Origin: a bacterium
GTDB lineage: Bacteria; UBA8248; JACPRG01; G963555815
DNA length: 64,000 nucleotides
Assembly: GCA_965261595.1 (NCBI GenBank)
Contig: CBDHDG010000006.1
Coordinates: 1,344,001-1,408,000, forward strand
Reading direction: 5' to 3'
Part shown: positions 1-64,000 of the stretch, in pieces
Layout: each line of letters opens with the position of its first letter
Position numbering within the stretch: the stretch's first letter is position 1
The notes under the pieces: generated by a model
Databases searched by the model: none
Seen by the model: the letters and a program-made list of their open reading frames with translations, nothing else
Told to the model about the DNA's origin: nothing
Made by a program: the position numbers and the translations under genes

Positions 1-312
1 GCTCAGCCAACACCGCCGTCAGCGGCCCGGCCTCGGGCGCGTTCGCGGCCGCTACATCTGCGGGTGTCTCGCTCAATGCCTCATCCGGCGCGACGGTCTG
101 AGTTTCCGCTGGCCTGCGCACCGTCACGGCCGAGGCGGACTCGACCGACACGGCGGGCGCAGTCCGGACCGGCTCAGCCGACACCGCTGTCAGCGGCCTG
201 GCCTCGTGCATGCGTGCGGCCGCTACATCTGCGGGTGTCTCGCTCAATGGCTCATCCGGCGCAACGGGCTGGGTTTCCACTGGCCTGCGCACCGTCACGG
301 CCGAGGCGGACT
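1..312 (-). repeat. ~171-bp tandem repeat (almost 2 units visible) encoding a 57-aa Ala/Pro/Glu/Val-rich repeat on the minus strand; cut at 312 by an IS3 element
   Basis: GCTCAGCCAACACCGCCGTCAGCGG at 1 recurs as GCTCAGCCGACACCGCTGTCAGCGG at 172; minus-strand frame is open (ESASAVTVRRPVETQPVAPDEPLSETPADVAAARMHEARPLTAVSAEPVRTAPAVSV). Confidence 0.75.
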
Positions 313-366
313 TGGAGTTACCCCGTTTCAGTGGACACCTTCAGACTGTGGGGAGGAGGTGTTCAG

Positions 367-681
367 ATGCCGAAAACTCATTCACCCTACGCGCCGGAGT
401 ACCGGCGCCAGATGGTTGAGCTGGTTCGCTCGGGCCGTACGCCCGGGGAGCTGGCCCGGGAGTTCGAGTGTTCCGCTTCGGCGATTCGCAACTGGGTGCG
501 CCAGGCCGACCGCGACGAGGGCCGTCGTGAGGACGGTCTGACAAGCTCAGAGCTCGAGGAGCTACGGCGGCTTCGTCGGGACAATCGTCAGCTTCACGAA
601 GAACGCGAGATACTGGCAAAAGCTACGGCTTGGTTCGCTCGGGAGACCGGCTCGGTCCGGGCGAAGTCCTCGAGCTCGTGA
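367..681 (+). CDS. IS3 transposase OrfA (HTH)
   Basis: YAPEYRRQMVELVRSGRTPGELAREF...IRNWVRQ HTH and LRRLRRDNRQL zipper. Confidence 0.9.
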   Translation: MPKTHSPYAPEYRRQMVELVRSGRTPGELAREFECSASAIRNWVRQADRDEGRREDGLTSSELEELRRLRRDNRQLHEEREILAKATAWFARETGSVRAKSSSS

Positions 682-1718
682 AGGCGAATCAGGCCCATCA
701 TCGGGTGGCCACGATGTGCCGGGTGCTGGGCGTCTCCCCCAGCGGGTACTACGCGTGGCGAGGCCGTGGGCGTTCTCCTCGTGCGAAGCGCGACGAGGTG
801 TTGGGGGGCACGATACGGGCCATCCACGAGGCATCTGGTGGCACCTACGGGGCGCCTCGGGTTCATGCCGAGCTGATGGCCGGCGGCTGCCGGGTGAGCC
901 GCAATCGGGTGGCTCGTCTGATGCGCGAGGCAGGGTTGGCCGGGGTGAGCCGACGCCGAGGCATGCGCACTACGCGCGTGGACCAGAGCCATTGTGTGGT
1001 CCCGGACCGGGTCGAACGCCAGTTCCAGGCCGATGGGCCGGACCGAATCTGGGTGGCCGACATCACCTACGTGCCGACCTGGGCGGGGTTCGTGTACCTG
1101 GCCATCGTGCTCGACGTGTTCAGCCGCCGGGTGGTGGGATGGTCCATGGCCCATCATCTTCGCACCGAACTGGTGCTCGGGGCGCTGAACATGGCGTTGG
1201 GACAGCGCCGCCCCCAAGGGGTCGTACATCACTCCGACCAGGGCTCGCAGTACACCTCGCTTGCCTTTGGGAAGCGGTGCCGGGAGATGGGGGTGGTTCC
1301 GTCGACCGGGTCGGCCGGGGATTGCTTCGACAACGCCATGGCCGAGAGCTTGTTCGCCACGCTGGAGTGCGAGCTCATCGACCGGCGTTCGTTCCGTACC
1401 CAGGCCGAAGCGCGCATGGCGATCTTCCAATTCATCGAAGGCTGGTACAACCCACGCCGTCGTCATTCGGCCCTGGGTTACCTCAGCCCCAACGACTTCG
1501 AACGCGCCGTGGCGAAGGAAACGCCACGTGCAGTGCGCAACGCTCATCGTCCGGCTCGAGCCGTCCCCGGTGCTTCCCGGAGCAGCGAGCCAAAGGTCAA
1601 GACATACCCCCCGGGGGCACCCTATCCATCGGATAGGGAGAAGACTTTACGTCCACCGGCTGTCGCCCACCTCAGGGCTGAGGACGACAGCCCTAAACTG
1701 TCCACTGAAACGGGGTAA
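630..1718 (+). CDS. IS3 transposase OrfB (DDE integrase core)
   Basis: WVADITY, HHSDQGSQY, DNAMAES, WYNPRRRHSALGY motifs. Confidence 0.95.
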   Translation: MVRSGDRLGPGEVLELVKANQAHHRVATMCRVLGVSPSGYYAWRGRGRSPRAKRDEVLGGTIRAIHEASGGTYGAPRVHAELMAGGCRVSRNRVARLMREAGLAGVSRRRGMRTTRVDQSHCVVPDRVERQFQADGPDRIWVADITYVPTWAGFVYLAIVLDVFSRRVVGWSMAHHLRTELVLGALNMALGQRRPQGVVHHSDQGSQYTSLAFGKRCREMGVVPSTGSAGDCFDNAMAESLFATLECELIDRRSFRTQAEARMAIFQFIEGWYNPRRRHSALGYLSPNDFERAVAKETPRAVRNAHRPARAVPGASRSSEPKVKTYPPGAPYPSDREKTLRPPAVAHLRAEDDSPKLSTETG

Positions 1719-1723
1719 CTCCA

Positions 1724-2673
1724 CCCGAGGGCCGGGCTCGTCTTCGCGCCCTGAGCCTTTGGCGGGAGAGCGGGAATGCGAAATGGGTTTGCAGCACATT
1801 TGGGGTGAGCCGGGCCACGCTGTACCGCTGGGGGAAGCGGTTTGACCCCCGAGACCTGCCGACCCTGCAGGAGCGCCCGCGCCGGCCGCGCCGGGTGAGG
1901 CCGCCCACGTGGTCGCCAGAGCTGGTGAAGGCGGTCTTGCAGCTTCGGGAGCAGTGCCCCCGGTGGGGAAAGGCCAAGCTGGCGGTCCTGCTTCGACGCG
2001 AGGGGTTGGTGACCTCGGTCTCGACGGTGGGCCGCATCCTGGCCGATCTCAAGCGCCGGCGACTGCTGGTCGAGCCGAGGGGCAAGGTGGTGAGCGCGAA
2101 GCGGCGTCGGGCTCGGCGGCCTTACGCCACGCGCAAGCCCAAGGGCTATGTGCCCGGCCTTCCCGGAGACTTGGTCCAGGTGGACACCCTCGAGCTTTCC
2201 CCCCTTGCCGGGGTGAGGTTGAAGCAATTCACCGCCCGGGACATGGTCTCGCGCTGGGACGTGATGGAGGTCTTCTCGTGCGCCACGGCCCTTTGCGCCC
2301 GGCGGTTTTTGGACACCCTTCAGGCGCGCGCTCCGTTCCCGCTGCGGGCGATTCAGGTGGACGGGGGCTCGGAGTTCCGGGCGGTGTTCGAGGCGCGTGC
2401 GCGGAGCGGGAGATTTTGCTCTTTGAGCTGCCGCCCCGCTCGCCCAAGCTCAACGGCCGTGTGGAGCGAGCCAACAGGACCCATACGGAGGAGTTCTACG
2501 AGGTGTACGAACTCCCCTGGACGGTGGCCTCGCTCAACGTCCGCCTTCGCGAGTGGGAGCAAGTCCATAACCACATTCGACCCCACTGGGCCCTGGACTA
2601 CCTGACGCCCGCCCAGGTCCTGGAGACATTCAAAAAAACGGCCCCGGTGTCTCATATGCCTTGAACCCATACA
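1724..2673 (+). mobile_element. IS481-family element, 5'-truncated and frameshifted (copy 1)
   Basis: Near-identical to 13151-14239; VQVDT, IQVDGGSEF, NGRVERANRT motifs split over frames; right end ...TGAACCCATACA at 2673. Confidence 0.9.
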
Positions 2674-2751
2674 AGCCCTAGACCCGCGCAGACCCGGCCT
2701 GTACACTCCGGCCAGGCGTTCCCGAAAACCCGATCGTTCCGAGACGCAGGC

Positions 2752-3395
2752 ATGAAGGTCTCTGAGAAATCTCTTGAACTCAACGTCGGCGCGGAATTGC
2801 TCACCCGGATGCGCGGTCCGTTGAACATGCCGAAGGCGTACTTGCGCGGCCTCACGCAGCGGGAGGAACACAGGACCGTAGTGGACTTCTTCGCTCGGCT
2901 GCCGGACGGCACCCGAATATTTGCGTTTCAGTTCAAGGCCCCCAGAGGCCCCTCGGAGACCTGCCTTACACATTCACCCTCGGCCGAGACCAGCACAGCT
3001 CGCTGCACAACCTCGCCGTACAGGATCCCGGCGCGGTCTACTATGTCTTCCCTTTCTATGTTTCCACGCACAAACTGGTGCGAGACGTTCCCAACCTGGC
3101 TCGCGACACGTGGTTGCTTCCCGCCGCTCCCTTGGACGGTCCCACCGTATTCGCCGGTCAGAAGACAAAGCGCGTGCAATGCTACCCCGGCACAGCCGTC
3201 GTGAATCCCGACTACCCAATGAAGAACCTCGCCGAGCTTGCGCTGTCCTGGGAGGACGGGATCCGACCCGACCGGTTCGCAGACTGGTATCGCGAACCGC
3301 GCCACCACGCATCCGAGCTCGTGGACCGCCCACCCCGGATGAACCCGCACATCGTCCGTGGCTTGAGGGTAATGATCGTTGCACGCCGCGATTAG
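2752..3395 (+). pseudogene. Putative PD-(D/E)XK-type nuclease, frameshifted near 2955
   Basis: VDFF...FAFQFKAP motif; continues in another frame as YTFTLGRDQH...VYYVFPFY...RDTWLL. Confidence 0.55.
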
Positions 3396-3425
3396 TTTCC
3401 CGCATCCAGCTACGGCAGACAGAAC

Positions 3426-4199
3426 ATGACTATCTCGGCACGTAGCCGCAAGCTGCTGTGGGGACACTCTGGCAGTCGGTGCGCCATGTGCCGGCGCGAG
3501 CTGATCATGGCCGGTACACCCGTCGACGACGAATCGATCGTCGGCGACGAATGTCACATCGTATCCGCGGTCTCCAGCAGTCTCCGCCACGATCCCGAAT
3601 TCCCCCGCGAGAAGCTGAACGACCACGCCAACTTGCTGCTGCTATGCAAAGTTCACCACAAGCTGATCGACGACCAGCAGTCGGAATACACCGCGTCTCA
3701 CCTTGCCAAGATAAAGACCGATCACGAGAAGTGGGTTTCCGAACAATTAGATTCGTCCCGCTCACGAACACGACCTTTGCGCGTCCGCCGGGTTGCGGAA
3801 AACACGCCTGCGTTCCTCCGGCGCATCCGACTCGGGCAAGGAACTCCTCGACATCGTCACGAACGCCTGTGCTTTCGCTCCTCACTACGACGACCTCCGC
3901 AATGAAGCCGAAGACGAACTCGTTGCCGGTTTCCTCCAGGATGCCCAGGATTGGGGTGAGCTGGGACTGGAATCCGTGCGCGACGAATGCGCGCGGCCCG
4001 TTCCCTCGACGAGCACATCGAAGAACTCGAACGAGAGGGATTCTGGGTCCTCGGATGTCGTGAGGAACAGATCCTCGAAGGCGGAACCGGTCCCGACACC
4101 GACTGGCCCATCGCGCACATTCAGGTGCTGCGCGACACCAATCCCGAGATCATTGTCCTCGGCGAATCCTTGAAGAAGGACGAGGCGGATGCGCCATGA
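3426..4199 (+). pseudogene. HNH endonuclease with C-terminal domain of unknown function, two frameshifts (~3830, ~3985)
   Basis: SGSRCAMC...ECHIV...NLLLLCKVHHKLID...IKTDHE HNH/Zn motif; C-terminal part in ORFs 3793-4173 and 3987-4199. Confidence 0.8.
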
Positions 4200-4446
4200 G
4201 CCGGTCCTGCCGACGCGGTGCAATCCCATCTCTGAGATCCACGACATCCATTGAAAAGCGCCCTGGCCATTTCATACCAACCGGGCCCCGAACCACGCTT
4301 CAGTTTCCCGAATCTATGTCGCAAGCGCGAAGGCCGGCAGGCGGCCTTCAACTCACGTAACACCTTGCGCGCACGGGGGCACGTGCAGCGACTCATCGTT
4401 CAAGTTCGTGCCGTCCACGCAATCCGATCCGCAATCCTCGCATCAC

Positions 4447-5310
4447 TCACGTTTCCTTGTTTCTTACCTTGTCTAAGCCTCGAGAAATCTCCAGCCAAAC
4501 CTGCTTCCTCACATCCTGCACCGCGTCCTTCATCTCTCCCTTGTGCATCCTTTCCAGAATCTTCGCGTTCGCCACCGCCCGCAGCTCGTTCGCGGACTTC
4601 TCGAGGGCATGCGCTACGAGCTCATTGACGTATTCCTGCTTGATTGCAAAGCCGTAATCATCGGCAACCAGACTCGTCGCCTGCATGACTCCAAGCAAAC
4701 GATACTTGTCGTCGTAGGACACGAACACCGGCCCGCCGCTGTTGCCTTCCAGCACCGTTCCGTCGATCGCGATCAGACCTTTTACATCGCAATCCAGCTC
4801 AGGAATCGACGCGATCGATCCCTTGCGCATCAACGCTAACCCGTTCTGCGCGTCCTTCATTCCATTCGGATAGCCGGCATACAACACGTCGCTCCCGACG
4901 CCGAATCTCTCGTAATCCAGCTTTTCCAGAAAGCCACTCGCCAGTACCGGAACATCATGGCCCGCCGTGCCCATCCCCCTCAAATCCAGACAGGCCAAGT
5001 CTATGCTCTCGTCCCTGTACCCGGTATAGCGGTGTACCGCGCGATCGATCCCTATCCAGTCCTGCTGCCCGTACAGTACCTTCCCGTTCCCGTCTTTCCT
5101 GTTAAGCGAAATGCCTTGCGTTCCCACGCCCTGGGCAAGCACGTGCTTGTTCGAAATCAATAGCAGACAGTCTATCGTCGGTCCTTCTTCAAGGCGTCCA
5201 GATACCTGCACAAAAAAACCCGTTCCCGTCCATTGCGTTTCCTCGTCCAGCTCCACGGACATTTCGATAGCAACCCGCGTCGCGTGATGATTGAAATACT
5301 CTCGTGCCAT
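4447..5310 (-). CDS. Trypsin-like serine peptidase domain protein
   Basis: GTGFF, SNKHV (His), IDLA (Asp), GNSGGPV (Ser) triad motifs. Confidence 0.85.
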   Translation of the reverse strand: MAREYFNHHATRVAIEMSVELDEETQWTGTGFFVQVSGRLEEGPTIDCLLLISNKHVLAQGVGTQGISLNRKDGNGKVLYGQQDWIGIDRAVHRYTGYRDESIDLACLDLRGMGTAGHDVPVLASGFLEKLDYERFGVGSDVLYAGYPNGMKDAQNGLALMRKGSIASIPELDCDVKGLIAIDGTVLEGNSGGPVFVSYDDKYRLLGVMQATSLVADDYGFAIKQEYVNELVAHALEKSANELRAVANAKILERMHKGEMKDAVQDVRKQVWLEISRGLDKVRNKET

Positions 5311-5533
5311 GCTTCCCTACGCTCCTTCCCCGGTCTCGACTGCGCCTCTGTTTCCTATACTCCAGGGCGTGCATTTTGACACAGATCCCCGTTGCCGAAG
5401 AGCTCCGGTCGACGCGTTCCCAGACAACGCACTCGACAAGACCCGACAAGGAAGCTCTCCCTGCAAAACCCCTGTCCGGTCACTGCAACGCGCGCCAGAC
5501 TCCGGCGCGCGGCAAGCGAAAACCCCCCTAAGA

Positions 5534-5700
5534 TCACGCGGCGGCCGAAAGCTCCGGAAGAAAGTCCAGGTTGGCCGCAAGGCTGTCCGAGACCCGCTCG
5601 CCGGCCGCCTTGACCGAATCCCGCGCAAGATGAGCGTAGCGGGCGGTCGTCTGGGTCTTACGGTGCCCGAGCAGCTTGCCGAGTAGCATTGGACGATCTC
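5534..5700 (-). pseudogene. C-terminal fragment of tyrosine recombinase/integrase
   Basis: Minus strand reads LGKLLGHRKTQTTARYAHLARDSVKAAGERV (catalytic His and Tyr region). Confidence 0.8.
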
Positions 5701-6336
5701 CCCTTCGGGAGTGTCAAAAGTATTTTCTCATTCTATATCAATGCGTTACAATTCCCGTGCTCGCTTCGACCGCTTGTCCGTTTTGAGCCGGGTACCGTAT
5801 GGGTACCTTTTCAATTCCAAATTTCGTCTGTTCGTGGCGGCTTTTGCGCCATTTCAGCTCCCGTCTTTCTTCCGCCATCTTGTATCTGTCCCGTCGCTCT
5901 GCGAAATCGTCCAGCCAGCCGGAGAGGTCAGTCCGCCCCGTCGACCCGATTCCCCCAACACGGGGGCATTCACTACGTTCGCCTGTCCGGGCCATTGCGG
6001 CCTAGTGGAACGCACACCTCTTTCCGCACCCCCGGAGTTGGGCGTTTTCAGGCGCCCGTCGTCTTGCACTCCGTCATCGCATCCGAAAACCGCGTTTGCA
6101 GCCTGCCCCCATTGGGGCGTATTCACCCTGAAGCAGGCTGGCCCGATTCTGGTACGCTGCGTTGCAGTCGGCGAGCCCATCATCGGATTCCCCCTACCTT
6201 CCCCCGGTCCCTGGCCGTTCGCTGCCGAGCGACACCGCGACTGGCATGCCATTCTAGTCGCCTCGTCGCTGTGCTGAAATACGATCCAATGCTCTGCGCG
6301 GCTGTCGTTCCATCGCAACCGGCAATTCCCGTCCTG

Positions 6337-6575
6337 TCATCCCCGCGATTCCAGCGGCTCCGTCAGCGCGATATCGTAGTCGTCCAGAGCGTCCAGGAAA
6401 TCGACATGGCGGACAAGGTCGGCGATGTCGAGCACCGCAAGCCCGCTGAAGGCACGGACGAACATGGCCAGACAGGTGCGACCGATGAACCGCGACGGGA
6501 ACAGGAACCCGTCCGCCTCCGGCAGGTTGGCATGGACCGTTGCCGACAAGGCGCGGCCTGCCGCATGGCTACCTC
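6337..6575 (-). pseudogene. RES-domain protein C-terminal fragment
   Basis: HAAGRALSATVHANLPEADGFLFPSRF...CLAMF.RA resembles the RES DG.L.PSR motif. Confidence 0.55.
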
Positions 6576-6894
6576 TGTTGTCTTCGCGCGTCCGTACATA
6601 GTCGCAGGGCTGCGCAATCCCATGTTCTGCCGTTGGACTCGAACACCGTGGCATCGATGTCGGCCGGAAACGGCTTGTCCCACCGCCCTGAGCGTATTCC
6701 TTCTGAGGTGAAATCTATACCTAGTTGTAATATCAAAGGAAATTCTGCATCGACTACGTCGTTCTCCAAGGTTTCGCGAGATCCGTCATCAAACCAAATA
6801 CAGATTTTTTCAACAATCTGACTGCATTTGGCTCCGATTGGCGCCGTTTGGCGATACCGGACCGAGCCGCGGGTAATCGTTCGGCCAAGCCGGG

Positions 6895-7009
6895 GGACCC
6901 TCAAAGCCATCGCCGCAGGTCATCCCAATGACCGCATTGACGAGCTGCTCCCCTGGAACTTCGAACGCCCGTCAAGCTGAAATCCGGGTGCCCCGCTCGC
7001 AGTGGTTAC
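6895..7009 (+). mobile_element. IS66 3' remnant (TnpC C-terminus and right end)
   Basis: TLKAIAAGHPNDRIDELLPWNF then terminus ...GTGGTTAC. Confidence 0.75.
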
Positions 7010-7051
7010 AGAGAGACGGCGAGCGAAGCGAGAGGTACGGTCCAAAGGGGC

Positions 7052-7700
7052 TCAGGCTTGGAGATCCGGGCTGGCTGGTGCCGTCTCAGGATCGGGGCAA
7101 ACTGCGTATGCGCTTAGGTTCATCGGTCCGGTGGCGCTCGACGCGATCAATATCTGATTCTCCTCGGACCGTCCGACTCGATAGATGACGAATCGGCCAT
7201 GGTCGTCGGTACGGATCATGGCGATCGAGTTGCCAGGGGCGGTCTTCTCTCCGGGAAGCGCCGGCTCGAGCTCGCGAAATGCACTCGCGGACATCATGAA
7301 TCCGCCTTCAATTGGACCGGCGACTTCCGGAAACAGCGTGCGTTGAACGGCGGTGTTGAGTTCCTGAACAATGCCCGTTCCAAGCGGGATGACGGCTTCC
7401 CCCTCGACGCTGTCGGTGTGCTCGATGAGGTTCCGCATCTGGCGCACTTTCAGGAAATGCGCCGCGCGGAATTCCTCCCAGAACCCGTGCTGCATGCGTT
7501 CGACCTTGTTGATGAGCTCTCCGGCCTTCAGGAGGCCGAGGCATGCTGCATCCAGGAGGGTTTCCTCCTCGACGGCGTCCGTGCAGTCCTCGGCACGGCG
7601 GCAGTAGCGGGTAGTCTTGGCCGTCCATTGCTTCAGATCGCGAAGGCGTCCTGCAGGCGCTTCAGGGAGTCGCCGCTTTCTCTTTCGCGCCAACGACGCG
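7052..7700 (-). CDS. HEPN (HepT/DUF86-like) ribonuclease domain protein; N-terminus uncertain
   Basis: LLDAACLGLLKAGELINKV helix and Rx4H motif MRNLIEH. Confidence 0.6.
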
Positions 7701-9429
7701 TGTGAATTCTCTCGGCTACAGTCCTGAGACTTGCCGCGACCGCCTTGTCGATTTCGACGAAGCGCTGCGTCATCCACGGTCGGCTTGCGCCTTTGCCCTG
7801 CAGCTTGGCGAACAGCTTCTGCTGCGCCAGGTAGCCCTTCCTGACCGAGTCGAGTAGACCACGGTTCTTGTCCCAGTCGGAGAGCCAATTCACAGAAAGG
7901 CCGTTGGAGACATCTCCAGCGGCCTTTCTTTTTGCTTCGATGGCCGTGGTTTCTGCAATCAAGTCAAAGGGTTGCCGCAATGTGACGGTCAACTTTCCGT
8001 CCCTCCAGGACGAGTTCGAAACAAGATAATTGAGAAGCCGCCGTTTTTCGCGGGAATCCTGCTTTTCGAAAAGCCGCTGGGCGTTCTGTGCCAGTTCGAT
8101 AAGGCGCACGCCGTCTTCAAGGTAGGACTGGTCCGCGCCCTGATGCCGTTCGATGTCTTGAAGACAGCGATTCTGCTCGGTCCGCCACTCCTCCGACATC
8201 TTCTCAAAGAACGCCGCGTCGATGGTGCCGTCGAGCTTATCGACATAGGCGTCGTGAATACGGTTCTGGAGCCGGTCGTATTCCGCGCACAGCCGTTTGA
8301 TGGCTTCCTCATGCTCGCGCCGTTCGTCGGCGTGGCTGTCAAGAAGGGCGTCGCGCACCCAGTCCAGCACCTCGTCGTCAAACACCAATTGGCCGAGGAG
8401 CGCGCCGAACTTCTCTTCGAGAACCTCTTCCCGGACATAGGGCTCGTCGCATTTCCCCTTGTAGCCGGTGCAGTGGTAGTAGATGTAGCGCTGCTTCTTG
8501 ATCTCGCCGACCACCGAGCAGCCGCAATGGCCGCACGCAATCAGGCCCGAGAACGCGAAATCGTGCTTCACGCGGCGATGCTTGCTGGCGTTGCGCCCGT
8601 CCATCATATCCTGCACCCGCTCCCACAGGTCCCGCGTGACCAGGGCTTGATGGCTGCCCTGGTAGAGACGGCCATTCCATTCGAACTCGCCCATGTAGAG
8701 CCGATTGCGCAGGATATTGTGCACCGTACTGGTCGGTACCGACTTGCCGCTCTTGCGATAGCTGAAACCGGCTGCGCGCGCCTTCTTCACCACATCGCGC
8801 AATGCCAGTCCACCGGCCGCGTACCACTCGAACATCTTGGTCACATGCGGCGCGACTTTCGGATCGGGCTCGATCACCCGTTTACCGTTAACGCCGTCCA
8901 CATTGAGGTAGCCCAGCGGCGCGGCCGAGGGCCAGATGCCCTGCTCGGCCTTTTCCAGCATGCCCTTCTTGGTCTCTTCCGAAAGGTTGTCGATGTAGTT
9001 CTTCGCCATCAACACCTTGATGCCATGCATGAACTTATCCGACGACTTGGAATCGCGCGACAGGATCGCCCCTTCCTTGACAAGATGGATCTCGACATCA
9101 AGCTCGTCGAGCATCACCCAGTCCTTGAGGTTGCGATAAAGCCGGTCGGTCTTCTCTACAAGGATGGTCCGGACCCGAGGATTAGCCCTCAGAAAAGCGA
9201 CCATCTCGGAAAAGCTGGTCCGGCCCGTCTGTTTGGCCGTCTCCACGTCAACGTATTCCTGGACGGCGGATAGACCTTCGCGCGCGGCGTAGTCCTTCAG
9301 CAGCTTCAGCTGTGCCGGGATCGAGAACCCTTCCTTCTCCTGTTCCTTGGAGGAGACGCGGGCGTAGAGCACCGCCCGGCTGACATCGCCGGCGGCCTCG
9401 CTTTTGGATTTGCTTGTCCTGTTCATCAT
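7633..9429 (-). CDS. Large serine recombinase (resolvase + recombinase + Zn-ribbon/coiled coil)
   Basis: YARVSS catalytic Ser, DRLYRN, APLGY, LIACGHCG...YYHC Zn ribbon. Confidence 0.95.
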   Translation of the reverse strand: MMNRTSKSKSEAAGDVSRAVLYARVSSKEQEKEGFSIPAQLKLLKDYAAREGLSAVQEYVDVETAKQTGRTSFSEMVAFLRANPRVRTILVEKTDRLYRNLKDWVMLDELDVEIHLVKEGAILSRDSKSSDKFMHGIKVLMAKNYIDNLSEETKKGMLEKAEQGIWPSAAPLGYLNVDGVNGKRVIEPDPKVAPHVTKMFEWYAAGGLALRDVVKKARAAGFSYRKSGKSVPTSTVHNILRNRLYMGEFEWNGRLYQGSHQALVTRDLWERVQDMMDGRNASKHRRVKHDFAFSGLIACGHCGCSVVGEIKKQRYIYYHCTGYKGKCDEPYVREEVLEEKFGALLGQLVFDDEVLDWVRDALLDSHADERREHEEAIKRLCAEYDRLQNRIHDAYVDKLDGTIDAAFFEKMSEEWRTEQNRCLQDIERHQGADQSYLEDGVRLIELAQNAQRLFEKQDSREKRRLLNYLVSNSSWRDGKLTVTLRQPFDLIAETTAIEAKRKAAGDVSNGLSVNWLSDWDKNRGLLDSVRKGYLAQQKLFAKLQGKGASRPWMTQRFVEIDKAVAASLRTVAERIHTRRWRERESGDSLKRLQDAFAI

Positions 9430-9480
9430 AATGTTGAGTGTAACCTCAACATACCTCCAATTCAAATCGCGACGATCAAT

Positions 9481-10284
9481 TCAGCTTGATCCCGCGATCA
9501 AGCCAGGTACGCCGAGAATCCAGCCTTCCACCCTTGCCACACTGCGCTCGGGCGGTGTCAGGTTCGGATCGAGAAACCCGGCGAGGCTGCCGTCCCAGTC
9601 GGCGCGCGACAGCCAGGCGGCGATGGACCAGGCGTCGTGCTGATCGCCCGTGCGGCTCTCGCGGGCGAAACTGCGGGACCAGAGCGCCGGATAGACCTCG
9701 GCGATGGCGGACCGCCCATGCGGAATGTTCCAGCCATCGAAAGGCCAGAAGTGGACCCGGTCGCCGAGTTCGCGGCGGATGAAGCGCAGCCACGGAATCC
9801 CGGCATGGGTGGACTTGGCCACCTGCCCCTGCACGTCGAAATGAAATACCGACTTGGCGCCGCCGGCCCGCTCCTCGGTCAGCCGTCGCCAGCGGGCATT
9901 GCCGGTCCGCCCCGCACCATTGCCGGCCGATCCCTCGCGCACGAAATCGACGTACGTGTGATCCGCGTCGGTCGGCCAGTGGCGCTGGAAGTCGTCGAGA
10001 AACGACGGCCAGTCGGGTTCCAGCTCGTGGACCTCGAAATAGCGCAGCGGAAAGGAAAACCCGTGATCGATACCGACCAGTGTCGGCGCATCCTCCGCAA
10101 GGCGCTCGATCAGCCAATGAGCAACGCCCTTGCGGGTCCAATATTTCCGGGGGCTGGGTGGCGGAAACACCTCCTCGGGCGGGCTGTCGCCCTCGGCCAG
10201 ATAGACCCGCAAACACTTGAGGCTGGCGGTCGGCGTCTGTGCCCCGGAATAGTCGATGCCGATGGTCCGGGCGAAGATGGCCAT
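9481..10284 (-). CDS. RNase H-like fold protein (DUF429-like)
   Basis: IGIDYSGA, VGIDHGFSFP, IAEVYPAL, DQHDAW acidic motifs. Confidence 0.65.
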   Translation of the reverse strand: MAIFARTIGIDYSGAQTPTASLKCLRVYLAEGDSPPEEVFPPPSPRKYWTRKGVAHWLIERLAEDAPTLVGIDHGFSFPLRYFEVHELEPDWPSFLDDFQRHWPTDADHTYVDFVREGSAGNGAGRTGNARWRRLTEERAGGAKSVFHFDVQGQVAKSTHAGIPWLRFIRRELGDRVHFWPFDGWNIPHGRSAIAEVYPALWSRSFARESRTGDQHDAWSIAAWLSRADWDGSLAGFLDPNLTPPERSVARVEGWILGVPGLIAGSS

Positions 10285-10285
10285 C

Positions 10286-11212
10286 CTACGCCACCGCCTT
10301 GAACCGCTCTAAGCGAATCGCAAGCCGGTCCCGATCTGGCCGGTCCTTAACCCGGTTTGGCAGATGGAGGGCTTCGCCATTTAGCTGCTTGAGGGCTTCG
10401 AGCATCGGGCCGTCGTTCTGGTCGAGCAATCGGTCCGAGACATGCAATCGATAGTCGGGATCGATGCCGATCAAATGGGCATCGAAGGCGGCATGATGGC
10501 TTTTAGAGAGCGGCAGGCCGTTCGGGACGATAGGCTGTCCCAGCCTTTCATTCTTGTCGGAAATGATATGCGCTGCGTCGAGCAGCCGCTGTTCGGGCAA
10601 TCCGGACAAGGCGCAACGCCCGTCATAGGCCGCAATAACGGCTTCGCGGAATGACGCCTGATGAAGCCGCTGCTTTACCGAACGCAACGCATATCGCCGT
10701 TCCAGAGCGTTTTCCGGCGGGACCAATACATCTTGCTCCGGCACGCCGAACGCGACACACGCCTTCAGGGCATTGGCGTCCCATCCTGAAATGAATGCCG
10801 GGAGCATAGCCTGGTAGCGGCCAGGCGCGATGCCGAGAAAATAAACTACCGGTATCCCGTTCTCAAATGCCTCGCGCAGCCAGCGATTGTCCGCTGCCTC
10901 CGGATTCCGCCCCATGAAGGCATAATCCACCGTCTCGTCGCCCTCAAAGATCTGGCGGTGTACGTCTCGCTGATCGTCGTACCAGACCCGCGCGCCGGGT
11001 CGCGGAAATACGGTCTTGATGGAGAGCAGATACCGCATCTGTCGCGGCTTGAAGATTCCCCGCTGGGGATTGACGAGCGGGATGCGCTCGCCTTCGAAAA
11101 CAAACCCCGGTTTAAATTCGTCGGCGGTCAAATGGTCATGCACCTCACCCAGCCTTCGAACATGCTCGAAAGCCGCCATCCGCATCAGGGTGTCCCGTTC
11201 GTTGTCGCTCAT
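10286..11212 (-). CDS. HNH restriction-type endonuclease with SRA-like N-terminal domain
   Basis: FREAVIAAYDGRCALSG, LDAAHI, NGLPLSKSHHAAFD; N-terminal YDDQ...Y.FMG...DNRWLREA. Confidence 0.85.
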   Translation of the reverse strand: MSDNERDTLMRMAAFEHVRRLGEVHDHLTADEFKPGFVFEGERIPLVNPQRGIFKPRQMRYLLSIKTVFPRPGARVWYDDQRDVHRQIFEGDETVDYAFMGRNPEAADNRWLREAFENGIPVVYFLGIAPGRYQAMLPAFISGWDANALKACVAFGVPEQDVLVPPENALERRYALRSVKQRLHQASFREAVIAAYDGRCALSGLPEQRLLDAAHIISDKNERLGQPIVPNGLPLSKSHHAAFDAHLIGIDPDYRLHVSDRLLDQNDGPMLEALKQLNGEALHLPNRVKDRPDRDRLAIRLERFKAVA

Positions 11213-11388
11213 CGAGACATCCCTCACCCCCTGAAACAATGCTCATTGTGCCAGGTCAGCACCTTGTTGCATGGATCATCGCGACGAAGTCTTATCATTG
11301 GCTTCATTCACCGCTGGGGCCAGTTTAACTGCCACATAAGTTCAACGCCGCCCGACGGCGCAAGTTTGATAAGGCGCGGTACCGGGTG

Positions 11389-11470
11389 ATCAGCATCGGT
11401 AGTCCCGCGTCCAATACTGAATCGAATCGACGATTCAGCTTCATCGCTTGAAAGCCCGGTGGCTCTTAGA
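11389..11470 (-). pseudogene. Cysteine desulfurase (IscS/DndA-like) C-terminal remnant
   Basis: LRATGLSSDEAESSIRFSIGRGTTDAD; truncated by the IS1380 end. Confidence 0.7.
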
Positions 11471-13150
11471 CCGGAATTTCCCATATCCAATCCGGACAGG
11501 CCTGTACCGACCCCTCGTTGCTGTTTAAGTCAATTAGACCCCTCTCTCCCGGACCTGTCCATCCCATTTCAGGTGCCTGAAACCCTAATCGGAGCGTTAT
11601 CCACCATTGAAAATCATGCCACCCCTCCGGGTAGGCGAGCCTTCCCAGCAGGTCATCTGGAAGGGACAGAACATTCACCATTTTGTCCTCGGGTGGACTG
11701 CGCTGAGAGCGGTTAGACAGGTACGGGCCGCAATCGGTTGATCCGGTCCAGGATGAGAGCGAACACCTCCCTGGATACGGCTACCTCGGCCAACTGAAAG
11801 ATGATGTGCCGGACATGGCGCACAATCCGGCCGCCCATTTTGATGCGCTTGACCTGGAGGCTTCGCAGCGACCAGTGCTTGAGCTCCCTAGGCAAGGCTA
11901 GCCTCCGCAGGAAATTGCCCAGGTTGTACCCCAGGACGAAGAGAAGGAGCCGCACCTGGTTGCACACGAACCGGTGACAGGAAAGGCGTGTCCAGTTCAG
12001 GGCCTACTTGCCTTCCTTGATCCATGGCTCGGCTGTGCCTCGCTGGTTGTAGAAGTGCACGACCCCCTCGGGTCGAGCCGTCAGGTTCGTGACAATGAAT
12101 CCGACGCGAGGGAAGCGTTCGCCTGAGTGCCATTCCACCTTCGCCACCACCCCTCGGGGGTGGTCCCAGCTTCCAGCCTGATACAGGAAGTCGTGATAGA
12201 AGATGATGGGTCTCTTGGGCGGGCGACCGACCGGGCGAGTCAGCAGGAAGTCGATCCGTGGGTAGAGCACTTCGTTCGCAGGGAGCCGGATGGCGTAGAG
12301 GAAGCCACGCTCTTCCAAGTACTCATAGACCTCGGGGCTCGTAAAGGCGGCATCGGCCCGAAAGGAACGGCGAACATCAGCGTGCTCATAGCGGGCCGTG
12401 ATGGGCTCCAACAACTTTCGCCACCCATCGGCGCTGTGAACGTTGCCCGGACGCAACTCCGCCCCCTCGCAGTCCCCAAACTGGTTGAAGCAGAATAAGG
12501 GATGGTAGCAGAGGGAACCGAAGTGACCGTTATAGGCAGTCCCTTCCTGCTGTCCGTGCACCCGGCTTTCCGAGCTATCCATGTCCAGGATGACCCGCTG
12601 ATGCGGCGTGCGGCTCATGGCCCGCTCTACCCATTCCGCGTTCAGTTGCCTCAGCCTACTCAGGTTCTCCTCGTTGCAGAGAACTTCAGTCTCGAACCGG
12701 CTCCATGTGTTGGTACTGGCCGCCTGCTTCTCAAGTGCCCGCCGGCCAACTACGGCTTGCATAGCAGGGTCTCTCGCCAATCGCTCGGCATCGTTGGTGT
12801 CCTCGTACCCGGCCAGGCGACTATAGACTGACTGGCGCAATAGCGGCACCAACTCATGCTGGACGTTCCGGCCATGACGGATCTCTTGCAAGTGGGCTGG
12901 CGCTCTCACCGTCAAACCCAGCGCATCATCCAACTCCCGGCAGGCCAGCAATCCTGCATCTGAAGTGATTCTGGCTCCGTGAAAGTCAAGCCTCAGCCTA
13001 CGGTTAAAATGGACCCTCAATGCCGCCTTTTTCGCTTCACCCATAGGGTTCCCCCGCGAGAACGTGGCAGGGGGAAGCCAATACGCTGATTTTACATGAG
13101 AAAGCGCCTTTCGGTCTGTCGAATCTTATGACACAAATGGGAAATGCGGG
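11471..13150 (-). mobile_element. IS1380-family insertion sequence
   Basis: Imperfect terminal inverted repeats CCGGAATTTCCCATAT / CCCGCATTTCCCATTT flank the transposase. Confidence 0.85.
11713..13044 (-). pseudogene. IS1380 transposase with in-frame TAG at ~12004
   Basis: ITSDAGLL, LDMDSS, RADAAF, YNQRGTAE.WIKEGK*ALNWTRLSC. Confidence 0.9.
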
Positions 13151-14239
13151 ATGAGACACCGGGGCCGTTTTTTTGAATGTCTCCAGGACCTGGGCGGGCG
13201 TCAGGTAGTCCAGGGCCCAGTGGGGTCGAATGTGGTTATAGACTTGCTCCCACTCGCGAAGGCGGACGTTGAGCGAGGCCACCGTCCAGGGGAGTTCGTA
13301 CACCTCGTAGAACTCCTCCGTATGGGTCCTGTTGGCCCGCTCCACACGGCCGTTGAACTTGGGCGAGCGGGGCGGCAGCTCAAAGAGCAAAATCTCCCGC
13401 TCCGCGCACGCCGCCTCGAACACCGCCCGGAACTCCGAGCCTCCGTCTACCTGAATCGCCCGCAGCGGGAACGGAGCGCGCGCCTGAAGGGTGTCCAAAA
13501 ACCGCCGGGCGTAAAGGGCCGTGGCGCACGAGAAGACCTCCATCACGTCCCAGCGCGAGACCATGTCCCGGGCGGTGAATTGCTTCAACCTCACCCCGGC
13601 AAGGGGGGAAAGCTCGAGGGTGTCCACCTGGACCAGGTCTCCGGGACAATCGGACACATAGCCCTTGGGCTTGCGCGTGGCGTAAGGCCGCCGCGCCCGA
13701 CGCCGCTTCGCGCTCACCACCTTGCCCCTCGGCTCGACCAGCAGTCGCCGGCGCTTGAGATCGGCCAGGATGCGGCCCACCGTCGAGACCGAGGTCACCA
13801 ACCCCTCGCGTTGAAGCAGGACCGCCAGCTTGGCCTCTCCCCACCGGGGGTACTGCTCCCGAAGCTGCAAGACCGCCTTCACCAGCTCTGGCGACCACGT
13901 GGGCTGCCTCACCCGGCGCGGCCGGCGCGGCCGGCGCGTGCGCTCCTGCAGGGTCGGCAGGTCTCGGGGGTCAAACCGCTTCCGCCAGCGGTACAGCGTG
14001 GCCCGGCTCAGACCAAATGTGCTGCAAACCAATTTCGCATTCCCGCTCTCCCGCCAAAGGCTCAGGGCGCGAAGACGAGCCCGGCCCTCGGGGGACAACT
14101 CCACCGCCCCGTAGCCTCCTGCGCGCAGGGAGGCTACGGGGCCACCCAAACACTTGCATCCAGGGACCTCCTCTCTCGTGGCCCCTGGCACTCTACTCCC
14201 TAACCAAGGAGATGTCTCACATCTATCTGAACCTATACA
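13151..14239 (-). mobile_element. IS481-family element (copy 2), right inverted repeat interrupted by IS1380
   Basis: Left end TGTATAGGTTCAGA at 14239; transposase ORF 13037-14191 reads into IS1380 sequence. Confidence 0.9.
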
Positions 14240-14433
14240 CTGTCGGCCAGATCGTGCCTCCTATCGGTTCTCAAGCCGCCCGCGATGGCATCACCAAGGC
14301 TTATGGAGAACTGGATCGTTGGATGGGCGCACAAGGCCGTCTCTTCGTCTTTACGGCGGGCTTTTGATCGCCGGGCTAAAGGAGATTTGAGGAACGACGG
14401 TGAAAGCCGGAGGGATCGGGACAGGCCGCCTTA

Positions 14434-14661
14434 TCACACCGGCCGCGCGTCCGGCAGGTACTTTTCCAGGCCGATGCGGATGGCGTCCACCGGACAGACG
14501 TCCTCACAATTCAGGCAGACGATGCAGGGGGCCTCTTCCAGGACCAGGAGCCGTTTTTCCTTCTGGGCGAATCCCAGACAGTCCACCGGGCAAGCTAGCA
14601 CGCACAGGGCGCAATCCACGCAGCTCGGAAGGACGCTGATCCGGACGGATTTAATCGGCAT
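14434..14661 (-). CDS. 2x[4Fe-4S] ferredoxin (AprB-like small subunit)
   Basis: CVDCALCVLACP and CIVCLNCEDVCP. Confidence 0.95.
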   Translation of the reverse strand: MPIKSVRISVLPSCVDCALCVLACPVDCLGFAQKEKRLLVLEEAPCIVCLNCEDVCPVDAIRIGLEKYLPDARPV

Positions 14662-16423
14662 GGGCGCTCCGAATCGGCACGGGAAGGGAGACCCGGGTGA
14701 CGTCTACCTCTCTTTTGAAAGGCTCTTGACCCCGGAGGATGACGTCGTGGCAGATCCAGTTTTCCTGGTCGGTATTCGGATAATCCGTTCGAAAATGGCA
14801 TCCTCGGCTCTCCGTTCGAAAACAGGCCGAGCGGACGACCACCTCGCCCACTTCAACCAGTGTCTCGGCCTCCAACGCGGCTTTGACCTCGAACGGCGTC
14901 CGGGCGTGTAAACTCGGAAGGCGATCGCGCTTGATCGCTTGCAAATCCTCAAGGGAAGCCTCCAGGCGTTCTCCGGACCGGAGCGGCCCGGCGTTCTCCC
15001 ACATGGTTCTCTGAAGTTCCGAGCGGATCCCGGCGGGATCGCCCTCTTCGCTTGGCGGCCGGTCCCACCCCCGGATATTCGCCAGACGCTCTTGCACGGC
15101 TTCCCTGTCCCAGTCCGCATCGGACACGAGGAGAGGGTTGTCGCGGGCGCGTTCGGCGGCGGCCCTTCCCGCCCGCGATCCGAAGACCAGGCAGTCCGAG
15201 AAGGCGTTCCCCCCCCTGCGGCGGGCGCCGTGGACGGGCGCGGCCGATTCACCGGCGGCGTAGAGTCCCGGCAGATTGGTCTCGCACCACGGTTTGATCC
15301 CGATCCCCCCCAGGTGAGTGATGGCCCCGGGAGAGATCCGGAGCGTACGGTTCTTCCAGTCGAACCCCCTCAACAGGCAGCGCAGGTCGTATCTGCCTGG
15401 AAGGTCGGATTCCCAAAGCTCTTCGGGAACACCCCGAAGATCGAGCCAGATGGAGTCCCCGTCGCCCCTCCCTTCAAAGATTTCGATGGCAATGGCCCGG
15501 GAGATGATCTCGCGCACGTCGGTGGAGAGCTCCCCATATCGCTTCTGGAAATGGACGGTGGGCTCCCCCGTTGGAGTCAGAGCACTATCGAGAAACGCCT
15601 CGCCTTTCCCGTTCCGATAGACGGCGTGAAGCCTGGCGGTGCAGGGAAGCAGATACCACATCGGCAGTCCGGGCTCCATCATGGTGTGAGGAGAGAACAT
15701 GGCGAAGGACATATCCACCAACTCTGCCCCGGCCCGGTAGGCGGCGGCGTACCCGTCTCCCGTCGTGACATTGGTGGTGTAGTTGATCCGGTAAAGCTCG
15801 CCCGCGCCTCCGGTCGCCAGGATGGTCGAAGCGGCCCGGCAGACGATGAAATCCCCCTGGTAGATGCGATAGAGCAGCGCGCCCGCCACCCCGTCTTCGC
15901 CTGTCAGGAGGTCGACCAGGACGCAACCTGGCATCATATGGACGCCCAGGCGCTTGCATTCTTCGGCCATCCCTCGGGTGACAACCTGTCCGCCCCGGGA
16001 AGGGTTTGCGTCAACTTTCGTCGATCCGTCGGCCAGCTCGATGGACTCGGGAAGACCGTACGTGCACAAGGCCTCGTAGTGGGGGATGTTGAATTCCTGG
16101 AGCTCGAGGATCCGCCCGGGCGCTTCCAGGGCCATGATCTCCACCAGGGTCTGGTCTGCCAGATACTCCCCGTATTCCACGGTGTCCCGGAAGTGCTCGT
16201 CCGGTGTGTCGTATTGCTTTTCGACGCTCGTATCCAGATTCGGGAGCGCCGCCTTGAAGCCTCCCCCTGCCAGGGCCGTGTTGTTGTTGACGCCGATGAG
16301 GGCCTTGTCGATGAGAAGGACTTTTTGCCCGAACCGGCGGGCCTCGATGGCCGCCCGCAGGCCGGCCAGCCCGGTCCCGATGATCAGGACGTCCGTCTCG
16401 CGTTGAACCCAGGTTTTCTTCAT
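14651..16423 (-). CDS. FAD-dependent oxidoreductase, SdhA/FrdA/NadB/AprA family
   Basis: IIGTGLAGL, LATGG, TGDG, GLYAAGE, RTESRGCHFRTDYP. Confidence 0.9.
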   Translation of the reverse strand: MKKTWVQRETDVLIIGTGLAGLRAAIEARRFGQKVLLIDKALIGVNNNTALAGGGFKAALPNLDTSVEKQYDTPDEHFRDTVEYGEYLADQTLVEIMALEAPGRILELQEFNIPHYEALCTYGLPESIELADGSTKVDANPSRGGQVVTRGMAEECKRLGVHMMPGCVLVDLLTGEDGVAGALLYRIYQGDFIVCRAASTILATGGAGELYRINYTTNVTTGDGYAAAYRAGAELVDMSFAMFSPHTMMEPGLPMWYLLPCTARLHAVYRNGKGEAFLDSALTPTGEPTVHFQKRYGELSTDVREIISRAIAIEIFEGRGDGDSIWLDLRGVPEELWESDLPGRYDLRCLLRGFDWKNRTLRISPGAITHLGGIGIKPWCETNLPGLYAAGESAAPVHGARRRGGNAFSDCLVFGSRAGRAAAERARDNPLLVSDADWDREAVQERLANIRGWDRPPSEEGDPAGIRSELQRTMWENAGPLRSGERLEASLEDLQAIKRDRLPSLHARTPFEVKAALEAETLVEVGEVVVRSACFRTESRGCHFRTDYPNTDQENWICHDVILRGQEPFKREVDVTRVSLPVPIRSAHAD

Positions 16424-16540
16424 GCCTTTATCAAGCCTTTGTCATGCCGGGTGATTCGTGAGTGCATTATTTGGAGTTTGCAGCGGGAGGCGCTTTTTGA
16501 AAGGCGCCCCCCCGCACCCCTCAGAACACATGTCAAGCAT

Positions 16541-17125
16541 TCATTCCTCCCGTGAATGGCTCTCCTTCAGGGCTCGCTGGAACCGGTAGCGGCATTCGAG
16601 CTTGTCCTCGATCATCGAGGGAACGGGGTCGCCGGTGGTGACCTTGAGATCGACCAGAACATGACTTGTCGTTCCGAGCAGTCCGGGAAGCACCTCCTTC
16701 CACGCCTGGAGGTCGGCTACTTCGCGCGTATCGCCGATTCCGGCTTCCCGAGCGATGGCATCGAACCGAATATTTTCGGGCCCGGGAAGCGGGAACCCCC
16801 CGGATGATTCGTAAGTCCCGTTGTTGAACACCAAATGGAGGAGATTCGATGGATTCTGTTGCCCCGCCGTCGCCAGCGATCCCAGATTCATCAGGAGTGC
16901 GCCGTCTCCATCCAGGACAATCACCTTGCGGTCCGGATTTGACAGGCTGAGTCCCAGGCCGATGGAAGAGGCGAGGCCCATGCCTCCGGAGTAGTAATTC
17001 AGATCGCGGGGCCGCAGATGATGCCACTCGTCGATCAGCCCTCCCACGGTGGCGACCACCAATTCGTCGGTCACGCGCTCGGCCAGGGCTGCCAGGCAAT
17101 CCGTTCGTTTCATCCCGCGACTCAT
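16541..17125 (-). CDS. Sulfopyruvate/phosphonopyruvate decarboxylase-like beta subunit (ThDP-binding)
   Basis: GGMGLASSIGLG, DGDGALLMN...NNGTYESSG ThDP motif; ComE-like. Confidence 0.85.
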   Translation of the reverse strand: MSRGMKRTDCLAALAERVTDELVVATVGGLIDEWHHLRPRDLNYYSGGMGLASSIGLGLSLSNPDRKVIVLDGDGALLMNLGSLATAGQQNPSNLLHLVFNNGTYESSGGFPLPGPENIRFDAIAREAGIGDTREVADLQAWKEVLPGLLGTTSHVLVDLKVTTGDPVPSMIEDKLECRYRFQRALKESHSREE

Positions 17126-17631
17126 TCGATCAGCGCTTCCTGCCCCAGCAGCACGGCCACGGGCTGTTTGCCGAGCATCGCCCGCTCCCGGGCCGTCTCG
17201 ATGCGGTCCGCCTCTCCCGGCCGGTACACCTCGTATATCGGGATCCGCAGGGCTTCCAGGACCGGGCGGGTGACCTCTCCCTCCAGCAGATGGTAGTCGC
17301 GGTTGTCCGCAAGCCCGGGTCCCCCCCGGTAACTGACCAGCATCAGAAGGGGAATCCGGTGCTTCAGGGGCAGGGTTGCCAGCGCGTTGGCCGAGGCCAG
17401 AAAGCCCGTATTCTGAATCAACAGGGCTGCGCCCTCGCCCCCGAGTTCCAACCCCGCGCAAACCCCGATGCCTTCATCTTCTCTGGCAACGGGAACATCG
17501 ATGAATTCGGGGTCCTCCTTCAAGAGTCGCAAAAGCGGGACGAGCCATGTTTCCGGCAGGCCCACGATGTATTTGACCCCCGCTTTCCGCAAGGATTCGG
17601 CAATGCGGGCGGGGCCGGATTGCCGAATCAT
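17122..17631 (-). CDS. Sulfopyruvate decarboxylase-like alpha subunit
   Basis: VAREDEGIGVCAG, IQNTG, VSYRG; ComD-like. Confidence 0.85.
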   Translation of the reverse strand: MIRQSGPARIAESLRKAGVKYIVGLPETWLVPLLRLLKEDPEFIDVPVAREDEGIGVCAGLELGGEGAALLIQNTGFLASANALATLPLKHRIPLLMLVSYRGGPGLADNRDYHLLEGEVTRPVLEALRIPIYEVYRPGEADRIETARERAMLGKQPVAVLLGQEALIE

Positions 17632-18464
17632 GGATTCCCGCCGCGCGCGGCTTGGGGCCTTCCGAAGAGGAGCGTTTTCCCGAGCTGGGGACGGCCGGCG
17701 GTTTGAGTGGTCTCGAGTTGTCCCCGAATGTGAGTGACGAGACGGCCGAACCGGACGTCCGTCTCGATGCCAATCTCCCGCGGCCGCGGCAAGTCCACGG
17801 TGACGACATCCCGAATCGTTCCCGGGCGGGCGGAAAACACCACCACCCGATCAGAAAGGAAGACCGCCTCGGAAATGCTGTGGGTCACGAAGAGGACGGT
17901 CTTCCCGCTTTGCATCCAGATGTCCTGGAGCTCCAGATGCATCTGCTCCCGGGTCAAGGCGTCCAACGCCCCGAACGGCTCGTCCATGAGAAGGAGCGGG
18001 GGGTCATGGATGAGGGCCCGGCAGATCGCGGTCCGTTGCTGCATGCCTCCGGAAAGCTGGTAGGGATACTTGTCCTCAAAGCCTTCCAGTCCCACCAAGT
18101 CCAGGAGCGCGCGGGCGCGGCGGGTGTAATCCCTCTTGTCGAGCTTCCGGACCTCGACCTGAAGCAGGATGTTTCGAAGGATCGTTCTCCAGCGGAGCAG
18201 GACCGGGTTTTGGAAGACAAACCCCACATCCTGGGTGGGCCCCCGGACGGACTGTCCCCGGATCCGCACCTCTCCCCCGGTCGGGTGCAGGAGTCCGGCG
18301 GTGATTTTCAACAGGGTGGTCTTCCCGCAGCCGCTCGGGCCGACGAAAGAGACAAACTCTCCGTCCAACGCCTGAAAGTCGATGTCCTTCAGGGCGCAGA
18401 GGGTCTCTCCCTCGTCTACATAGTCCATTCGCAATCCTGCGAACTCAATGGTTGAATCCATCAT
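17628..18464 (-). CDS. NitT/TauT-family ABC transporter ATP-binding protein
   Basis: GPSGCGKT, LSGGMQQR, LLMDEPFGALD. Confidence 0.95.
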   Translation of the reverse strand: MMDSTIEFAGLRMDYVDEGETLCALKDIDFQALDGEFVSFVGPSGCGKTTLLKITAGLLHPTGGEVRIRGQSVRGPTQDVGFVFQNPVLLRWRTILRNILLQVEVRKLDKRDYTRRARALLDLVGLEGFEDKYPYQLSGGMQQRTAICRALIHDPPLLLMDEPFGALDALTREQMHLELQDIWMQSGKTVLFVTHSISEAVFLSDRVVVFSARPGTIRDVVTVDLPRPREIGIETDVRFGRLVTHIRGQLETTQTAGRPQLGKTLLFGRPQAARGGNP

Positions 18465-18582
18465 CCCTTTTCCCGAGACTGCCCCAAACCGGCCTTCCCG
18501 GCTTTCAAGCGTTCAGAAAAAGATCTAGGGAGAGGAGGGATCGGCCCTCCTCTCCCTTCGCCCGATCGTGACCGGGCCGCCC

Positions 18583-19587
18583 TTAGGGAATAAAGGCGTT
18601 GCTGAAGTAGTTGTTGGGCGGCATGGTCTTCTTGATGAGCTTGTTCTTCTCGAGAACATTCTGGGTCCTGGCCCAGTCGGCATCGGCCTGCCAGCCCAGG
18701 GGCTTGCCTTTCGTGGCTTCACTCACCAGGAGATTGAAGGTCCACCGGAGCTCCTTGCCCAAGACCGCCCGCTTCTTGTGAGGAAAGCGCTCTTTCACAT
18801 AATCCGCGGACTCATCGGGATGGGCCTTGGAATACACGATCCCTTTTTTGACGGCCCGCAGGAAACGGCGGATGAGCCTGGGATTCCCTTTCTCGGTCGC
18901 GGTGTTGATGATAATGCCGTTGGCCACCACATTCATTCCCCAGTCGCCCAAATGCATCGCGCTCACCTTCGCCCCCTTCCCTTCCAGGCTGGGGACCTCG
19001 GTGACGCTGTAACCGATCATCCCGATCACCTTCCCGGCGAGCAGGGCGCGGGATTTTCCGGACCGTCCCAGCGCGGCCAGCCCGACCTGGCAGGGATTGA
19101 TGTTATTGGTCTTAAGGAATGCCGCGAAAAGCGCAGTTCCCGAGCCCTTTCCGCTTGTGCTCACCGTCTTCCCCAAGAGGTCTTTCGGAGATCTGACGTT
19201 CGACTTTTTCAATGACACGATGGCCAAGGGGCTTTTCTGCATGATCCCGAAGACGGATTTTACGGGGATTCCGCGGGTGACCCCTTGGAGGGTGCTCACG
19301 CCGGCGGCGAAGGCGAACGTATCGTTCTTCGCGCCCATGAGTTTGACCACCGTGCTTGATCCCGTGCCCTCTCCGATCTTCACGGACATTTCTTCGGCCT
19401 TGTAAAAGCCCTTTTTTTCTCCGATGAAGAAGACGGCATGGGTCCCGTAGATCTTCCAGTCCAGCCTCAGGGAAACGTCATCGGCCGCCACCGACGGTGC
19501 GACCCATCCGGTGGTGATCGCAAAGACCCCCGCGAGGAGCGAAAACCCCATTTTGAATAACCACTGCCGGCATGCTCTTGCTCTCAT
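18583..19587 (-). CDS. NMT1/THI5-like ABC substrate-binding protein
   Basis: Signal peptide, LRLDW...KGFYKAE, SPKDLLGKTV. Confidence 0.9.
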   Translation of the reverse strand: MRARACRQWLFKMGFSLLAGVFAITTGWVAPSVAADDVSLRLDWKIYGTHAVFFIGEKKGFYKAEEMSVKIGEGTGSSTVVKLMGAKNDTFAFAAGVSTLQGVTRGIPVKSVFGIMQKSPLAIVSLKKSNVRSPKDLLGKTVSTSGKGSGTALFAAFLKTNNINPCQVGLAALGRSGKSRALLAGKVIGMIGYSVTEVPSLEGKGAKVSAMHLGDWGMNVVANGIIINTATEKGNPRLIRRFLRAVKKGIVYSKAHPDESADYVKERFPHKKRAVLGKELRWTFNLLVSEATKGKPLGWQADADWARTQNVLEKNKLIKKTMPPNNYFSNAFIP

Positions 19588-19631
19588 CTTCTCTCCCTCC
19601 CGTTTGAAAACTTCCTTTTGGAAAACAACCC

Positions 19632-20495
19632 TCACGCAGTATTCTCCGCACCCTCTTTCGAGACACGGACCCCTTGCTGCTTCTCTCCCCGGACGACCAC
19701 ATGCCAGGGCAGCAGCCACTTCTCAAGCTGGATCACCACGAAAAACAGGCCCCCCCCCAGAATCATCAAGAGGATCAACGTGGAGAACAGAAGCTCGGTG
19801 TCGAGCTCGGTGTTCGCGTATTGCAGAAGATAACCGAGACCGCGATCGGAGCCGATGAATTCTCCTACGATGGCTCCGATGAGCGAGAGGGTCACGGCCA
19901 CTTTTAGGCCCCCGAAAAAATACGGGAGCGCGTTTGGAATCCGAATCTTGGAGAAAACCTGAAAATCACTTGGGGACATAATCCGGATCAGGTCCAATTC
20001 GTCGTTCTCGACCGATTTCAAGCCCAGGGCGGTCTGAATCACAATGGGGAAGAAGGCGATGATGAAGCTGATCAGAACTTTCGGGAGGATCCCCCACCCG
20101 AACCAGATAATGAGCAATGGACCGATGGCAATCTTGGGGAAACATTGCGAGAACACCAGAAGGGGCATGATGGCCCGTTCGAGGGTCTGGGACCAGACCA
20201 ACATCATGGCGAAAGGAACGCCGATCACGATGCTCAACGCCAATCCCCCAATGGTCGCGTTGACGGTCGCCACACTGTGGCGCATGAGCAGATGAATCTT
20301 CTCCACCAGGGTGATAAAGACCGATTCCGGAGGCGGCAGAATATAATCCGGGACCTTGAAGCCGTGGACGATGAGCGCCCAGAGACCGATCGCCACGATG
20401 ACGGCGGCCGCCGGGTACAGGACCCGGATGAAGGCGGGAGGTTGTACAGCCCGGATCTGGACCGGTTTTCCCCGGGCGGAGTCCTTTTCGTTCAC
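19632..20495 (-). CDS. NitT/TauT-family ABC permease
   Basis: LPPPESV, PKIAIGPLLIIWFGWG, IVGEFIGSDRGLG. Confidence 0.9.
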   Translation of the reverse strand: MNEKDSARGKPVQIRAVQPPAFIRVLYPAAAVIVAIGLWALIVHGFKVPDYILPPPESVFITLVEKIHLLMRHSVATVNATIGGLALSIVIGVPFAMMLVWSQTLERAIMPLLVFSQCFPKIAIGPLLIIWFGWGILPKVLISFIIAFFPIVIQTALGLKSVENDELDLIRIMSPSDFQVFSKIRIPNALPYFFGGLKVAVTLSLIGAIVGEFIGSDRGLGYLLQYANTELDTELLFSTLILLMILGGGLFFVVIQLEKWLLPWHVVVRGEKQQGVRVSKEGAENTA

Positions 20496-20782
20496 GGGTG
20501 GGCCTCCCCCGTCTCCAGATAGACGTGGAGACAATCCGGTTTGCAGACCTCTTCGCAGCTGTAGCAAAGGATGCAGGCATCGAGTCGCAGGATGTAGGCC
20601 ACCTTGACGTCGGTATCCAGCTCCAGGCAGTCCGTTGGGCAGGCCAATACGCAGAGGTCGCAGCCCGTGCACGCCTCCTTATCGATTTCGAGGGAAAGCC
20701 CCGGAGAGGGGATGAACGGAGGCGGCTCCCACGCCGACCGGTCCGGTTTTCGTTTGAGACTGGCGACACCTGTCGATCTCAT
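20492..20782 (-). CDS. 2x[4Fe-4S] ferredoxin
   Basis: CTGCDLCVLACP and CILCYSCEEVC. Confidence 0.9.
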   Translation of the reverse strand: MRSTGVASLKRKPDRSAWEPPPFIPSPGLSLEIDKEACTGCDLCVLACPTDCLELDTDVKVAYILRLDACILCYSCEEVCKPDCLHVYLETGEAHP

Positions 20783-22581
20783 TCCACCTGCACCTCTTCC
20801 TTTTCCCAGATCAGCTCATCCTCGCTCCCCATGCTCTTGGGACGGCCGGCCTGGGCCGCGGGATCCGAAAAAGAACGATGCCGTTCGGTCGGGAGCCGCA
20901 CCCGGGTGACCGGGACGTCGATTTCGGACCTTTCCATCCCGTCGGCCGTCTTTAGGATACAAAAATTCTTCAGGAACCGGTCGTTGTCGATCTCCGGACA
21001 ATCCTCCCGATAATGTGTTCCACGGCTTTCGGCCCGGGCGAGTGCGGACCGGGCGGTGATCTCGTGCGAAAGGAGCATGTATTCCGCCTCCAGGGCGGTG
21101 CGAAGCTTCCGGGCTCCGGGGGCGAACAGTTTCGGCATCCGGTTCTTCCGGACGTCTTCCAGCGCCTCCAGGCAGCGCGTCAATCCTTCCTCCGAGCGGA
21201 TGACGCCGACCCCCTCCCAGCCGATCCGCTTCAAGTCCCGGGCCAGTTCGTCCGGATCCCCTTCCGGTGTCGGCTTCCGCTCCAAAAGCTCCGCGATGCG
21301 GCTGAGGGATCCCTGCAACCGCTCCTCGGGGTAGGACCGCGTGGAGATGCCGGCCGCGCGCTGCGCCGCCTCACGGCCCGCCCGGGCCCCGAATACGAGG
21401 CAGTCGGTGAGCGCGTTTCCTCCGAGCCGTCTGGCCCCGTGAATCAGGCCCGCCGCCTCTCCGGCGGCATACAGACCGGGGACCGTGCTCTCACAGACAT
21501 CATTGATGTGGATGCCCCCGAGATTCGTGATGGCGCCGGGAATCACCCGCATCATTTTCTCCTGGATCGGAAAATCCCTGAGAATGGCGTCCCGGTTATG
21601 TCTGCCCGGAATGTCCTTGTCCCAATACTCCGGGGGAACGTGGCGGCAATCCAGAAACACGGCACCATCCTCGTCGCGGCCTTCGTGGATCTCTGTGGCG
21701 ATGGCCAGGGAGATGGTCTCGCGGACATCAGGCGGAAGCGCCCCATAGCGGACGGGGAAGGGATCATCCATCGTTCCGACGACCTTCAGGTATTTCGGCA
21801 GGAAGGCCTCGCCCTCGGAGTTGACCAGCTTCCCATAAAACCTGGCGAAGCAGGGGAGGACGTACCACATCGGGAGACCGGGTTCGTCCAGGATGTACGG
21901 GTCGAACATGACGAACTCCATCCCGATCAGCTCCGCTCCCGCTTCATAGGCCATGGCGTAGCCGTCGCCGACAATGGCCAGGGAGACGTTGTTGCGGGCA
22001 AAGGAGGCCCCCGCGCCCCCGGTGGTCAGGATGACCGCCCCCGCCCGGATCTCGATAAACTTCTCGTTGAAAAAGCTGAAGAACAGCCCTCCGACGACCT
22101 CGCCCTCCTCCACCAAAAGCTCGATGAGGATGGTATTGACGCGGGTCTTCACCCCCTGGGACTTGATGTTGGAAGCGAAGGCCTTCGTCACGTCGTAGCC
22201 TCCGTGCTCCGAAGTGCCCTGGGTGCAGAGAGACATGAAGTTCTTGATCCCGACGTCCTCCAGCTCCAGGACACGGGCCGGGGCCTCGATGGTCAGGGCC
22301 TCGACCAGGGGCTGCTCGCTCATGTAGTCGCCGTAGTAGATGGTGTCCTGAAAATGTCCTTCGGGCGTCAGGTATTGTTTCTCGATCAGGGTGTCCATCC
22401 CCGGGAGACAGGTCTTGAAGCCTCCCCCCGCGAAGGCGCTGTTGCCGGTGAGGCCGATCAGCCCCTTGTCTACCAGAAGAACATTCGCCCCGAACCGGTG
22501 GGCCTCGGCCGCGGCGCGCAGCCCCGCAAGACCCGCTCCCACGACCAGCACGTCCACCGAATGACTGAAGTGCGGGATCAT
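20779..22581 (-). CDS. FAD-dependent oxidoreductase, SdhA/FrdA/AprA family (paralog of 14651-16423)
   Basis: VVGAGLAGL, LTTGG, GDG, GLYAAGE, RAESRGTHYREDCP. Confidence 0.9.
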   Translation of the reverse strand: MIPHFSHSVDVLVVGAGLAGLRAAAEAHRFGANVLLVDKGLIGLTGNSAFAGGGFKTCLPGMDTLIEKQYLTPEGHFQDTIYYGDYMSEQPLVEALTIEAPARVLELEDVGIKNFMSLCTQGTSEHGGYDVTKAFASNIKSQGVKTRVNTILIELLVEEGEVVGGLFFSFFNEKFIEIRAGAVILTTGGAGASFARNNVSLAIVGDGYAMAYEAGAELIGMEFVMFDPYILDEPGLPMWYVLPCFARFYGKLVNSEGEAFLPKYLKVVGTMDDPFPVRYGALPPDVRETISLAIATEIHEGRDEDGAVFLDCRHVPPEYWDKDIPGRHNRDAILRDFPIQEKMMRVIPGAITNLGGIHINDVCESTVPGLYAAGEAAGLIHGARRLGGNALTDCLVFGARAGREAAQRAAGISTRSYPEERLQGSLSRIAELLERKPTPEGDPDELARDLKRIGWEGVGVIRSEEGLTRCLEALEDVRKNRMPKLFAPGARKLRTALEAEYMLLSHEITARSALARAESRGTHYREDCPEIDNDRFLKNFCILKTADGMERSEIDVPVTRVRLPTERHRSFSDPAAQAGRPKSMGSEDELIWEKEEVQVE

Positions 22582-23297
22582 GAGACCGTCTCCGCCAAAC
22601 CCGCTTCCGGCGCGGCGCCCTGACTCTTTTCTCCCCAGAAGGCGCCCAGGAGCCGCTGGCGAGTCAACTGGAGATGGCGCTCCATGACCCCCCGGGCCTG
22701 TTCCGCGTCCCGGCGGCGCAAGGCTTCGATCAATTCGACGTGGTCTCCGCCGGTTTCCTCGAGCTGGGGTAGGGAATAGCTGATGAAGATCACCCTCAGG
22801 AGGTCTTCGAGGACTTTCGTGATGGCCCGGGCCATGGACCGGTTGCCGGAGGCGGCCGCCAATTTCCGATGAAACAGGATGTTGGCTCCTGCATACGCCT
22901 CCAGCTCGTTCTGTCCACCCAGGCGGTTCCCGGCCGGCGGCTGCGGAAGGATGAGCCCCTCCAATTCATCGAGCTCGGCCGCCGATATCCGACTTGCGGC
23001 CAACTCGATGGAGACGCATTCCAGAATCTCGCGGAGCTCGAGATTTTCCACCACTTCCTGAGGATCAACGGGCGCCACGAGATATCCTTTGCGCGGAAGC
23101 AGCCTGATGAAGCGGTCCTTCACCAATTCCGAGAGGGCCTCGCGGACAGGGGTCTTGCTTACGCCGAAGGTACGGGCCAGATCCTTTTCCTGGAGAAATT
23201 CTCCGGGAGGGAGGACTCCGGTGATGAGATCGTTTTTCAGGCTTGCGTAGATCCGGTCCTTGATGGATGCCTTGTTTTCCGAGATTTCCGGCAGCAT
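22578..23297 (-). CDS. GntR-family (FCD) transcriptional regulator
   Basis: LARTFGVSKTPVREAL winged HTH; FH...SGN, DH..LI FCD motifs. Confidence 0.95.
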   Translation of the reverse strand: MLPEISENKASIKDRIYASLKNDLITGVLPPGEFLQEKDLARTFGVSKTPVREALSELVKDRFIRLLPRKGYLVAPVDPQEVVENLELREILECVSIELAASRISAAELDELEGLILPQPPAGNRLGGQNELEAYAGANILFHRKLAAASGNRSMARAITKVLEDLLRVIFISYSLPQLEETGGDHVELIEALRRRDAEQARGVMERHLQLTRQRLLGAFWGEKSQGAAPEAGLAETVS

Positions 23298-23350
23298 TCA
23301 GACACCCCTGGATTGATGTCGAGGACCAGATACTCTACTGATATTTCTTG

Positions 23351-23379
23351 ACGATATCAAAAGTATTTCTTTTTGTCAA
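23351..23379 (-). promoter_or_regulatory. Putative sigma70 promoter of the GntR operon
   Basis: TTGACA-17 bp-TATCGT on the minus strand, upstream of the GntR start. Confidence 0.55.
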
Positions 23380-23731
23380 CCATCATTTTCCAATTTTTAG
23401 AGGTCGCCGAATCATCCTTCAGAATGAGGGGGTGGAAGGCCCTTTGGCTCTTTCGATTCAGCCGATCTCCTCGATTTACCCAGGATTCTGAAAATGCGCG
23501 TACGAGCGGACCGAGCCTGTCGCGAGTCCTTTCGGAAGTCTCGGACTCGCAAAATGGTAGTGCCTTGCTCGAGGTTTCATCCTCCCGGAAACCATGCCGG
23601 GGTGCATGAAACGTCAGCGTTGATCCGGCCAGGAGCTTTGTGTTAGCCTTCTCTCAAAGACAAAATCCCGAAATTTGTCTTTGGGGCCGCATCATTCCGG
23701 AAAGCGGCGCCGGGTGAAATTCCCCCGGGGC

Positions 23732-23800
23732 GCGATCGAGCAGGTCGTCCTGGCGGAAGAATTGGGGTTCGAATCGGTCTTCATCAGCGAATGCCATCTG
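23732..23800 (+). pseudogene. Remnant of luciferase-like monooxygenase N-terminus
   Basis: AIEQVVLAEELGFESVFISECH resembles the LLM AEELGFDSxWxxEHH motif. Confidence 0.45.
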
Positions 23801-23811
23801 AGGAAGGAGAT

Positions 23812-25176
23812 ATGGCTGACACAACCTTGATCAAGGGCCGCTTTGTTCTGACGGTGGACCCCGAGGACCGAGTGATTGAGCGTGGAGGCGTGGTGATTCA
23901 GGGGGATCGGATCGCGGCGGTTGGAAGCGCGGAAGAGCTGAAGAAGGAATACCCCGGCTGCGAGGTTGTGGACGGCGCCCGTCACGCCGTGATTCCCGGG
24001 CTCGTCAACCTCCACATGCACTCCGGGCTCCTCCGAGGAACCGCGGAGGACCTGCCGGTTTTCGAGTGGCTCTACAAGTACATCGATCCCATGCACAAGG
24101 CGCTGAACGAGGAGGAAGCGGCGGCGGCGTCCATGCTCTCCTATGCCGAGAACCTGAAGGCCGGCGCCACGTGTGTCCTGGACATGTACCGGTATATGCA
24201 CCGGGCGGCGGCGGCGGCCGAGCGCCTCGGCCTCCGGGCGAACCTCGCCCCGTACGTGGCCGATCGGCCCGGTTACGAGTATTTCGAGAGCCCGGAAGAC
24301 AACCGGCGCCTGATCGAGAGCCACCATGGCTGCGCGGACGGCCGGGTCCGGGTCTGGGTCGGCCTGGAGCATTTGACCTATTCCACGGACGCCGCCTTCA
24401 AGAAGGCGGTGGAATGGGCCGACAAATATGGCGTGGGAATCCACATTCACGCGGATGAATCATTGAGCATGGCCCAGACCGTTGAGCGCAATGAGGGCAA
24501 ACGGGAAGTGGAAATCCTTCACGACAAGGGCCTGTTGGGGGAGCGCACCATCCTTGCGCACTGTGTCTGGCTGAGCCAGCCGGAGATGGCTCTGGTGGCC
24601 GAGTCGGGCACCCGCGTGGCCCACTGTCCCGTCTCGAACCTCAAGCTCGCCTCCGGTGTCGCTCCGGTTCCGGAGATGCATCGTCAGGGCATCATCGTGG
24701 GAATCGGCAGCGACGGGGTGAAGGAGAACAACAGCCTCGAGCTCTGGGATGAGATGAAGGTGGCGTCGATCGTGCAGAAGGGATACCGGATGGACCCCAC
24801 CCTGGCGACGGCCCCGACTGTCTTCCGAATGGCCACCATCGACGGAGCGCGGGCCCTTGGGCTGGGGGAGGAGATCGGCTCCCTGGAGCCGGGCAAGAAG
24901 GCGGACCTCGTCCTGGTGAACCTCCATACGCTGCACATGGCGCCGGTGCTGGGCGGCGAGTTCTACAACGTGACGCATAACCTGGTGTACGCCACCCAGG
25001 GCAGCGACGTGGAACACGTCATGGTCGATGGGAAATGGGTCGTCCGCGATGGCGGACTTGTCAACGGGGACGAGGGCGAGATCATTGATCGGGCGACGGC
25101 CGCCGCCGTGTCTCTGCTGGAGCGGCGGAAGCAGTTCGTCCCGCATGACATCAAGAGCCCTTTGGAGATTTTCTGA
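23812..25176 (+). CDS. Amidohydrolase, MtaD/Atz/Trz deaminase family
   Basis: PGLVNLHMH, HIHADE, LAHCVW, HCPVSNLKLASG, GSDG, GKKADLV. Confidence 0.9.
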   Translation: MADTTLIKGRFVLTVDPEDRVIERGGVVIQGDRIAAVGSAEELKKEYPGCEVVDGARHAVIPGLVNLHMHSGLLRGTAEDLPVFEWLYKYIDPMHKALNEEEAAAASMLSYAENLKAGATCVLDMYRYMHRAAAAAERLGLRANLAPYVADRPGYEYFESPEDNRRLIESHHGCADGRVRVWVGLEHLTYSTDAAFKKAVEWADKYGVGIHIHADESLSMAQTVERNEGKREVEILHDKGLLGERTILAHCVWLSQPEMALVAESGTRVAHCPVSNLKLASGVAPVPEMHRQGIIVGIGSDGVKENNSLELWDEMKVASIVQKGYRMDPTLATAPTVFRMATIDGARALGLGEEIGSLEPGKKADLVLVNLHTLHMAPVLGGEFYNVTHNLVYATQGSDVEHVMVDGKWVVRDGGLVNGDEGEIIDRATAAAVSLLERRKQFVPHDIKSPLEIF

Positions 25177-25220
25177 GGCTTGGCGGCGAGGAGCGACACC
25201 TCGCGTGCGCGCCCTCGGCC

Positions 25221-25445
25221 TTACGACTCTTCCCGCCGGAAGGGGAGGGTGAAGGCCGCGGGAAATTCGGCTCTGCGGGAAACACCGACCATCGCGGCGA
25301 TCCTCACCACATACGGCAGGACCTGGAACAGCTGATAGGGAACCGGAGTGTTCATCCCCTGAAGACGGAGCTGGAGCGCGTCGGTTGCGCCGAACAGCAA
25401 GGCGATCGCGAAGGCCGCCCAGGGTTTCCACTTGCTAAACAGGAC
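25221..25445 (-). pseudogene. C-terminal fragment of nucleoside/sugar-type ABC permease truncated by IS3
   Basis: KWKPWAAFAIALLFGATDALQ...LPYVV...PAAFTLPF. Confidence 0.7.
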
Positions 25446-26857
25446 TGGAGTTACCCCGTTTCAGTGGACAGTTTAGGGCTGTCGTCCCCAGCCCTGAGGT
25501 GGGCGACAGCCGGTGGACGTAAAGTCTTCTCCCGATCCGATAGATAGGGTGCCCCCGGGGGGTATGTCTTGACCTTTGGCTCGCTGCTCCGGGAAGCACC
25601 GGGGACGGCTCGAGCCGGACGATGAGCGTTGCGCACTGCACGTGGCGTTTCCTTCGCCGCGGACCGCTCGAAGTCGTTGGGGCTGAGGTAACCCAGGGCC
25701 GAATGACGACGGCGTGGGTTGTACCAGCCTTCGATGAATTGGAAGATCGCCAGGCGCGCTTCGGCCTGGGTACGGAACGAGCGCCGGTCGATGAGCTCGC
25801 ACTCCAGCGTGGCAAAGAAGCTCTCGGCCATGGCGTTGTCGAAGCAATCCCCGGCCGACCCGGTCGAGGGAACCACCCCCATCTCCCGGCACCGCTTGCC
25901 GAAGGCGAGCGAAGTGTACTGTGATCCCCTGTCGGAGTGATGCACGACCCCGTCGGGGCGGCGCTGTCCCAACGCCATGTTCAGCGCCCCGAGCACCAGT
26001 TCGGTGCGAAGATGGTGGGTCATGGGACCATCCCACCACCCGGCGGCTGAACACGTCGAGCACGATGGCCAGGTACACGAACCCCGTCCAGGTCGGCACG
26101 TAGGTCACGTCGGCCACCCAAAGCCGATCCGGCGCATCGGCCTGGAACTGGCGTTCGACCCGGTCCGGGACCACACAATGGCTCTGGTCCACGCGCGTAG
26201 TGCGCATGCCTCGGCGTCGGCTCACCCCGGCCAACCCTGCCTCGCGCATCAGCCGAGCCACCCGTTTGCGGCTCACCCGGCAGCCGCCGGCCATCAGCTC
26301 GGCATGGACCCGAGGCGCCCCGTAGGTGCCACCAGATACCTCGTGGATGGCCCGGATCGTGCCACGCAACGCCTCCTCGCGCTTCGCACGATTCGAACGC
26401 CCACGGCTTCGCCACGCGTAGTATCCGCTGGGGGAGACACCCAGCCGACGGCACATCGTGGCCACCCGATGGCAGGCCTGATTCGCCTTCACGAGCTCGA
26501 AGACTTCGCCCGGACCGAGCCGGTCTCCCGAGCGAACCAAGCCGTAGCTTTTGCCAGTATCTCGCGTTCTTCGCGAAGCTGACGATTGTCCCGACGAAGC
26601 CGCCGTAGCTCCTCGAGCTCTGAGCTTGTCAGACCGTCCTCACGACGGCCCTCGTCGCGGTCGGCCTGGCGCACCCAGTTGCGAATCGCCGAAGCGGAAC
26701 ACTCGAACTCCCGGGCCAGCTCCCCGGGCGTACGGCCCGAGCGAACCAGCTCAACCATCTGGCGCCGGTATTCCGGCGCGTAGGGTGAATGAGTTTTCGG
26801 CATCTGAACACCTCCTCCCCACAGTCTGAAGGTGTCCACAAAAACGGGTCAACTCCA
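25446..26857 (-). mobile_element. IS3-family element (copy 2 of 313-1723); orfA 26489-26803, orfB frameshifted near 26025
   Basis: Near-identical sequence to copy 1; ends TGGAGTTACCCCG and TGGAGTTGACCCG. Confidence 0.95.
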
Positions 26858-27458
26858 TGGCCGGAGTTGCGGGCTTGGCGGGCTCGATCACCGGATTCTG
26901 GTTTGGTTCAAGGCGTCTTTCGCAGGCGCCGGGACAGCCGGTTCCGCCAGCTGGGGGCGCGGATGCGGGTTGAATACACTCGGCCACAAGACCCTCGTCG
27001 GCGCCCAGATGCGCTACGCCGTCCACGACCGCAGCGGTTGGCCCGTCGCCATGCTCGGCTTCAGCACCGCCGCGTGGAAGCTCGCCCCTCGAGACCGCTT
27101 CATCGGTTGGACGCCGCAACTGCGCGAGAAGAACCTCCCCCTCGTGGTCGACAACCCGAGGTTCCTCATCCTGCCCTGGATCAAGATCCCCAACCTGGGC
27201 TCGCACATCCTCGCCATCGTCCGCCGGCGCCTGCCCGGGGACTGGACCGGGCGCTACGACACAACCCCCGTGCTCATCGAGACCTTCGTCCAGACACCGC
27301 GCTACACCGGCGCCGTCTACAGGGCATCGGGCTGGATCCATGTCGGAACCACCCAGGGACGCGGACGCTACGACAGGCACACGAAACGCGCCCAACCGAA
27401 AAAGGACATCTGGCTTCGCCCCCTCAGAAAAAATTGGAAACGAACCCTCAACAGCTAA
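26858..27458 (+). pseudogene. DUF4338 (DruA-like, transposase-associated) protein, 5'-truncated by IS3
   Basis: AWKLAPRDRFIGW, NPRFLILPW, LIETFV, GAVYRASGWIHVGTTQGRGR. Confidence 0.8.
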
Positions 27459-27910
27459 AGTCAGACCACCCATCACGGCCCGGCCGAACGATTACCAACA
27501 GGGGTAAGCATTCAGTCGTGGGGTGATAGAGCGGACTACAGCACCGGCTGGGTCTAGCTTGACAGCGGGTGCACGGACATGATGACCAAGTAGAGAATTT
27601 TGGCCGTGTACCGCAACCGCTTGATTCTCCTGCCGCCATCGAATTGCGAAAGCACTGGGTCGGGGCGACCACGTTCGGACAGGACAACGGACCGCTGCTG
27701 GCCCCGGCGCCATCATCACCCCACGAGCGAACGGTTATCGACAGGGACTCGCCGAGATGCGCAGGAGTTTTAACGAATCCGCTTTCATTTTGATTACGGA
27801 CTGCAGAAGGCAGGTTCCGAATGAGATTGGAAATTATGTATATTCTCAATAATATCAATAGTATAATAGGATCTCACGGCTGGAAAGAACGGCTTTACGG
27901 CTGAATCAAG

Positions 27911-28314
27911 ATGCAAAACGTCGTGAAGAAGGTCCGAAAGCGCAACCAGGAGGCGGTGGTCTCGGGCGCACAAAGGATCTACGAGGCCCACAGCCGCCGG
28001 GCGGCCATCGCCGCCTTTTGGCGATGTGCCAAGCAGTGGCGAGGGCGGGAGCCCAAGGCGGTGGCGTGCATCGAGAGCGACCTCGAGACGTTGTTGGCCC
28101 ACTTCCAAGAGCCCCCCGCCCTTCGGGTCACCCTGCGCACGATAAACCCCATTGAGCGGGTCTTTCGGGAGGTGAGACGAAGAACCAGACCCATGACCGT
28201 CATGAACAACAACGAGTCCCTGGAACGCGTCGCCTACAGCGTGTTCCACCGCATTAACACCTAGTGGGAGACAAACCCTCTCTGCACTTCTACACAAAAC
28301 TCGTGACATTACCC
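27911..28314 (+). mobile_element. IS256-family 3' remnant (transposase C-terminus with TAG, plus right end)
   Basis: LRTINPIERVFREVRRRTR motif; terminal CTACACAAAACTCGTGACATTACC. Confidence 0.8.
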
Positions 28315-28449
28315 GAATGCCCCGCCGCCGTCCCGGCCACCGGCCCGCGGATTCTCTTTCCCTTGTCTCGCAATCATTGTAAGATTGGGGTGCCGGTGAA
28401 AGATTGATGGAGGCCCGTAAGGGTGATTTCCTCATGAGGAGAGAGTCCA

Positions 28450-29485
28450 ATGCGAAAAGGGAAGTTTGCAGGCGCCATGGCGGGATTGAGCCTTTTCGCC
28501 TTTCTGATGGGGTCTTGGGCGAGCCCCCGGGGGGCGGCTGGCGCGGAGAAGGTCCGTTTTGTTTTCAACTGGATCCCATACGCCCTGCACACTGGGTTCT
28601 ATGCCGCCAAAGAGCAAGGTTACTATAAAGCGGCCGGTTTCGATGTAACCCTCGACAGGGGCTTCGGATCTTCAAAAACCGCAAGAATGATCGCCGCCGG
28701 CGTAGCCGATCTCGGGCTCGCTGATTTTCCGGCGGTCATCCGCGGCCGCGCGACCGCGGGCATGGAAATCAAGGCGGTCGGCATCCTTCTGGACAGAAGC
28801 GTCAACGTGATATACGCCCGGGATGACAGGGGGATCAGGAAACCTTCCGACCTGATCGGCAAGACCATCGGGGCCCCGAAAGTCTCGGCGCTGCGATCGA
28901 CCTTTCCCGCGCTCGCAAAGATAAACGGAATCGATCCCAACAGTGTGAAGTGGATCAACATACCTCCAGCCGGCCTCCATGCGGCCGTCCTCAGTGGAAA
29001 GGTCGATTCCATTGCGACCTTCTCCACAAATCGGACCAAAACTTCTGCCCAAAGCCAAGAAGAACAACGTGACGATCATCCCCGTTCTGTTCAGCGACTT
29101 CGGATTGGATCTCTATTCGGTCGCAATGATCGCCCACGATAAGTCCATTAAGGGAAATCCCAACCAGCTTCGAAGATTCGTGGAAGCCTCTTGGAGGGGG
29201 GTCGCCTACGCGGTTGAGAACCCTGGCCAGGGTGTCAAGGACTTGCTCAAGAACCAGAAAACCCTCAGCGAAGCCACCGAAAGAAGGGTGTGGCGGATTG
29301 TCGTCAACCACATGCTCACCCCGTACCAAAGAACGCACGGCCTGGGCCAGATGAGCGCCGCGAAAACAAAACTGACCCGGGATATCACGTTCCAAGCCCA
29401 TAACATCACCAAGGACATCCCAATAGAGGACCTTTACACGAACGCCTTCCTTCCCAAGCTCTTCCCCAGCCGAACCTCCTGGTAA
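28450..29485 (+). pseudogene. NMT1/THI5-like ABC substrate-binding protein, frameshift near 29040
   Basis: ORFs 28450-29142 and 28979-29485 join into one binding protein (FVFNW...GYYKAAG; IEDLYTNAFLP). Confidence 0.85.
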
Positions 29486-29732
29486 TCACGAAGGGAGGGC
29501 TTGGCGCTATTCGGCCTGGGATGAAGGAAAGGCCGGGCCCACAATCGGCGAATTCGTGAGATGCGGCCTCCGGACCCCGGAGGCCGCATCCTTTTTCCGC
29601 GCATCTTCGATGGGGAGGGGGAGGAGGGGGGGGACGCGGCCCCTGTCGCCTCCGGCGCCGGCCCTCTTCCATCGCCCTTGATTTTCCTCATGCGCCGAAT
29701 GGGAAAACGATGAACGCAAGGATGCGCATACC

Positions 29733-30491
29733 GTGAGCGGGGAAGAAAAAACCGGCCCCACGGCGCGGATCTACCGCGACGCCTGGGCCTTTGTCCGCGA
29801 GGCCGAGGCCCGCGCCGAGGAGGGGAAGGACCGGACCGCCCGCGCCTACGCCCGGGCGGCCGTCCTGCACGCCTCGTCGGCCGCCGAGGAGTTCCTCGAT
29901 GGGGTCATCCGGCACATCGAGGTCGACCCCGACATCGACGCCAAGACCGACGGAGCGCTCACCGGGCTCCGCGACGGCGTATCCCGAAACCGCCGCCTGG
30001 GCGATGAGTGGAACAAGCTGCTCGCCGTGGTGAAGGCCGTCGGGGACATCCCGGATTCGGAGAACCGCGAAGCGGCGGCCGGACCGCTCAAAGATGAGGT
30101 CCGCAAGAGATTGCTGGACCTGGCCATCACGCACTGCCGCGAGCACCTTCACGACGCGAGGCTCGCGAAGACGTTGGAAAGGCTCACGGACCTCCGATTG
30201 GAGATGGGAAAGCGGACCTTGAAAAACGTTTCACTTGCCAAGCGCTGGTTCGAGGGGGCGACCGGCCTGCCCGGAAGCGGGGCCGGCTCGCGGGAGGCGG
30301 CGGTCCGGGACTTTCAGCGAATTGTCGGGAAGGCCCGCGGGGAATCGGACGCAAGCGGGGCGCCCGACATCACCGTCGAGGAAGCCCGCCTGGCCTGCGG
30401 CGCCGTCCGGTCGATGATCGCGAGCGTCTGCGGCGCGGCGGGCCGGAAGGTCCCCCAATGGGTCCGGGAGATCCACGACCGGCTGCCCTGA
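29733..30491 (+). CDS. Hypothetical helical protein (possible degenerate HEPN-like fold)
   Basis: 252-aa ORF with GC-rich codon bias; YARAAVLHASSAAEEFL and ITVEEARLA helices. Confidence 0.55.
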   Translation: MSGEEKTGPTARIYRDAWAFVREAEARAEEGKDRTARAYARAAVLHASSAAEEFLDGVIRHIEVDPDIDAKTDGALTGLRDGVSRNRRLGDEWNKLLAVVKAVGDIPDSENREAAAGPLKDEVRKRLLDLAITHCREHLHDARLAKTLERLTDLRLEMGKRTLKNVSLAKRWFEGATGLPGSGAGSREAAVRDFQRIVGKARGESDASGAPDITVEEARLACGAVRSMIASVCGAAGRKVPQWVREIHDRLP

Positions 30492-30587
30492 GCGGCCCGT
30501 CGCGGCATATCTCCGGGACAGGAATGACAACGGCGATTCGAGGGGACTGCCATCCTCTCATCCGGACGCAAATGGCAACTTCGGGCT

Positions 30588-31223
30588 TCAGCGCTTGCGG
30601 CCGCGGCGCGGCTGGCCGGCCTCGCCCGTCCTGATCGGCAGGACAACGACGTTTTCCGACTCTTCGAGGTAGCGCACGAACAGGTACTTGTCTTCGATCC
30701 CGTCGGTCAGCTTGTTGGGGAGGCCCTCCTCCGTCCCCGGCTCGATCTTGGCCACGATGAAGTGGTGACGCCCGCTCGTCAGGACCTCGTCCACCGCCTC
30801 GCGCATCTCACCCTCGCTGAAAACGCTGCGCGCGTCCGGTATCCCCGCCCCGTGGGCCATCCCGGCCAGGTCCAACACCCCCGACGTATGGCTCGGCATC
30901 CCCCCGTTGCACTCGTACATCTCGTTGTCGAAGACGAATACGCTCAGGTTCTTCGGCTGACGGTTCGCCAGCGTCGCCAACACCCCCATGTTCATCAATG
31001 CGCTGCCATCCGTCTCCAGGCACAGGACCTGCCGGTGGGGAAGCGCCAGGGCCACGCCCAGGGCCACCGGAATGTGGCACCCCAGCGCCATCATGTAGAG
31101 GCTCGCCCCCCGAGGCGCCGGCCGCGCGTTGAACCATTCATTCTGAATCCCCCCAAGCGACACGACGCAAAGCTCGTCCTTCAAGCTCGCGGCCAGAACC
31201 TTCAGGGCCTGGTACCGGGTCAT
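30588..31223 (-). CDS. ComE-like ThDP-dependent decarboxylase beta subunit (second copy)
   Basis: ETDGSALMN...DNEMYECNG. Confidence 0.85.
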   Translation of the reverse strand: MTRYQALKVLAASLKDELCVVSLGGIQNEWFNARPAPRGASLYMMALGCHIPVALGVALALPHRQVLCLETDGSALMNMGVLATLANRQPKNLSVFVFDNEMYECNGGMPSHTSGVLDLAGMAHGAGIPDARSVFSEGEMREAVDEVLTSGRHHFIVAKIEPGTEEGLPNKLTDGIEDKYLFVRYLEESENVVVLPIRTGEAGQPRRGRKR

Positions 31224-31720
31224 TGCACGATCTCCCCGCTGAACACCACCGCTACGTGATACTTCGAGCTGTCGGCCGTCTTGTACGCGTTGCCGATGGC
31301 CCGCTTGATCTCTTCCGCTTTGCGGACGATGACGTAAGGAATGCGCAGCGTCTGAAGCAGCGGCTCCATCGTGATCCCGTGCGGGATGCCGTACCACTGC
31401 TCCTCGCCCACGTCCCCCCGGTAGCTCATCAACATCACGACCGGAATGCCGTGCGTCATACCGAGACGGGCCAGGGACTCGGTGGCGACGCGAAGCCCCG
31501 AGTTCTCCATGATCAGCGCCGCCCGCTTGCCGGTCAGCCACACCCCGGCCGCGATCGACGCCCCCTCCCCCTCGTTGGTCACGGGGACGTGCTCGAATTC
31601 GGGATCCCGGGAAACCTTCACGAACACCTGCTTGAGATAGGACTCCGGCAGGGTGCAGACGATGCTCACCCCCGCCTCCTTCAATCCCTCAATCACCAGG
31701 TCCGCGCAACCCTCTTTCAC
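31220..31720 (-). CDS. ComD-like decarboxylase alpha subunit (second copy)
   Basis: VTNEGEGASIAAG, MENSG, MSYRGD; GTG start assumed from the RBS. Confidence 0.85.
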   Translation of the reverse strand: MKEGCADLVIEGLKEAGVSIVCTLPESYLKQVFVKVSRDPEFEHVPVTNEGEGASIAAGVWLTGKRAALIMENSGLRVATESLARLGMTHGIPVVMLMSYRGDVGEEQWYGIPHGITMEPLLQTLRIPYVIVRKAEEIKRAIGNAYKTADSSKYHVAVVFSGEIVQ

Positions 31721-31827
31721 TTCGCACCTCGCATGGAGAATGAACCCGCCTTTCGCACGAAATTCCAACTCCCCTGGCATGGTTTAACAGGCGGGTCCGC
31801 TGGTCCGCAAACTTGGCCGTCAGGGAA

Positions 31828-32847
31828 TCATTCGACGGGCACCGGCGTCACCAGCTCGTTCGTATAATACGAATCGAGGGGCAACGGGTTCTTCAGGCCG
31901 CCGAATTCCTTCAGGATGTCGATCGTTTGCTTCCAGTCCTCTCTCGCCATCCAGCCCAAGGGTTTTGATTTCGTGTTCTCGGTGTGCAAGAGGGTCATGG
32001 CGTTGCCCAGGACCTCCAGGGCGACCTTGCGATTCTTCACGGTCAAAGGCGCCGCCTTCTTCAAGGCGGATATGGCCGCTTCCGGATTCCCGATGCTTGC
32101 CAGAACGCTCCGGCTGATCCCCCGGAGAAGACGGCGGACGGTGTCGGGCTTTTCCTTCCGGAACGAATCATTCACGGCGATTCCCTGCGAGAGGACGTTC
32201 ACGCCGTAATCCGAGTATTTGAAGAAACCGATCTTGGCCCCTTTCGAGCGGAGGATAGGAACGGAATCCGAGAAATAGGCCGCCGCGAAATGGGCGTCCC
32301 GATTGAGCAACGCGGTCATCCGGGCGGCCCCCGTGACCGTCACTATTTGCACCTTGCTCGTGTCCACCCCATTGAGCTTGGCAAAGGCCGGCCAAATCGA
32401 TTCGATGGCGCTTCCCGGAACAAACGCAAACTTCTTCCCTTCCAGGCCCTTGGGCGTGTTTATCCCCAAGTCCGCATGGTAGATGATGGACATCGGGCTG
32501 GATTGGAAATAGCAATAAACGGCCGTGACCGGCGTGTCCTTCGAGATGAACCTGGCCGCCGTGGCCAGATCGACAAAGGCGACCAAAACCTTCTTGGTGG
32601 AAAGGAACTGAAGGTTCTTCACCGAGCCGCGCCCATCCTGTAATTCCAGGTCGAGCCCTTCCGACTTGAAGATTCCCTTTTCAATCCCGAGGATGACCGG
32701 GGACACGTTGGGGGTGTAGAGCCAACTCCACTTCAAGGTCACGCTCTCGTTTTTCTGACCCCAACCCGATTGCGGACAAACGAGCAGCAAGATGACCGCC
32801 GAAAGGATCGCCCACCTGGAAAAACCCTTCACACGATGATGATTCAT
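31828..32847 (-). CDS. NMT1/THI5-like ABC substrate-binding protein
   Basis: Signal peptide, KGIFKSEGLD, TPKGLEGKK, YYTNEL. Confidence 0.9.
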   Translation of the reverse strand: MNHHRVKGFSRWAILSAVILLLVCPQSGWGQKNESVTLKWSWLYTPNVSPVILGIEKGIFKSEGLDLELQDGRGSVKNLQFLSTKKVLVAFVDLATAARFISKDTPVTAVYCYFQSSPMSIIYHADLGINTPKGLEGKKFAFVPGSAIESIWPAFAKLNGVDTSKVQIVTVTGAARMTALLNRDAHFAAAYFSDSVPILRSKGAKIGFFKYSDYGVNVLSQGIAVNDSFRKEKPDTVRRLLRGISRSVLASIGNPEAAISALKKAAPLTVKNRKVALEVLGNAMTLLHTENTKSKPLGWMAREDWKQTIDILKEFGGLKNPLPLDSYYTNELVTPVPVE

Positions 32848-33001
32848 GATTTTCCCTCCTTGCTCACGGATAGTCCTCCCTCCAACGCGGAGTGAAGGCA
32901 TGAATCCCAATGGAGCCACCGGACCTTCTCCGATGACCGGTGTGCCACTCCTCTACGCGAAACTCCTGCGTCGCAGGATCGAAACGACCTTTGCGGCCCA
33001 C

Positions 33002-34054
33002 TCAAGACCTTGGGCCATCAATGTCAACCCCGAGCTCCCGCATGAATCGCCTGTAGGCCACGGCGACGGCATCCGGTCCCCGGACGTGGAGCTCCTCGGT
33101 CAGGTCCAACGGCAGCTCCTCGGGCCGCTGGTTCTCGACAATCGGCCTGTCCTGATCGGCGATCAGGTCCATGATTTGGATGCTCCGGGGGATCTCGCCG
33201 TCAATCGCCCCGTCGCGCGACTTGACCGCTTCGTCCTTCACCGTGATCGGGCCGTGGACGATCTCCGGCTCATCGAAGCTGAAGTTCTGCGCCACGATCA
33301 AGAACCGCGTGGTTTCCCTCGCCGAGTGAGGCGTGCACGCGAAGAAAAAGACCCGGGTCCTGTCCTCCGACATCTTCATCCATTGGAGAATGGAGAAAGG
33401 ACGGGTCAGGCGGTAACTGCGGCGATACGGGTCCAGATGAGCGTCATCGATTTCAAATTTTGCCTCGAACCAGAGCTTCTCGTCTTCCCGCCTCACGTCG
33501 ACCTTTGGCGCCAAGGGCCTATCGCGCTCACCCAGAATCCCTTCGTGGATCCATGGAAAATGAGCGAAATCCACAAAGTTTTCGATGGACCTGGCGGCCG
33601 TGCACTGCCACGGCTTTCTCTGGCGGAAATAGATGCGGTAGCTCGGGTCTTCGAGCTCGGGAACGTCGGGGATGGGCGCTCGGGGCTTTTCAGCCAGGCA
33701 GACCCAGATGATCCCGTATCGCTCCGCGGCGGGGTAATGGGTCAGGCAGGCCTTCTTCGGGATGGGATGCTCGGGGGGAATGGACGGGATGCGGATGCAC
33801 TTTCCGTCCGCATCGTAAGCCCAGCCATGATAGGCGCAGACAATCGTCTCACCTTCCACCCACCCCAGGGAGATGGGCGTCCCGCGATGGACGCAAAGGT
33901 CATGGAACGCCCGGACTTCACCGCTTCCAAGCCGGCAGACGACCACGCGCTCGTCCAAGAGCCGGACAGCCAGCGGCCCCTCGTCCACGTCTTCGGAAAG
34001 AGCCACGGGATGCCAATACTCAGCCAAAGATGGCCATAAGGCGCTTTCCCGCAA
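33002..34054 (-). CDS. Rieske non-heme iron oxygenase alpha subunit (VanA/demethylase-like)
   Basis: CVHRG...CAYHGW Rieske motif; ENFVDFAHFPWIH; QDRPIVENQ. Confidence 0.9.
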   Translation of the reverse strand: MRESALWPSLAEYWHPVALSEDVDEGPLAVRLLDERVVVCRLGSGEVRAFHDLCVHRGTPISLGWVEGETIVCAYHGWAYDADGKCIRIPSIPPEHPIPKKACLTHYPAAERYGIIWVCLAEKPRAPIPDVPELEDPSYRIYFRQRKPWQCTAARSIENFVDFAHFPWIHEGILGERDRPLAPKVDVRREDEKLWFEAKFEIDDAHLDPYRRSYRLTRPFSILQWMKMSEDRTRVFFFACTPHSARETTRFLIVAQNFSFDEPEIVHGPITVKDEAVKSRDGAIDGEIPRSIQIMDLIADQDRPIVENQRPEELPLDLTEELHVRGPDAVAVAYRRFMRELGVDIDGPRS

Positions 34055-34664
34055 AATCCCGCCCCCAAGTTACGATTGAGGCCGCTGAACAGGACAGTGA
34101 TTGATGATAACAGGCCTTGTGTAGGGATTCAATACATATCACACATAAAGGTTGACTGTATGGCATCCATGGATTGACACATTCAATTCCCGGACTCCTG
34201 GGGGGGAGGGGGGGGGCGGGTACTGAGCCCCACCCTTACATTGGTGTGATCGTGAGGGCTTTGGCGAGTATGGGCCGGGCGCGAGTCGGTTGACTCCCGC
34301 ACCGGCCCCCTGTTGCCGGCGCAAGAGCCGTGAGCGGGTTACACGGCCCCACAGATCCTTTGTGAGAAATTCAGGCTGGCACGCGGCGCCTTCCGGTCGA
34401 TGATCGCGAGCGTCCGCGACGCGGCCGGCACCTATCCAACAACCCCGCGCGGAGTCCGCACAAGGGCGAAATCACGAAGACTCCACACCTGCCGGGAAAG
34501 CTCACTGACCGACAGGGGTGGCATGGCCTTACAATGGCGGATACCGCCCAGGCCAGACTTTCCGGCGCCCGAGCTCCTGTTGACAGGTCCGGTGGAGATG
34601 AGTCTAATCGGGCCAAACAGCGCCGAAGCGGCCGGTGCGGATCTGTCCGGATTTGAAGGGGTTG

Positions 34665-37019
34665 ATGATGCGGTGCCCTTCCTGTCACCACGAAAACCGG
34701 GAACAAGCGCTATTCTGTGAGCAATGCGGCGCTCGGCTCGAAAGGTCGTGCTCCCAGTGCGGCAACGCCATCCGGCCGGGGGCGAACTTCTGTGACCGCT
34801 GCGGGGGCTCCATCGATTCTCCCGCACTCGAGGTCTCCGAAGCCTCGACGCTGCGGGAAAGAGCAGAGGCCTTCGCCGGCAGGATCCCCAACTACACCCC
34901 CATGCACCTCGTCGAAGAGGTGCTGACCACGCGCGGCGCCATCGAGGGCGAGCGCAAACAGGTGACTGTCCTGTTCGCGGACGCTTGTGGCTTCACGGGG
35001 ATCTCGGAGGGCCTGGACCCCGAAGTGGTCCACCACATCATGGACAGGTGTTTCGAGATCCTGGCGAAGGAGATCCACCGCTTCGAGGGGACGATCAACC
35101 AATTCACCGGCGACGGCGCGATGGCGCTCTTCGGCGCGCCCATCGCCCGCGAGGACGCGCCCCAGCGCGCCATCCGGGCGGCCCTGACGATTCAAGAGGA
35201 GCTGCGCGCCTTTGGGGACGAGATCCGAAGCGAGCAGGGCGTGAGCTTCCGGATGCGCATCGGCATCAACACGGGCGCCGTGGTGTTGGGCAAAATCGGC
35301 GACGACCTGAGGATGGACTACACGGCGATGGGGGACGCCACGAATCTGGCCGACCGCCTGCAAAGCATCGCCGAGCCGGGCGCGGTGCTGGTGAGCGAAC
35401 ACACCCACCACCTGACGAAGGACTTCTTCGATTTCTCTCCCCTGGGCGCGGTGCAGGTGAAAGGGAGAAACGCCCCGGTTGTCGTCTACCGGGCGCTCCA
35501 GCCCAAAGCCGTGCACTCTCGCTTGGACGCCGCCGCGAGGCGCGGGCTCACGCCTCTTGTGGCCCGGGATGCCGAGATCGAGAACCTGATGGCCGCGTTC
35601 GCCAAGGTGAAAGACGGCCACGGCCAGCTCGTTTCGCTGGTCGGCGAGGCGGGCGTCGGAAAATCCCGCCTGGCGTATGAGTTCAAAGAGCGCCTCCGCG
35701 GTGAGGACATCACCCTTTTCGAGGCCTATTGCCCCTCTTACGGCCAATCCACCCCCTACCTCCCCATGGCGCAGATCATCAAAAAATACTACTGGATCGA
35801 GGAAGGTGATGACGATACCAAGGTTCGGCAGAAAGTGACCTCCGCCTGAAGCCAATGGGTTTCGTGGGGTCACCACGAAGAGTTGGACATCACAAAAAGG
35901 CTTGAGTATGTCATCGCTTACCTCAGCAACATCATCTCTATCCGGGTGAAGGACGACCTCCTCCGGGGCGTCGGCCCGGAGGAGCGCAGGCAACACTCCT
36001 TCGACGGTCTTAAGGCAATGTTCGTCGGCGAGAGCCTGCAGAAGCCCGTCGTGGTCATCCTGGAAGACATCCACTGGATCGACCGCACCTCAGAGCAGTT
36101 CCTCCACTACTTGAGCTCGAGCGTGCCCAAGAACCGGATTATGATTTTGTCCCTCCATCGGCCGGAATACTGGCCCCCTTGGGGGAAGAGCTCCCACCAC
36201 CTGCGCATCCCCGTCGAGCCGCTCTCTCCCGCGGAGGGCGAGGAGATGCTCCAACGCGCGCTGGGGGTCGAAGGGGTGGCCCAGGAGGTGAAGGAGCTTG
36301 TGGGGAGCAAATCCGAAGGGAACCCGTTCTTCCTGGAGGAACTCATCCGGGAGCTGCTGGAGGCCCGTTGGATTCGCGTTGAAGGGGACGTTTGCCGGTT
36401 GGTCGGCCAGGGAGCGAAGGTCCACGTTCCCTCTACCGTGCAGGATGTGATCATGGCCCGCATCGACCGACTGGACGATGCTCCGAAACGGACCCTCCAA
36501 TGGGCCGCCGTCATCGGCCGCGAATTCGCCTTCGCCATCCTGGAGAGGATTGCCGAGCCGGGCTACGAACTGAGCCCGGCGCTCCAGGCCCTCCAGCAGT
36601 CCGAGTTGATCACCGAGAAGAACCTCTTCCCGGAGTTGGAATACATGTTCAAAAACGCCCTCACTCAGAGCGTGGCCTACAACAGCCTCCTGCTCGGACG
36701 ACTCCGTGAACTTCATACCCAGGTTGCCGCCGCCATCGAAGACCTCAAGCGCAACAAACTGGAAGAACACCTTGAGTTTCTGGCCTATCATTACAAGAAC
36801 GGCGACCGGACCGATAAAGCCTTCGAATTCCTGGTCCTGGCCGGTGACAAAGCGATGGAGCTAAGCTCCACGGAAGTGGCCAAAACCTACTTCACCGAGG
36901 CCCTGGCGCTCGCCCCTGACGCGCTCCCCCCGGAGGCCGCTCGATCCCGGGAGCAAGAACTGAGAGCGCGCCTTGAGGAGATCGGCGCCTCGTCTCGCAG
37001 TCATGAGATCACGGATTAG
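34665..37019 (+). pseudogene. Double Zn-ribbon + class III adenylate/guanylate cyclase + AAA ATPase protein with in-frame TGA at 35847
   Basis: CPSC/CEQC/CSQC/CDRC, ERKQVTVLFAD, FTGDG, GEAGVGKSRL, LEDIHW, GNPFFLEE; both ORFs share one frame. Confidence 0.85.
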
Positions 37020-37133
37020 CTCCACATCAACCCCACCAAGTAAAATCAACCTTTTGCAACCTCCTCGCCGCCGCCGGATGCTGGTGTCACCACATTGTCA
37101 CCAATTCCAGCCAAAAAAAACATCCTCAAGCCG

Positions 37134-37270
37134 TTACGCCGCGTCACGGTTCGTCGTCTCAAACAACCCACCGTAATCATCCATCGTGGTCCGGATGCTC
37201 GCGTGCCCCATCATTTCCTGGAGACATTTCGGGTGTCCACCCGCCTCCACCACAAGCGCCGCGTTTGCGG
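37134..37270 (-). pseudogene. Tyrosine integrase C-terminal remnant
   Basis: GGHPKCLQEMMGHASIRTTMDDYGGL. Confidence 0.65.
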
Positions 37271-37315
37271 GGGTCCGGCGTTCAAAAAGGCGAGCGCGAT
37301 TGGGTGAGCTCGGCC

Positions 37316-38638
37316 TCAATCACCCTGACCCGTTATCTCTTTCGGGTCGCGGCGAATGTTCGTATATTTCATCTCACGGACGGGATAGCCCATCCGGATC
37401 AGCGAAAGAAGCTCGTGGGTTTCGGGGACCTCCAGCGCGGCGCGGACCTCGGCGCGGACCTCTTCCACCACCATGGTGGAGGTCTGGAATTGCAGGCTCG
37501 CGCCCAGGGAGGTCGCCCGCAGCCAGATGGCTTCCAGGCATGCGCCAACCCCCGTGAGAATTCGCCTGCGGTAAAGATCGTCCGTTGAGAATCGGCCCCC
37601 GGGATCTTCCAGGACTGTCGTCAGGAAGGCTCCGGTGGTCTCGGGCGAAGCCTGAACCTTCTGAATGAATAGGCGTCCCGCCCCAAACCGGAGACCCAAG
37701 GGGGCGAGACCGGAGCTGAGTCCGAGCTTCGCAATCAATCCTTTCAGAGGGCCCAACCCGAAGTGGCGGACCAATTCGCCGTCCCGCCGCTTTTTCCATT
37801 CATCCCGGCTAAACCGCAGCCAGACGCTGATCTCGGCGAGCCGATGGCGATCCGTCATCGCTTTCCGCCAGGCCTTTTCTTGGAGGCCGGTCAACTCGAC
37901 GGTTTTCTCGTCGTCCTCGACGAGCAGCAACTCCACCTCCGCGGCACCGTGAGCCTCAAGGGCCCTGCGGCCGGCCGACAAGATCCGGACGTTATCTTCC
38001 GCCCAGGAATCTCCCCGCCCAAGCGCTTCACGGTCTACGCGACGCAACCGAACACACTCCAGTGCGTCCATGGCGGATTCGGGCTTGGGGGAGGGGCCGG
38101 CCTTTTTCGGCTGAGACTGAAAAGTATTCAGCCGGTATACGGCAGGGCGTGGATCAGCAGAGAAGTCCGCCTGCCCCCCTTGACCGATGATGAACACAAA
38201 ATAAGGATCGAGGTTCACCGCGAATGAGATCGTCCTGGGCCGCCAGGGAGGGTTTCGGGATTCAAAAGGTCCGACAACCCGGCACGCGAGGCCTTGCGCG
38301 GCGGCCGCGACCCGGACATTGAGGACGAGCGCTCCCAGCGCGATGTAAGTTTCCGTCCCCAACGGGTCCGCCACCGGGAGCATCCGATTTCGGTCCATGA
38401 GGCAGAGGATCCAGGCCGGGCCGTCGTCCGGCGCCTTTGGAATCGAGAAAGCCTCGGCAACCTCCTCCTTCCGGATGGAAGAATCCAAGACCCGAAATTG
38501 CCAGGGTTGCACGTTGTACGCGGAGGGGGCCAACCGGGCGGCCTCTAAAATTTCCTTCAACTGGCCTTCCGTCGGCGGCTCTGTCGGCGGCGCCTTCGGC
38601 TCCGCCAGCGCCCTCTCGTTGGCTTCTTCCAAGCGCAT
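37316..38638 (-). CDS. Nitroreductase-family protein with two FMN-binding-like domains
   Basis: EAARLAPSAYNVQPWQF; second domain GACLEAIWLRATSLG...IRMGYP. Confidence 0.75.
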   Translation of the reverse strand: MRLEEANERALAEPKAPPTEPPTEGQLKEILEAARLAPSAYNVQPWQFRVLDSSIRKEEVAEAFSIPKAPDDGPAWILCLMDRNRMLPVADPLGTETYIALGALVLNVRVAAAAQGLACRVVGPFESRNPPWRPRTISFAVNLDPYFVFIIGQGGQADFSADPRPAVYRLNTFQSQPKKAGPSPKPESAMDALECVRLRRVDREALGRGDSWAEDNVRILSAGRRALEAHGAAEVELLLVEDDEKTVELTGLQEKAWRKAMTDRHRLAEISVWLRFSRDEWKKRRDGELVRHFGLGPLKGLIAKLGLSSGLAPLGLRFGAGRLFIQKVQASPETTGAFLTTVLEDPGGRFSTDDLYRRRILTGVGACLEAIWLRATSLGASLQFQTSTMVVEEVRAEVRAALEVPETHELLSLIRMGYPVREMKYTNIRRDPKEITGQGD

Positions 38639-38919
38639 GGGGCGGCCCTTCCTTTTCGGCGGCGAGGATGAACTCAGTCTTCGAGAACCTGAAGGTGAAT
38701 ACGCAATAAAGCGTCGTTGCTTTACAGAACGGATGCCGAGGGCCGCTTCGCTCCCCCGACGCGGCGGCGTTGGATGATATTCGGCAGCGCGCTCTCCTTC
38801 GCCGCCGCCCAAGCAACACGCCGGAGGAATCAAAGAGCGCGATTCACGCCGCCACCAATATACACGGTTGATATGAATCCGTGTGGCGCCGGACCGCGAG
38901 ACCTGACCCCGCGCCCCTC

Positions 38920-39933
38920 TTAGTCGATCAGCTTCTTGGCCAACCAGGGAACTTTAATCTTGCCGGCCCGGATGCCTTTTTCCAATCCTCGGACTTTTTG
39001 CGCGACCTCCGGTGGAACCTTTCGATTGAACGGCGCCAACGTCGCCCCGCCATCCCGCAAGCCGAGCAGGTTCACCGGCTTGACCTTTCCCTTCTGGATG
39101 CCCAGAACGATCGGCTTCAAGGGGGCGTGCCAGCCGTAAACGACACTCGTGATGACCGTATCAGGCGCGGATTTGTTTACGTCCAGGAAGTCCCCCATGG
39201 CGTAACCCCCCCTCTCCTCCGCAGCCTTGATGGCCCCGAACAACATCGGGCTGCCCGTTCCAACAACCACATCCACGCCCTGGTCCATCATGGCGAAGGC
39301 GGCCTCCTTGCCCTTGAAGACATCCGACCAGGAACTGATAAACACGGTCACCACCTTGATATTGGGGACCACCGTACGGGCGCCCAGCTTTTAGGCGTTG
39401 TGTTCGGCATTCTGTTGGGGAATCGGGAAGCCGCCAATGCTGCCGATCTTCTTGGACTTGCTCATCAGGGCGGCCAGGGCGCCGGCCAGGTAAAACGCCT
39501 CGTGGGGCGAGGGCTCGTAGGTCACCATATTCGGGTTCCCGCCCGTCTTGAAGAAATAGGGCACGGCGAATACCGTTTTCGGGAAGCTGGAGGCCACCTT
39601 TAAGGCAGGCTCCCCAAACTCGAAACTGTGTCCGATGATGAGGTCGTATCCGGCAACCGCCCATCGCCGCAGCGTCCGCTCAATGTCGGCGTTCTTGATT
39701 CTCTCATGGAATGTGACCTCCGCCACGCCGGGGTCTTCCTTGAGCTTCATGGCCCCGTCGAACCCCCCTTGGGCCCAACCCAAGTCTTTAATGGGCCCAT
39801 TGAAGGCAATGGCGACGCGGATCTTTTTTTTCGCCTCAGCGGAGGCGGCCATCGGCGCCACCGCCAGCACCGCCGCCAACACGCAACCCAGAACGCATCT
39901 CCAGAGAATTCGCCCGATCATCGCCCTCTCCAT
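38920..39933 (-). pseudogene. BMP-family ABC substrate-binding protein with in-frame TAA at ~39391
   Basis: GPIKDLGWAQGG, GYDLIIGHSFEF, KIGSIGG; ORFs 39391-39933 and 38920-39372 share one frame. Confidence 0.85.
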
Positions 39934-40260
39934 TTCTCAGATATTCCGGACACCAGGAATTCCTCTTTCAACGCCTCATGGAGGTCCGCCCGACATCACC
40001 CGGACGACCTCATGAATGAAAACAGTTTAACAAAATTCCGCATTTAATGAAGACCCCAAAAAGCCATTTGCCGTCGAGGGGTTTCTTATAAAAACCTGAA
40101 GGCCCTTAGACCGGCGGCTCCCCCGCCCGATAATGACAATCTCCGCGAACGCTCCGGTGAATCTCCCTTCGGCGGATGCGCGAGGCGACCTGGATAACCC
40201 GACGGAAAGGACGCCGAACGACGCAACGGAACATAAGGATCAATCAATTGCCGCCCTCCT

Positions 40261-41664
40261 CCCCCGCTCTAGGGTTTTGTTGGACACTCGATTGATCCAT
40301 GATTCATGGAGAAAGGGGTGTCGCGATGAACGAACAAAAGCAAGAGGGGGCTTTGGCGGAGGGCGCCCGCAGGGCGAACGGAGCCAAGGCCCCAGGGCAT
40401 CGCAGTGAGCGGGGTCGGTTCTCCTGCCAGGCGCAAGCGGGAGGCGGTCCTGCGTCTTTTGCGGGGCGAGAGCCTGGAGACGCTCTGCCGCGAGTTGGGC
40501 ACGACAGCGGCTCGGCTTTCCGCCTGGCGCGAGGCGTTCCTTCGCGCGGGCGAGGCGGCGCTCAAAGCCCGCCCGGCGGATGAGCGGGACGAGGAGAACG
40601 CCCGGCTCAAGGCCAAGGTGGGCGAACTCACGATGGAGGGCGAGGTCCTGCGGGAGAAGATCGACCGCCTGGAGGCCGGCCGCCCTTTAGCCGGCAGGAG
40701 GTGGAGGCGATGAGTCAGGCCCGCTTCACCTCCACGGGCAGAGCCTACGGCCTGAAGCGGGTGTGCGCCCTTTGGGGCTTGGCGCGCTCCACGGTCTACG
40801 CGCAACGGCGGCGAGAGGCGGTCCCCGTTCATGAACGCCCCACGCCCAATAAGCGCGGCCCTGTGGGCCCGTGCACCGATGCGGAACTCCTCGGCCACAT
40901 CCGGCAGGTCCTGGAGGACTCTCCCTTCCATGGCGAGGGCTACCGCAAGGTGTGGGCGAGGCTGCGCTTCGCGGGCATCCGCACCAGCAAGGAGCGGGTG
41001 CGTCGCCTGATGCGGGAGGCGGGGCTTCAGGCCCCTCACCGGGTGGGCAAACCCCGAGGTCCCAAGGCCCACAACGGGACCATCCGCACCGAGCGGCCCG
41101 ACCGAATGTGGGGCACGCACATGACGACGACGGTGACCACCGAGGAGGGGATGGCCTCGGTGTTCGTGGCGGTGGATCACTGCTCGGTGGACTGCGTGGG
41201 GATCCATGCGGCCAAGAGCGGCAACCGCTTCGAGGCCCTGGAGCCGATCCGGCAGGGGGTCGCCGAGCGCTTCGCCGGCTTGGAGGCGGACGTCGCCGAG
41301 GGGCTTAAAGTTCGTCACGACCACGGCCCCGCCTATCTGTCCGATGACTTTCAGCGGGAGATCGCCTACCTGGGCATGACCAGTTCGCCCAGCTTCGTGC
41401 GGGCGCCCGAGGGAAATGGCTACTGTGAGTGGTTCATCCGCATCTTGAAGGAGAATCTCCTGTGGGTGCGCTCTTTCGCCACCGTATAGGAACTGCGGTG
41501 GGCGCTGCTTGAGTTCAAGAACCTGTACAACCATCATTGGATTCTCGAGGGCTACGGCTACCGAACGCCGGCCCAGGCAAGGCAGGAAAAACTCGCTCAA
41601 GTTGCGGAGGCCGCATGAGGTCGAATACCCTCACCCGAGTGTCCAATAACCCAGGGGCGGTCCA
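40261..41664 (+). mobile_element. IS3-family element; orfA (40326-40713) frameshifted, orfB (40710-41618) with TAG at 41487
   Basis: GYRKVWARLR, HDHGPAY, PEGNG.CEWFI; imperfect inverted ends sharing TTGGACACTCG. Confidence 0.85.
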
Positions 41665-41679
41665 ATCCCTTCCCTCCTT

Positions 41680-41709
41680 TTGACATTCCGATCCGCGTTT
41701 GAGTAGAAT
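41680..41709 (+). promoter_or_regulatory. Putative sigma70 promoter of the PLP/DUF1445/UbiD operon
   Basis: TTGACA-18 bp-TAGAAT. Confidence 0.5.
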
Positions 41710-41898
41710 GCCCGTCACAATCAGCAGTGAAAAACACGCGCGTGAATTTTCGCATCGCCTCTGATCCATTTCCCAATCCAGTCGGCTCCCGGGATTCACT
41801 GGTGACGCGGGTTCAGGGTCCTCCTTCTGAACATGGAACACGCCCATGCGCGGCTGTCCGGCCGCCCTGGAAAGGCGCCCGCCTCTGAGCAAGGCCGA

Positions 41899-43140
41899 AT
41901 GAAGAAAATCGACCACTTGGCCTGCGTGTCATGCGGCAGGAAATACGACGTTGAAGAAATCCTGTACGTCTGTCCGGACTGCGGTCTGGATAAGGGAACG
42001 CTGGACGTCGTTTACGACTATGATGGAATCCGCTCCCGGTTCAGCCGCGACGACCTGAAGGCCTCCGGCGAGTTCTCTCAATGGCGATATTGGGAAATCC
42101 TCCCGGTGACGCGGCGGGAGTTCGTCCCGCCCCTGCGGATCGGCTGGACGCCGCTCTACCGGGCGGATCGCTTGGAGCGGCAGCTTGGATTGAACCATCT
42201 TTGGCTCAAAGACGACACGTGCAACCCCTCGGCCTCGCTCAAGGATCGGGCGAGCGTCATGGCGGCCGTCCGGGCGCGGGAGCTCGGCCGGGACATCGTG
42301 ACCGGGGCCTCAACGGGAAACGCGGCGACGTCCATGTCGTGCGTTTCAGCCTATATGGGGATCAAACCCTACATCTTCGTCCCCGAAAGGGCCCCCAAGG
42401 CCAAGGTCGCCCAGTTGCTCGTGTACGGCGCCACGGTCATCATGGTCCGGGGGAGCTACGACCAGTGCTTCGGGCTCTGCTGGGAGGCCGGCGAGCGCTG
42501 GGGCTGGTACAGCCGGAACACGGCGATTAACCCCTTCCTGAGCGAAGGGAAGAAGACGGCGGCGCTGGAGATCTGCGAGCAGCTCGACTGGCAGGCGCCG
42601 GACAAGGTGTTCTGCGCGGTGGGCGACGGCTGCATCTTCGGGGGTCTGCACAAAGGGTTCCTGGACTTCCACCGCCTGGGGTTCATCGACAAGGTCCCCC
42701 AGCTCATCGGCGTCCAGGCGGAAGGATCGGGCGTCCTCCTCGAGGCCTTCGAGAAGGGGTGGGAGGAGATTCGGCCGAAGGAGGCCGATACGATCGCCGA
42801 CAGCATCTGCGTCGGCCACCCCCGGGACTGGGTCAAGGGCCTTCGGGCCGCGCGCACGACCGGCGGACGCTACGTCGGCGTCTCGGACGAGGAGATCCTC
42901 GCGGCCCAGCGGCGGATGGCCCGGGCGACGGGGGTCTTCGGCGAGCCGGCCGGCGTGACCGCTTTGGCGGGGGTGATCAAGATGAAGGAAGCGGGCGCGC
43001 TCGACCCGGACGAGCGGATCGTGGCCCTGGTGACCGGACACGGCCTGAAGGACGTCGATTCGGCCATGAAGGCGGTCGAGACCTCCCCCATCATGGTCGA
43101 GCCCGACATCGAGGACATCGCCGCGAAGCTGGAGATGTGA
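41899..43140 (+). CDS. Threonine synthase-like PLP fold-II enzyme
   Basis: N-terminal CxxC...CxxC, NPSASLKDR, ASTGNA, EGKKT, VTGHGLKD. Confidence 0.85.
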   Translation: MKKIDHLACVSCGRKYDVEEILYVCPDCGLDKGTLDVVYDYDGIRSRFSRDDLKASGEFSQWRYWEILPVTRREFVPPLRIGWTPLYRADRLERQLGLNHLWLKDDTCNPSASLKDRASVMAAVRARELGRDIVTGASTGNAATSMSCVSAYMGIKPYIFVPERAPKAKVAQLLVYGATVIMVRGSYDQCFGLCWEAGERWGWYSRNTAINPFLSEGKKTAALEICEQLDWQAPDKVFCAVGDGCIFGGLHKGFLDFHRLGFIDKVPQLIGVQAEGSGVLLEAFEKGWEEIRPKEADTIADSICVGHPRDWVKGLRAARTTGGRYVGVSDEEILAAQRRMARATGVFGEPAGVTALAGVIKMKEAGALDPDERIVALVTGHGLKDVDSAMKAVETSPIMVEPDIEDIAAKLEM

Positions 43141-43217
43141 GCGGAATCATTCAACCATCCATTGATCGAACGGTCCACCGACTGAACGGTCCATCGACTG
43201 TAAGGAGTGAGAAGAGG

Positions 43218-44270
43218 ATGATCGAGCGAAACCCTTGGGATTCCCGCAAGCGGGTGTGCGACTCCATGTTCGACGCCATCGGGAACACCCCCCTCGTCCG
43301 GCTGAACAAGATCCCCGCCGATGTGAACGCGGACATCTACTGCAAAATCGAGTGGTTCAGTCCGACCGGCAGCCTGAAGGACCGCATCTACTACAACATG
43401 ATCACCGAAGCCGTCTCGCGCGGCGACCTGAAGCCCGGGATGACCATCCTGGAGTGCTCGACGGGCAACGCCGGGACCGCCTGCGCCTGGGTGGCCACGC
43501 TCTTGGGCTACGATTGCATCATCACCATGCCCGTCGGTATGAGCGACGAGCGCAAAAAGCTGATGCGGGCCTACGGGGCCGAGCTCGTCTTCACGCCGGG
43601 CGGCGAGAGCGACGTGGACCTGGCCCTGGAGAAGGCCTTCGAGATCAAGGCGGAGGAACCCGAGAAGTACTGGATCCCCAACCAGTTCGACAACAACGAC
43701 AACGTCATGGCGCACTACATCACGACCGGGCCGGAGATCTGGGAGCAGACCGAAGGGAAACTCGAAGCCCTGGTCGGAACGCAGGGCAGCGGAGGCGGCA
43801 TCACGGGCATCGCCAAATACCTCCGGGAACAGAATTCAAGCGTTCAGCTCTGGGCCGTCGAGCCCGAAGAATGCCCGATGCTCTCCGAGAGAAAATGGGG
43901 CTCCCACGGCATCGAGGGCATCGGCGACGGCCTCGTCCCCCGGAACCTGCACCTCGAGCACGTGACGGGGATCATCACGACCCACACCGACGAGGCGGTC
44001 GAAATGGCCAGGCGGCTGGCCCGCGAGGAGGGGATCTTCTGCGGCATCTCCTCCGGAAGCAATGTGGCGGCGGCCCTGAAACTCGCACGCAAGCACCCCG
44101 AGCTCGGCTACATCGTCTGCATGACGAACGACACCGGCCAGCGGTATTTCTCAACAGCCTTGTGCGGCGAGGAGAAGGAGGTCGAGATCCCGGACAGAGA
44201 CCACCCCCTGGACGATTACACGGTCGAACAACTGGACAAGTTCCAGGCCGGCTGGGAGATCATCACGTAA
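43218..44270 (+). CDS. Cysteine synthase/CBS-family PLP enzyme
   Basis: IGNTPLV, PTGSLKDR, STGNAG, HYITTGPEIW, HGIEGIG, DTGQRYFST. Confidence 0.9.
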   Translation: MIERNPWDSRKRVCDSMFDAIGNTPLVRLNKIPADVNADIYCKIEWFSPTGSLKDRIYYNMITEAVSRGDLKPGMTILECSTGNAGTACAWVATLLGYDCIITMPVGMSDERKKLMRAYGAELVFTPGGESDVDLALEKAFEIKAEEPEKYWIPNQFDNNDNVMAHYITTGPEIWEQTEGKLEALVGTQGSGGGITGIAKYLREQNSSVQLWAVEPEECPMLSERKWGSHGIEGIGDGLVPRNLHLEHVTGIITTHTDEAVEMARRLAREEGIFCGISSGSNVAAALKLARKHPELGYIVCMTNDTGQRYFSTALCGEEKEVEIPDRDHPLDDYTVEQLDKFQAGWEIIT

Positions 44271-44393
44271 CCCGCCTCCGGCTCTCCCGCCGCGAAGCGG
44301 ACGCGGACATCCCGAGGCTTTGAACCGCGCCCCTCATCCGTCCTCTTCGCGGGAACCGGGGCCTAACCTTTCCGAAGTCGAGCGAGCGCAAGC

Positions 44394-45287
44394 ATGAAAA
44401 CGATGCAGCCCGATGTCATTGACCTGGAAGACGCGATCGACATCCACTTCCATCCTCACCCGGACCTGATCCCCCGGGCCACGGACGACCGCGGCGTCGT
44501 CCAGCGGGCCGAAGAATGCCGGATACGGGCCGTCGTCCTGAAGTGCCACTTCGAGTCCACTGTCGGCCGCGCCTACAACGTGGGCCAGAACTTCGAATCC
44601 ATCGACGTGTACGGCGGGCTGGTCCTCAACCGGCACACCGGCGGCATGAACCCCGCCGCGGCGGAGGTCTCCGTCCGCCTGGGCGCCAAGATCATCTGGA
44701 TGCCCACCGTGGACGCCGACTTTCACGCGCAAACCTACGGTTTCACGGGCGGTTACAACACCCAGAAGAGCGATTCCCGCCCCGTCGAGCCCATCTCGAT
44801 CGTCCGGGAGGACGGCAAGCTGACACAGGAGTGTCAGGACGTCCTGGACGTTCTCGCCCAGGACAACAGCGCCGCCCTGGCGACGGGGCACTTCAGCGCG
44901 GAGCACGTGGACATCCTCGTCCGGGCGGCCGTGGAGCGCGGGGTCAAGCGGATCATCCTCCAGCACGTTTATTTCAAGATTCCGGCGATGACGCACGACC
45001 GCGTGAAATCCCTGACGGCCCTGGACGGCGTGATCGCCGAGCTCGAGTACTGCGGGATCTCGCCCTTCTGGGCGCAGCCGGGCCAGACGCTGGAATTGAT
45101 GCGCGAAGGGATCGCGGAAATCGGCGCGGACCACTTCATCCTGATCTCCGACGGCGGCCAGCGCCACAACCCCCTGCCCGCCGACGGCTTGCGCATCCTC
45201 GCCCAGTCGTTCTATGAAAAAGGGGTCACCCGGGAAGAGCTGCGCACGATGATGTGCGTCAATCCCGCGAAGACCCTGGATCTCTGA
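44394..45287 (+). CDS. Metal-dependent amidohydrolase-fold protein (DUF6282-like)
   Basis: IDIHFH, LKCH, WMPT, LATGH, QH, SDGGQ, NPAKTL. Confidence 0.75.
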   Translation: MKTMQPDVIDLEDAIDIHFHPHPDLIPRATDDRGVVQRAEECRIRAVVLKCHFESTVGRAYNVGQNFESIDVYGGLVLNRHTGGMNPAAAEVSVRLGAKIIWMPTVDADFHAQTYGFTGGYNTQKSDSRPVEPISIVREDGKLTQECQDVLDVLAQDNSAALATGHFSAEHVDILVRAAVERGVKRIILQHVYFKIPAMTHDRVKSLTALDGVIAELEYCGISPFWAQPGQTLELMREGIAEIGADHFILISDGGQRHNPLPADGLRILAQSFYEKGVTREELRTMMCVNPAKTLDL

Positions 45288-45305
45288 CCCGAGGAGGGAA
45301 GTCTC

Positions 45306-46121
45306 ATGACCACCGCGGCCGTTTCCAAGGAAGACCTGCTCGACCTGAGCCCCGGCGAGATCCGCGCCCTCACCCGCGAGCGAAGATGGACGGGCGGCAC
45401 GGAGGGCCTGGCGCGGGGGTATGCCCAGGCGAACCTGGTCATCGTCCCGCGGGAGGCGGCGTTCGACTTTTTACTCTTCTGCCAGCGGAACCCCAAGCCC
45501 TGCCCCATCGTCGAAGTCACCGATCCGGGATCTCCCCTCGTCTGCCAAGTGGCCCGGGACGCCGACCTGAGGACGGACCTCGCCCGGTACTGTGTCTACG
45601 AGGGCGGCGTGTGCGTGGACGAGCCGGAGGACATCACGGACTACTGGCGGGACGACCTGGTGGGCTTCCTCATCGGTTGCAGTTACTCTTTCGAGACCGC
45701 CCTGCTCAACGCCAACATCCCCCTCCGCCACCTGGAGGAGGACAAGATCGTCTCCGTCTACACGACAAACGTGCCGTGCGAGCCGGGGGGCCGCTTCGAG
45801 GGGCCGATGGTCGTCAGCATGCGGCCGATCCGCCGCGAACAGGTTGTCCGAGCCATCCAGGTGACCTCCCGGTTTCCGGCCACGCACGGCGCTCCGGTGC
45901 ACATCGGCGACCCCTCGGTCATCGGAATCGACAGCCTGGACGACGTCGACTTCGAAACAGGCCGCGTGGAAATCGGACCCGACGAGGTTCCCCTCTTCTG
46001 GGGCTGCGGCTGCACGCCCCAGGCGGCGGCGATGAAGGCCGGACTCGACTTCATGATTACGCACAAAGCAGGCCACCTGTTCATTACGGATACGCTGTCC
46101 GAGGAGATCGCCGCGCTCTGA
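45306..46121 (+). CDS. DUF1445 putative hydro-lyase / D-glutamate cyclase-like protein (copy 1)
   Basis: QANL, RNPKPCP, GCSYSFE, HGAPVHIGDP, FWGCGCTPQ. Confidence 0.9.
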   Translation: MTTAAVSKEDLLDLSPGEIRALTRERRWTGGTEGLARGYAQANLVIVPREAAFDFLLFCQRNPKPCPIVEVTDPGSPLVCQVARDADLRTDLARYCVYEGGVCVDEPEDITDYWRDDLVGFLIGCSYSFETALLNANIPLRHLEEDKIVSVYTTNVPCEPGGRFEGPMVVSMRPIRREQVVRAIQVTSRFPATHGAPVHIGDPSVIGIDSLDDVDFETGRVEIGPDEVPLFWGCGCTPQAAAMKAGLDFMITHKAGHLFITDTLSEEIAAL

Positions 46122-46170
46122 TCGCCGCCGATGGAGACGCGCCGGCCGCACCTGGATCCCGAGAACGCCC

Positions 46171-46986
46171 GTGACGACCGGAACCCTTTCGAAGGAAGCC
46201 CTCTCGGGCCTGAGCCCGCGGGAAATTCGAGCCCGAATCCGGGATGGCCGTTGGACGGAAAGGGCGGAGGGCGTGGCCCCGGGCTACGCCATGGCCAACC
46301 TGACCGTCATCCCGAAGGACGCGGCGTTCGACTTCCTGACGTTCTGCCTGCGGAACCCGGTTCCCTGCCCCATCATCGAGGTGACCGACCCGGGCTCTCC
46401 ATGGGTCAAGCGGGCCGCCCGGGACGCGGACCTGAGAACGGATCTCGGAAGGTACCGCGTTTACCGACATGGCGAGCCGGTCGATGAGACGGATGACATC
46501 AGCGAGCACTGGCGCGACGATTTGGTGGGGTTCCTCCTGGGTTGCAGCTATTCCTTCGAGACCGCCCTGCTCAACGCGAACGTTTCGCTTCGCCATATCG
46601 AGGAAAAGAAAATCGCCCCCGTTTACGCAACGCGCGTTCCCTGTACGCCGGCCGGCCGGTTCTCCGGTCCCATGATGGTCAGCATGCGGCCGATCCGCCG
46701 CGACCAGGTGGTCCGCGCCGTTCAGGTCACATCGCGCTTCCCGGCGACGCACGGAGCGCCGGTCCACATCGGCGATCCGTCGGCGATCGGGATCGACGAC
46801 CTGAATGACGTGTGCTGCGACACCGACCGGATCGAAGTCCGGCCGGATGAAGTCCCCGTCTTCTGGGGTTGCGCCTTCACGGCCCACGCGGCCGCCGTGA
46901 AATCCAAGCTCGACCTTTTGATCACCCATCAGTCGGGCCACCTGCTCATTACGGATATGCTGTCGGAGGAGATTGCCGCCTTGTAG
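46171..46986 (+). CDS. DUF1445 protein (copy 2, divergent motifs)
   Basis: Same length and colinear with its neighbours; MANL, RNPVPCP, FWGCAFTAH. Confidence 0.9.
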   Translation: MTTGTLSKEALSGLSPREIRARIRDGRWTERAEGVAPGYAMANLTVIPKDAAFDFLTFCLRNPVPCPIIEVTDPGSPWVKRAARDADLRTDLGRYRVYRHGEPVDETDDISEHWRDDLVGFLLGCSYSFETALLNANVSLRHIEEKKIAPVYATRVPCTPAGRFSGPMMVSMRPIRRDQVVRAVQVTSRFPATHGAPVHIGDPSAIGIDDLNDVCCDTDRIEVRPDEVPVFWGCAFTAHAAAVKSKLDLLITHQSGHLLITDMLSEEIAAL

Positions 46987-47039
46987 GCGGACCCAAGAGG
47001 CGATCCCGGCCCCTCGGACCTGATTCCGGAGAGAGACGA

Positions 47040-47855
47040 ATGACCACCGCAACGCTGTCCAAAGAAGACCTCTCGGGGCTGCACCCGCGTGAAATCCGGG
47101 CGCTTGTCCGGGAGCGCAAATGGACCCGGACAACGCAGGACCTGGCGGGAGGGTACGCCCAGGCCAACCTGGCCATCCTGCCGCGTGAGGCGGCGTTCGA
47201 CTTCCTGACGTTCTGCGTGCGGAACCCGAAGCCCTGCCCCATCATCGAGGTGACCGACCCGGGATCACCCATCGTGAAGCGAGTGGCCAAGGACGCCGAT
47301 TTGCGGACGGATCTCCCCGGCTACCGCATATACGAGCGGGGCAAGCTGACGGCCGAGGTGGAGGACATCACGGATTACTGGCGGGACGATCTGGTCGGAT
47401 TTCTCATCGGGTGCAGCTTCACTTTCGAGGCGGCGCTCCTGAACGCCAACGTCAACTTCAAGCACCACGAGGGAGACAAACCCTCCTGCGTCTACGTAAC
47501 GAACGTCCCGTGCGTCCCGGCGGGCCGGTTCTTCGGACCGTTGGCGGTGAGCATGCGGTCGATCCGCCAGGACCAGGTCGTCCGGGCCGTCCAGGTGACA
47601 TCGCGCTTTCCGGCGACCCACGGTGCCCCTGTCCACATCGGCGATCCGTCGGCCATCGGCATCGACGACCTGGACGACGTCAGCTTCGGGACCGGCCGGG
47701 TGGAGGTGAAACCCGGTGAGGTCCCGGTCTTCTGGGCGTGCGGGGTCACGCCCCAGGCCGTCGCCCTGGAGTCCAAGGTCGATTTCATGATCACCCACAA
47801 GTCCGGACACCTGTTCATCACAGACACGTTGTCGGAGGAAATCGCGGCGTTCTGA
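47040..47855 (+). CDS. DUF1445 protein (copy 3)
   Basis: QANL, RNPKPCP, GCSFTFE, FWACGVTPQ. Confidence 0.9.
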   Translation: MTTATLSKEDLSGLHPREIRALVRERKWTRTTQDLAGGYAQANLAILPREAAFDFLTFCVRNPKPCPIIEVTDPGSPIVKRVAKDADLRTDLPGYRIYERGKLTAEVEDITDYWRDDLVGFLIGCSFTFEAALLNANVNFKHHEGDKPSCVYVTNVPCVPAGRFFGPLAVSMRSIRQDQVVRAVQVTSRFPATHGAPVHIGDPSAIGIDDLDDVSFGTGRVEVKPGEVPVFWACGVTPQAVALESKVDFMITHKSGHLFITDTLSEEIAAF

Positions 47856-47895
47856 CGGACGGCCGGCGGGGAATTCAACAACCGAAAGGATATCC

Positions 47896-48927
47896 ATGAA
47901 GGCAGCCCTCTATCACGAATACGGACCGCCCGAGGTCCTGAAGTACGAGGACATCGACCCCTTGCCGGTCGGTCCGCGCGACGCCATGCTCAAGGTCCGG
48001 GCCACGTCCCTCAACTGGTTCGACGTCATCGGCCGCAACGGCGAGTACCGCCCCAACAAGACCCTGCCCCACATCCTGGGCGGCGACATCACGGGCGAGG
48101 TCGTCGAGGTCGGCGCGGAGGTGACCCACGTCAAGCCGGGGGACCCGGTCGTGGTCTACGCCACTGTCCATTGCGGGAACTGCGAAACCTGCTGGAAGGG
48201 CGAGCCGAACTGCTGCCGGAACTACAAGTATTACGGCTCCGCCCTGTGGGGGGGGTACGCCCAGTACTGGACCGGCCGGGCCGAAAACCTGGTGCCTTTG
48301 TACCAGGGGCTCGATTTCGCCGAGTGCGCCGCCATCAACATCACGTTCCTGACTTCCTGGCACATGCTGGCGCGCGCCGGAATCCGGGCGGGCGAGGAAA
48401 TCCTCATCCACGCGGCGGGGAGCGGCGTCGGCGTGGCCGCGGTGCAGATCGCCAAGCTGACGGGCCTGCGGGTCATCGGAACGGCCGGCAGCGACGAGAA
48501 ATGCCGGCGGGCGATCGATCTCGGCGCGGACCACATGATCAACTACAAAGAACAGGACTTCCGCGAAGAGGTGATGAAGCTCACCGGCAAGCGCGGCGTG
48601 GACGTGGTTTTCGAGCACGTCGGCAAGGACACGTGGGAGGGCAGCATCCGCAGTCTGACCCGAATGGGCCGGCTCGTGACATGCGGCGCCTCTTCCGGTT
48701 ACGACGTGACGACCAACGTGGCCCACATCTTCCATAAGCAACTGACCATCATCGGCTCGAACCACGGGACCATGCATGAGCTGGCCACGATCATCAAATT
48801 GCTCGAGGCCGGCAAGCTGAAACCGGTCATCGACCGGAAATTTCCGTTGCGGGAAGCCGCCGAGGCCCACCGGCTCCTGGAGTCGCGTCAGGTCTTCGGA
48901 AAAATCGTCCTGGAGCCCGAGCACTAG
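47896..48927 (+). CDS. Zn-binding MDR-family dehydrogenase/quinone reductase
   Basis: CGNCETC...C structural Zn site, HAAGSGVG. Confidence 0.9.
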   Translation: MKAALYHEYGPPEVLKYEDIDPLPVGPRDAMLKVRATSLNWFDVIGRNGEYRPNKTLPHILGGDITGEVVEVGAEVTHVKPGDPVVVYATVHCGNCETCWKGEPNCCRNYKYYGSALWGGYAQYWTGRAENLVPLYQGLDFAECAAINITFLTSWHMLARAGIRAGEEILIHAAGSGVGVAAVQIAKLTGLRVIGTAGSDEKCRRAIDLGADHMINYKEQDFREEVMKLTGKRGVDVVFEHVGKDTWEGSIRSLTRMGRLVTCGASSGYDVTTNVAHIFHKQLTIIGSNHGTMHELATIIKLLEAGKLKPVIDRKFPLREAAEAHRLLESRQVFGKIVLEPEH

Positions 48928-49064
48928 GAGGCGGGAGAGCGAGAGGCAACCGGCCCGCGACGCTCCCCCGCATCCATCGCAATCGCGCCGGATTCATACC
49001 CGAAGCGGGCCGACGGCCATGTGAAAATGGGCTTTCGGCGCCTTTCAGATTCAGCCATCAGTTA

Positions 49065-50579
49065 ATGGGAGAGCGTACCAAGATGACCACAGATCGCAAG
49101 CGGCCCTTCGAAATCAAGCCGGACACCCGTCCGAACTGGCCCTTTCAGTCCCTGCGGGATTACATGTCCTACCTGGACGAGCGCGGCCGCATGCTCCACG
49201 TGGACAAGCCCTCGGACGTCCGGTTCGAGATCGGCGCCGTCAGCAAAAAGCTGATGGAGGACGGCTCCGACAAGGCGTGCATGTTCTGGAACGCCCACTC
49301 CTCCCACCCGGATTGGCACGTGGAGCCGCCTTACGACGTCGTGGTGGACGGCACCCACCGCCACGTCCGGATGGTCGAGGACGCCTTCAACGTCTCCCGG
49401 GACGAGTTGTTCGAGACTTGGATCGACCGGCTTCAGCCCTCCAAGCTCCTGGACCCGGTGATCGTGGACCGCTCCGAGGCCCCGTGCAAAGAGGTGGTCA
49501 TCCCCGAGGAGGAGGTGGACCTCTACAAGCTCCCCATCGACATGTGCACCGCCAAAATGGGCGGCCCCTTCCTCTCGAAGGCGGTCTGCTTCACCCGCCA
49601 TCCGGACACGGGGACGAGCAACTTCGCCATCTACCGCCTCCACGCCAAGGGGCCCAAGCACACGGGCATCCTCATCGTCCCCAACCAGCACGTGGCGTCG
49701 GTCTACGCCAAGTACGGCTCGGAGGGGAAGGACATGCCCATGTGCGCCGCCCTCGGGGTGGACCCGATGATGAGCATCATCTCCGGCGCCCCGGTGCCCA
49801 CCGACTCGCCGGAGGAGCAGGTGTGGGGCGCCATGACGGGAAGGCCCCTGCCGATGGTGAAATCCGAGCTTTGCGACATGAACGTCCCGGCCTACGCCGA
49901 GTACATCCTCGAAGGGGAGGTGATCCACGACCTGCGCGATTCCGAAGGCCCCTACGGGGAGTACACAGGCTACTACTCGGGCATCCGCGACCTCCCGGTC
50001 TTCAAGGTCAAGTGCATCACGCACCGCAAGCAGCCCATCTACGAATCCGTCACGATCGGCAAACCGCCCAGTGAGGGGAACTTCCTCGTGGAGATGGGCT
50101 TCAACCTGGAAATGACGCGCGGCATCCGGGCCTACCTGCCCGAGGTGAAAGCCGTCCGCTCGCTCATGTGCCACGGTCTGGTCACGGTCGTGCAAATCGA
50201 CAAGAAGCGCCGGTACAAGGGCCTGGCCTTCCGGGCGGGACACATGGTCTGGAGCAAGAAGGCCCTGGTCAAAAACGTCCTGGTCATCGACGACGACATC
50301 GACATCTGGGACAACGACGACGTCTGGTGGGCCTTCGCGACGCACACCCAGGCCCACAAGTCGGTCCAGATCGTCCCGGACGTCTCCGGTTGCCGCCTGG
50401 ACCCGTCCGAGCCGTTCGGCGGGGAGGAGGGAGTGTCGTGCAAGATGGTCATCGACTGCACCGAGCCGTTTCCGCCCTACCACGCCCCCTACATGCGCGG
50501 CGTGGCCGGACCGGACGAGGAGACGTACAAACGGGTCCTGGAGAACTGGGACACGTACTGGGAAAACGGCGCGCCCTGA
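49065..50579 (+). CDS. UbiD-family prFMN-dependent (de)carboxylase
   Basis: NFAIYR, VPAYAEYILEG, EGPYGEYTGYY, VIDDDIDI, LDPS. Confidence 0.9.
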   Translation: MGERTKMTTDRKRPFEIKPDTRPNWPFQSLRDYMSYLDERGRMLHVDKPSDVRFEIGAVSKKLMEDGSDKACMFWNAHSSHPDWHVEPPYDVVVDGTHRHVRMVEDAFNVSRDELFETWIDRLQPSKLLDPVIVDRSEAPCKEVVIPEEEVDLYKLPIDMCTAKMGGPFLSKAVCFTRHPDTGTSNFAIYRLHAKGPKHTGILIVPNQHVASVYAKYGSEGKDMPMCAALGVDPMMSIISGAPVPTDSPEEQVWGAMTGRPLPMVKSELCDMNVPAYAEYILEGEVIHDLRDSEGPYGEYTGYYSGIRDLPVFKVKCITHRKQPIYESVTIGKPPSEGNFLVEMGFNLEMTRGIRAYLPEVKAVRSLMCHGLVTVVQIDKKRRYKGLAFRAGHMVWSKKALVKNVLVIDDDIDIWDNDDVWWAFATHTQAHKSVQIVPDVSGCRLDPSEPFGGEEGVSCKMVIDCTEPFPPYHAPYMRGVAGPDEETYKRVLENWDTYWENGAP

Positions 50580-50623
50580 CGCCGGTGGAGCCGGCCTGAC
50601 GCCCGGGGCGGAAAGGAGTCCCT

Positions 50624-50842
50624 TTGAGCGAGGAAAAACCGAAGTCCGATTTCAAGATATCCTACTCCGAGCGCCCCGTGGAGATCGTCCCGGAGGGGAT
50701 CAAGTGCGGGTGCGGGTCCCTCATGCAGCTCTTCACCGAGCACCGCAGCGAGCACGGCGGGGAGATCATCTCGAGGATCTTCGTCTGCGCCCGATGCAAC
50801 AACGAAGCGGGCCTGAAGCTGGGCGGGGGCGCGCTGATCTAG
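50624..50842 (+). CDS. Small Cys-rich Zn-ribbon protein
   Basis: RBS AAGGAG before the TTG start; CGCG...CARC. Confidence 0.6.
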   Translation: MSEEKPKSDFKISYSERPVEIVPEGIKCGCGSLMQLFTEHRSEHGGEIISRIFVCARCNNEAGLKLGGGALI

Positions 50843-50862
50843 CGTCTCGAAAGCAAAAGAGC

Positions 50863-50973
50863 TTTATCCACAGATTACACAGATTGCACAGATTATTAAG
50901 AAGAGAAAAACAGAAGATTCAGATCTTTTTTCGATTGAGCGAATTTAAAAAATCTGTGTAATCTGTGGATAAA
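50863..50973. repeat. Palindromic REP/MITE-like element
   Basis: TTTATCCACAGATTACACAGATT ... AATCTGTGTAATCTGTGGATAAA perfect inverted repeat around an AT-rich core. Confidence 0.75.
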
Positions 50974-51021
50974 AAAGGTTTTTCGCCCGTCGGAACCGCC
51001 GGGTCCCCGCGGAGAAAGCCG

Positions 51022-52575
51022 ATGCCCGAGCGATATGACGTGATCGTCGTCGGGGGCGGAACGGCGGGGTGCGTGATCGCCGGCCGACTCTCGGAGGATC
51101 CGCGAAAAAGCGTTCTGCTCATCGAGCGCGGACCCGACCCGCGGCCGATCCCGGAGGTGGTGTCCGACCCCGCGCAAGCCCGCCGGATCCGGACCGAGAC
51201 CGATTTCGTCGCCCGGTATCCCACCCGCAGGAATTTCGACGGAAGCCCGTTCGACACCCTGGCCGCCCGGGTCATGGGCGGCGGCTCCACCATCAACCTG
51301 ATGTCCGTCACCCGTCCGATCCGCGCGGATTTCGACGCCTGGGCCGCGGCCGGAAACCCGGCGTGGTCCTGGGAAGAAATGCTTCCGGTCATGAAACGGA
51401 TGGAAACGGACCGAGACTTTCCCGACAGTCCGCTCCACGGGGACAGCGGCCCCCTCCATCTGGCGCGGCGGCTGGACTTCAGCGGCCCCCCCCCGCTTCA
51501 AGGCATCGAGAAGGCCCTGGTGGAGGGCGCGGCGAGTCTGGGGCTGCCCGTCTCCCCGGACCAGAACGGCCCCGAGCCCTTCGGGATTTCCCGGACCGTC
51601 GCGAACATCAAGGACGGCCGCCGGCACTCCGCCCTCGAGGCCTATCTGGAACCGGCCCGGTCACGGAAAAACCTGCAAATCACGGCGGAGGCGCAGGTCC
51701 TGTCGCTTCAAATCGAGAAGGACCGGGTGACGGGCGTCCGGTATGAAAAGGACGGCCGGGCCCATTCGGTCTCGGGCGGGCGCGTCGTCCTGTCCGCCGG
51801 GGTTTACCACTCGCCGCAAATCCTCATGCTCTCCGGCATCGGCCCGCGGGCGGAGCTGGACCGGCGCGGCATCCGGACGGCCCATGCCCTGGAGGGCGTG
51901 GGCGGAAACCTTCAGGACCACGCGGTCGTCACGATGCGGTTCGAGGTCGCCCGGATCGAGGAGACGGACTGGCTCGTCCCCGGCTTCGTGGTGAACGGGA
52001 AGAGCAGCCCCGGCCGGGACTGCCTGGACTTCCACGTCTACATCCGCCCCCCCCTCCCCTCCCCCTCCCTCCCCCTCCCCCTCGCTCCGGCGCGGGGAGA
52101 AGATGGAAAATCCATTTACCCGATCACGGTTCACCTGCTGGAACAGCGGACGCGCGGAAATGTCACCCTGAAGTCCGCCGACCCCCGCGACCCGCCGGGG
52201 ATCGACACCCGAATGCTGGAAGACCCCGAAGACGCGGCCGCCATGGTCTCCGCGATGCGGCTCGTCGAGCGCCTGGCCGGGACCGGGCCGATGCGGGAAT
52301 TTTACGGACCCCTCCTCCAGCCCGGCCCGAAGGAGGACTGGGCCGTGCATGCGCGGTCGAATTACGACAGCTTCCGCCACGGCGTCGGCACGTGCGCCAT
52401 GGGTCCGGCTTCGAGCGAAACGGCGGTCGTCGATTCACGCCTCCGCGTCCACGGGATGGAGAACCTCTACGTCGCCGACGCCTCGGTCATTCCCGTCCTT
52501 CCCCACGCCCATACGAACCACGCCTGCATGATGATCGCCGAGCGGTTTTGCGAGCTGCTGGTCAAAACCGGATGA
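51022..52575 (+). CDS. GMC-family oxidoreductase (choline dehydrogenase-like)
   Basis: VGGGTAG, MGGGSTIN, SPQILMLSGIG, NLQDH, HGVGTCAMG, VADASV. Confidence 0.9.
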   Translation: MPERYDVIVVGGGTAGCVIAGRLSEDPRKSVLLIERGPDPRPIPEVVSDPAQARRIRTETDFVARYPTRRNFDGSPFDTLAARVMGGGSTINLMSVTRPIRADFDAWAAAGNPAWSWEEMLPVMKRMETDRDFPDSPLHGDSGPLHLARRLDFSGPPPLQGIEKALVEGAASLGLPVSPDQNGPEPFGISRTVANIKDGRRHSALEAYLEPARSRKNLQITAEAQVLSLQIEKDRVTGVRYEKDGRAHSVSGGRVVLSAGVYHSPQILMLSGIGPRAELDRRGIRTAHALEGVGGNLQDHAVVTMRFEVARIEETDWLVPGFVVNGKSSPGRDCLDFHVYIRPPLPSPSLPLPLAPARGEDGKSIYPITVHLLEQRTRGNVTLKSADPRDPPGIDTRMLEDPEDAAAMVSAMRLVERLAGTGPMREFYGPLLQPGPKEDWAVHARSNYDSFRHGVGTCAMGPASSETAVVDSRLRVHGMENLYVADASVIPVLPHAHTNHACMMIAERFCELLVKTG

Positions 52576-52782
52576 TCCCGCCTCTGTCGATCTCCGGGCG
52601 ACTGCGTACGGAGGGGGAGGGAAATTCGGGGAAGAGCAGACCAGAAGAAGAGACATCGGCAGGCCGGCCATGTCCCTTATTTCATCGGAGCGGGCCCTGA
52701 GTGGAGTCGAAGGATGCGGACGGCGCACCTTGGAATGTGCGACCGAGCCCCAAGCAGACCTCGAAAGCGAAATTCCGAAGCG

Positions 52783-53013
52783 CTATAGCAAGTCAAGAAA
52801 TTCCTCCACGGTCAGTCCGGATTTCCGGATAATTGAAAGAAGCGTTCCCCGCGCCATGTCTCGCGAGTGGTAGGGTATGGATACAATGATGCTTGGATTG
52901 GCAGGATGCTGAAAGAAGTAGTGGCTGCCTTTGATTCGCCGGAGAATAAAGCCTCTGCGTTCGAAGGCCTTGATGACTTTTCGGGGTGTGAGCGCCGGGA
53001 GTCGGCGACTCAT
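52783..53013 (-). CDS. hicA: HicA-family toxin
   Basis: RIKGSH, IPYH..MARGTLLSIIRKSGL. Confidence 0.9.
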   Translation of the reverse strand: MSRRLPALTPRKVIKAFERRGFILRRIKGSHYFFQHPANPSIIVSIPYHSRDMARGTLLSIIRKSGLTVEEFLDLL

Positions 53014-53264
53014 GCGACTCGGAGGTGAACCGTTACCTTTTCCCGGGTGGGCGCGGCCCCGCGTTCCTCGCATAGCGGAATGGGGCGGCCGTCCTCATGA
53101 AGAATCTCCAGATAGCCCTCAATGGCCTCGGTTGCCATCGCCCGGGCTTCCTCCAACGTACGACCTTCCGTAACGAGACCGGGCAAAGCGGGACAGGTTA
53201 CGGTGTAACCGCCTTCTTCATTTGGCTCGAATATCACAGTATAGGTGTACTTCGTCGCTGTCAC
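53010..53264 (-). CDS. hicB: HicB-family antitoxin
   Basis: EEGGYTVTCPALPGLVTEGRTLEEA. Confidence 0.9.
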   Translation of the reverse strand: MTATKYTYTVIFEPNEEGGYTVTCPALPGLVTEGRTLEEARAMATEAIEGYLEILHEDGRPIPLCEERGAAPTREKVTVHLRVA

Positions 53265-53327
53265 GATTTTTCTCCTCGTTCCAGAAACTGAATATACCAC
53301 TCGAAAAGAAAAACGCCAGCGGAGATC

Positions 53328-54599
53328 TGACCCGCCCCCTAAAGTTGTACCACTTTTTGAGTTAGTCTCTGCTCCCCGATATCCGAAAGTGTAGGGATGC
53401 CCGGAGGCATTGGTTCGATGGCCTCCGGCGCCGGGGGCCGGTAGCCCAAGGCACTATGGGGCCTTACCCAGTTGTAGAGTTGTCGCCATCTCTCCACCAA
53501 CACCTTGGCCTCTGTCAGGGTGTAGAAGATCTCCCCGTTGAGCAGCTCATCGCGCAGCTTGCCGATGAAGGACTCCACATAGCCGTTCTCCCAGGGACTG
53601 CCCCGCTCGATGTAAAGCGTTCTCACCCCAAGACGGGTGAGCCACCCTCTCACCGCATTCGCCGTGAACTCCGCCCCGCTGTCCGAGCGGATATAAGCCG
53701 GCAGGCCACGCCGGACGAACAACTCGGTGAGGCGGTCCAGGACGTCCTCGGAGTTGAGTCTTCTCTCTACATCAAGGGCCAAGCACTCCCGGGTCAACTC
53801 ATCCATCACAGCCAGCATCCGTAAAGGCCGCCCATCGTGCGTCCTCGCGGCCAGGAAGTCGTAGGACCACACATGATTCCGATAAGACGGACGCTTGCGA
53901 ACACAAGAGCCGTCGTTCAGCCATAAACGCCCTCGCTTGGGCTGTCTCTTCGGCGCCTTCAGGCCTTCCTGGCGCCAGATCCGCTCCACCCCCTTGTGAT
54001 TCACTCGCCAGCCTTCTCTTTCCAACAGAGCCGTTATCCTCCGGTAGCCGTACCGTCCGTACTCGCTCGCCAGCTCTGTCACCCGCGCCACCAAACGCGC
54101 CTCATCGTCAGGGACCTGGGCAGAGCGCCGCTGAGTCGAGCGGGCCTGACCCAGCACCCGGCAGGCGCGACGTTCGGACACGCTCAGCTTCTCCCGCACA
54201 TGCTCCATCGCCCGCCGCCGCGCAGGCGGGCTCAGAAGTTTCCCTGGGAGGCCTCCTTCAAGATGGCGTTATCCAGGGCCTGCTCGGCCACCAGCTTCTT
54301 TAGCCGGGCGTTTTCCTGCTCCAGTGTCTTCAGTCGTTTCGCCTGGTCCAGGCGCAGGCCTCCGTACTCCCGCCGCCACCGGTAATAGGTCTGCTCGGAG
54401 ATCCCCAGCGTCTTGCAGACCTGAGCCATCCTCTGCCCATTGGCCAACTCCACCTCGGCCTGACGAAGCTTGTGGATGATCTGCTCCGCGGTGAATCGCT
54501 TCCGACTCATCACTGCCCCCTCTTCTAGGCCAATCCAGTCCCGAAAGCCGTGCGAAAATCCTAACTCTCAAACCGGACCGGTTTCAGGGGGGCAGGTCA
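53328..54599 (-). mobile_element. IS3-family (IS407-like) element, apparently intact; orfA 54232-54510, orfB 53339-54208
   Basis: Ends TGACCCGCCCCCT / TGACCTGCCCCCCT; YGYRRI, WSYDF, PWENGYVESF. Confidence 0.9.
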
Positions 54600-54790
54600 G
54601 CACGGTCGCCAGTCTTTGGAAGGTGGACGATGACGCCACGTCTTTGCTGATGACCCGGTTCTATGCGGGAATCCGGGCAGGGCTTTCATTCACGGAGTCC
54701 TTACGCCAGGCGCAACTTTATCTCCTGAAGGATTCCAGGTTCCGCCATCCCCGATACTGGGCCGCCTGGAACCTGTATGGCAGACCTTAG
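54600..54790 (+). pseudogene. CHAT (caspase-like) domain C-terminal fragment truncated by IS
   Basis: VASLWKVDDDAT.LLMTRFY...LRQAQL...HPRYWAAW. Confidence 0.85.
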
Positions 54791-54835
54791 GCTGGACTGG
54801 AGGACAAAATACGGGAACGTTCAGCGATTTCATTC

Positions 54836-55953
54836 ATGATGGGACGGGGTCTGATTTTGGGGCTGCTTCTCTCCCCATTGATGATGACGGCGACCTCGAA
54901 GGCCGAGACCCCCAAGAAAGATTACCCCTTCTTTATGACCGCCGAAAAAATCGCGGAGGAGCTCCTGAAACCGGTTGAAAGGGGATCAGGGAAAGAGCCG
55001 CGAGTCCCCCTCAACATCGAATTCGATTTCGACTCGGACCGAATCACTGCCAAGGCGAAGTCCCAGATGGATGAAGTCGCGAAGGCCCTCCGTCTCCCGG
55101 CCCTGATGCGGTATCGAATCAGGATTGAAGGCCACACGGACGACCGAGGCACAGAGGAATATAACCTGGGGCTTTCTGAGAGACGCGCCCGCCGGGTCAT
55201 GAGCGCACTGGCCAGAGGTTACAGCTTTAGGCCGGACCGGTTCGACGTCCGGTCTTACGGCGAATCCCGTCCGCTGATGACCGCACAAACGGATGAGGCG
55301 CGGGCGCGTAACCGAAGGGTGGAACTCGTCCGGTTGGAGCTTTTGGAAATCGAACGCCCGCCCAAGACGCTTACACCACGGCCCACGACAATCCCGAAAA
55401 CTGTTGAGATTGCCAAGAGAAGCCCGCGGCCAAGAAGGCGCGGCCATCCGCAAAATCGCCGATCCGTCCTCAAGTACCCAAAAAAGACGCGTCGCCCATG
55501 TTGAAACCGAAGCGGGTGGCCAAGGCGCCAGGGCCTTCCAGGCCTCCGATAACTCCCTCCACCCCCGGCGCGGGAAGGCGATTCGACCTCGTTTTATTGT
55601 GCGCGCCGCAAGACCCAATCTCCACGGAGACCGTTGAGATCCGGGCCCGGCTGATCACCCCAAAGCGACTCTTATCCGTGACAATTGTGGTCCACGTCAA
55701 TGAAACCAAGGTGATCGAGGAGGTCCTTTTCCTCCGGGAGAAATTTTCGCGAACCCGCAGCGTCAGCGTCCAGCGCGCGCCTTCCGGTTTTCAACCCGTC
55801 GACCTGCGACCTGCGACCTGCGACCTGCGACCTGCGACCTGCGACCTGCGAATCAGCGTGAATCTGGTCCCCGGCAAAAACAAGGTCAGAATCACCGCCG
55901 CCGGTGGAGGCGATATATTGACCAAGGAGCTTCGACTGGTCAGAGGCCGGTAA
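54836..55953 (+). pseudogene. OmpA-domain protein with Pro/Lys linker and Ig-like C-terminus, frameshift near 55415
   Basis: IEGHTD, YNLGLSERRA, NRRVE; the frame of ORF 55498-55953 is open upstream as EKPAAKKARPSAKSP. Confidence 0.75.
55801..55849 (+). repeat. Heptamer tandem repeat (GACCTGC)x7
   Basis: Read directly from the sequence. Confidence 0.95.
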
Positions 55954-55955
55954 CA

Positions 55956-56783
55956 ATGAACGTTGAAAATCCAAGAAAATACCTGGGCGTCAGCGGCTGT
56001 ATTCGGGTCGCCATCGCGATTGCCTTCATCCATGTCACGGGTCTGCCACGTGTCGCGTTTGCCGCACAGGTTGAAACCGCCCATTACTCCATTGATTATC
56101 TAGGCATCACCCGACAAGAGGTCATCGAATTCGGGAAAAAAGCGGACAAAGCCTATGCCATCGTCAAGCGATTCGTCGGAAATCTTCCAAAACACGAGTT
56201 CATTCGGGTCCAGCGGGTCAAGATGGTCATCCGCCCGGAATTTCGAATTCCCAAGACCCTGATGTCCCTCTGGCGCGGCCAAAACCGGATGGAGATGCCC
56301 GTTCATCGGGTCCGGGACGGAAGGGCGCCCCTGATTCATGAGACGACGCATTCCCTGTCTCCAAGCCGAAACCGCTACCTGGTGGAAGGCCTGGCGGTTT
56401 ATCTGGGGGAGAAGTTCGGCACACTCAACGCCTTCCCTACGTTCGGCCGGACGGTGAAGACGCTCTTATGCGGTTCGATCAAGCAAGGGAACATGGTCCC
56501 CCTCGCGAAGCTCTTTATCGAGACCATCGACTACTACAACATCTTCTCGCGAGCCATGGTCGGCGCCTGGACCATGCGATTGGCCTACCTGGAAGGCGGG
56601 GCGCTGGTGAAACGCCTTTTGAACGACAAGAGATTCGGCCCCAATCCCGAAGCAAGAAAAATCTCCTTTTTCCGGCTGTTCAACGGAGAAGGCGATATCC
56701 AAGACATCTATCAAACGAAGCCCGGCCCGTTGGGGCAATATCTCATTCGACAGACTTGTCCGGAGATCGATCGCGGGAAATGA
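55956..56783 (+). CDS. Putative secreted gluzincin-type metallopeptidase
   Basis: Signal-like N-terminus; LIHETTH followed by LVEGLA. Confidence 0.6.
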   Translation: MNVENPRKYLGVSGCIRVAIAIAFIHVTGLPRVAFAAQVETAHYSIDYLGITRQEVIEFGKKADKAYAIVKRFVGNLPKHEFIRVQRVKMVIRPEFRIPKTLMSLWRGQNRMEMPVHRVRDGRAPLIHETTHSLSPSRNRYLVEGLAVYLGEKFGTLNAFPTFGRTVKTLLCGSIKQGNMVPLAKLFIETIDYYNIFSRAMVGAWTMRLAYLEGGALVKRLLNDKRFGPNPEARKISFFRLFNGEGDIQDIYQTKPGPLGQYLIRQTCPEIDRGK

Positions 56784-56841
56784 CCTGTTCACCGGACCGA
56801 TTAGCCCGCATTTCCCACAAAAAGGTGGTGAGAAACCCAGG

Positions 56842-57366
56842 TCAGAGTTTCCCGAATGTCGCGATATTGTCGATCTTGCATTCAAAGAGCACGCGCTTCT
56901 CATCGATCACCGGGTCGCGCAACCCGTAAGGCGGGTCCTGGCCCGTGTACTTTACCCAGATCTTGTCTGTCTGCCGGGTCGCGCGCTCCCCGCCCGGCTC
57001 TCCTTCCCGAATCTCATTTTCGACCGTGCATTTGATGCTCATCCAGTGGTACGGATTATCCGGGTTGACCATCATGATGGTCAGGCGCGGGTTTTTCCGA
57101 ATCCATCCGCACTTTGGCCGATGCGCGGCGGTGTTGACGAGGATCTTGTCCCCTTCGTAGTCGAACCACATCTGGGTGAGATTGATCCGGCCGTCCGGTC
57201 CGGTGATCCCGAGGGTCGCGGTGATGGGACGGTCCAGGAGGTCGCGATAAATCGGGTCCAGGCCGGCCAGACCGGAAACCCGCTTTTTCTCGCCGATCGA
57301 GAATTGCCCCTCCTGCGTTCCATCGGCAACGTGCTTGAAATCCGCGACAGTGAATCCTTCCGACAT
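56842..57366 (-). CDS. Pyridoxamine 5'-phosphate oxidase-like (split-barrel, possibly F420-dependent) protein
   Basis: ATLGITGPDG...MWF...NT...RPK...NPRLT. Confidence 0.75.
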   Translation of the reverse strand: MSEGFTVADFKHVADGTQEGQFSIGEKKRVSGLAGLDPIYRDLLDRPITATLGITGPDGRINLTQMWFDYEGDKILVNTAAHRPKCGWIRKNPRLTIMMVNPDNPYHWMSIKCTVENEIREGEPGGERATRQTDKIWVKYTGQDPPYGLRDPVIDEKRVLFECKIDNIATFGKL

Positions 57367-57664
57367 GGCTCGCCCCCCTTCGTTTTCAAATTGTGCCGGC
57401 CGGCGCTTGGCCCTAATCTCAAAAACGCCCTTCCCATTTGCTCAATGGCGACAGTCTAGCAGAAATCCGCGTCCTGATATGTCCCGGCTCGGTTCGCGAG
57501 GGATATTCCAGGATGGACAAACCGGGGCGCACGGCGGCAAAATGACGTTTCACCTCGCAGCGGTTCGGTTCAGCGCGGCAGTCATCCGGCCATTACGTCT
57601 TCACGGAAGACCCGGCCGCTCACCCCTGAGCCGGAAGGACGTCCTTTCGAAAGGAGAACGCTCC

Positions 57665-58045
57665 ATGCCTTGGGAAGCCATCAAATCCGACAACCTCCCC
57701 GGCCACATCACCTGGATGACCCCCGCGGCGAAGGTGGGGAACATCGTCTTCGTCGGCGGTCAGGTCCCCCGCCACCCAAAGACCCTGGAGATCCCGAGCG
57801 ACATCCAGGGCCAAACCCGGCAGTGCATGGAGAACCTGAAGACCGTCGTCGAGGCTGGCGGCGGGAGCATGAGCGACTATATCCGGTTCACCGTCTACAT
57901 CACCGACATGAGCAACTGGGCGGACATGAACGTGGTCTACCGCGAGTACATCAACGAAGAGAAGTCCCCCGCGCGCCTGTGCTGTCAGACGGGTCTCAAC
58001 GCGGGTTACCTGGTCGAGATCGACGGCATCGCCGTCATCGACTGA
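57665..58045 (+). CDS. RidA/YjgF-family protein
   Basis: VFVGGQVP, DMNVVY, SPAR, LVEIDGIA. Confidence 0.9.
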   Translation: MPWEAIKSDNLPGHITWMTPAAKVGNIVFVGGQVPRHPKTLEIPSDIQGQTRQCMENLKTVVEAGGGSMSDYIRFTVYITDMSNWADMNVVYREYINEEKSPARLCCQTGLNAGYLVEIDGIAVID

Positions 58046-58174
58046 GCCCTTTCGAGGACGCTAACAACCGGGTTTCCACGGCGACGGCCCCGAGAGGAAT
58101 GGGCCGATCGCGCGACGACTGAAACCCCGCGCCGGATTCGCCTGACACGGCGCAATACGAAGGAGGACACTGGC

Positions 58175-58612
58175 ATGCCACCACCTACCCGCTTGACGGG
58201 CCTTCACCACATTACTTTGGTCACCCGCGACATGGACCAGATGCTACGCTTTCTGACCGACGTCGTGGGACTCGGGCTCGTCCTGGACGACATCAACCAG
58301 GACGCGCCCGAACAGAAGCACTACTTCTTCGGCGACGAGAAAGGAAGTCCCGGCACGCTGGTGACGTTCTTCGAGATCCCGGACCTGGACGACAACCGTC
58401 TCGGCGCGGGGGGGATGCATCACATCGCCCTCGGCGTGGAAGAGGAGGACGACCTGCGGGCCCAGATCGCGGTCCTCGACGAGAAAGGAATCGGCCACTC
58501 GGGCATCGTCGACCGGGGAAAATGGAAGGCCCCCTATTTCAAGGGGCCGGAGGGTCTGCTCTTCGAGCTGGCCACGCGGGGACCCGACATCGGGGCCGGT
58601 GCGGCGTCATGA
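58175..58612 (+). CDS. VOC/glyoxalase-family protein
   Basis: GLHHIT, LVTFFE, MHHIA, PEGLLFELAT. Confidence 0.9.
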   Translation: MPPPTRLTGLHHITLVTRDMDQMLRFLTDVVGLGLVLDDINQDAPEQKHYFFGDEKGSPGTLVTFFEIPDLDDNRLGAGGMHHIALGVEEEDDLRAQIAVLDEKGIGHSGIVDRGKWKAPYFKGPEGLLFELATRGPDIGAGAAS

Positions 58613-58646
58613 CGCCGGACGGACGACGAACAGAAGGAACCGGTTG

Positions 58647-59804
58647 ATGGGTCCCGGCCTGTCCGGACGGATCGCCCTGCCGGGAATCGGCGAGACGGCC
58701 ATCGGAACGCTCCCGGGGCGGACCTACCTCCAGCTTCAGGCCGAGGCGGTCCTCGCCGCGATCGAGGACGCGGGCCTCCGCCGCGAGGACGTGGACGCGG
58801 TCTTCACCAACCTGCCCATCCGCAACCCCACCTCGATGTCCGTCGAGCACCTGATCGAATACCTCCGCCTCCCCGCCCGGGTCGCCTCGACGATGGACGC
58901 CCACGGCGCGGGCGCCCTCCTTCAGATCCAGCACGCGGCGGCCATGATCGCCGCCGGACTCTGCCGCGTCGCGGTCTGTGTCGTGGCGCGGGACGACCGG
59001 ATCGGGCGCGGCCGGCCGCGCAGGTCAAGCCTTCTCATGGGGACCGAGGACGAGGCCGACCTCTACGGCGCGGGAAGCCCCCCCGTCCAGTACGCCCTCG
59101 CGGCCCGCCGCCACATGCACGAATACGGGACGACGAGCCGGCAGTTCGGCGCCGTCGCCGTCGCCATGCGCCGCCACGCCGCCCTGAACCCCAACGCCCA
59201 GATGCGGGAGACCATGACGCTCGACGACCATCAGTCCTCCCCCCGGGTGGTGGACCCCCTCCGCCTGCTCGATTGCTGCCAGGTCTCCGACGCGGGGGGG
59301 GCGGTGGTGGTCGTCTCGGCGGAGCGCGCGCGGGACCTGCGCCGCCGCCCGGTCCTCCTGCGCGGCATGGCCGAGGCCCACACCCACCGGAGCGCCGGCC
59401 AGGCCCCCGGCCTCACGACCCTCGGATCGGCGGACGCAGCCGGGCGGGTGTACGCCATGGCCGGCCTGACCCCCGGGGACGTGGACTTCGCCGAAATCTA
59501 CGACTGCTTCACGTACGCCGTCATTGTCCAGCTCGAGGACTACGGCTTCTGTCCCAAGGGCGAAGGGGGGGGATTCGTCGAGGACGGACGGATCGAGCTC
59601 GGGGGGGACCTGCCCGTGAACACCCATGGGGGCCTCCTCTCGCAGGGTCACGCCGACGGGATGTTCCACGTGACCGAGGCCGTCCGGCAGCTTCGGGAGA
59701 CAGCGGGAGAGAGGCAGGTTCCCGGCGCCGAGGTCGCCCTCGTGACAGGCGTCGGCGGCGCGCCCTTCGGCGCCTTTGGAAGCCTCATTCTGACGAAGGA
59801 TTGA
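58647..59804 (+). CDS. SCP2-type thiolase-like protein
   Basis: LLDCCQVSD, EIYDCFT, NTHGGLLSQGH. Confidence 0.9.
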   Translation: MGPGLSGRIALPGIGETAIGTLPGRTYLQLQAEAVLAAIEDAGLRREDVDAVFTNLPIRNPTSMSVEHLIEYLRLPARVASTMDAHGAGALLQIQHAAAMIAAGLCRVAVCVVARDDRIGRGRPRRSSLLMGTEDEADLYGAGSPPVQYALAARRHMHEYGTTSRQFGAVAVAMRRHAALNPNAQMRETMTLDDHQSSPRVVDPLRLLDCCQVSDAGGAVVVVSAERARDLRRRPVLLRGMAEAHTHRSAGQAPGLTTLGSADAAGRVYAMAGLTPGDVDFAEIYDCFTYAVIVQLEDYGFCPKGEGGGFVEDGRIELGGDLPVNTHGGLLSQGHADGMFHVTEAVRQLRETAGERQVPGAEVALVTGVGGAPFGAFGSLILTKD

Positions 59805-59808
59805 ACAC

Positions 59809-60225
59809 ATGCCTTCTGATGCCCGTCCCCTCCCCGTCCCGGACGCCGATTCGACCGAATTTTGGGAGACCCGCCAAGGCCAAGCGCTCAGACTGCAACG
59901 TTGCCTGGATTGCGGGACCTTCAGGCATTACCCCCGCGCCTACTGCCCCGATTGCCTCTCGTCCGAAACGGAGTGGGTGGCCGCTTCCGGACGGGGGACC
60001 GTCTACTCCTTCGCCGTCGTTCACCGGGCCTTCCATCCCGCGTTCAAAGATGATGTCCCCTATGTCGTAGCCCTGATCGACCTGGAGGAAGGCCCCCGGA
60101 TGCTGTCCGATCTGCGGGACTGCCCGCCGGAGGACGCGGCGATCGAAATGCCGGTGGAAGTCTTTTTCGAGGATGTCCCCGGAAGCCTCTCGATCCCACA
60201 CTTCCGTCCCGCCAAAGCCTCTTGA
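59809..60225 (+). CDS. Zn-ribbon/OB-fold (DUF35) protein
   Basis: QRCLDCG...YCPDC, GTVYSF, LEEGPRM. Confidence 0.9.
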   Translation: MPSDARPLPVPDADSTEFWETRQGQALRLQRCLDCGTFRHYPRAYCPDCLSSETEWVAASGRGTVYSFAVVHRAFHPAFKDDVPYVVALIDLEEGPRMLSDLRDCPPEDAAIEMPVEVFFEDVPGSLSIPHFRPAKAS

Positions 60226-60376
60226 GGTTCGTCTCCGCCGTCGAAAGAGAGAATCGGACATGACAGAGGACCGTGCTTCCGCCGGGCGGCCCGCAATCAA
60301 CCCTGATGGGTCCAAAGCCTGTTTCCAGTTCGGATCTCCTCCCCACACTCCATGGAACGTTCCGAATATTTAAGAA

Positions 60377-60405
60377 TTGACATAGAGAAAGATTGTCATA
60401 ACAAT
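60377..60405 (+). promoter_or_regulatory. Putative promoter with overlapping TGACA...TGTCA palindrome
   Basis: TTGACATAGAGAAAGATTGTCATAACAAT upstream of the binding-protein gene. Confidence 0.4.
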
Positions 60406-60491
60406 GGTCGGCTCTCGGTCATTTTTCGGGGTTGCGATTTCCGCCCGGCTCCCGTCATTGAATCCTTGACGGTCAGGGGAGGAACAACGAA

Positions 60492-61715
60492 ATGAAGGGC
60501 ATTCAAAGGAACCTCAGAAAACCGCGCCTGTGGGGACTTTCGGTCCTCCTCGCGCTTGTGCTGGTCTGGCCGGCCTTGTCGGGCGGTCCGTCGGCCCGGG
60601 CGGCGGAGATGGTGAAGATCGGCGCGGTGGCGCCGAAATCCGGACCCCTGGGGGCCGGCGCCGCAATCACACACTGGCCCAACATCAAGCTCTGGGTCAC
60701 ACAGGTCAACGCGAGGGGTGGGCTGAAGCTCAAGAGCGGCCGGGCGAAGATCAAGCTCATCGAATACGACGACCGGACCAACCCCGGCGAGACCATCAAG
60801 GCGGTGCAGCGGCTGGCGACCCAGGACAAGGTGGACTTCATCCTCGCGCCCTACGGATCGGGCCTCAACCTCGCGGCGGCGCCGATCTTCGCCAAATACG
60901 GCTACCCGCAGATCACCTCGACAACGATCACCGACAAGTCCGACGTGCTCACCAAACGCTACCCCGGCATCTTCTTCACCCTCGGCAGCACCACGTCGTT
61001 CGCCGGCGCGGTCGCCGAGATCCTCAAGAAGATGAAGGACGAGGGGAAGATCGGCAACCGTGTCGCCATGGTCAATGTGGCCGACGCTTTCGGGATCGAG
61101 CTGGCCAACGCCGCCCGCCCGATCTTCAAGCGGGCCGGCTTCCAGATCGTCTACGACAAGTCCTATCCGCTCGGCACGCGGGACCTTTCGCCGGTGATCA
61201 AGGGCGCCAATCCGGACGCCTTCGTCGCTTGGTCCTATCCGCCCGACACCTTCGGGCTGACGGCGCAGGCCAAGATCAACGGGCTCAACGTCAAGGCCTT
61301 CTACACCGCGGTCGCAACCGCCTTCCCCGCCTATCTCGGAAAGTTCGGCAAGTCGATCGAAGGCGTCCTCGGCGCCAGCGGCGTCAACCCAGACACGCCC
61401 GAGATGAAGGCCTATTTCAAGGCCCACAAGGAAGTGAACGGCAAACCCGCCGATTACTGGGCGTCCGCCATGGTCTATGCAACCTATCAGATCCTCGAGA
61501 AGGCCATCGAAGGCGTCGGATCGACGGACCGCAAAGCGGTGACGGCCTATATCAAAAACAACACCTTCGATACGGTCGTGGGCCCGATCAAGTTCGTCAA
61601 TCAGAACAACGAGAAGTTCTGGACGGTCGGCCAGTGGCAGAACGGGGTGTTCTACGGCGTGAGCTCCACCGGCCGCCCGGGGGCCAAGCCGGTCAAGCTC
61701 AAGTCGGGCTGGTAA
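60492..61715 (+). CDS. Branched-chain amino-acid-type ABC substrate-binding protein
   Basis: Signal peptide, KIGAVAPKSG, VNARGG, YDDRT. Confidence 0.9.
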   Translation: MKGIQRNLRKPRLWGLSVLLALVLVWPALSGGPSARAAEMVKIGAVAPKSGPLGAGAAITHWPNIKLWVTQVNARGGLKLKSGRAKIKLIEYDDRTNPGETIKAVQRLATQDKVDFILAPYGSGLNLAAAPIFAKYGYPQITSTTITDKSDVLTKRYPGIFFTLGSTTSFAGAVAEILKKMKDEGKIGNRVAMVNVADAFGIELANAARPIFKRAGFQIVYDKSYPLGTRDLSPVIKGANPDAFVAWSYPPDTFGLTAQAKINGLNVKAFYTAVATAFPAYLGKFGKSIEGVLGASGVNPDTPEMKAYFKAHKEVNGKPADYWASAMVYATYQILEKAIEGVGSTDRKAVTAYIKNNTFDTVVGPIKFVNQNNEKFWTVGQWQNGVFYGVSSTGRPGAKPVKLKSGW

Positions 61716-61914
61716 TTTCCACGCGGATACGCCCGGCGCGGGCATGACGGCCGCGCCGGGCGTTGACCGTTGCTGAATAGAAATACACCGTGGGTGACCT
61801 CTCCCCCCTCCAGGGGGGAGGGTTAGCGGGGGGGGGGGGGATGCCGCCTCACGCACCGTCCGCGAACTCAAGAACGGCCATTCCCGGCGGCCACGGGATC
61901 AAATCACGACCATC

Positions 61915-62781
61915 ATGGACCTCATCATCACCGGATTGCTGCTGGGCGGCATCTACGCCCTGATCGCGATGGGGCTGCAGCTTCAATGCGGTGTCGCGAG
62001 GATCATGAACCTGGCCAACGGGGAGATCCTGGTGGCCGGCGCGTTCGGCGCGTTCTGGTTCTACACCAGCGCCCGGTTGAGTCCGTTCCTGTCGATCGTC
62101 TTCGTTGCACCGCTCGCCTTCGTCCTGAACTGGGCGATCTACCGGTACTTGATGCAGCCGCTGGTCAGCCGCGCCAAGAGCCATGGCCAGCTCGACGTCG
62201 ACAGCATCCTGGCGACGTTCGGCTTGAGCTTCATCATGGTCGGGATCATGCTGGCCGTATTCGGCGGCGAGTATTTCAGCTATTCCTATCTCGAGCGGCC
62301 GTACACGATCCTGGGCCAGCCTTACGGCCTCAACCGGATCGCCGCGTTCCTGATGTCCGCGGCGATCGGCCTCGCCCTCTACATCTGGCTCAACCGGACC
62401 CGGACCGGGTTGTCCTTGCGCGCGGTCGCCGTCAATCCGATGGCGGCCGGGCTCGTCGGCATCAACGTGCCGCGGGCCTCGGCGCTGGCCTTTGCGCTGG
62501 GCGGCGCCGTGACCGCGGCCGGCGGCGCCTCGATCAGCGCATTCCTGACAACCGACGCCTCGATCGGCATCATCTTCACGCTGAAGGCGTTGATCATCGT
62601 CATCATGGGCGGGGTGGCCGAGATCAGGGGCGCCATCGCCGCCGCGTTCATCCTCGGCCTCGCCGAGACCGCGGTCGCCAGCCTGATCGATCCCGGGCTG
62701 ACCCTGGCCGCGGCCTACCTGCTGTTCATCATCGTCCTGCTGTTGAAGCCCGAGGGCCTGTTCGGAAGGCGGGCATCTTGA
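61915..62781 (+). CDS. LivH-like ABC permease
   Basis: GGIYALIAMGL, IMNLANGE, KPEGLFG. Confidence 0.9.
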   Translation: MDLIITGLLLGGIYALIAMGLQLQCGVARIMNLANGEILVAGAFGAFWFYTSARLSPFLSIVFVAPLAFVLNWAIYRYLMQPLVSRAKSHGQLDVDSILATFGLSFIMVGIMLAVFGGEYFSYSYLERPYTILGQPYGLNRIAAFLMSAAIGLALYIWLNRTRTGLSLRAVAVNPMAAGLVGINVPRASALAFALGGAVTAAGGASISAFLTTDASIGIIFTLKALIIVIMGGVAEIRGAIAAAFILGLAETAVASLIDPGLTLAAAYLLFIIVLLLKPEGLFGRRAS

Positions 62782-63707
62782 CCGGCCGCGAGAAGCGCGG
62801 CTTCGTCGTCGTCGGGCTGGTGTTCGGCGCCGTCGCGTTCCTGCCGCTGCTAGACTCCGGGGTGTGGCTTTCCCTCGGGGTCGATCTCGCCATGTACACC
62901 GTGCTCGCGACCGCGTGGACATTGTTCTCAGGTCCGACACACTACATCTCGCTCGCCACCGCCGCCTTTTTCGGGCTCGGCATGTACGTGGTCGGCGGCG
63001 GCGTCGAGCTGTTGCCTTTTCCCGTCCTCGTACTGCTGGCGGCGATCGTCGGCGCGGCGCTGTCGGCGATCATCGGTCTGGCGACGCTCCGCATCTCGGG
63101 CGTCTACTTCGTCATCTTCACGCTGGGTCTCGCGGAGCTCATTCGCCAGATCGTAACCTGGGTGCAGACCACCATGGGGAGGAGCAGCGGGCTCTACGTC
63201 CTGACCAACATCACCGAGCCGATGATCTACTGGCAGCTTCTGGCGCTCGCGGCGCTGGTCTACCTGATCGGCTGGTGGATCGGACGGTCCCGGCTCGGGT
63301 TCGCGCTTCGCATCATCGGCAACGACGAGGTGGTCGCCGTCCACAGCGGCATCGACACCGCCCGCGCCAAGGTCCTGCTGTTCATCATCTCCGGCGCCAT
63401 CGCCTCGATCACCGGCGCGATCCTGGCGCCGCGCTGGACCTATATCGAGCCGACCATCGCCTTCAGCCCGATGATCTCCTTTCTGGTGGTCATCATGGCG
63501 CTGCTCGGTGGCGCCCACAGGCTTTGGGGACCCTTGGTCGGCGTGATTCCCTTCTATATGCTGTGGGACCTGATATCGGCCCACTTCCCCAATCAGACGA
63601 TGTTGGTGATGGGTGTCGCCTTCCTTCTCATCGTCTATCTCATCCCCAACGGCGTGGCCGGTCTGATCGAGAAATCGACGCATCGCCTCAAGCGGGGAGA
63701 CGGGTAG
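62778..63707 (+). CDS. LivM-like ABC permease
   Basis: SLATAAFFGLG, GVYFVIFTL, SRLGFALR, PNGVAG. Confidence 0.85.
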   Translation: MTGREKRGFVVVGLVFGAVAFLPLLDSGVWLSLGVDLAMYTVLATAWTLFSGPTHYISLATAAFFGLGMYVVGGGVELLPFPVLVLLAAIVGAALSAIIGLATLRISGVYFVIFTLGLAELIRQIVTWVQTTMGRSSGLYVLTNITEPMIYWQLLALAALVYLIGWWIGRSRLGFALRIIGNDEVVAVHSGIDTARAKVLLFIISGAIASITGAILAPRWTYIEPTIAFSPMISFLVVIMALLGGAHRLWGPLVGVIPFYMLWDLISAHFPNQTMLVMGVAFLLIVYLIPNGVAGLIEKSTHRLKRGDG

Positions 63708-63711
63708 CGCC

Positions 63712-64000
63712 ATGGCCGGCGATCTCGCACTGAGCGTCAGCGATGTCACCAAGGCCTTCGGCGGCCTCGTGGCCGTCGATGCGCTGTCGTTCGATCTGGT
63801 CGAGCACGAGGTGCTGGGCCTGATCGGTCCCAACGGCTCGGGCAAGACCACGATGATGAACCTGATCTCCGGCGCGCTGAAGCTCGATTCGGGCCGCATT
63901 CATCTCTACGACCAGGAGATCTCCCGGTCTCCGGCCCGAGTCATCGCCCGGATGGGGGTCGCCCGCACCTTTCAGATCGTCCGCATGCTGCCGTCGCTGA
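63712..64000 (+). CDS. LivG-like ABC ATP-binding protein (partial, runs off the window)
   Basis: FGGLVAV, GLIGPNGSGKTT, GVARTFQ. Confidence 0.9.
   Translation, partial: MAGDLALSVSDVTKAFGGLVAVDALSFDLVEHEVLGLIGPNGSGKTTMMNLISGALKLDSGRIHLYDQEISRSPARVIARMGVARTFQIVRMLPSL

Follow-up and report, generated by a model that had tools for sequence, protein, structure and literature searches.

The analysed stretch of DNA (64,000 nt, hereafter the window) contains a ten-gene operon that couples an importer to two unusual SdhA-like flavoprotein-ferredoxin pairs, putative dehydrogenases, and a two-piece ThDP decarboxylase. The best explanation of the operon, which we hold with about even confidence, is a horizontally mobile, self-regulated, IS-flanked catabolic module for an imported mono-carboxylic acid, not a C4-dicarboxylate, which would undergo oxidation, ThDP-dependent decarboxylation and oxidation. 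An amino-acid-like or N-heterocyclic carboxylate is a likelier substrate than a sulfonate or phosphonate.

Layout, conservation and regulation of the operon

The ten genes occupy positions 14434-23297 of the minus strand, in exactly the order stated by the first-pass annotation, which had described them as co-oriented and mostly overlapping; this is borne out, since six of the nine junctions, read directly, overlap (five by 4 nt, one by 11 nt), the other three being gaps of 44, 118 and 117 nt. The regulator stop and the flavoprotein 1 start overlap by 4 nt, the ferredoxin 1 ATG overlaps the flavoprotein 1 stop (ATGA), the permease begins with a GTG that overlaps the stop codon of ferredoxin 1 (GTGA) and ferredoxin 2 starts 11 nt inside the flavoprotein 2 gene. 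The operon and its surroundings comprise the following features:

22578-23297, minus: GntR+FCD regulator, 239 aa (GntR 61.9 bits, FCD 81.6 bits)
20779-22581, minus: flavoprotein 1, 600 aa (FAD_binding_2 169 bits, Succ_DH_flav_C 67 bits), Flavo1-type clade
20492-20782, minus: ferredoxin 1, 96 aa, 2x CxxCxxCxxxC
19632-20495, minus: ABC permease, 287 aa (BPD_transp_1 98.8 bits), GTG start checked
18583-19587, minus: periplasmic binding protein, 334 aa, NMT1/THI5 family (NMT1 150.9 bits)
17628-18464, minus: ABC ATPase, 278 aa (ABC_tran 112.7 bits)
17122-17631, minus: split ThDP enzyme alpha subunit, 169 aa (TPP_enzyme_N 28.5 bits vs 26.8), ComD/RhiE/LumK class
16541-17125, minus: split ThDP enzyme beta subunit, 194 aa (TPP_enzyme_C 58.2 bits), ComE/RhiF/LumL class
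14651-16423, minus: flavoprotein 2, 590 aa, SdhA/NadB superfamily, Flavo2-type clade
14434-14661, minus: ferredoxin 2, 75 aa, 2x CxxCxxCxxxC
23332-23379, minus: promoter-like region 5' of the regulator gene, two overlapping sigma-70-like matches
18527-18557, minus: G+C-rich stem-loop of 13 bp in the 118-nt gap that separates the binding-protein gene from the ATPase gene
23791-25176, plus: divergent TRZ/ATZ-type amidohydrolase or deaminase, 461 aa (Amidohydro_1 234.7 bits)
13151-14092, no strand assigned: IS copy on the operon 3' side, inverted repeat of 1724-2655 (97-99%)
25446-26863, no strand assigned: IS3-like copy beyond the amidohydrolase, inverted repeat of 307-1723 (95-96%)

The whole set of ten recurs, its order unchanged, in L001 (93-99% aa identity) and in L002, a complete chromosome from another genus (69-85%), so the cluster is more than a chance assembly, and the set that was to be checked for conservation is kept together in both. 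The flanks in L002 are unrelated (Mu-like prophage genes, Amidohydro_2, IS1595), and the conserved unit therefore ends at the bounds of the ten genes. The amidohydrolase, present in L001 and not found in L002, is a neighbour only, outside this unit; its TRZ/ATZ type hints at N-heterocycles, but it is not conserved with the operon in L002. Against a 5'-deoxyadenosine deaminase model it scores 380 (cut-off 522). The flanking IS copies contain HTH_32 and rve_3 in the ORF 13037-14191 and HTH_21 and rve in the ORF 25473-26540, respectively. The same families also appear to sit together in assemblies of greater divergence, judging by contigs of equal size: a size of 37,403 nt is common to Flavo1-type P0009 (68%), Flavo2-type P0036, ComE-like P0159 (58%) and the ferredoxins P0299 and P0280, similar coincidences occur at 10,981, 8,359, 12,517 and 165,145 nt, and cluster members of Flavo1-type and Flavo2-type share 5/5 and 4 contig sizes.

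The best promoter-like match, TTGACA-17-TATCGT, agrees with the sigma-70 consensus at 10 of 12 positions, and the 10-kb region has three sites of that quality where 1.5 would be expected. L001 and L002 both retain the TTGACA hexamer and, immediately 3' of it, an AGATA-N11-TATCT inverted repeat; the two may represent a promoter and its operator. The regulator, 75% identical in L002, has its best NCBIfam match in phnR_burk (88.3 bits), below the cut-off of 271.5, and is therefore without an equivalog. In L002 the stem at 18527-18557 is retained, both of its arms having changed, while the T-run is not; the element probably serves as an intercistronic mRNA stabiliser or attenuator. RNA-library contigs (three libraries, two studies) map to the operon at 90-99% identity, some of them spanning gene junctions, four of which are covered in this way; with DNA carry-over possible, they give a weak hint of expression.

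Flavoproteins and their ferredoxin subunits

Both flavoproteins contain the Pfam domains FAD_binding_2 and Succ_DH_flav_C, share 46% identity with each other and match solved SdhA/FrdA chains at 165-206 bits. All NCBIfam equivalog models score below cut-off, the best being TfrA (312 for flavoprotein 1 and 332.5 for flavoprotein 2, against 718). In a tree of 59 rows, the Flavo1-type (7 rows) and Flavo2-type (8 rows) sequences are each monophyletic (SH-aLRT 100) and sit inside a 36-row clade (SH-aLRT 100), outside of which fall E. coli SdhA, FrdA and NadB as well as the source genome's own true SdhA; the sister group is an archaeal TfrA-like set. By sequence, both belong to the SdhA/FrdA/NadB/TfrA superfamily, in a clade without a characterised enzyme; the phylogenetic check suggested earlier thus did not place them in a clade with a known, unrelated substrate.

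Alignment with the E. coli sequences (FrdA numbering) indicates that both proteins keep the two catalytic arginines, R287 and R390. The H232 position is occupied by D in flavoprotein 1 and S in flavoprotein 2, T244 and E245 are not kept, H355 is replaced by I and the covalent-FAD His by N in both; on this alignment, the His/Thr/Glu residues for dicarboxylate binding are missing from both. The two also differ from each other two residues past the H355 site (N in flavoprotein 1, H in flavoprotein 2) and in the GARR(L/R)GGN motif of the Arg390 region (RRL and RRR, respectively).

The ten genes include neither an SdhB-type subunit nor a membrane anchor, and each flavoprotein of about 600 aa has a small 2x[4Fe-4S] partner, as had been described. 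All eight cluster cysteines are invariant in the six aligned ferredoxin sequences (6/6), and the overlaps read in the sequence couple the ferredoxin genes translationally to the flavoprotein genes. Of 94 loci, L001-L006, all of the operon's flavoprotein clade, were the only ones where a small ORF carrying two such motifs turned up, and the 80 metagenomic loci whose SdhA-like genes are more distant had none; among the sequences examined, the coupled partner is confined to that clade. Flavoprotein and ferredoxin would form a complex.

The direction of catalysis is not readable from sequence, and a rather improbable alternative to dehydrogenation is that both pairs work reductively, before and after the decarboxylation, saturating C=C or C=N bonds (for example, of an enoate side chain or a heteroaromatic ring) with low-potential electrons delivered via the di-cluster subunit, as in fumarate, urocanate and thiol:fumarate reductases. 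The nearest family model, TfrA (312 and 332 bits), is a reductase and the sister group is TfrA-like. Non-covalent FAD is typical of reductases and NadB, not of succinate dehydrogenases, and the His-to-Asn replacement fits the former; di-cluster ferredoxin subunits are common in reductases, which counts against dehydrogenation, and 2x[4Fe-4S] modules, usual in low-potential electron delivery, would suit the reductive role. However, the match to TfrA falls far short of the cut-off, the residues that bind fumarate are missing and the operon encodes no ferredoxin-reducing system. The host is, moreover, on its gene content an aerobe with a haem-copper oxidase (COX1 match of 508 bits) and many oxygenases (29 tblastn hits to VanA-like Rieske oxygenases).

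The ThDP enzyme, the importer and the class of substrate

The alpha subunit of the split ThDP enzyme scores 110.2 bits with the sulfopyruvate decarboxylase alpha model (TIGR03845, cut-off 147.95), and the beta subunit 125.7 bits with the corresponding beta model (TIGR03846, cut-off 221.5) and 127.3 bits with phosphonopyruvate decarboxylase (TIGR03297, cut-off 312.5). The nearest solved structure of both is RhiEF (alpha to RhiE, 9iz3_A, 52.3 bits; beta to RhiF, 9iz3_B, 76.8 bits). The pair is one of about 15 split-ThDP paralogs in the genome and ranks fourth; no split-type paralog passes the ComD, ComE or Ppd cut-offs (16 beta-like rows and 16 alpha matches, the latter including both halves of one gene), whereas the same models do pass in 2 of 14 control genomes. 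RhiEF is described as a biosynthetic phosphonopyruvate decarboxylase (PMC12141560), LumKL as decarboxylating a heterocyclic alpha-imino-type acid (PMC12746152), and ComDE is presented as biosynthetic among the characterised split ThDP decarboxylases (PMC12746152) and also as having a catabolic role upstream of Xsc (bioRxiv 10.1101/2024.12.10.627767).

The ABC components score best with NitT/TauT-class models, which counts against the explanation preferred here, albeit below the cut-offs: the permease reaches 111.5 bits with SaoP (cut-off 295) and 79.5 with TauC (342), the ATPase 232 with SaoA (360) and 216 with TauB (357), and the binding protein 59.9 with SsuA_fam (163.5). The binding protein, which begins with a signal-like segment, is 21% identical to E. 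coli TauA and has no significant match to SsuA, its nearest solved chains being 4nmy (75.5 bits), THI5 (49.4) and ThiY (45.5). By sequence, it is nearer ThiY/THI5 than TauA/SsuA, and the TauT/SsuA-type sulfonate import proposed earlier finds no support. Many similar importer-linked modules exist elsewhere in the genome.

The first-pass annotation proposed import, oxidation, decarboxylation and oxidation of an organosulfonate or phosphonate. The general logic is reasonable, but the substrate is not supported, and we consider the full route unlikely: a C3 compound such as L-cysteate, 3-sulfolactate or phosphonoalanine, analogues of aspartate or malate, would be imported, oxidised by a flavoprotein-ferredoxin pair to sulfopyruvate or phosphonopyruvate and decarboxylated by the ComDE/Ppd-like enzyme to sulfo- or phosphonoacetaldehyde, to be processed further. 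The best models of the ThDP subunits, the similarity to RhiEF, a phosphonopyruvate decarboxylase in PMC12141560, the transporter class, the phosphonate-associated GntR model that best matches the regulator, the reported catabolic use of ComDE upstream of Xsc (bioRxiv 10.1101/2024.12.10.627767) and the Arg-rich GARRRGGN motif of flavoprotein 2, which would suit an anionic substrate, all speak for it. Nevertheless, all those model scores are below the curated cut-offs, no split paralog passes, although the models can, and TauA and SsuA are not close relatives of the binding protein. The two distal-anion His of SdhA/FrdA/NadB are replaced, by Asp in flavoprotein 1, and enzymes for desulfonation or C-P cleavage are absent from the operon, as is a sulfite exporter. 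In the 96.7%-complete genome, no Xsc (best 319 vs 676), PhnX (39 vs 220) or PhnA (24 vs 408) was found above cut-off.

For the mono-carboxylic acid module, the following electron flow, step order and substrate class are inferred. The GntR/FCD protein would keep the operon repressed as long as neither the acid nor a pathway intermediate is bound, and the NitT/TauT-class system with its NMT1/ThiY-like binding protein would import the substrate. Two paralogous soluble enzymes, each a non-covalent-FAD flavoprotein with a dedicated 2x[4Fe-4S] subunit, would carry out alpha,beta dehydrogenation, either C-C in the manner of SdhA or C-N in the manner of NadB, with hydride passing to FAD and the conserved arginine acting as acid/base; electrons would exit singly, by way of the two clusters, to an acceptor whose gene is not part of the operon. 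Between the dehydrogenations, the split ThDP enzyme (ComDE/RhiEF/LumKL class) would decarboxylate the alpha-keto or alpha-imino product of the first. Counting against this scheme, no electron acceptor or downstream enzyme, e.g., an aldehyde dehydrogenase, is encoded in the operon.

It is also conceivable, if quite unlikely, that the two pairs are stereo-complementary dehydrogenases for the D and L (or R and S) forms of the same 2-amino or 2-hydroxy acid; both forms would feed one 2-oxo acid to the ThDP decarboxylase, and there would therefore be two parallel entries and one decarboxylation, not three sequential steps. The paralogs always occur together, each with its own ferredoxin, their pockets differ at the three sites given above and the operon encodes only one further enzyme. 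Nonetheless, two well-separated and individually conserved clades fit different substrates equally well, and both readings are compatible with a gene order in which the decarboxylase is flanked by the two pairs. Biosynthesis of a phosphonate or sulfonate natural product, or of a cofactor, is highly improbable: of three characterised split ThDP decarboxylases, two (ComDE and RhiEF) are described as biosynthetic (PMC12746152, PMC12141560), but the operon includes a binding-protein-dependent ABC importer and a GntR/FCD regulator, neither it nor its conserved borders contain a PEP mutase, phosphosulfolactate synthase, NRPS, ligase or exporter, and the genome is rich in similar importer-linked modules.

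Comparison with known systems

SdhA, FrdA and NadB share both Pfam domains with the operon flavoproteins, yield their best solved-structure matches (165-206 bits) and have catalytic Arg287 and carboxylate-binding Arg390 in common with them; unlike these enzymes, the operon proteins are below every equivalog cut-off, form a separate clade, have H232, T244, E245 and H355 replaced and lack the covalent-FAD His, and their partner is an anchorless 75-96-aa di-cluster ferredoxin, not a three-cluster SdhB/FrdB. TfrA(B) resembles them in the best NCBIfam model, the archaeal sister set and a soluble, anchorless organisation, but the cut-off of 718 is not reached and neither a TfrB-type subunit nor the fumarate-binding residues are present. 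The likeness to AprAB and to the archaeal PAPS-reductase-like 8a8o is one of architecture only (an FAD subunit of about 600 aa and a small two-[4Fe-4S] subunit, adjacent genes, soluble), and the homology claimed earlier does not hold: against the AprA model TIGR02061 (cut-off 641.75), flavoprotein 2 scores 35 bits and flavoprotein 1 has no match, the AprB model yields 28.6 bits (cut-off 135.65), solved AprA matches only the N-terminal FAD-binding part of flavoprotein 2 (53 bits) and is absent among the matches listed for flavoprotein 1, and 8a8o matches at 44-62 bits; the operon's host is, by contrast, an aerobe.

ComDE (sulfopyruvate), RhiEF (phosphonopyruvate) and LumKL (a quinoxaline-carboxylate "heterocycle decarboxylase", likened by description) likewise consist of separate TPP_N (about 170 aa) and TPP_C (about 190 aa) subunits, encoded in the operon by overlapping genes; the operon pair differs from ComDE and RhiEF in its sub-cut-off ComD, ComE and Ppd scores, shared by all of its paralogs. 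The sulfolactate/DHPS route, described as leading from sulfolactate to sulfopyruvate, by ComDE to sulfoacetaldehyde and on to Xsc (bioRxiv 10.1101/2024.12.10.627767), similarly places an oxidation before a ComDE-type decarboxylation, but the host genome lacks Xsc, the oxidising enzymes of the operon are of a different family and its binding protein is not SsuA- or TauA-like. NitT/TauT importers with NMT1/ThiY-type binding proteins have the same set of NMT1, BPD_transp_1 and ABC ATPase components; the operon system is without an equivalog (SsuA_fam 59.9 vs 163.5), and its binding protein has its nearest solved relatives in 4nmy, THI5 and the pyrimidine-binding ThiY.

Organisation and conservation of the operon

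The ten co-oriented genes that the first-pass annotation had placed at 14434..23297 all lie on the minus strand in exactly the claimed order, and they do mostly overlap (six of the nine junctions). Five overlaps measure 4 nt (regulator/flavoprotein 1, flavoprotein 1/ferredoxin 1, ferredoxin 1/permease, ATPase/ThDP-alpha and ThDP-alpha/ThDP-beta) and that of flavoprotein 2 with ferredoxin 2 measures 11 nt, the remaining three junctions being gaps of 44, 118 and 117 nt; the permease starts with GTG, its final base opening the stop of ferredoxin 1. Neither a three-cluster SdhB/FrdB subunit nor a membrane anchor is encoded among the ten genes, as had been noted.

Genes of the operon (14434..23297, minus strand), their make-up and the amino acid identity of their counterparts at L002, a locus in another genus
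Regulator; GntR type with FCD domain (N-terminal winged helix, GntR 61.9 bits; C-terminal FCD, 81.6 bits); 75%
Flavoprotein 1; 600 aa, FAD_binding_2 169.3 bits, Succ_DH_flav_C 66.8 bits; 83%
Ferredoxin 1; 96 aa; 69%
Permease; BPD_transp_1; 78%
Binding protein; NMT1 family; 80%
ATPase; ABC ATPase; 85%
ThDP-alpha; TPP_enzyme_N, 169 aa; 75%
ThDP-beta; TPP_enzyme_C, 194 aa; 77%
Flavoprotein 2; 590 aa, FAD_binding_2 169.2 bits, Succ_DH_flav_C 81.6 bits; 84%
Ferredoxin 2; 75 aa; 83%

A sigma-70-like site (TTGACA-17-TATCGT) precedes the regulator gene; two other genomes keep its -35 hexamer as well as an AGATA-N11-TATCT inverted repeat. A further element lies within the operon; in another genus its stem is retained, with both arms altered, and its T-run is not:
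18527..18557, 13-bp stem-loop after the binding-protein gene, between it and the ATPase gene

A scan of species-representative genomes revealed two further loci. The synteny check called for by the first-pass annotation, a tblastn search with all ten proteins, showed the gene set to be kept together, with ten genes in the same order at L002, which belongs to the complete 5.17-Mb chromosome of a MAG; at the second locus, L001, the order is the same at 93–99% identity as far as the contig end inside flavoprotein 2. The flanks of L002 are different (Mu-like prophage genes at one end, and at the other a gene of the Amidohydro_2 family plus an IS1595 transposase), so the conserved unit runs from the regulator through ferredoxin 2. 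Among 51 species genomes of the phylum, close orthologs (81–97% identical to one of the two flavoproteins) occur only in the window's own genome (G000), in the genomes carrying L001 (G001) and L002 (G003), and in G046, where flavoprotein 2 (81%) and ferredoxin 2 (76%) share a 3.3-kb contig; the next-best match is 38% identical, and G002, of the same genus as G003, has no close flavoprotein orthologs. Divergent homologs of flavoprotein 1 (68–79%), flavoprotein 2, ThDP-beta (57–80%) and both ferredoxins were found on contigs of identical size (37,403, 10,981, 8,359, 12,517 and 165,145 nt), indirect evidence, from the sizes of contigs themselves unread, that the gene set travels together in divergent assemblies.

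Two IS types, each present as an inverted pair (95–99% identical), bracket a segment of ~24 kb that contains the operon and a divergent amidohydrolase gene:
13151..14092, inverted copy of 1724..2655 (97–99%)
25446..26863, inverted copy of 307..1723 (95–96%)

This layout suggests either a unit resembling a composite transposon or an inversion mediated by the IS copies. The operon itself is genuine, conserved and mobile.

Several other features of the window and of the genome lie in the neighbourhood of, or resemble, parts of this segment:
23791..25176 (+), TRZ/ATZ-family amidohydrolase or deaminase, divergent from the operon; present in G001 and not found at the G003 locus
7633..11239 (-), gene of a large serine recombinase (domains Resolvase, Recombinase and Zn_ribbon_recom) and, after it, one of an HNH_2 endonuclease; the two probably belong to an integrated mobile element
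28450..29485 (+), NMT1 binding-protein gene over two frames (28450..29142 and 28979..29485), probably a frameshifted pseudogene, near a Mutator-transposase fragment (27911..28264) and a DruA-like fragment (26832..27458)
G000 contig C3:267384..268449 (L102, 3384..4449), truncated duplicate of flavoprotein 2 (its C-terminal 283 residues, 95%) together with ferredoxin 2 (97%), adjoining an ammonium transporter gene

Runs with the label seawater or marine metagenome contain near-identical sequence, as do several labelled with coded organisms. Three RNA libraries, from two studies, gave contigs that match the operon at 90–99% identity, some pieces spanning its junctions:
18075..19165, ATPase, hairpin and binding protein
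19147..19715, binding protein and permease
22330..22673, regulator and flavoprotein 1
17280..17643 and 17325..17681, ATPase and ThDP-alpha

The contigs give a weak hint of operon expression, as they show neither strand nor a single transcript and may stem from DNA carry-over. A seawater DNA run covers most of the operon and almost nothing of the amidohydrolase gene at 23791..25176; the stretch at 23022..24524, with no cover in the RNA runs, is unusable as a silent control because the DNA run is nearly without cover there too. Read joints were disregarded owing to their short sides (21–45 letters). Being compact, conserved and possibly expressed, the operon is tractable for expression and ligand screening.

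The flavoproteins and their di-cluster partners

Both flavoproteins belong to the SdhA/FrdA/NadB/TfrA superfamily by their FAD_binding_2 and Succ_DH_flav_C domains, yet fall under every curated family threshold. The scores of flavoproteins 1 and 2 are 312 and 332.5 bits for TfrA (NF004900, cut-off 718), 255.9 and 298.2 bits for SdhA/FrdA (TIGR01812, cut-off 567.3) and 192.7 and 237.2 bits for NadB (TIGR00551, cut-off 452.75); the second SdhA/FrdA model, NF005866, gave 277 bits against a cut-off of 819, and the best solved chains are SdhA and FrdA at 165–206 bits. A tree of 59 rows (IQ-TREE, LG+G4, quick search, SH-aLRT support only) was built from the two flavoproteins, 47 database homologs, the seven other paralogs of the genome and E. 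coli SdhA, FrdA and NadB, with HMM and PDB scores standing in for AprA and experimentally verified TfrA. The phylogeny, which the earlier annotation had proposed as a check, sets the flavoproteins in a separate uncharacterised clade: Flavo1-type (7 rows) and Flavo2-type (8 rows) proteins form two groups, both with support of 100, nested in a clade of 36 rows (100). Sister to this clade is a 'TfrA-like' group of 12 rows, most of them archaeal. The true SdhA of the genome and E. coli SdhA, FrdA and NadB fall outside the 36-row clade. The deep placements are unsure because several outgroup branches are long.

Among the seven other SdhA-like paralogs of G000, L095 alone qualifies as a true SdhA, at 974.6 bits (cut-off 819). 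The six orphan paralogs (L096–L101) are under every curated family threshold (best TfrA scores 348–425 against 718), keep the equivalent of His355 and have no equivalent of His232. Relatives in plasmid collections (64 records, all below 60% identity, those listed at 30–32%) are mostly true sdhA, and the ESM Atlas matches are unnamed 'FAD-binding protein' clusters; neither gave a lead.

The active sites were mapped by a MAFFT alignment with E. coli FrdA, SdhA and NadB (from the annotated K-12 record) and by HMMER alignments to PDB chains; the roles of the residues are presumed from the literature on FrdA and flavocytochrome c3. Two of the six positions considered (H232, T244, E245, R287, H355 and R390) are kept, and the replacements are conserved within each flavoprotein type.

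Active-site positions of the flavoproteins (E. coli FrdA numbering), presumed role and state
Arg287; proton shuttle; conserved in both flavoproteins
Arg390; carboxylate binding; conserved in both flavoproteins
His232; dicarboxylate binding; Asp in Flavo1-type, Ser in Flavo2-type
Thr244-Glu245; dicarboxylate binding; no T or E by either HMMER or MAFFT, the loop being paired differently
His355; dicarboxylate binding; Ile across the 36-row clade
Covalent-FAD His; 8-alpha-FAD linkage; replaced by Asn or Gly-Asn at the aligned site

With Arg287 and Arg390 kept, the enzymes probably still transfer hydride to FAD, with Arg-assisted proton transfer beside one carboxylate; with the dicarboxylate residues replaced, the alignments indicate loss of the site that would take the other carboxylate of succinate, fumarate or aspartate.

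Both ferredoxins contain two CxxCxxCxxxC motifs, all eight cysteines of which are invariant in six sequences of both types, and translational coupling links their genes to those of the flavoproteins, both here and at L002. Each flavoprotein would form a complex with its ferredoxin. Among 94 loci examined, a small ORF with two such motifs accompanies only the six loci of this clade and was not found at any of 80 loci of more distant SdhA-like genes. The latter set comes from a metagenome scan with the flavoprotein alignment, whose patterns were generic FAD motifs; it comprises SdhA-family genes 26–41% identical and yields no synteny for the flavoprotein clade. Of 4832 candidates in a ferredoxin profile search, 92 were relatives at E <= 1e-6, and the closest of these lie on contigs matching those of the flavoprotein homologs in size; a tblastn search of G000 with the two ferredoxins (E <= 1e-8) gave no match beyond the operon and the C3 duplicate.

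The pairs had been compared with APS reductase, AprAB, and the comparison holds for the arrangement, a FAD subunit with an adjacent small 2x[4Fe-4S] subunit, and fails for homology to AprA and AprB, the models for which score far under cut-off. In a whole-genome search the AprA model TIGR02061 (cut-off 641.75) scored 35.0 bits with the N-terminal part of flavoprotein 2 and 21.1 bits with its C-terminal part, and had no match for flavoprotein 1 at E <= 0.001; the AprB model TIGR02060 gave ferredoxin 1 28.6 bits against 135.65, and aprB is not among the best 25 families listed for ferredoxin 2. Solved AprA aligns with flavoprotein 2 at 53 bits, in the N-terminal FAD-binding part only, and is absent among the 54 structure matches of flavoprotein 1. 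Judged by these comparisons, the likeness to AprAB is architectural, not ancestral, and the AprAB label should not be applied. The literature searched, which was thin on subscription journals, did not describe any SdhA-type flavoprotein that has a di-cluster ferredoxin as its stand-alone subunit, nor a cluster of an SdhA-like flavoprotein, a ferredoxin and ComDE-like genes. The flavoenzymes of the operon represent an uncharacterised clade whose active site is remodelled and whose partner is distinctive.

The split ThDP enzyme, the importer and the genome repertoire

A ComDE-like decarboxylase had been proposed for the two ThDP subunits; the split into alpha (TPP_N) and beta (TPP_C) chains with no middle domain agrees with this, and the scores of the ComD and ComE models do not. 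ThDP-alpha reaches 110.2 bits with the sulfopyruvate decarboxylase alpha model TIGR03845 (cut-off 147.95), ThDP-beta 125.7 bits with the beta model TIGR03846 (cut-off 221.5), and the one-chain phosphonopyruvate decarboxylase model TIGR03297 gives 67.2 and 127.3 bits, respectively, against 312.5. The nearest solved structure is RhiEF (PDB 9iz3; PMC12141560, to the extent of its accessible text), with 52.3 bits for RhiE and 76.8 bits for RhiF. Across G000 the ComE model has 16 split-type matches (82.8–143.4 bits) and the ComD model 16 matches (22.5–115.6 bits, two being halves of one gene), none above cut-off; the operon's pair ranks fourth in both lists, and the models pass in 2 of 14 control genomes.

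Pairs of split ThDP genes are found again next to Rieske oxygenases and NitT/TauT transporters, for instance in the window (30588..34054) and at 653–658 kb of contig C5:
30588..34054 (-), paralogous module: VanA-like Rieske oxygenase (33002..34054), NMT1 binding protein (31828..32919), ComD-like gene (31220..31780) and ComE-like gene (30588..about 31223), the ThDP pair having a 100%-identical copy at G000 contig C5:394917..395999
C5:653118..658363 (L103) and C7:976063..978194, examples of recurring modules of Rieske oxygenase, ABC importer and split ThDP genes

The operon's flavoprotein–ferredoxin pairs occupy the position held by the Rieske oxygenase in the paralogous modules. At E <= 1e-8 in tblastn, G000 (completeness 96.7%) gives 75 hits for the NMT1 binding protein, 34 for the TRZ/ATZ-like amidohydrolase, 29 for the VanA-like Rieske oxygenase, and 15 and 17 for the ThDP subunits; these large paralog sets and the recurring modules suggest a broad uncharacterised catabolic repertoire. 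Another group of enzyme genes lies elsewhere in the window:
41833..52575 (+), a threonine-synthase-like and a CysK-like PLP enzyme with overlapping ORFs, DUF6282, D-glutamate-cyclase domain protein, UbiD-family decarboxylase and GMC oxidoreductase

The NMT1-type binding protein, BPD_transp_1 permease and ABC ATPase make up an importer of the NitT/TauT class. The narrower assignment to TauT/SsuA sulfonate importers is not supported by the binding protein, which is 21% identical to E. coli TauA (32.7 bits), matches SsuA without significance (E = 0.41), scores 59.9 bits with SsuA_fam (TIGR01728, cut-off 163.5) and has no TauA or SsuA structure among its 8 structure matches; its nearest solved relatives are 4nmy (75.5 bits) and THI5 and the pyrimidine-precursor binder ThiY (45–49 bits). 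Regulators of the FCD-type GntR group generally sense carboxylic acids. The best NCBIfam names for the ABC parts, SaoA, SaoP and SaoX, which trace to a preprint on selenoprotein families, as far as its accessible text goes, were rejected with scores far under cut-off.

Candidate pathway and comparison with known systems

The scheme that we favour, a judgement evenly balanced between right and wrong, is import, dehydrogenation, decarboxylation and a second dehydrogenation of a substrate that is neither a sulfonate nor a phosphonate. An acid would be imported and would release the regulator; one flavoprotein–ferredoxin pair would carry out an alpha,beta dehydrogenation leading, by way of an enol or imine, to an alpha-keto acid, or else to a cyclic alpha-imino acid, which the split ThDP enzyme would decarboxylate; the other pair would dehydrogenate the product, and the electrons would exit via the di-cluster subunits to an acceptor. 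Of this scheme, the genes present, their coupling, the family placement and the altered residues are observed; complex formation, reaction direction, step order and substrate are inferred.

The same steps acting on a sulfonate or phosphonate, as in the organosulfonate route first proposed, are unlikely. For flavoprotein 2, the GARRRGGN motif leaves room for an anionic substrate; Asp at the His232 site of flavoprotein 1 argues against a distal anionic group there. The organosulfonate label should not be applied, given the ThDP models under cut-off, a binding protein unlike TauA and SsuA, and the absence from the 96.7%-complete G000 of Xsc (sulfoacetaldehyde acetyltransferase; best 319.3 against 676.4), PhnX (39 against 220) and PhnA (24 against 408). 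The pairs might work in the reductive direction; this reading, against which stands the haem-copper oxidase of an aerobic host, is improbable to a like degree. A little less probable again is that the two flavoprotein types, with their differing residues at the His232 site, are stereo-complementary dehydrogenases acting in parallel. A biosynthetic operon is very improbable.

Returning to the import–dehydrogenation–decarboxylation–dehydrogenation scheme, a bolder form of it, which we regard as doubtful, would make the pairs the founding members of undescribed soluble SdhA/NadB-type dehydrogenases on a stand-alone di-cluster ferredoxin and, with the split ThDP enzyme, parts of a new pathway acting on cyclic amino acids or N-heterocyclic carboxylates. 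A NadB-like C-N dehydrogenation would give an alpha-imino acid, followed by a ThDP-dependent 'heterocycle' decarboxylation, a type known so far for LumKL alone, and the second dehydrogenation. If so, the SdhA/NadB fold would have been re-used with an AprB-like electron module, free of AprA ancestry, for non-dicarboxylate substrates, and the ~15 split-ThDP paralogs of this marine aerobe would represent a large unexplored decarboxylase family. Surveys of sulfur-cycle genes would be misled by automatic labels of these genes such as 'fumarate reductase (CoM/CoB) subunit A', 'sulfopyruvate decarboxylase' and 'sulfonate transporter', as none of the proteins so labelled reaches the curated family thresholds.

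Two-subunit ThDP decarboxylases are called rare in the accessible text of PMC12746152 (2025), which names coenzyme M and rhizocticin biosynthesis as the only previous cases and describes LumK/LumL, decarboxylating a quinoxaline carboxylic acid in lumichrome catabolism, as the third. As LumKL acts on a quinoxaline carboxylic acid, the class is not, on that account, restricted to sulfo- or phosphonopyruvate, and if the cyclic-substrate reading is true, the two-subunit enzymes, with three systems described there, would be a broad catabolic family in uncultured marine bacteria. The operon's ThDP pair resembles LumKL in its two-subunit make-up (20 and 23 kDa for LumKL, as given in the accessible text of PMC12746152), a likeness of make-up only.
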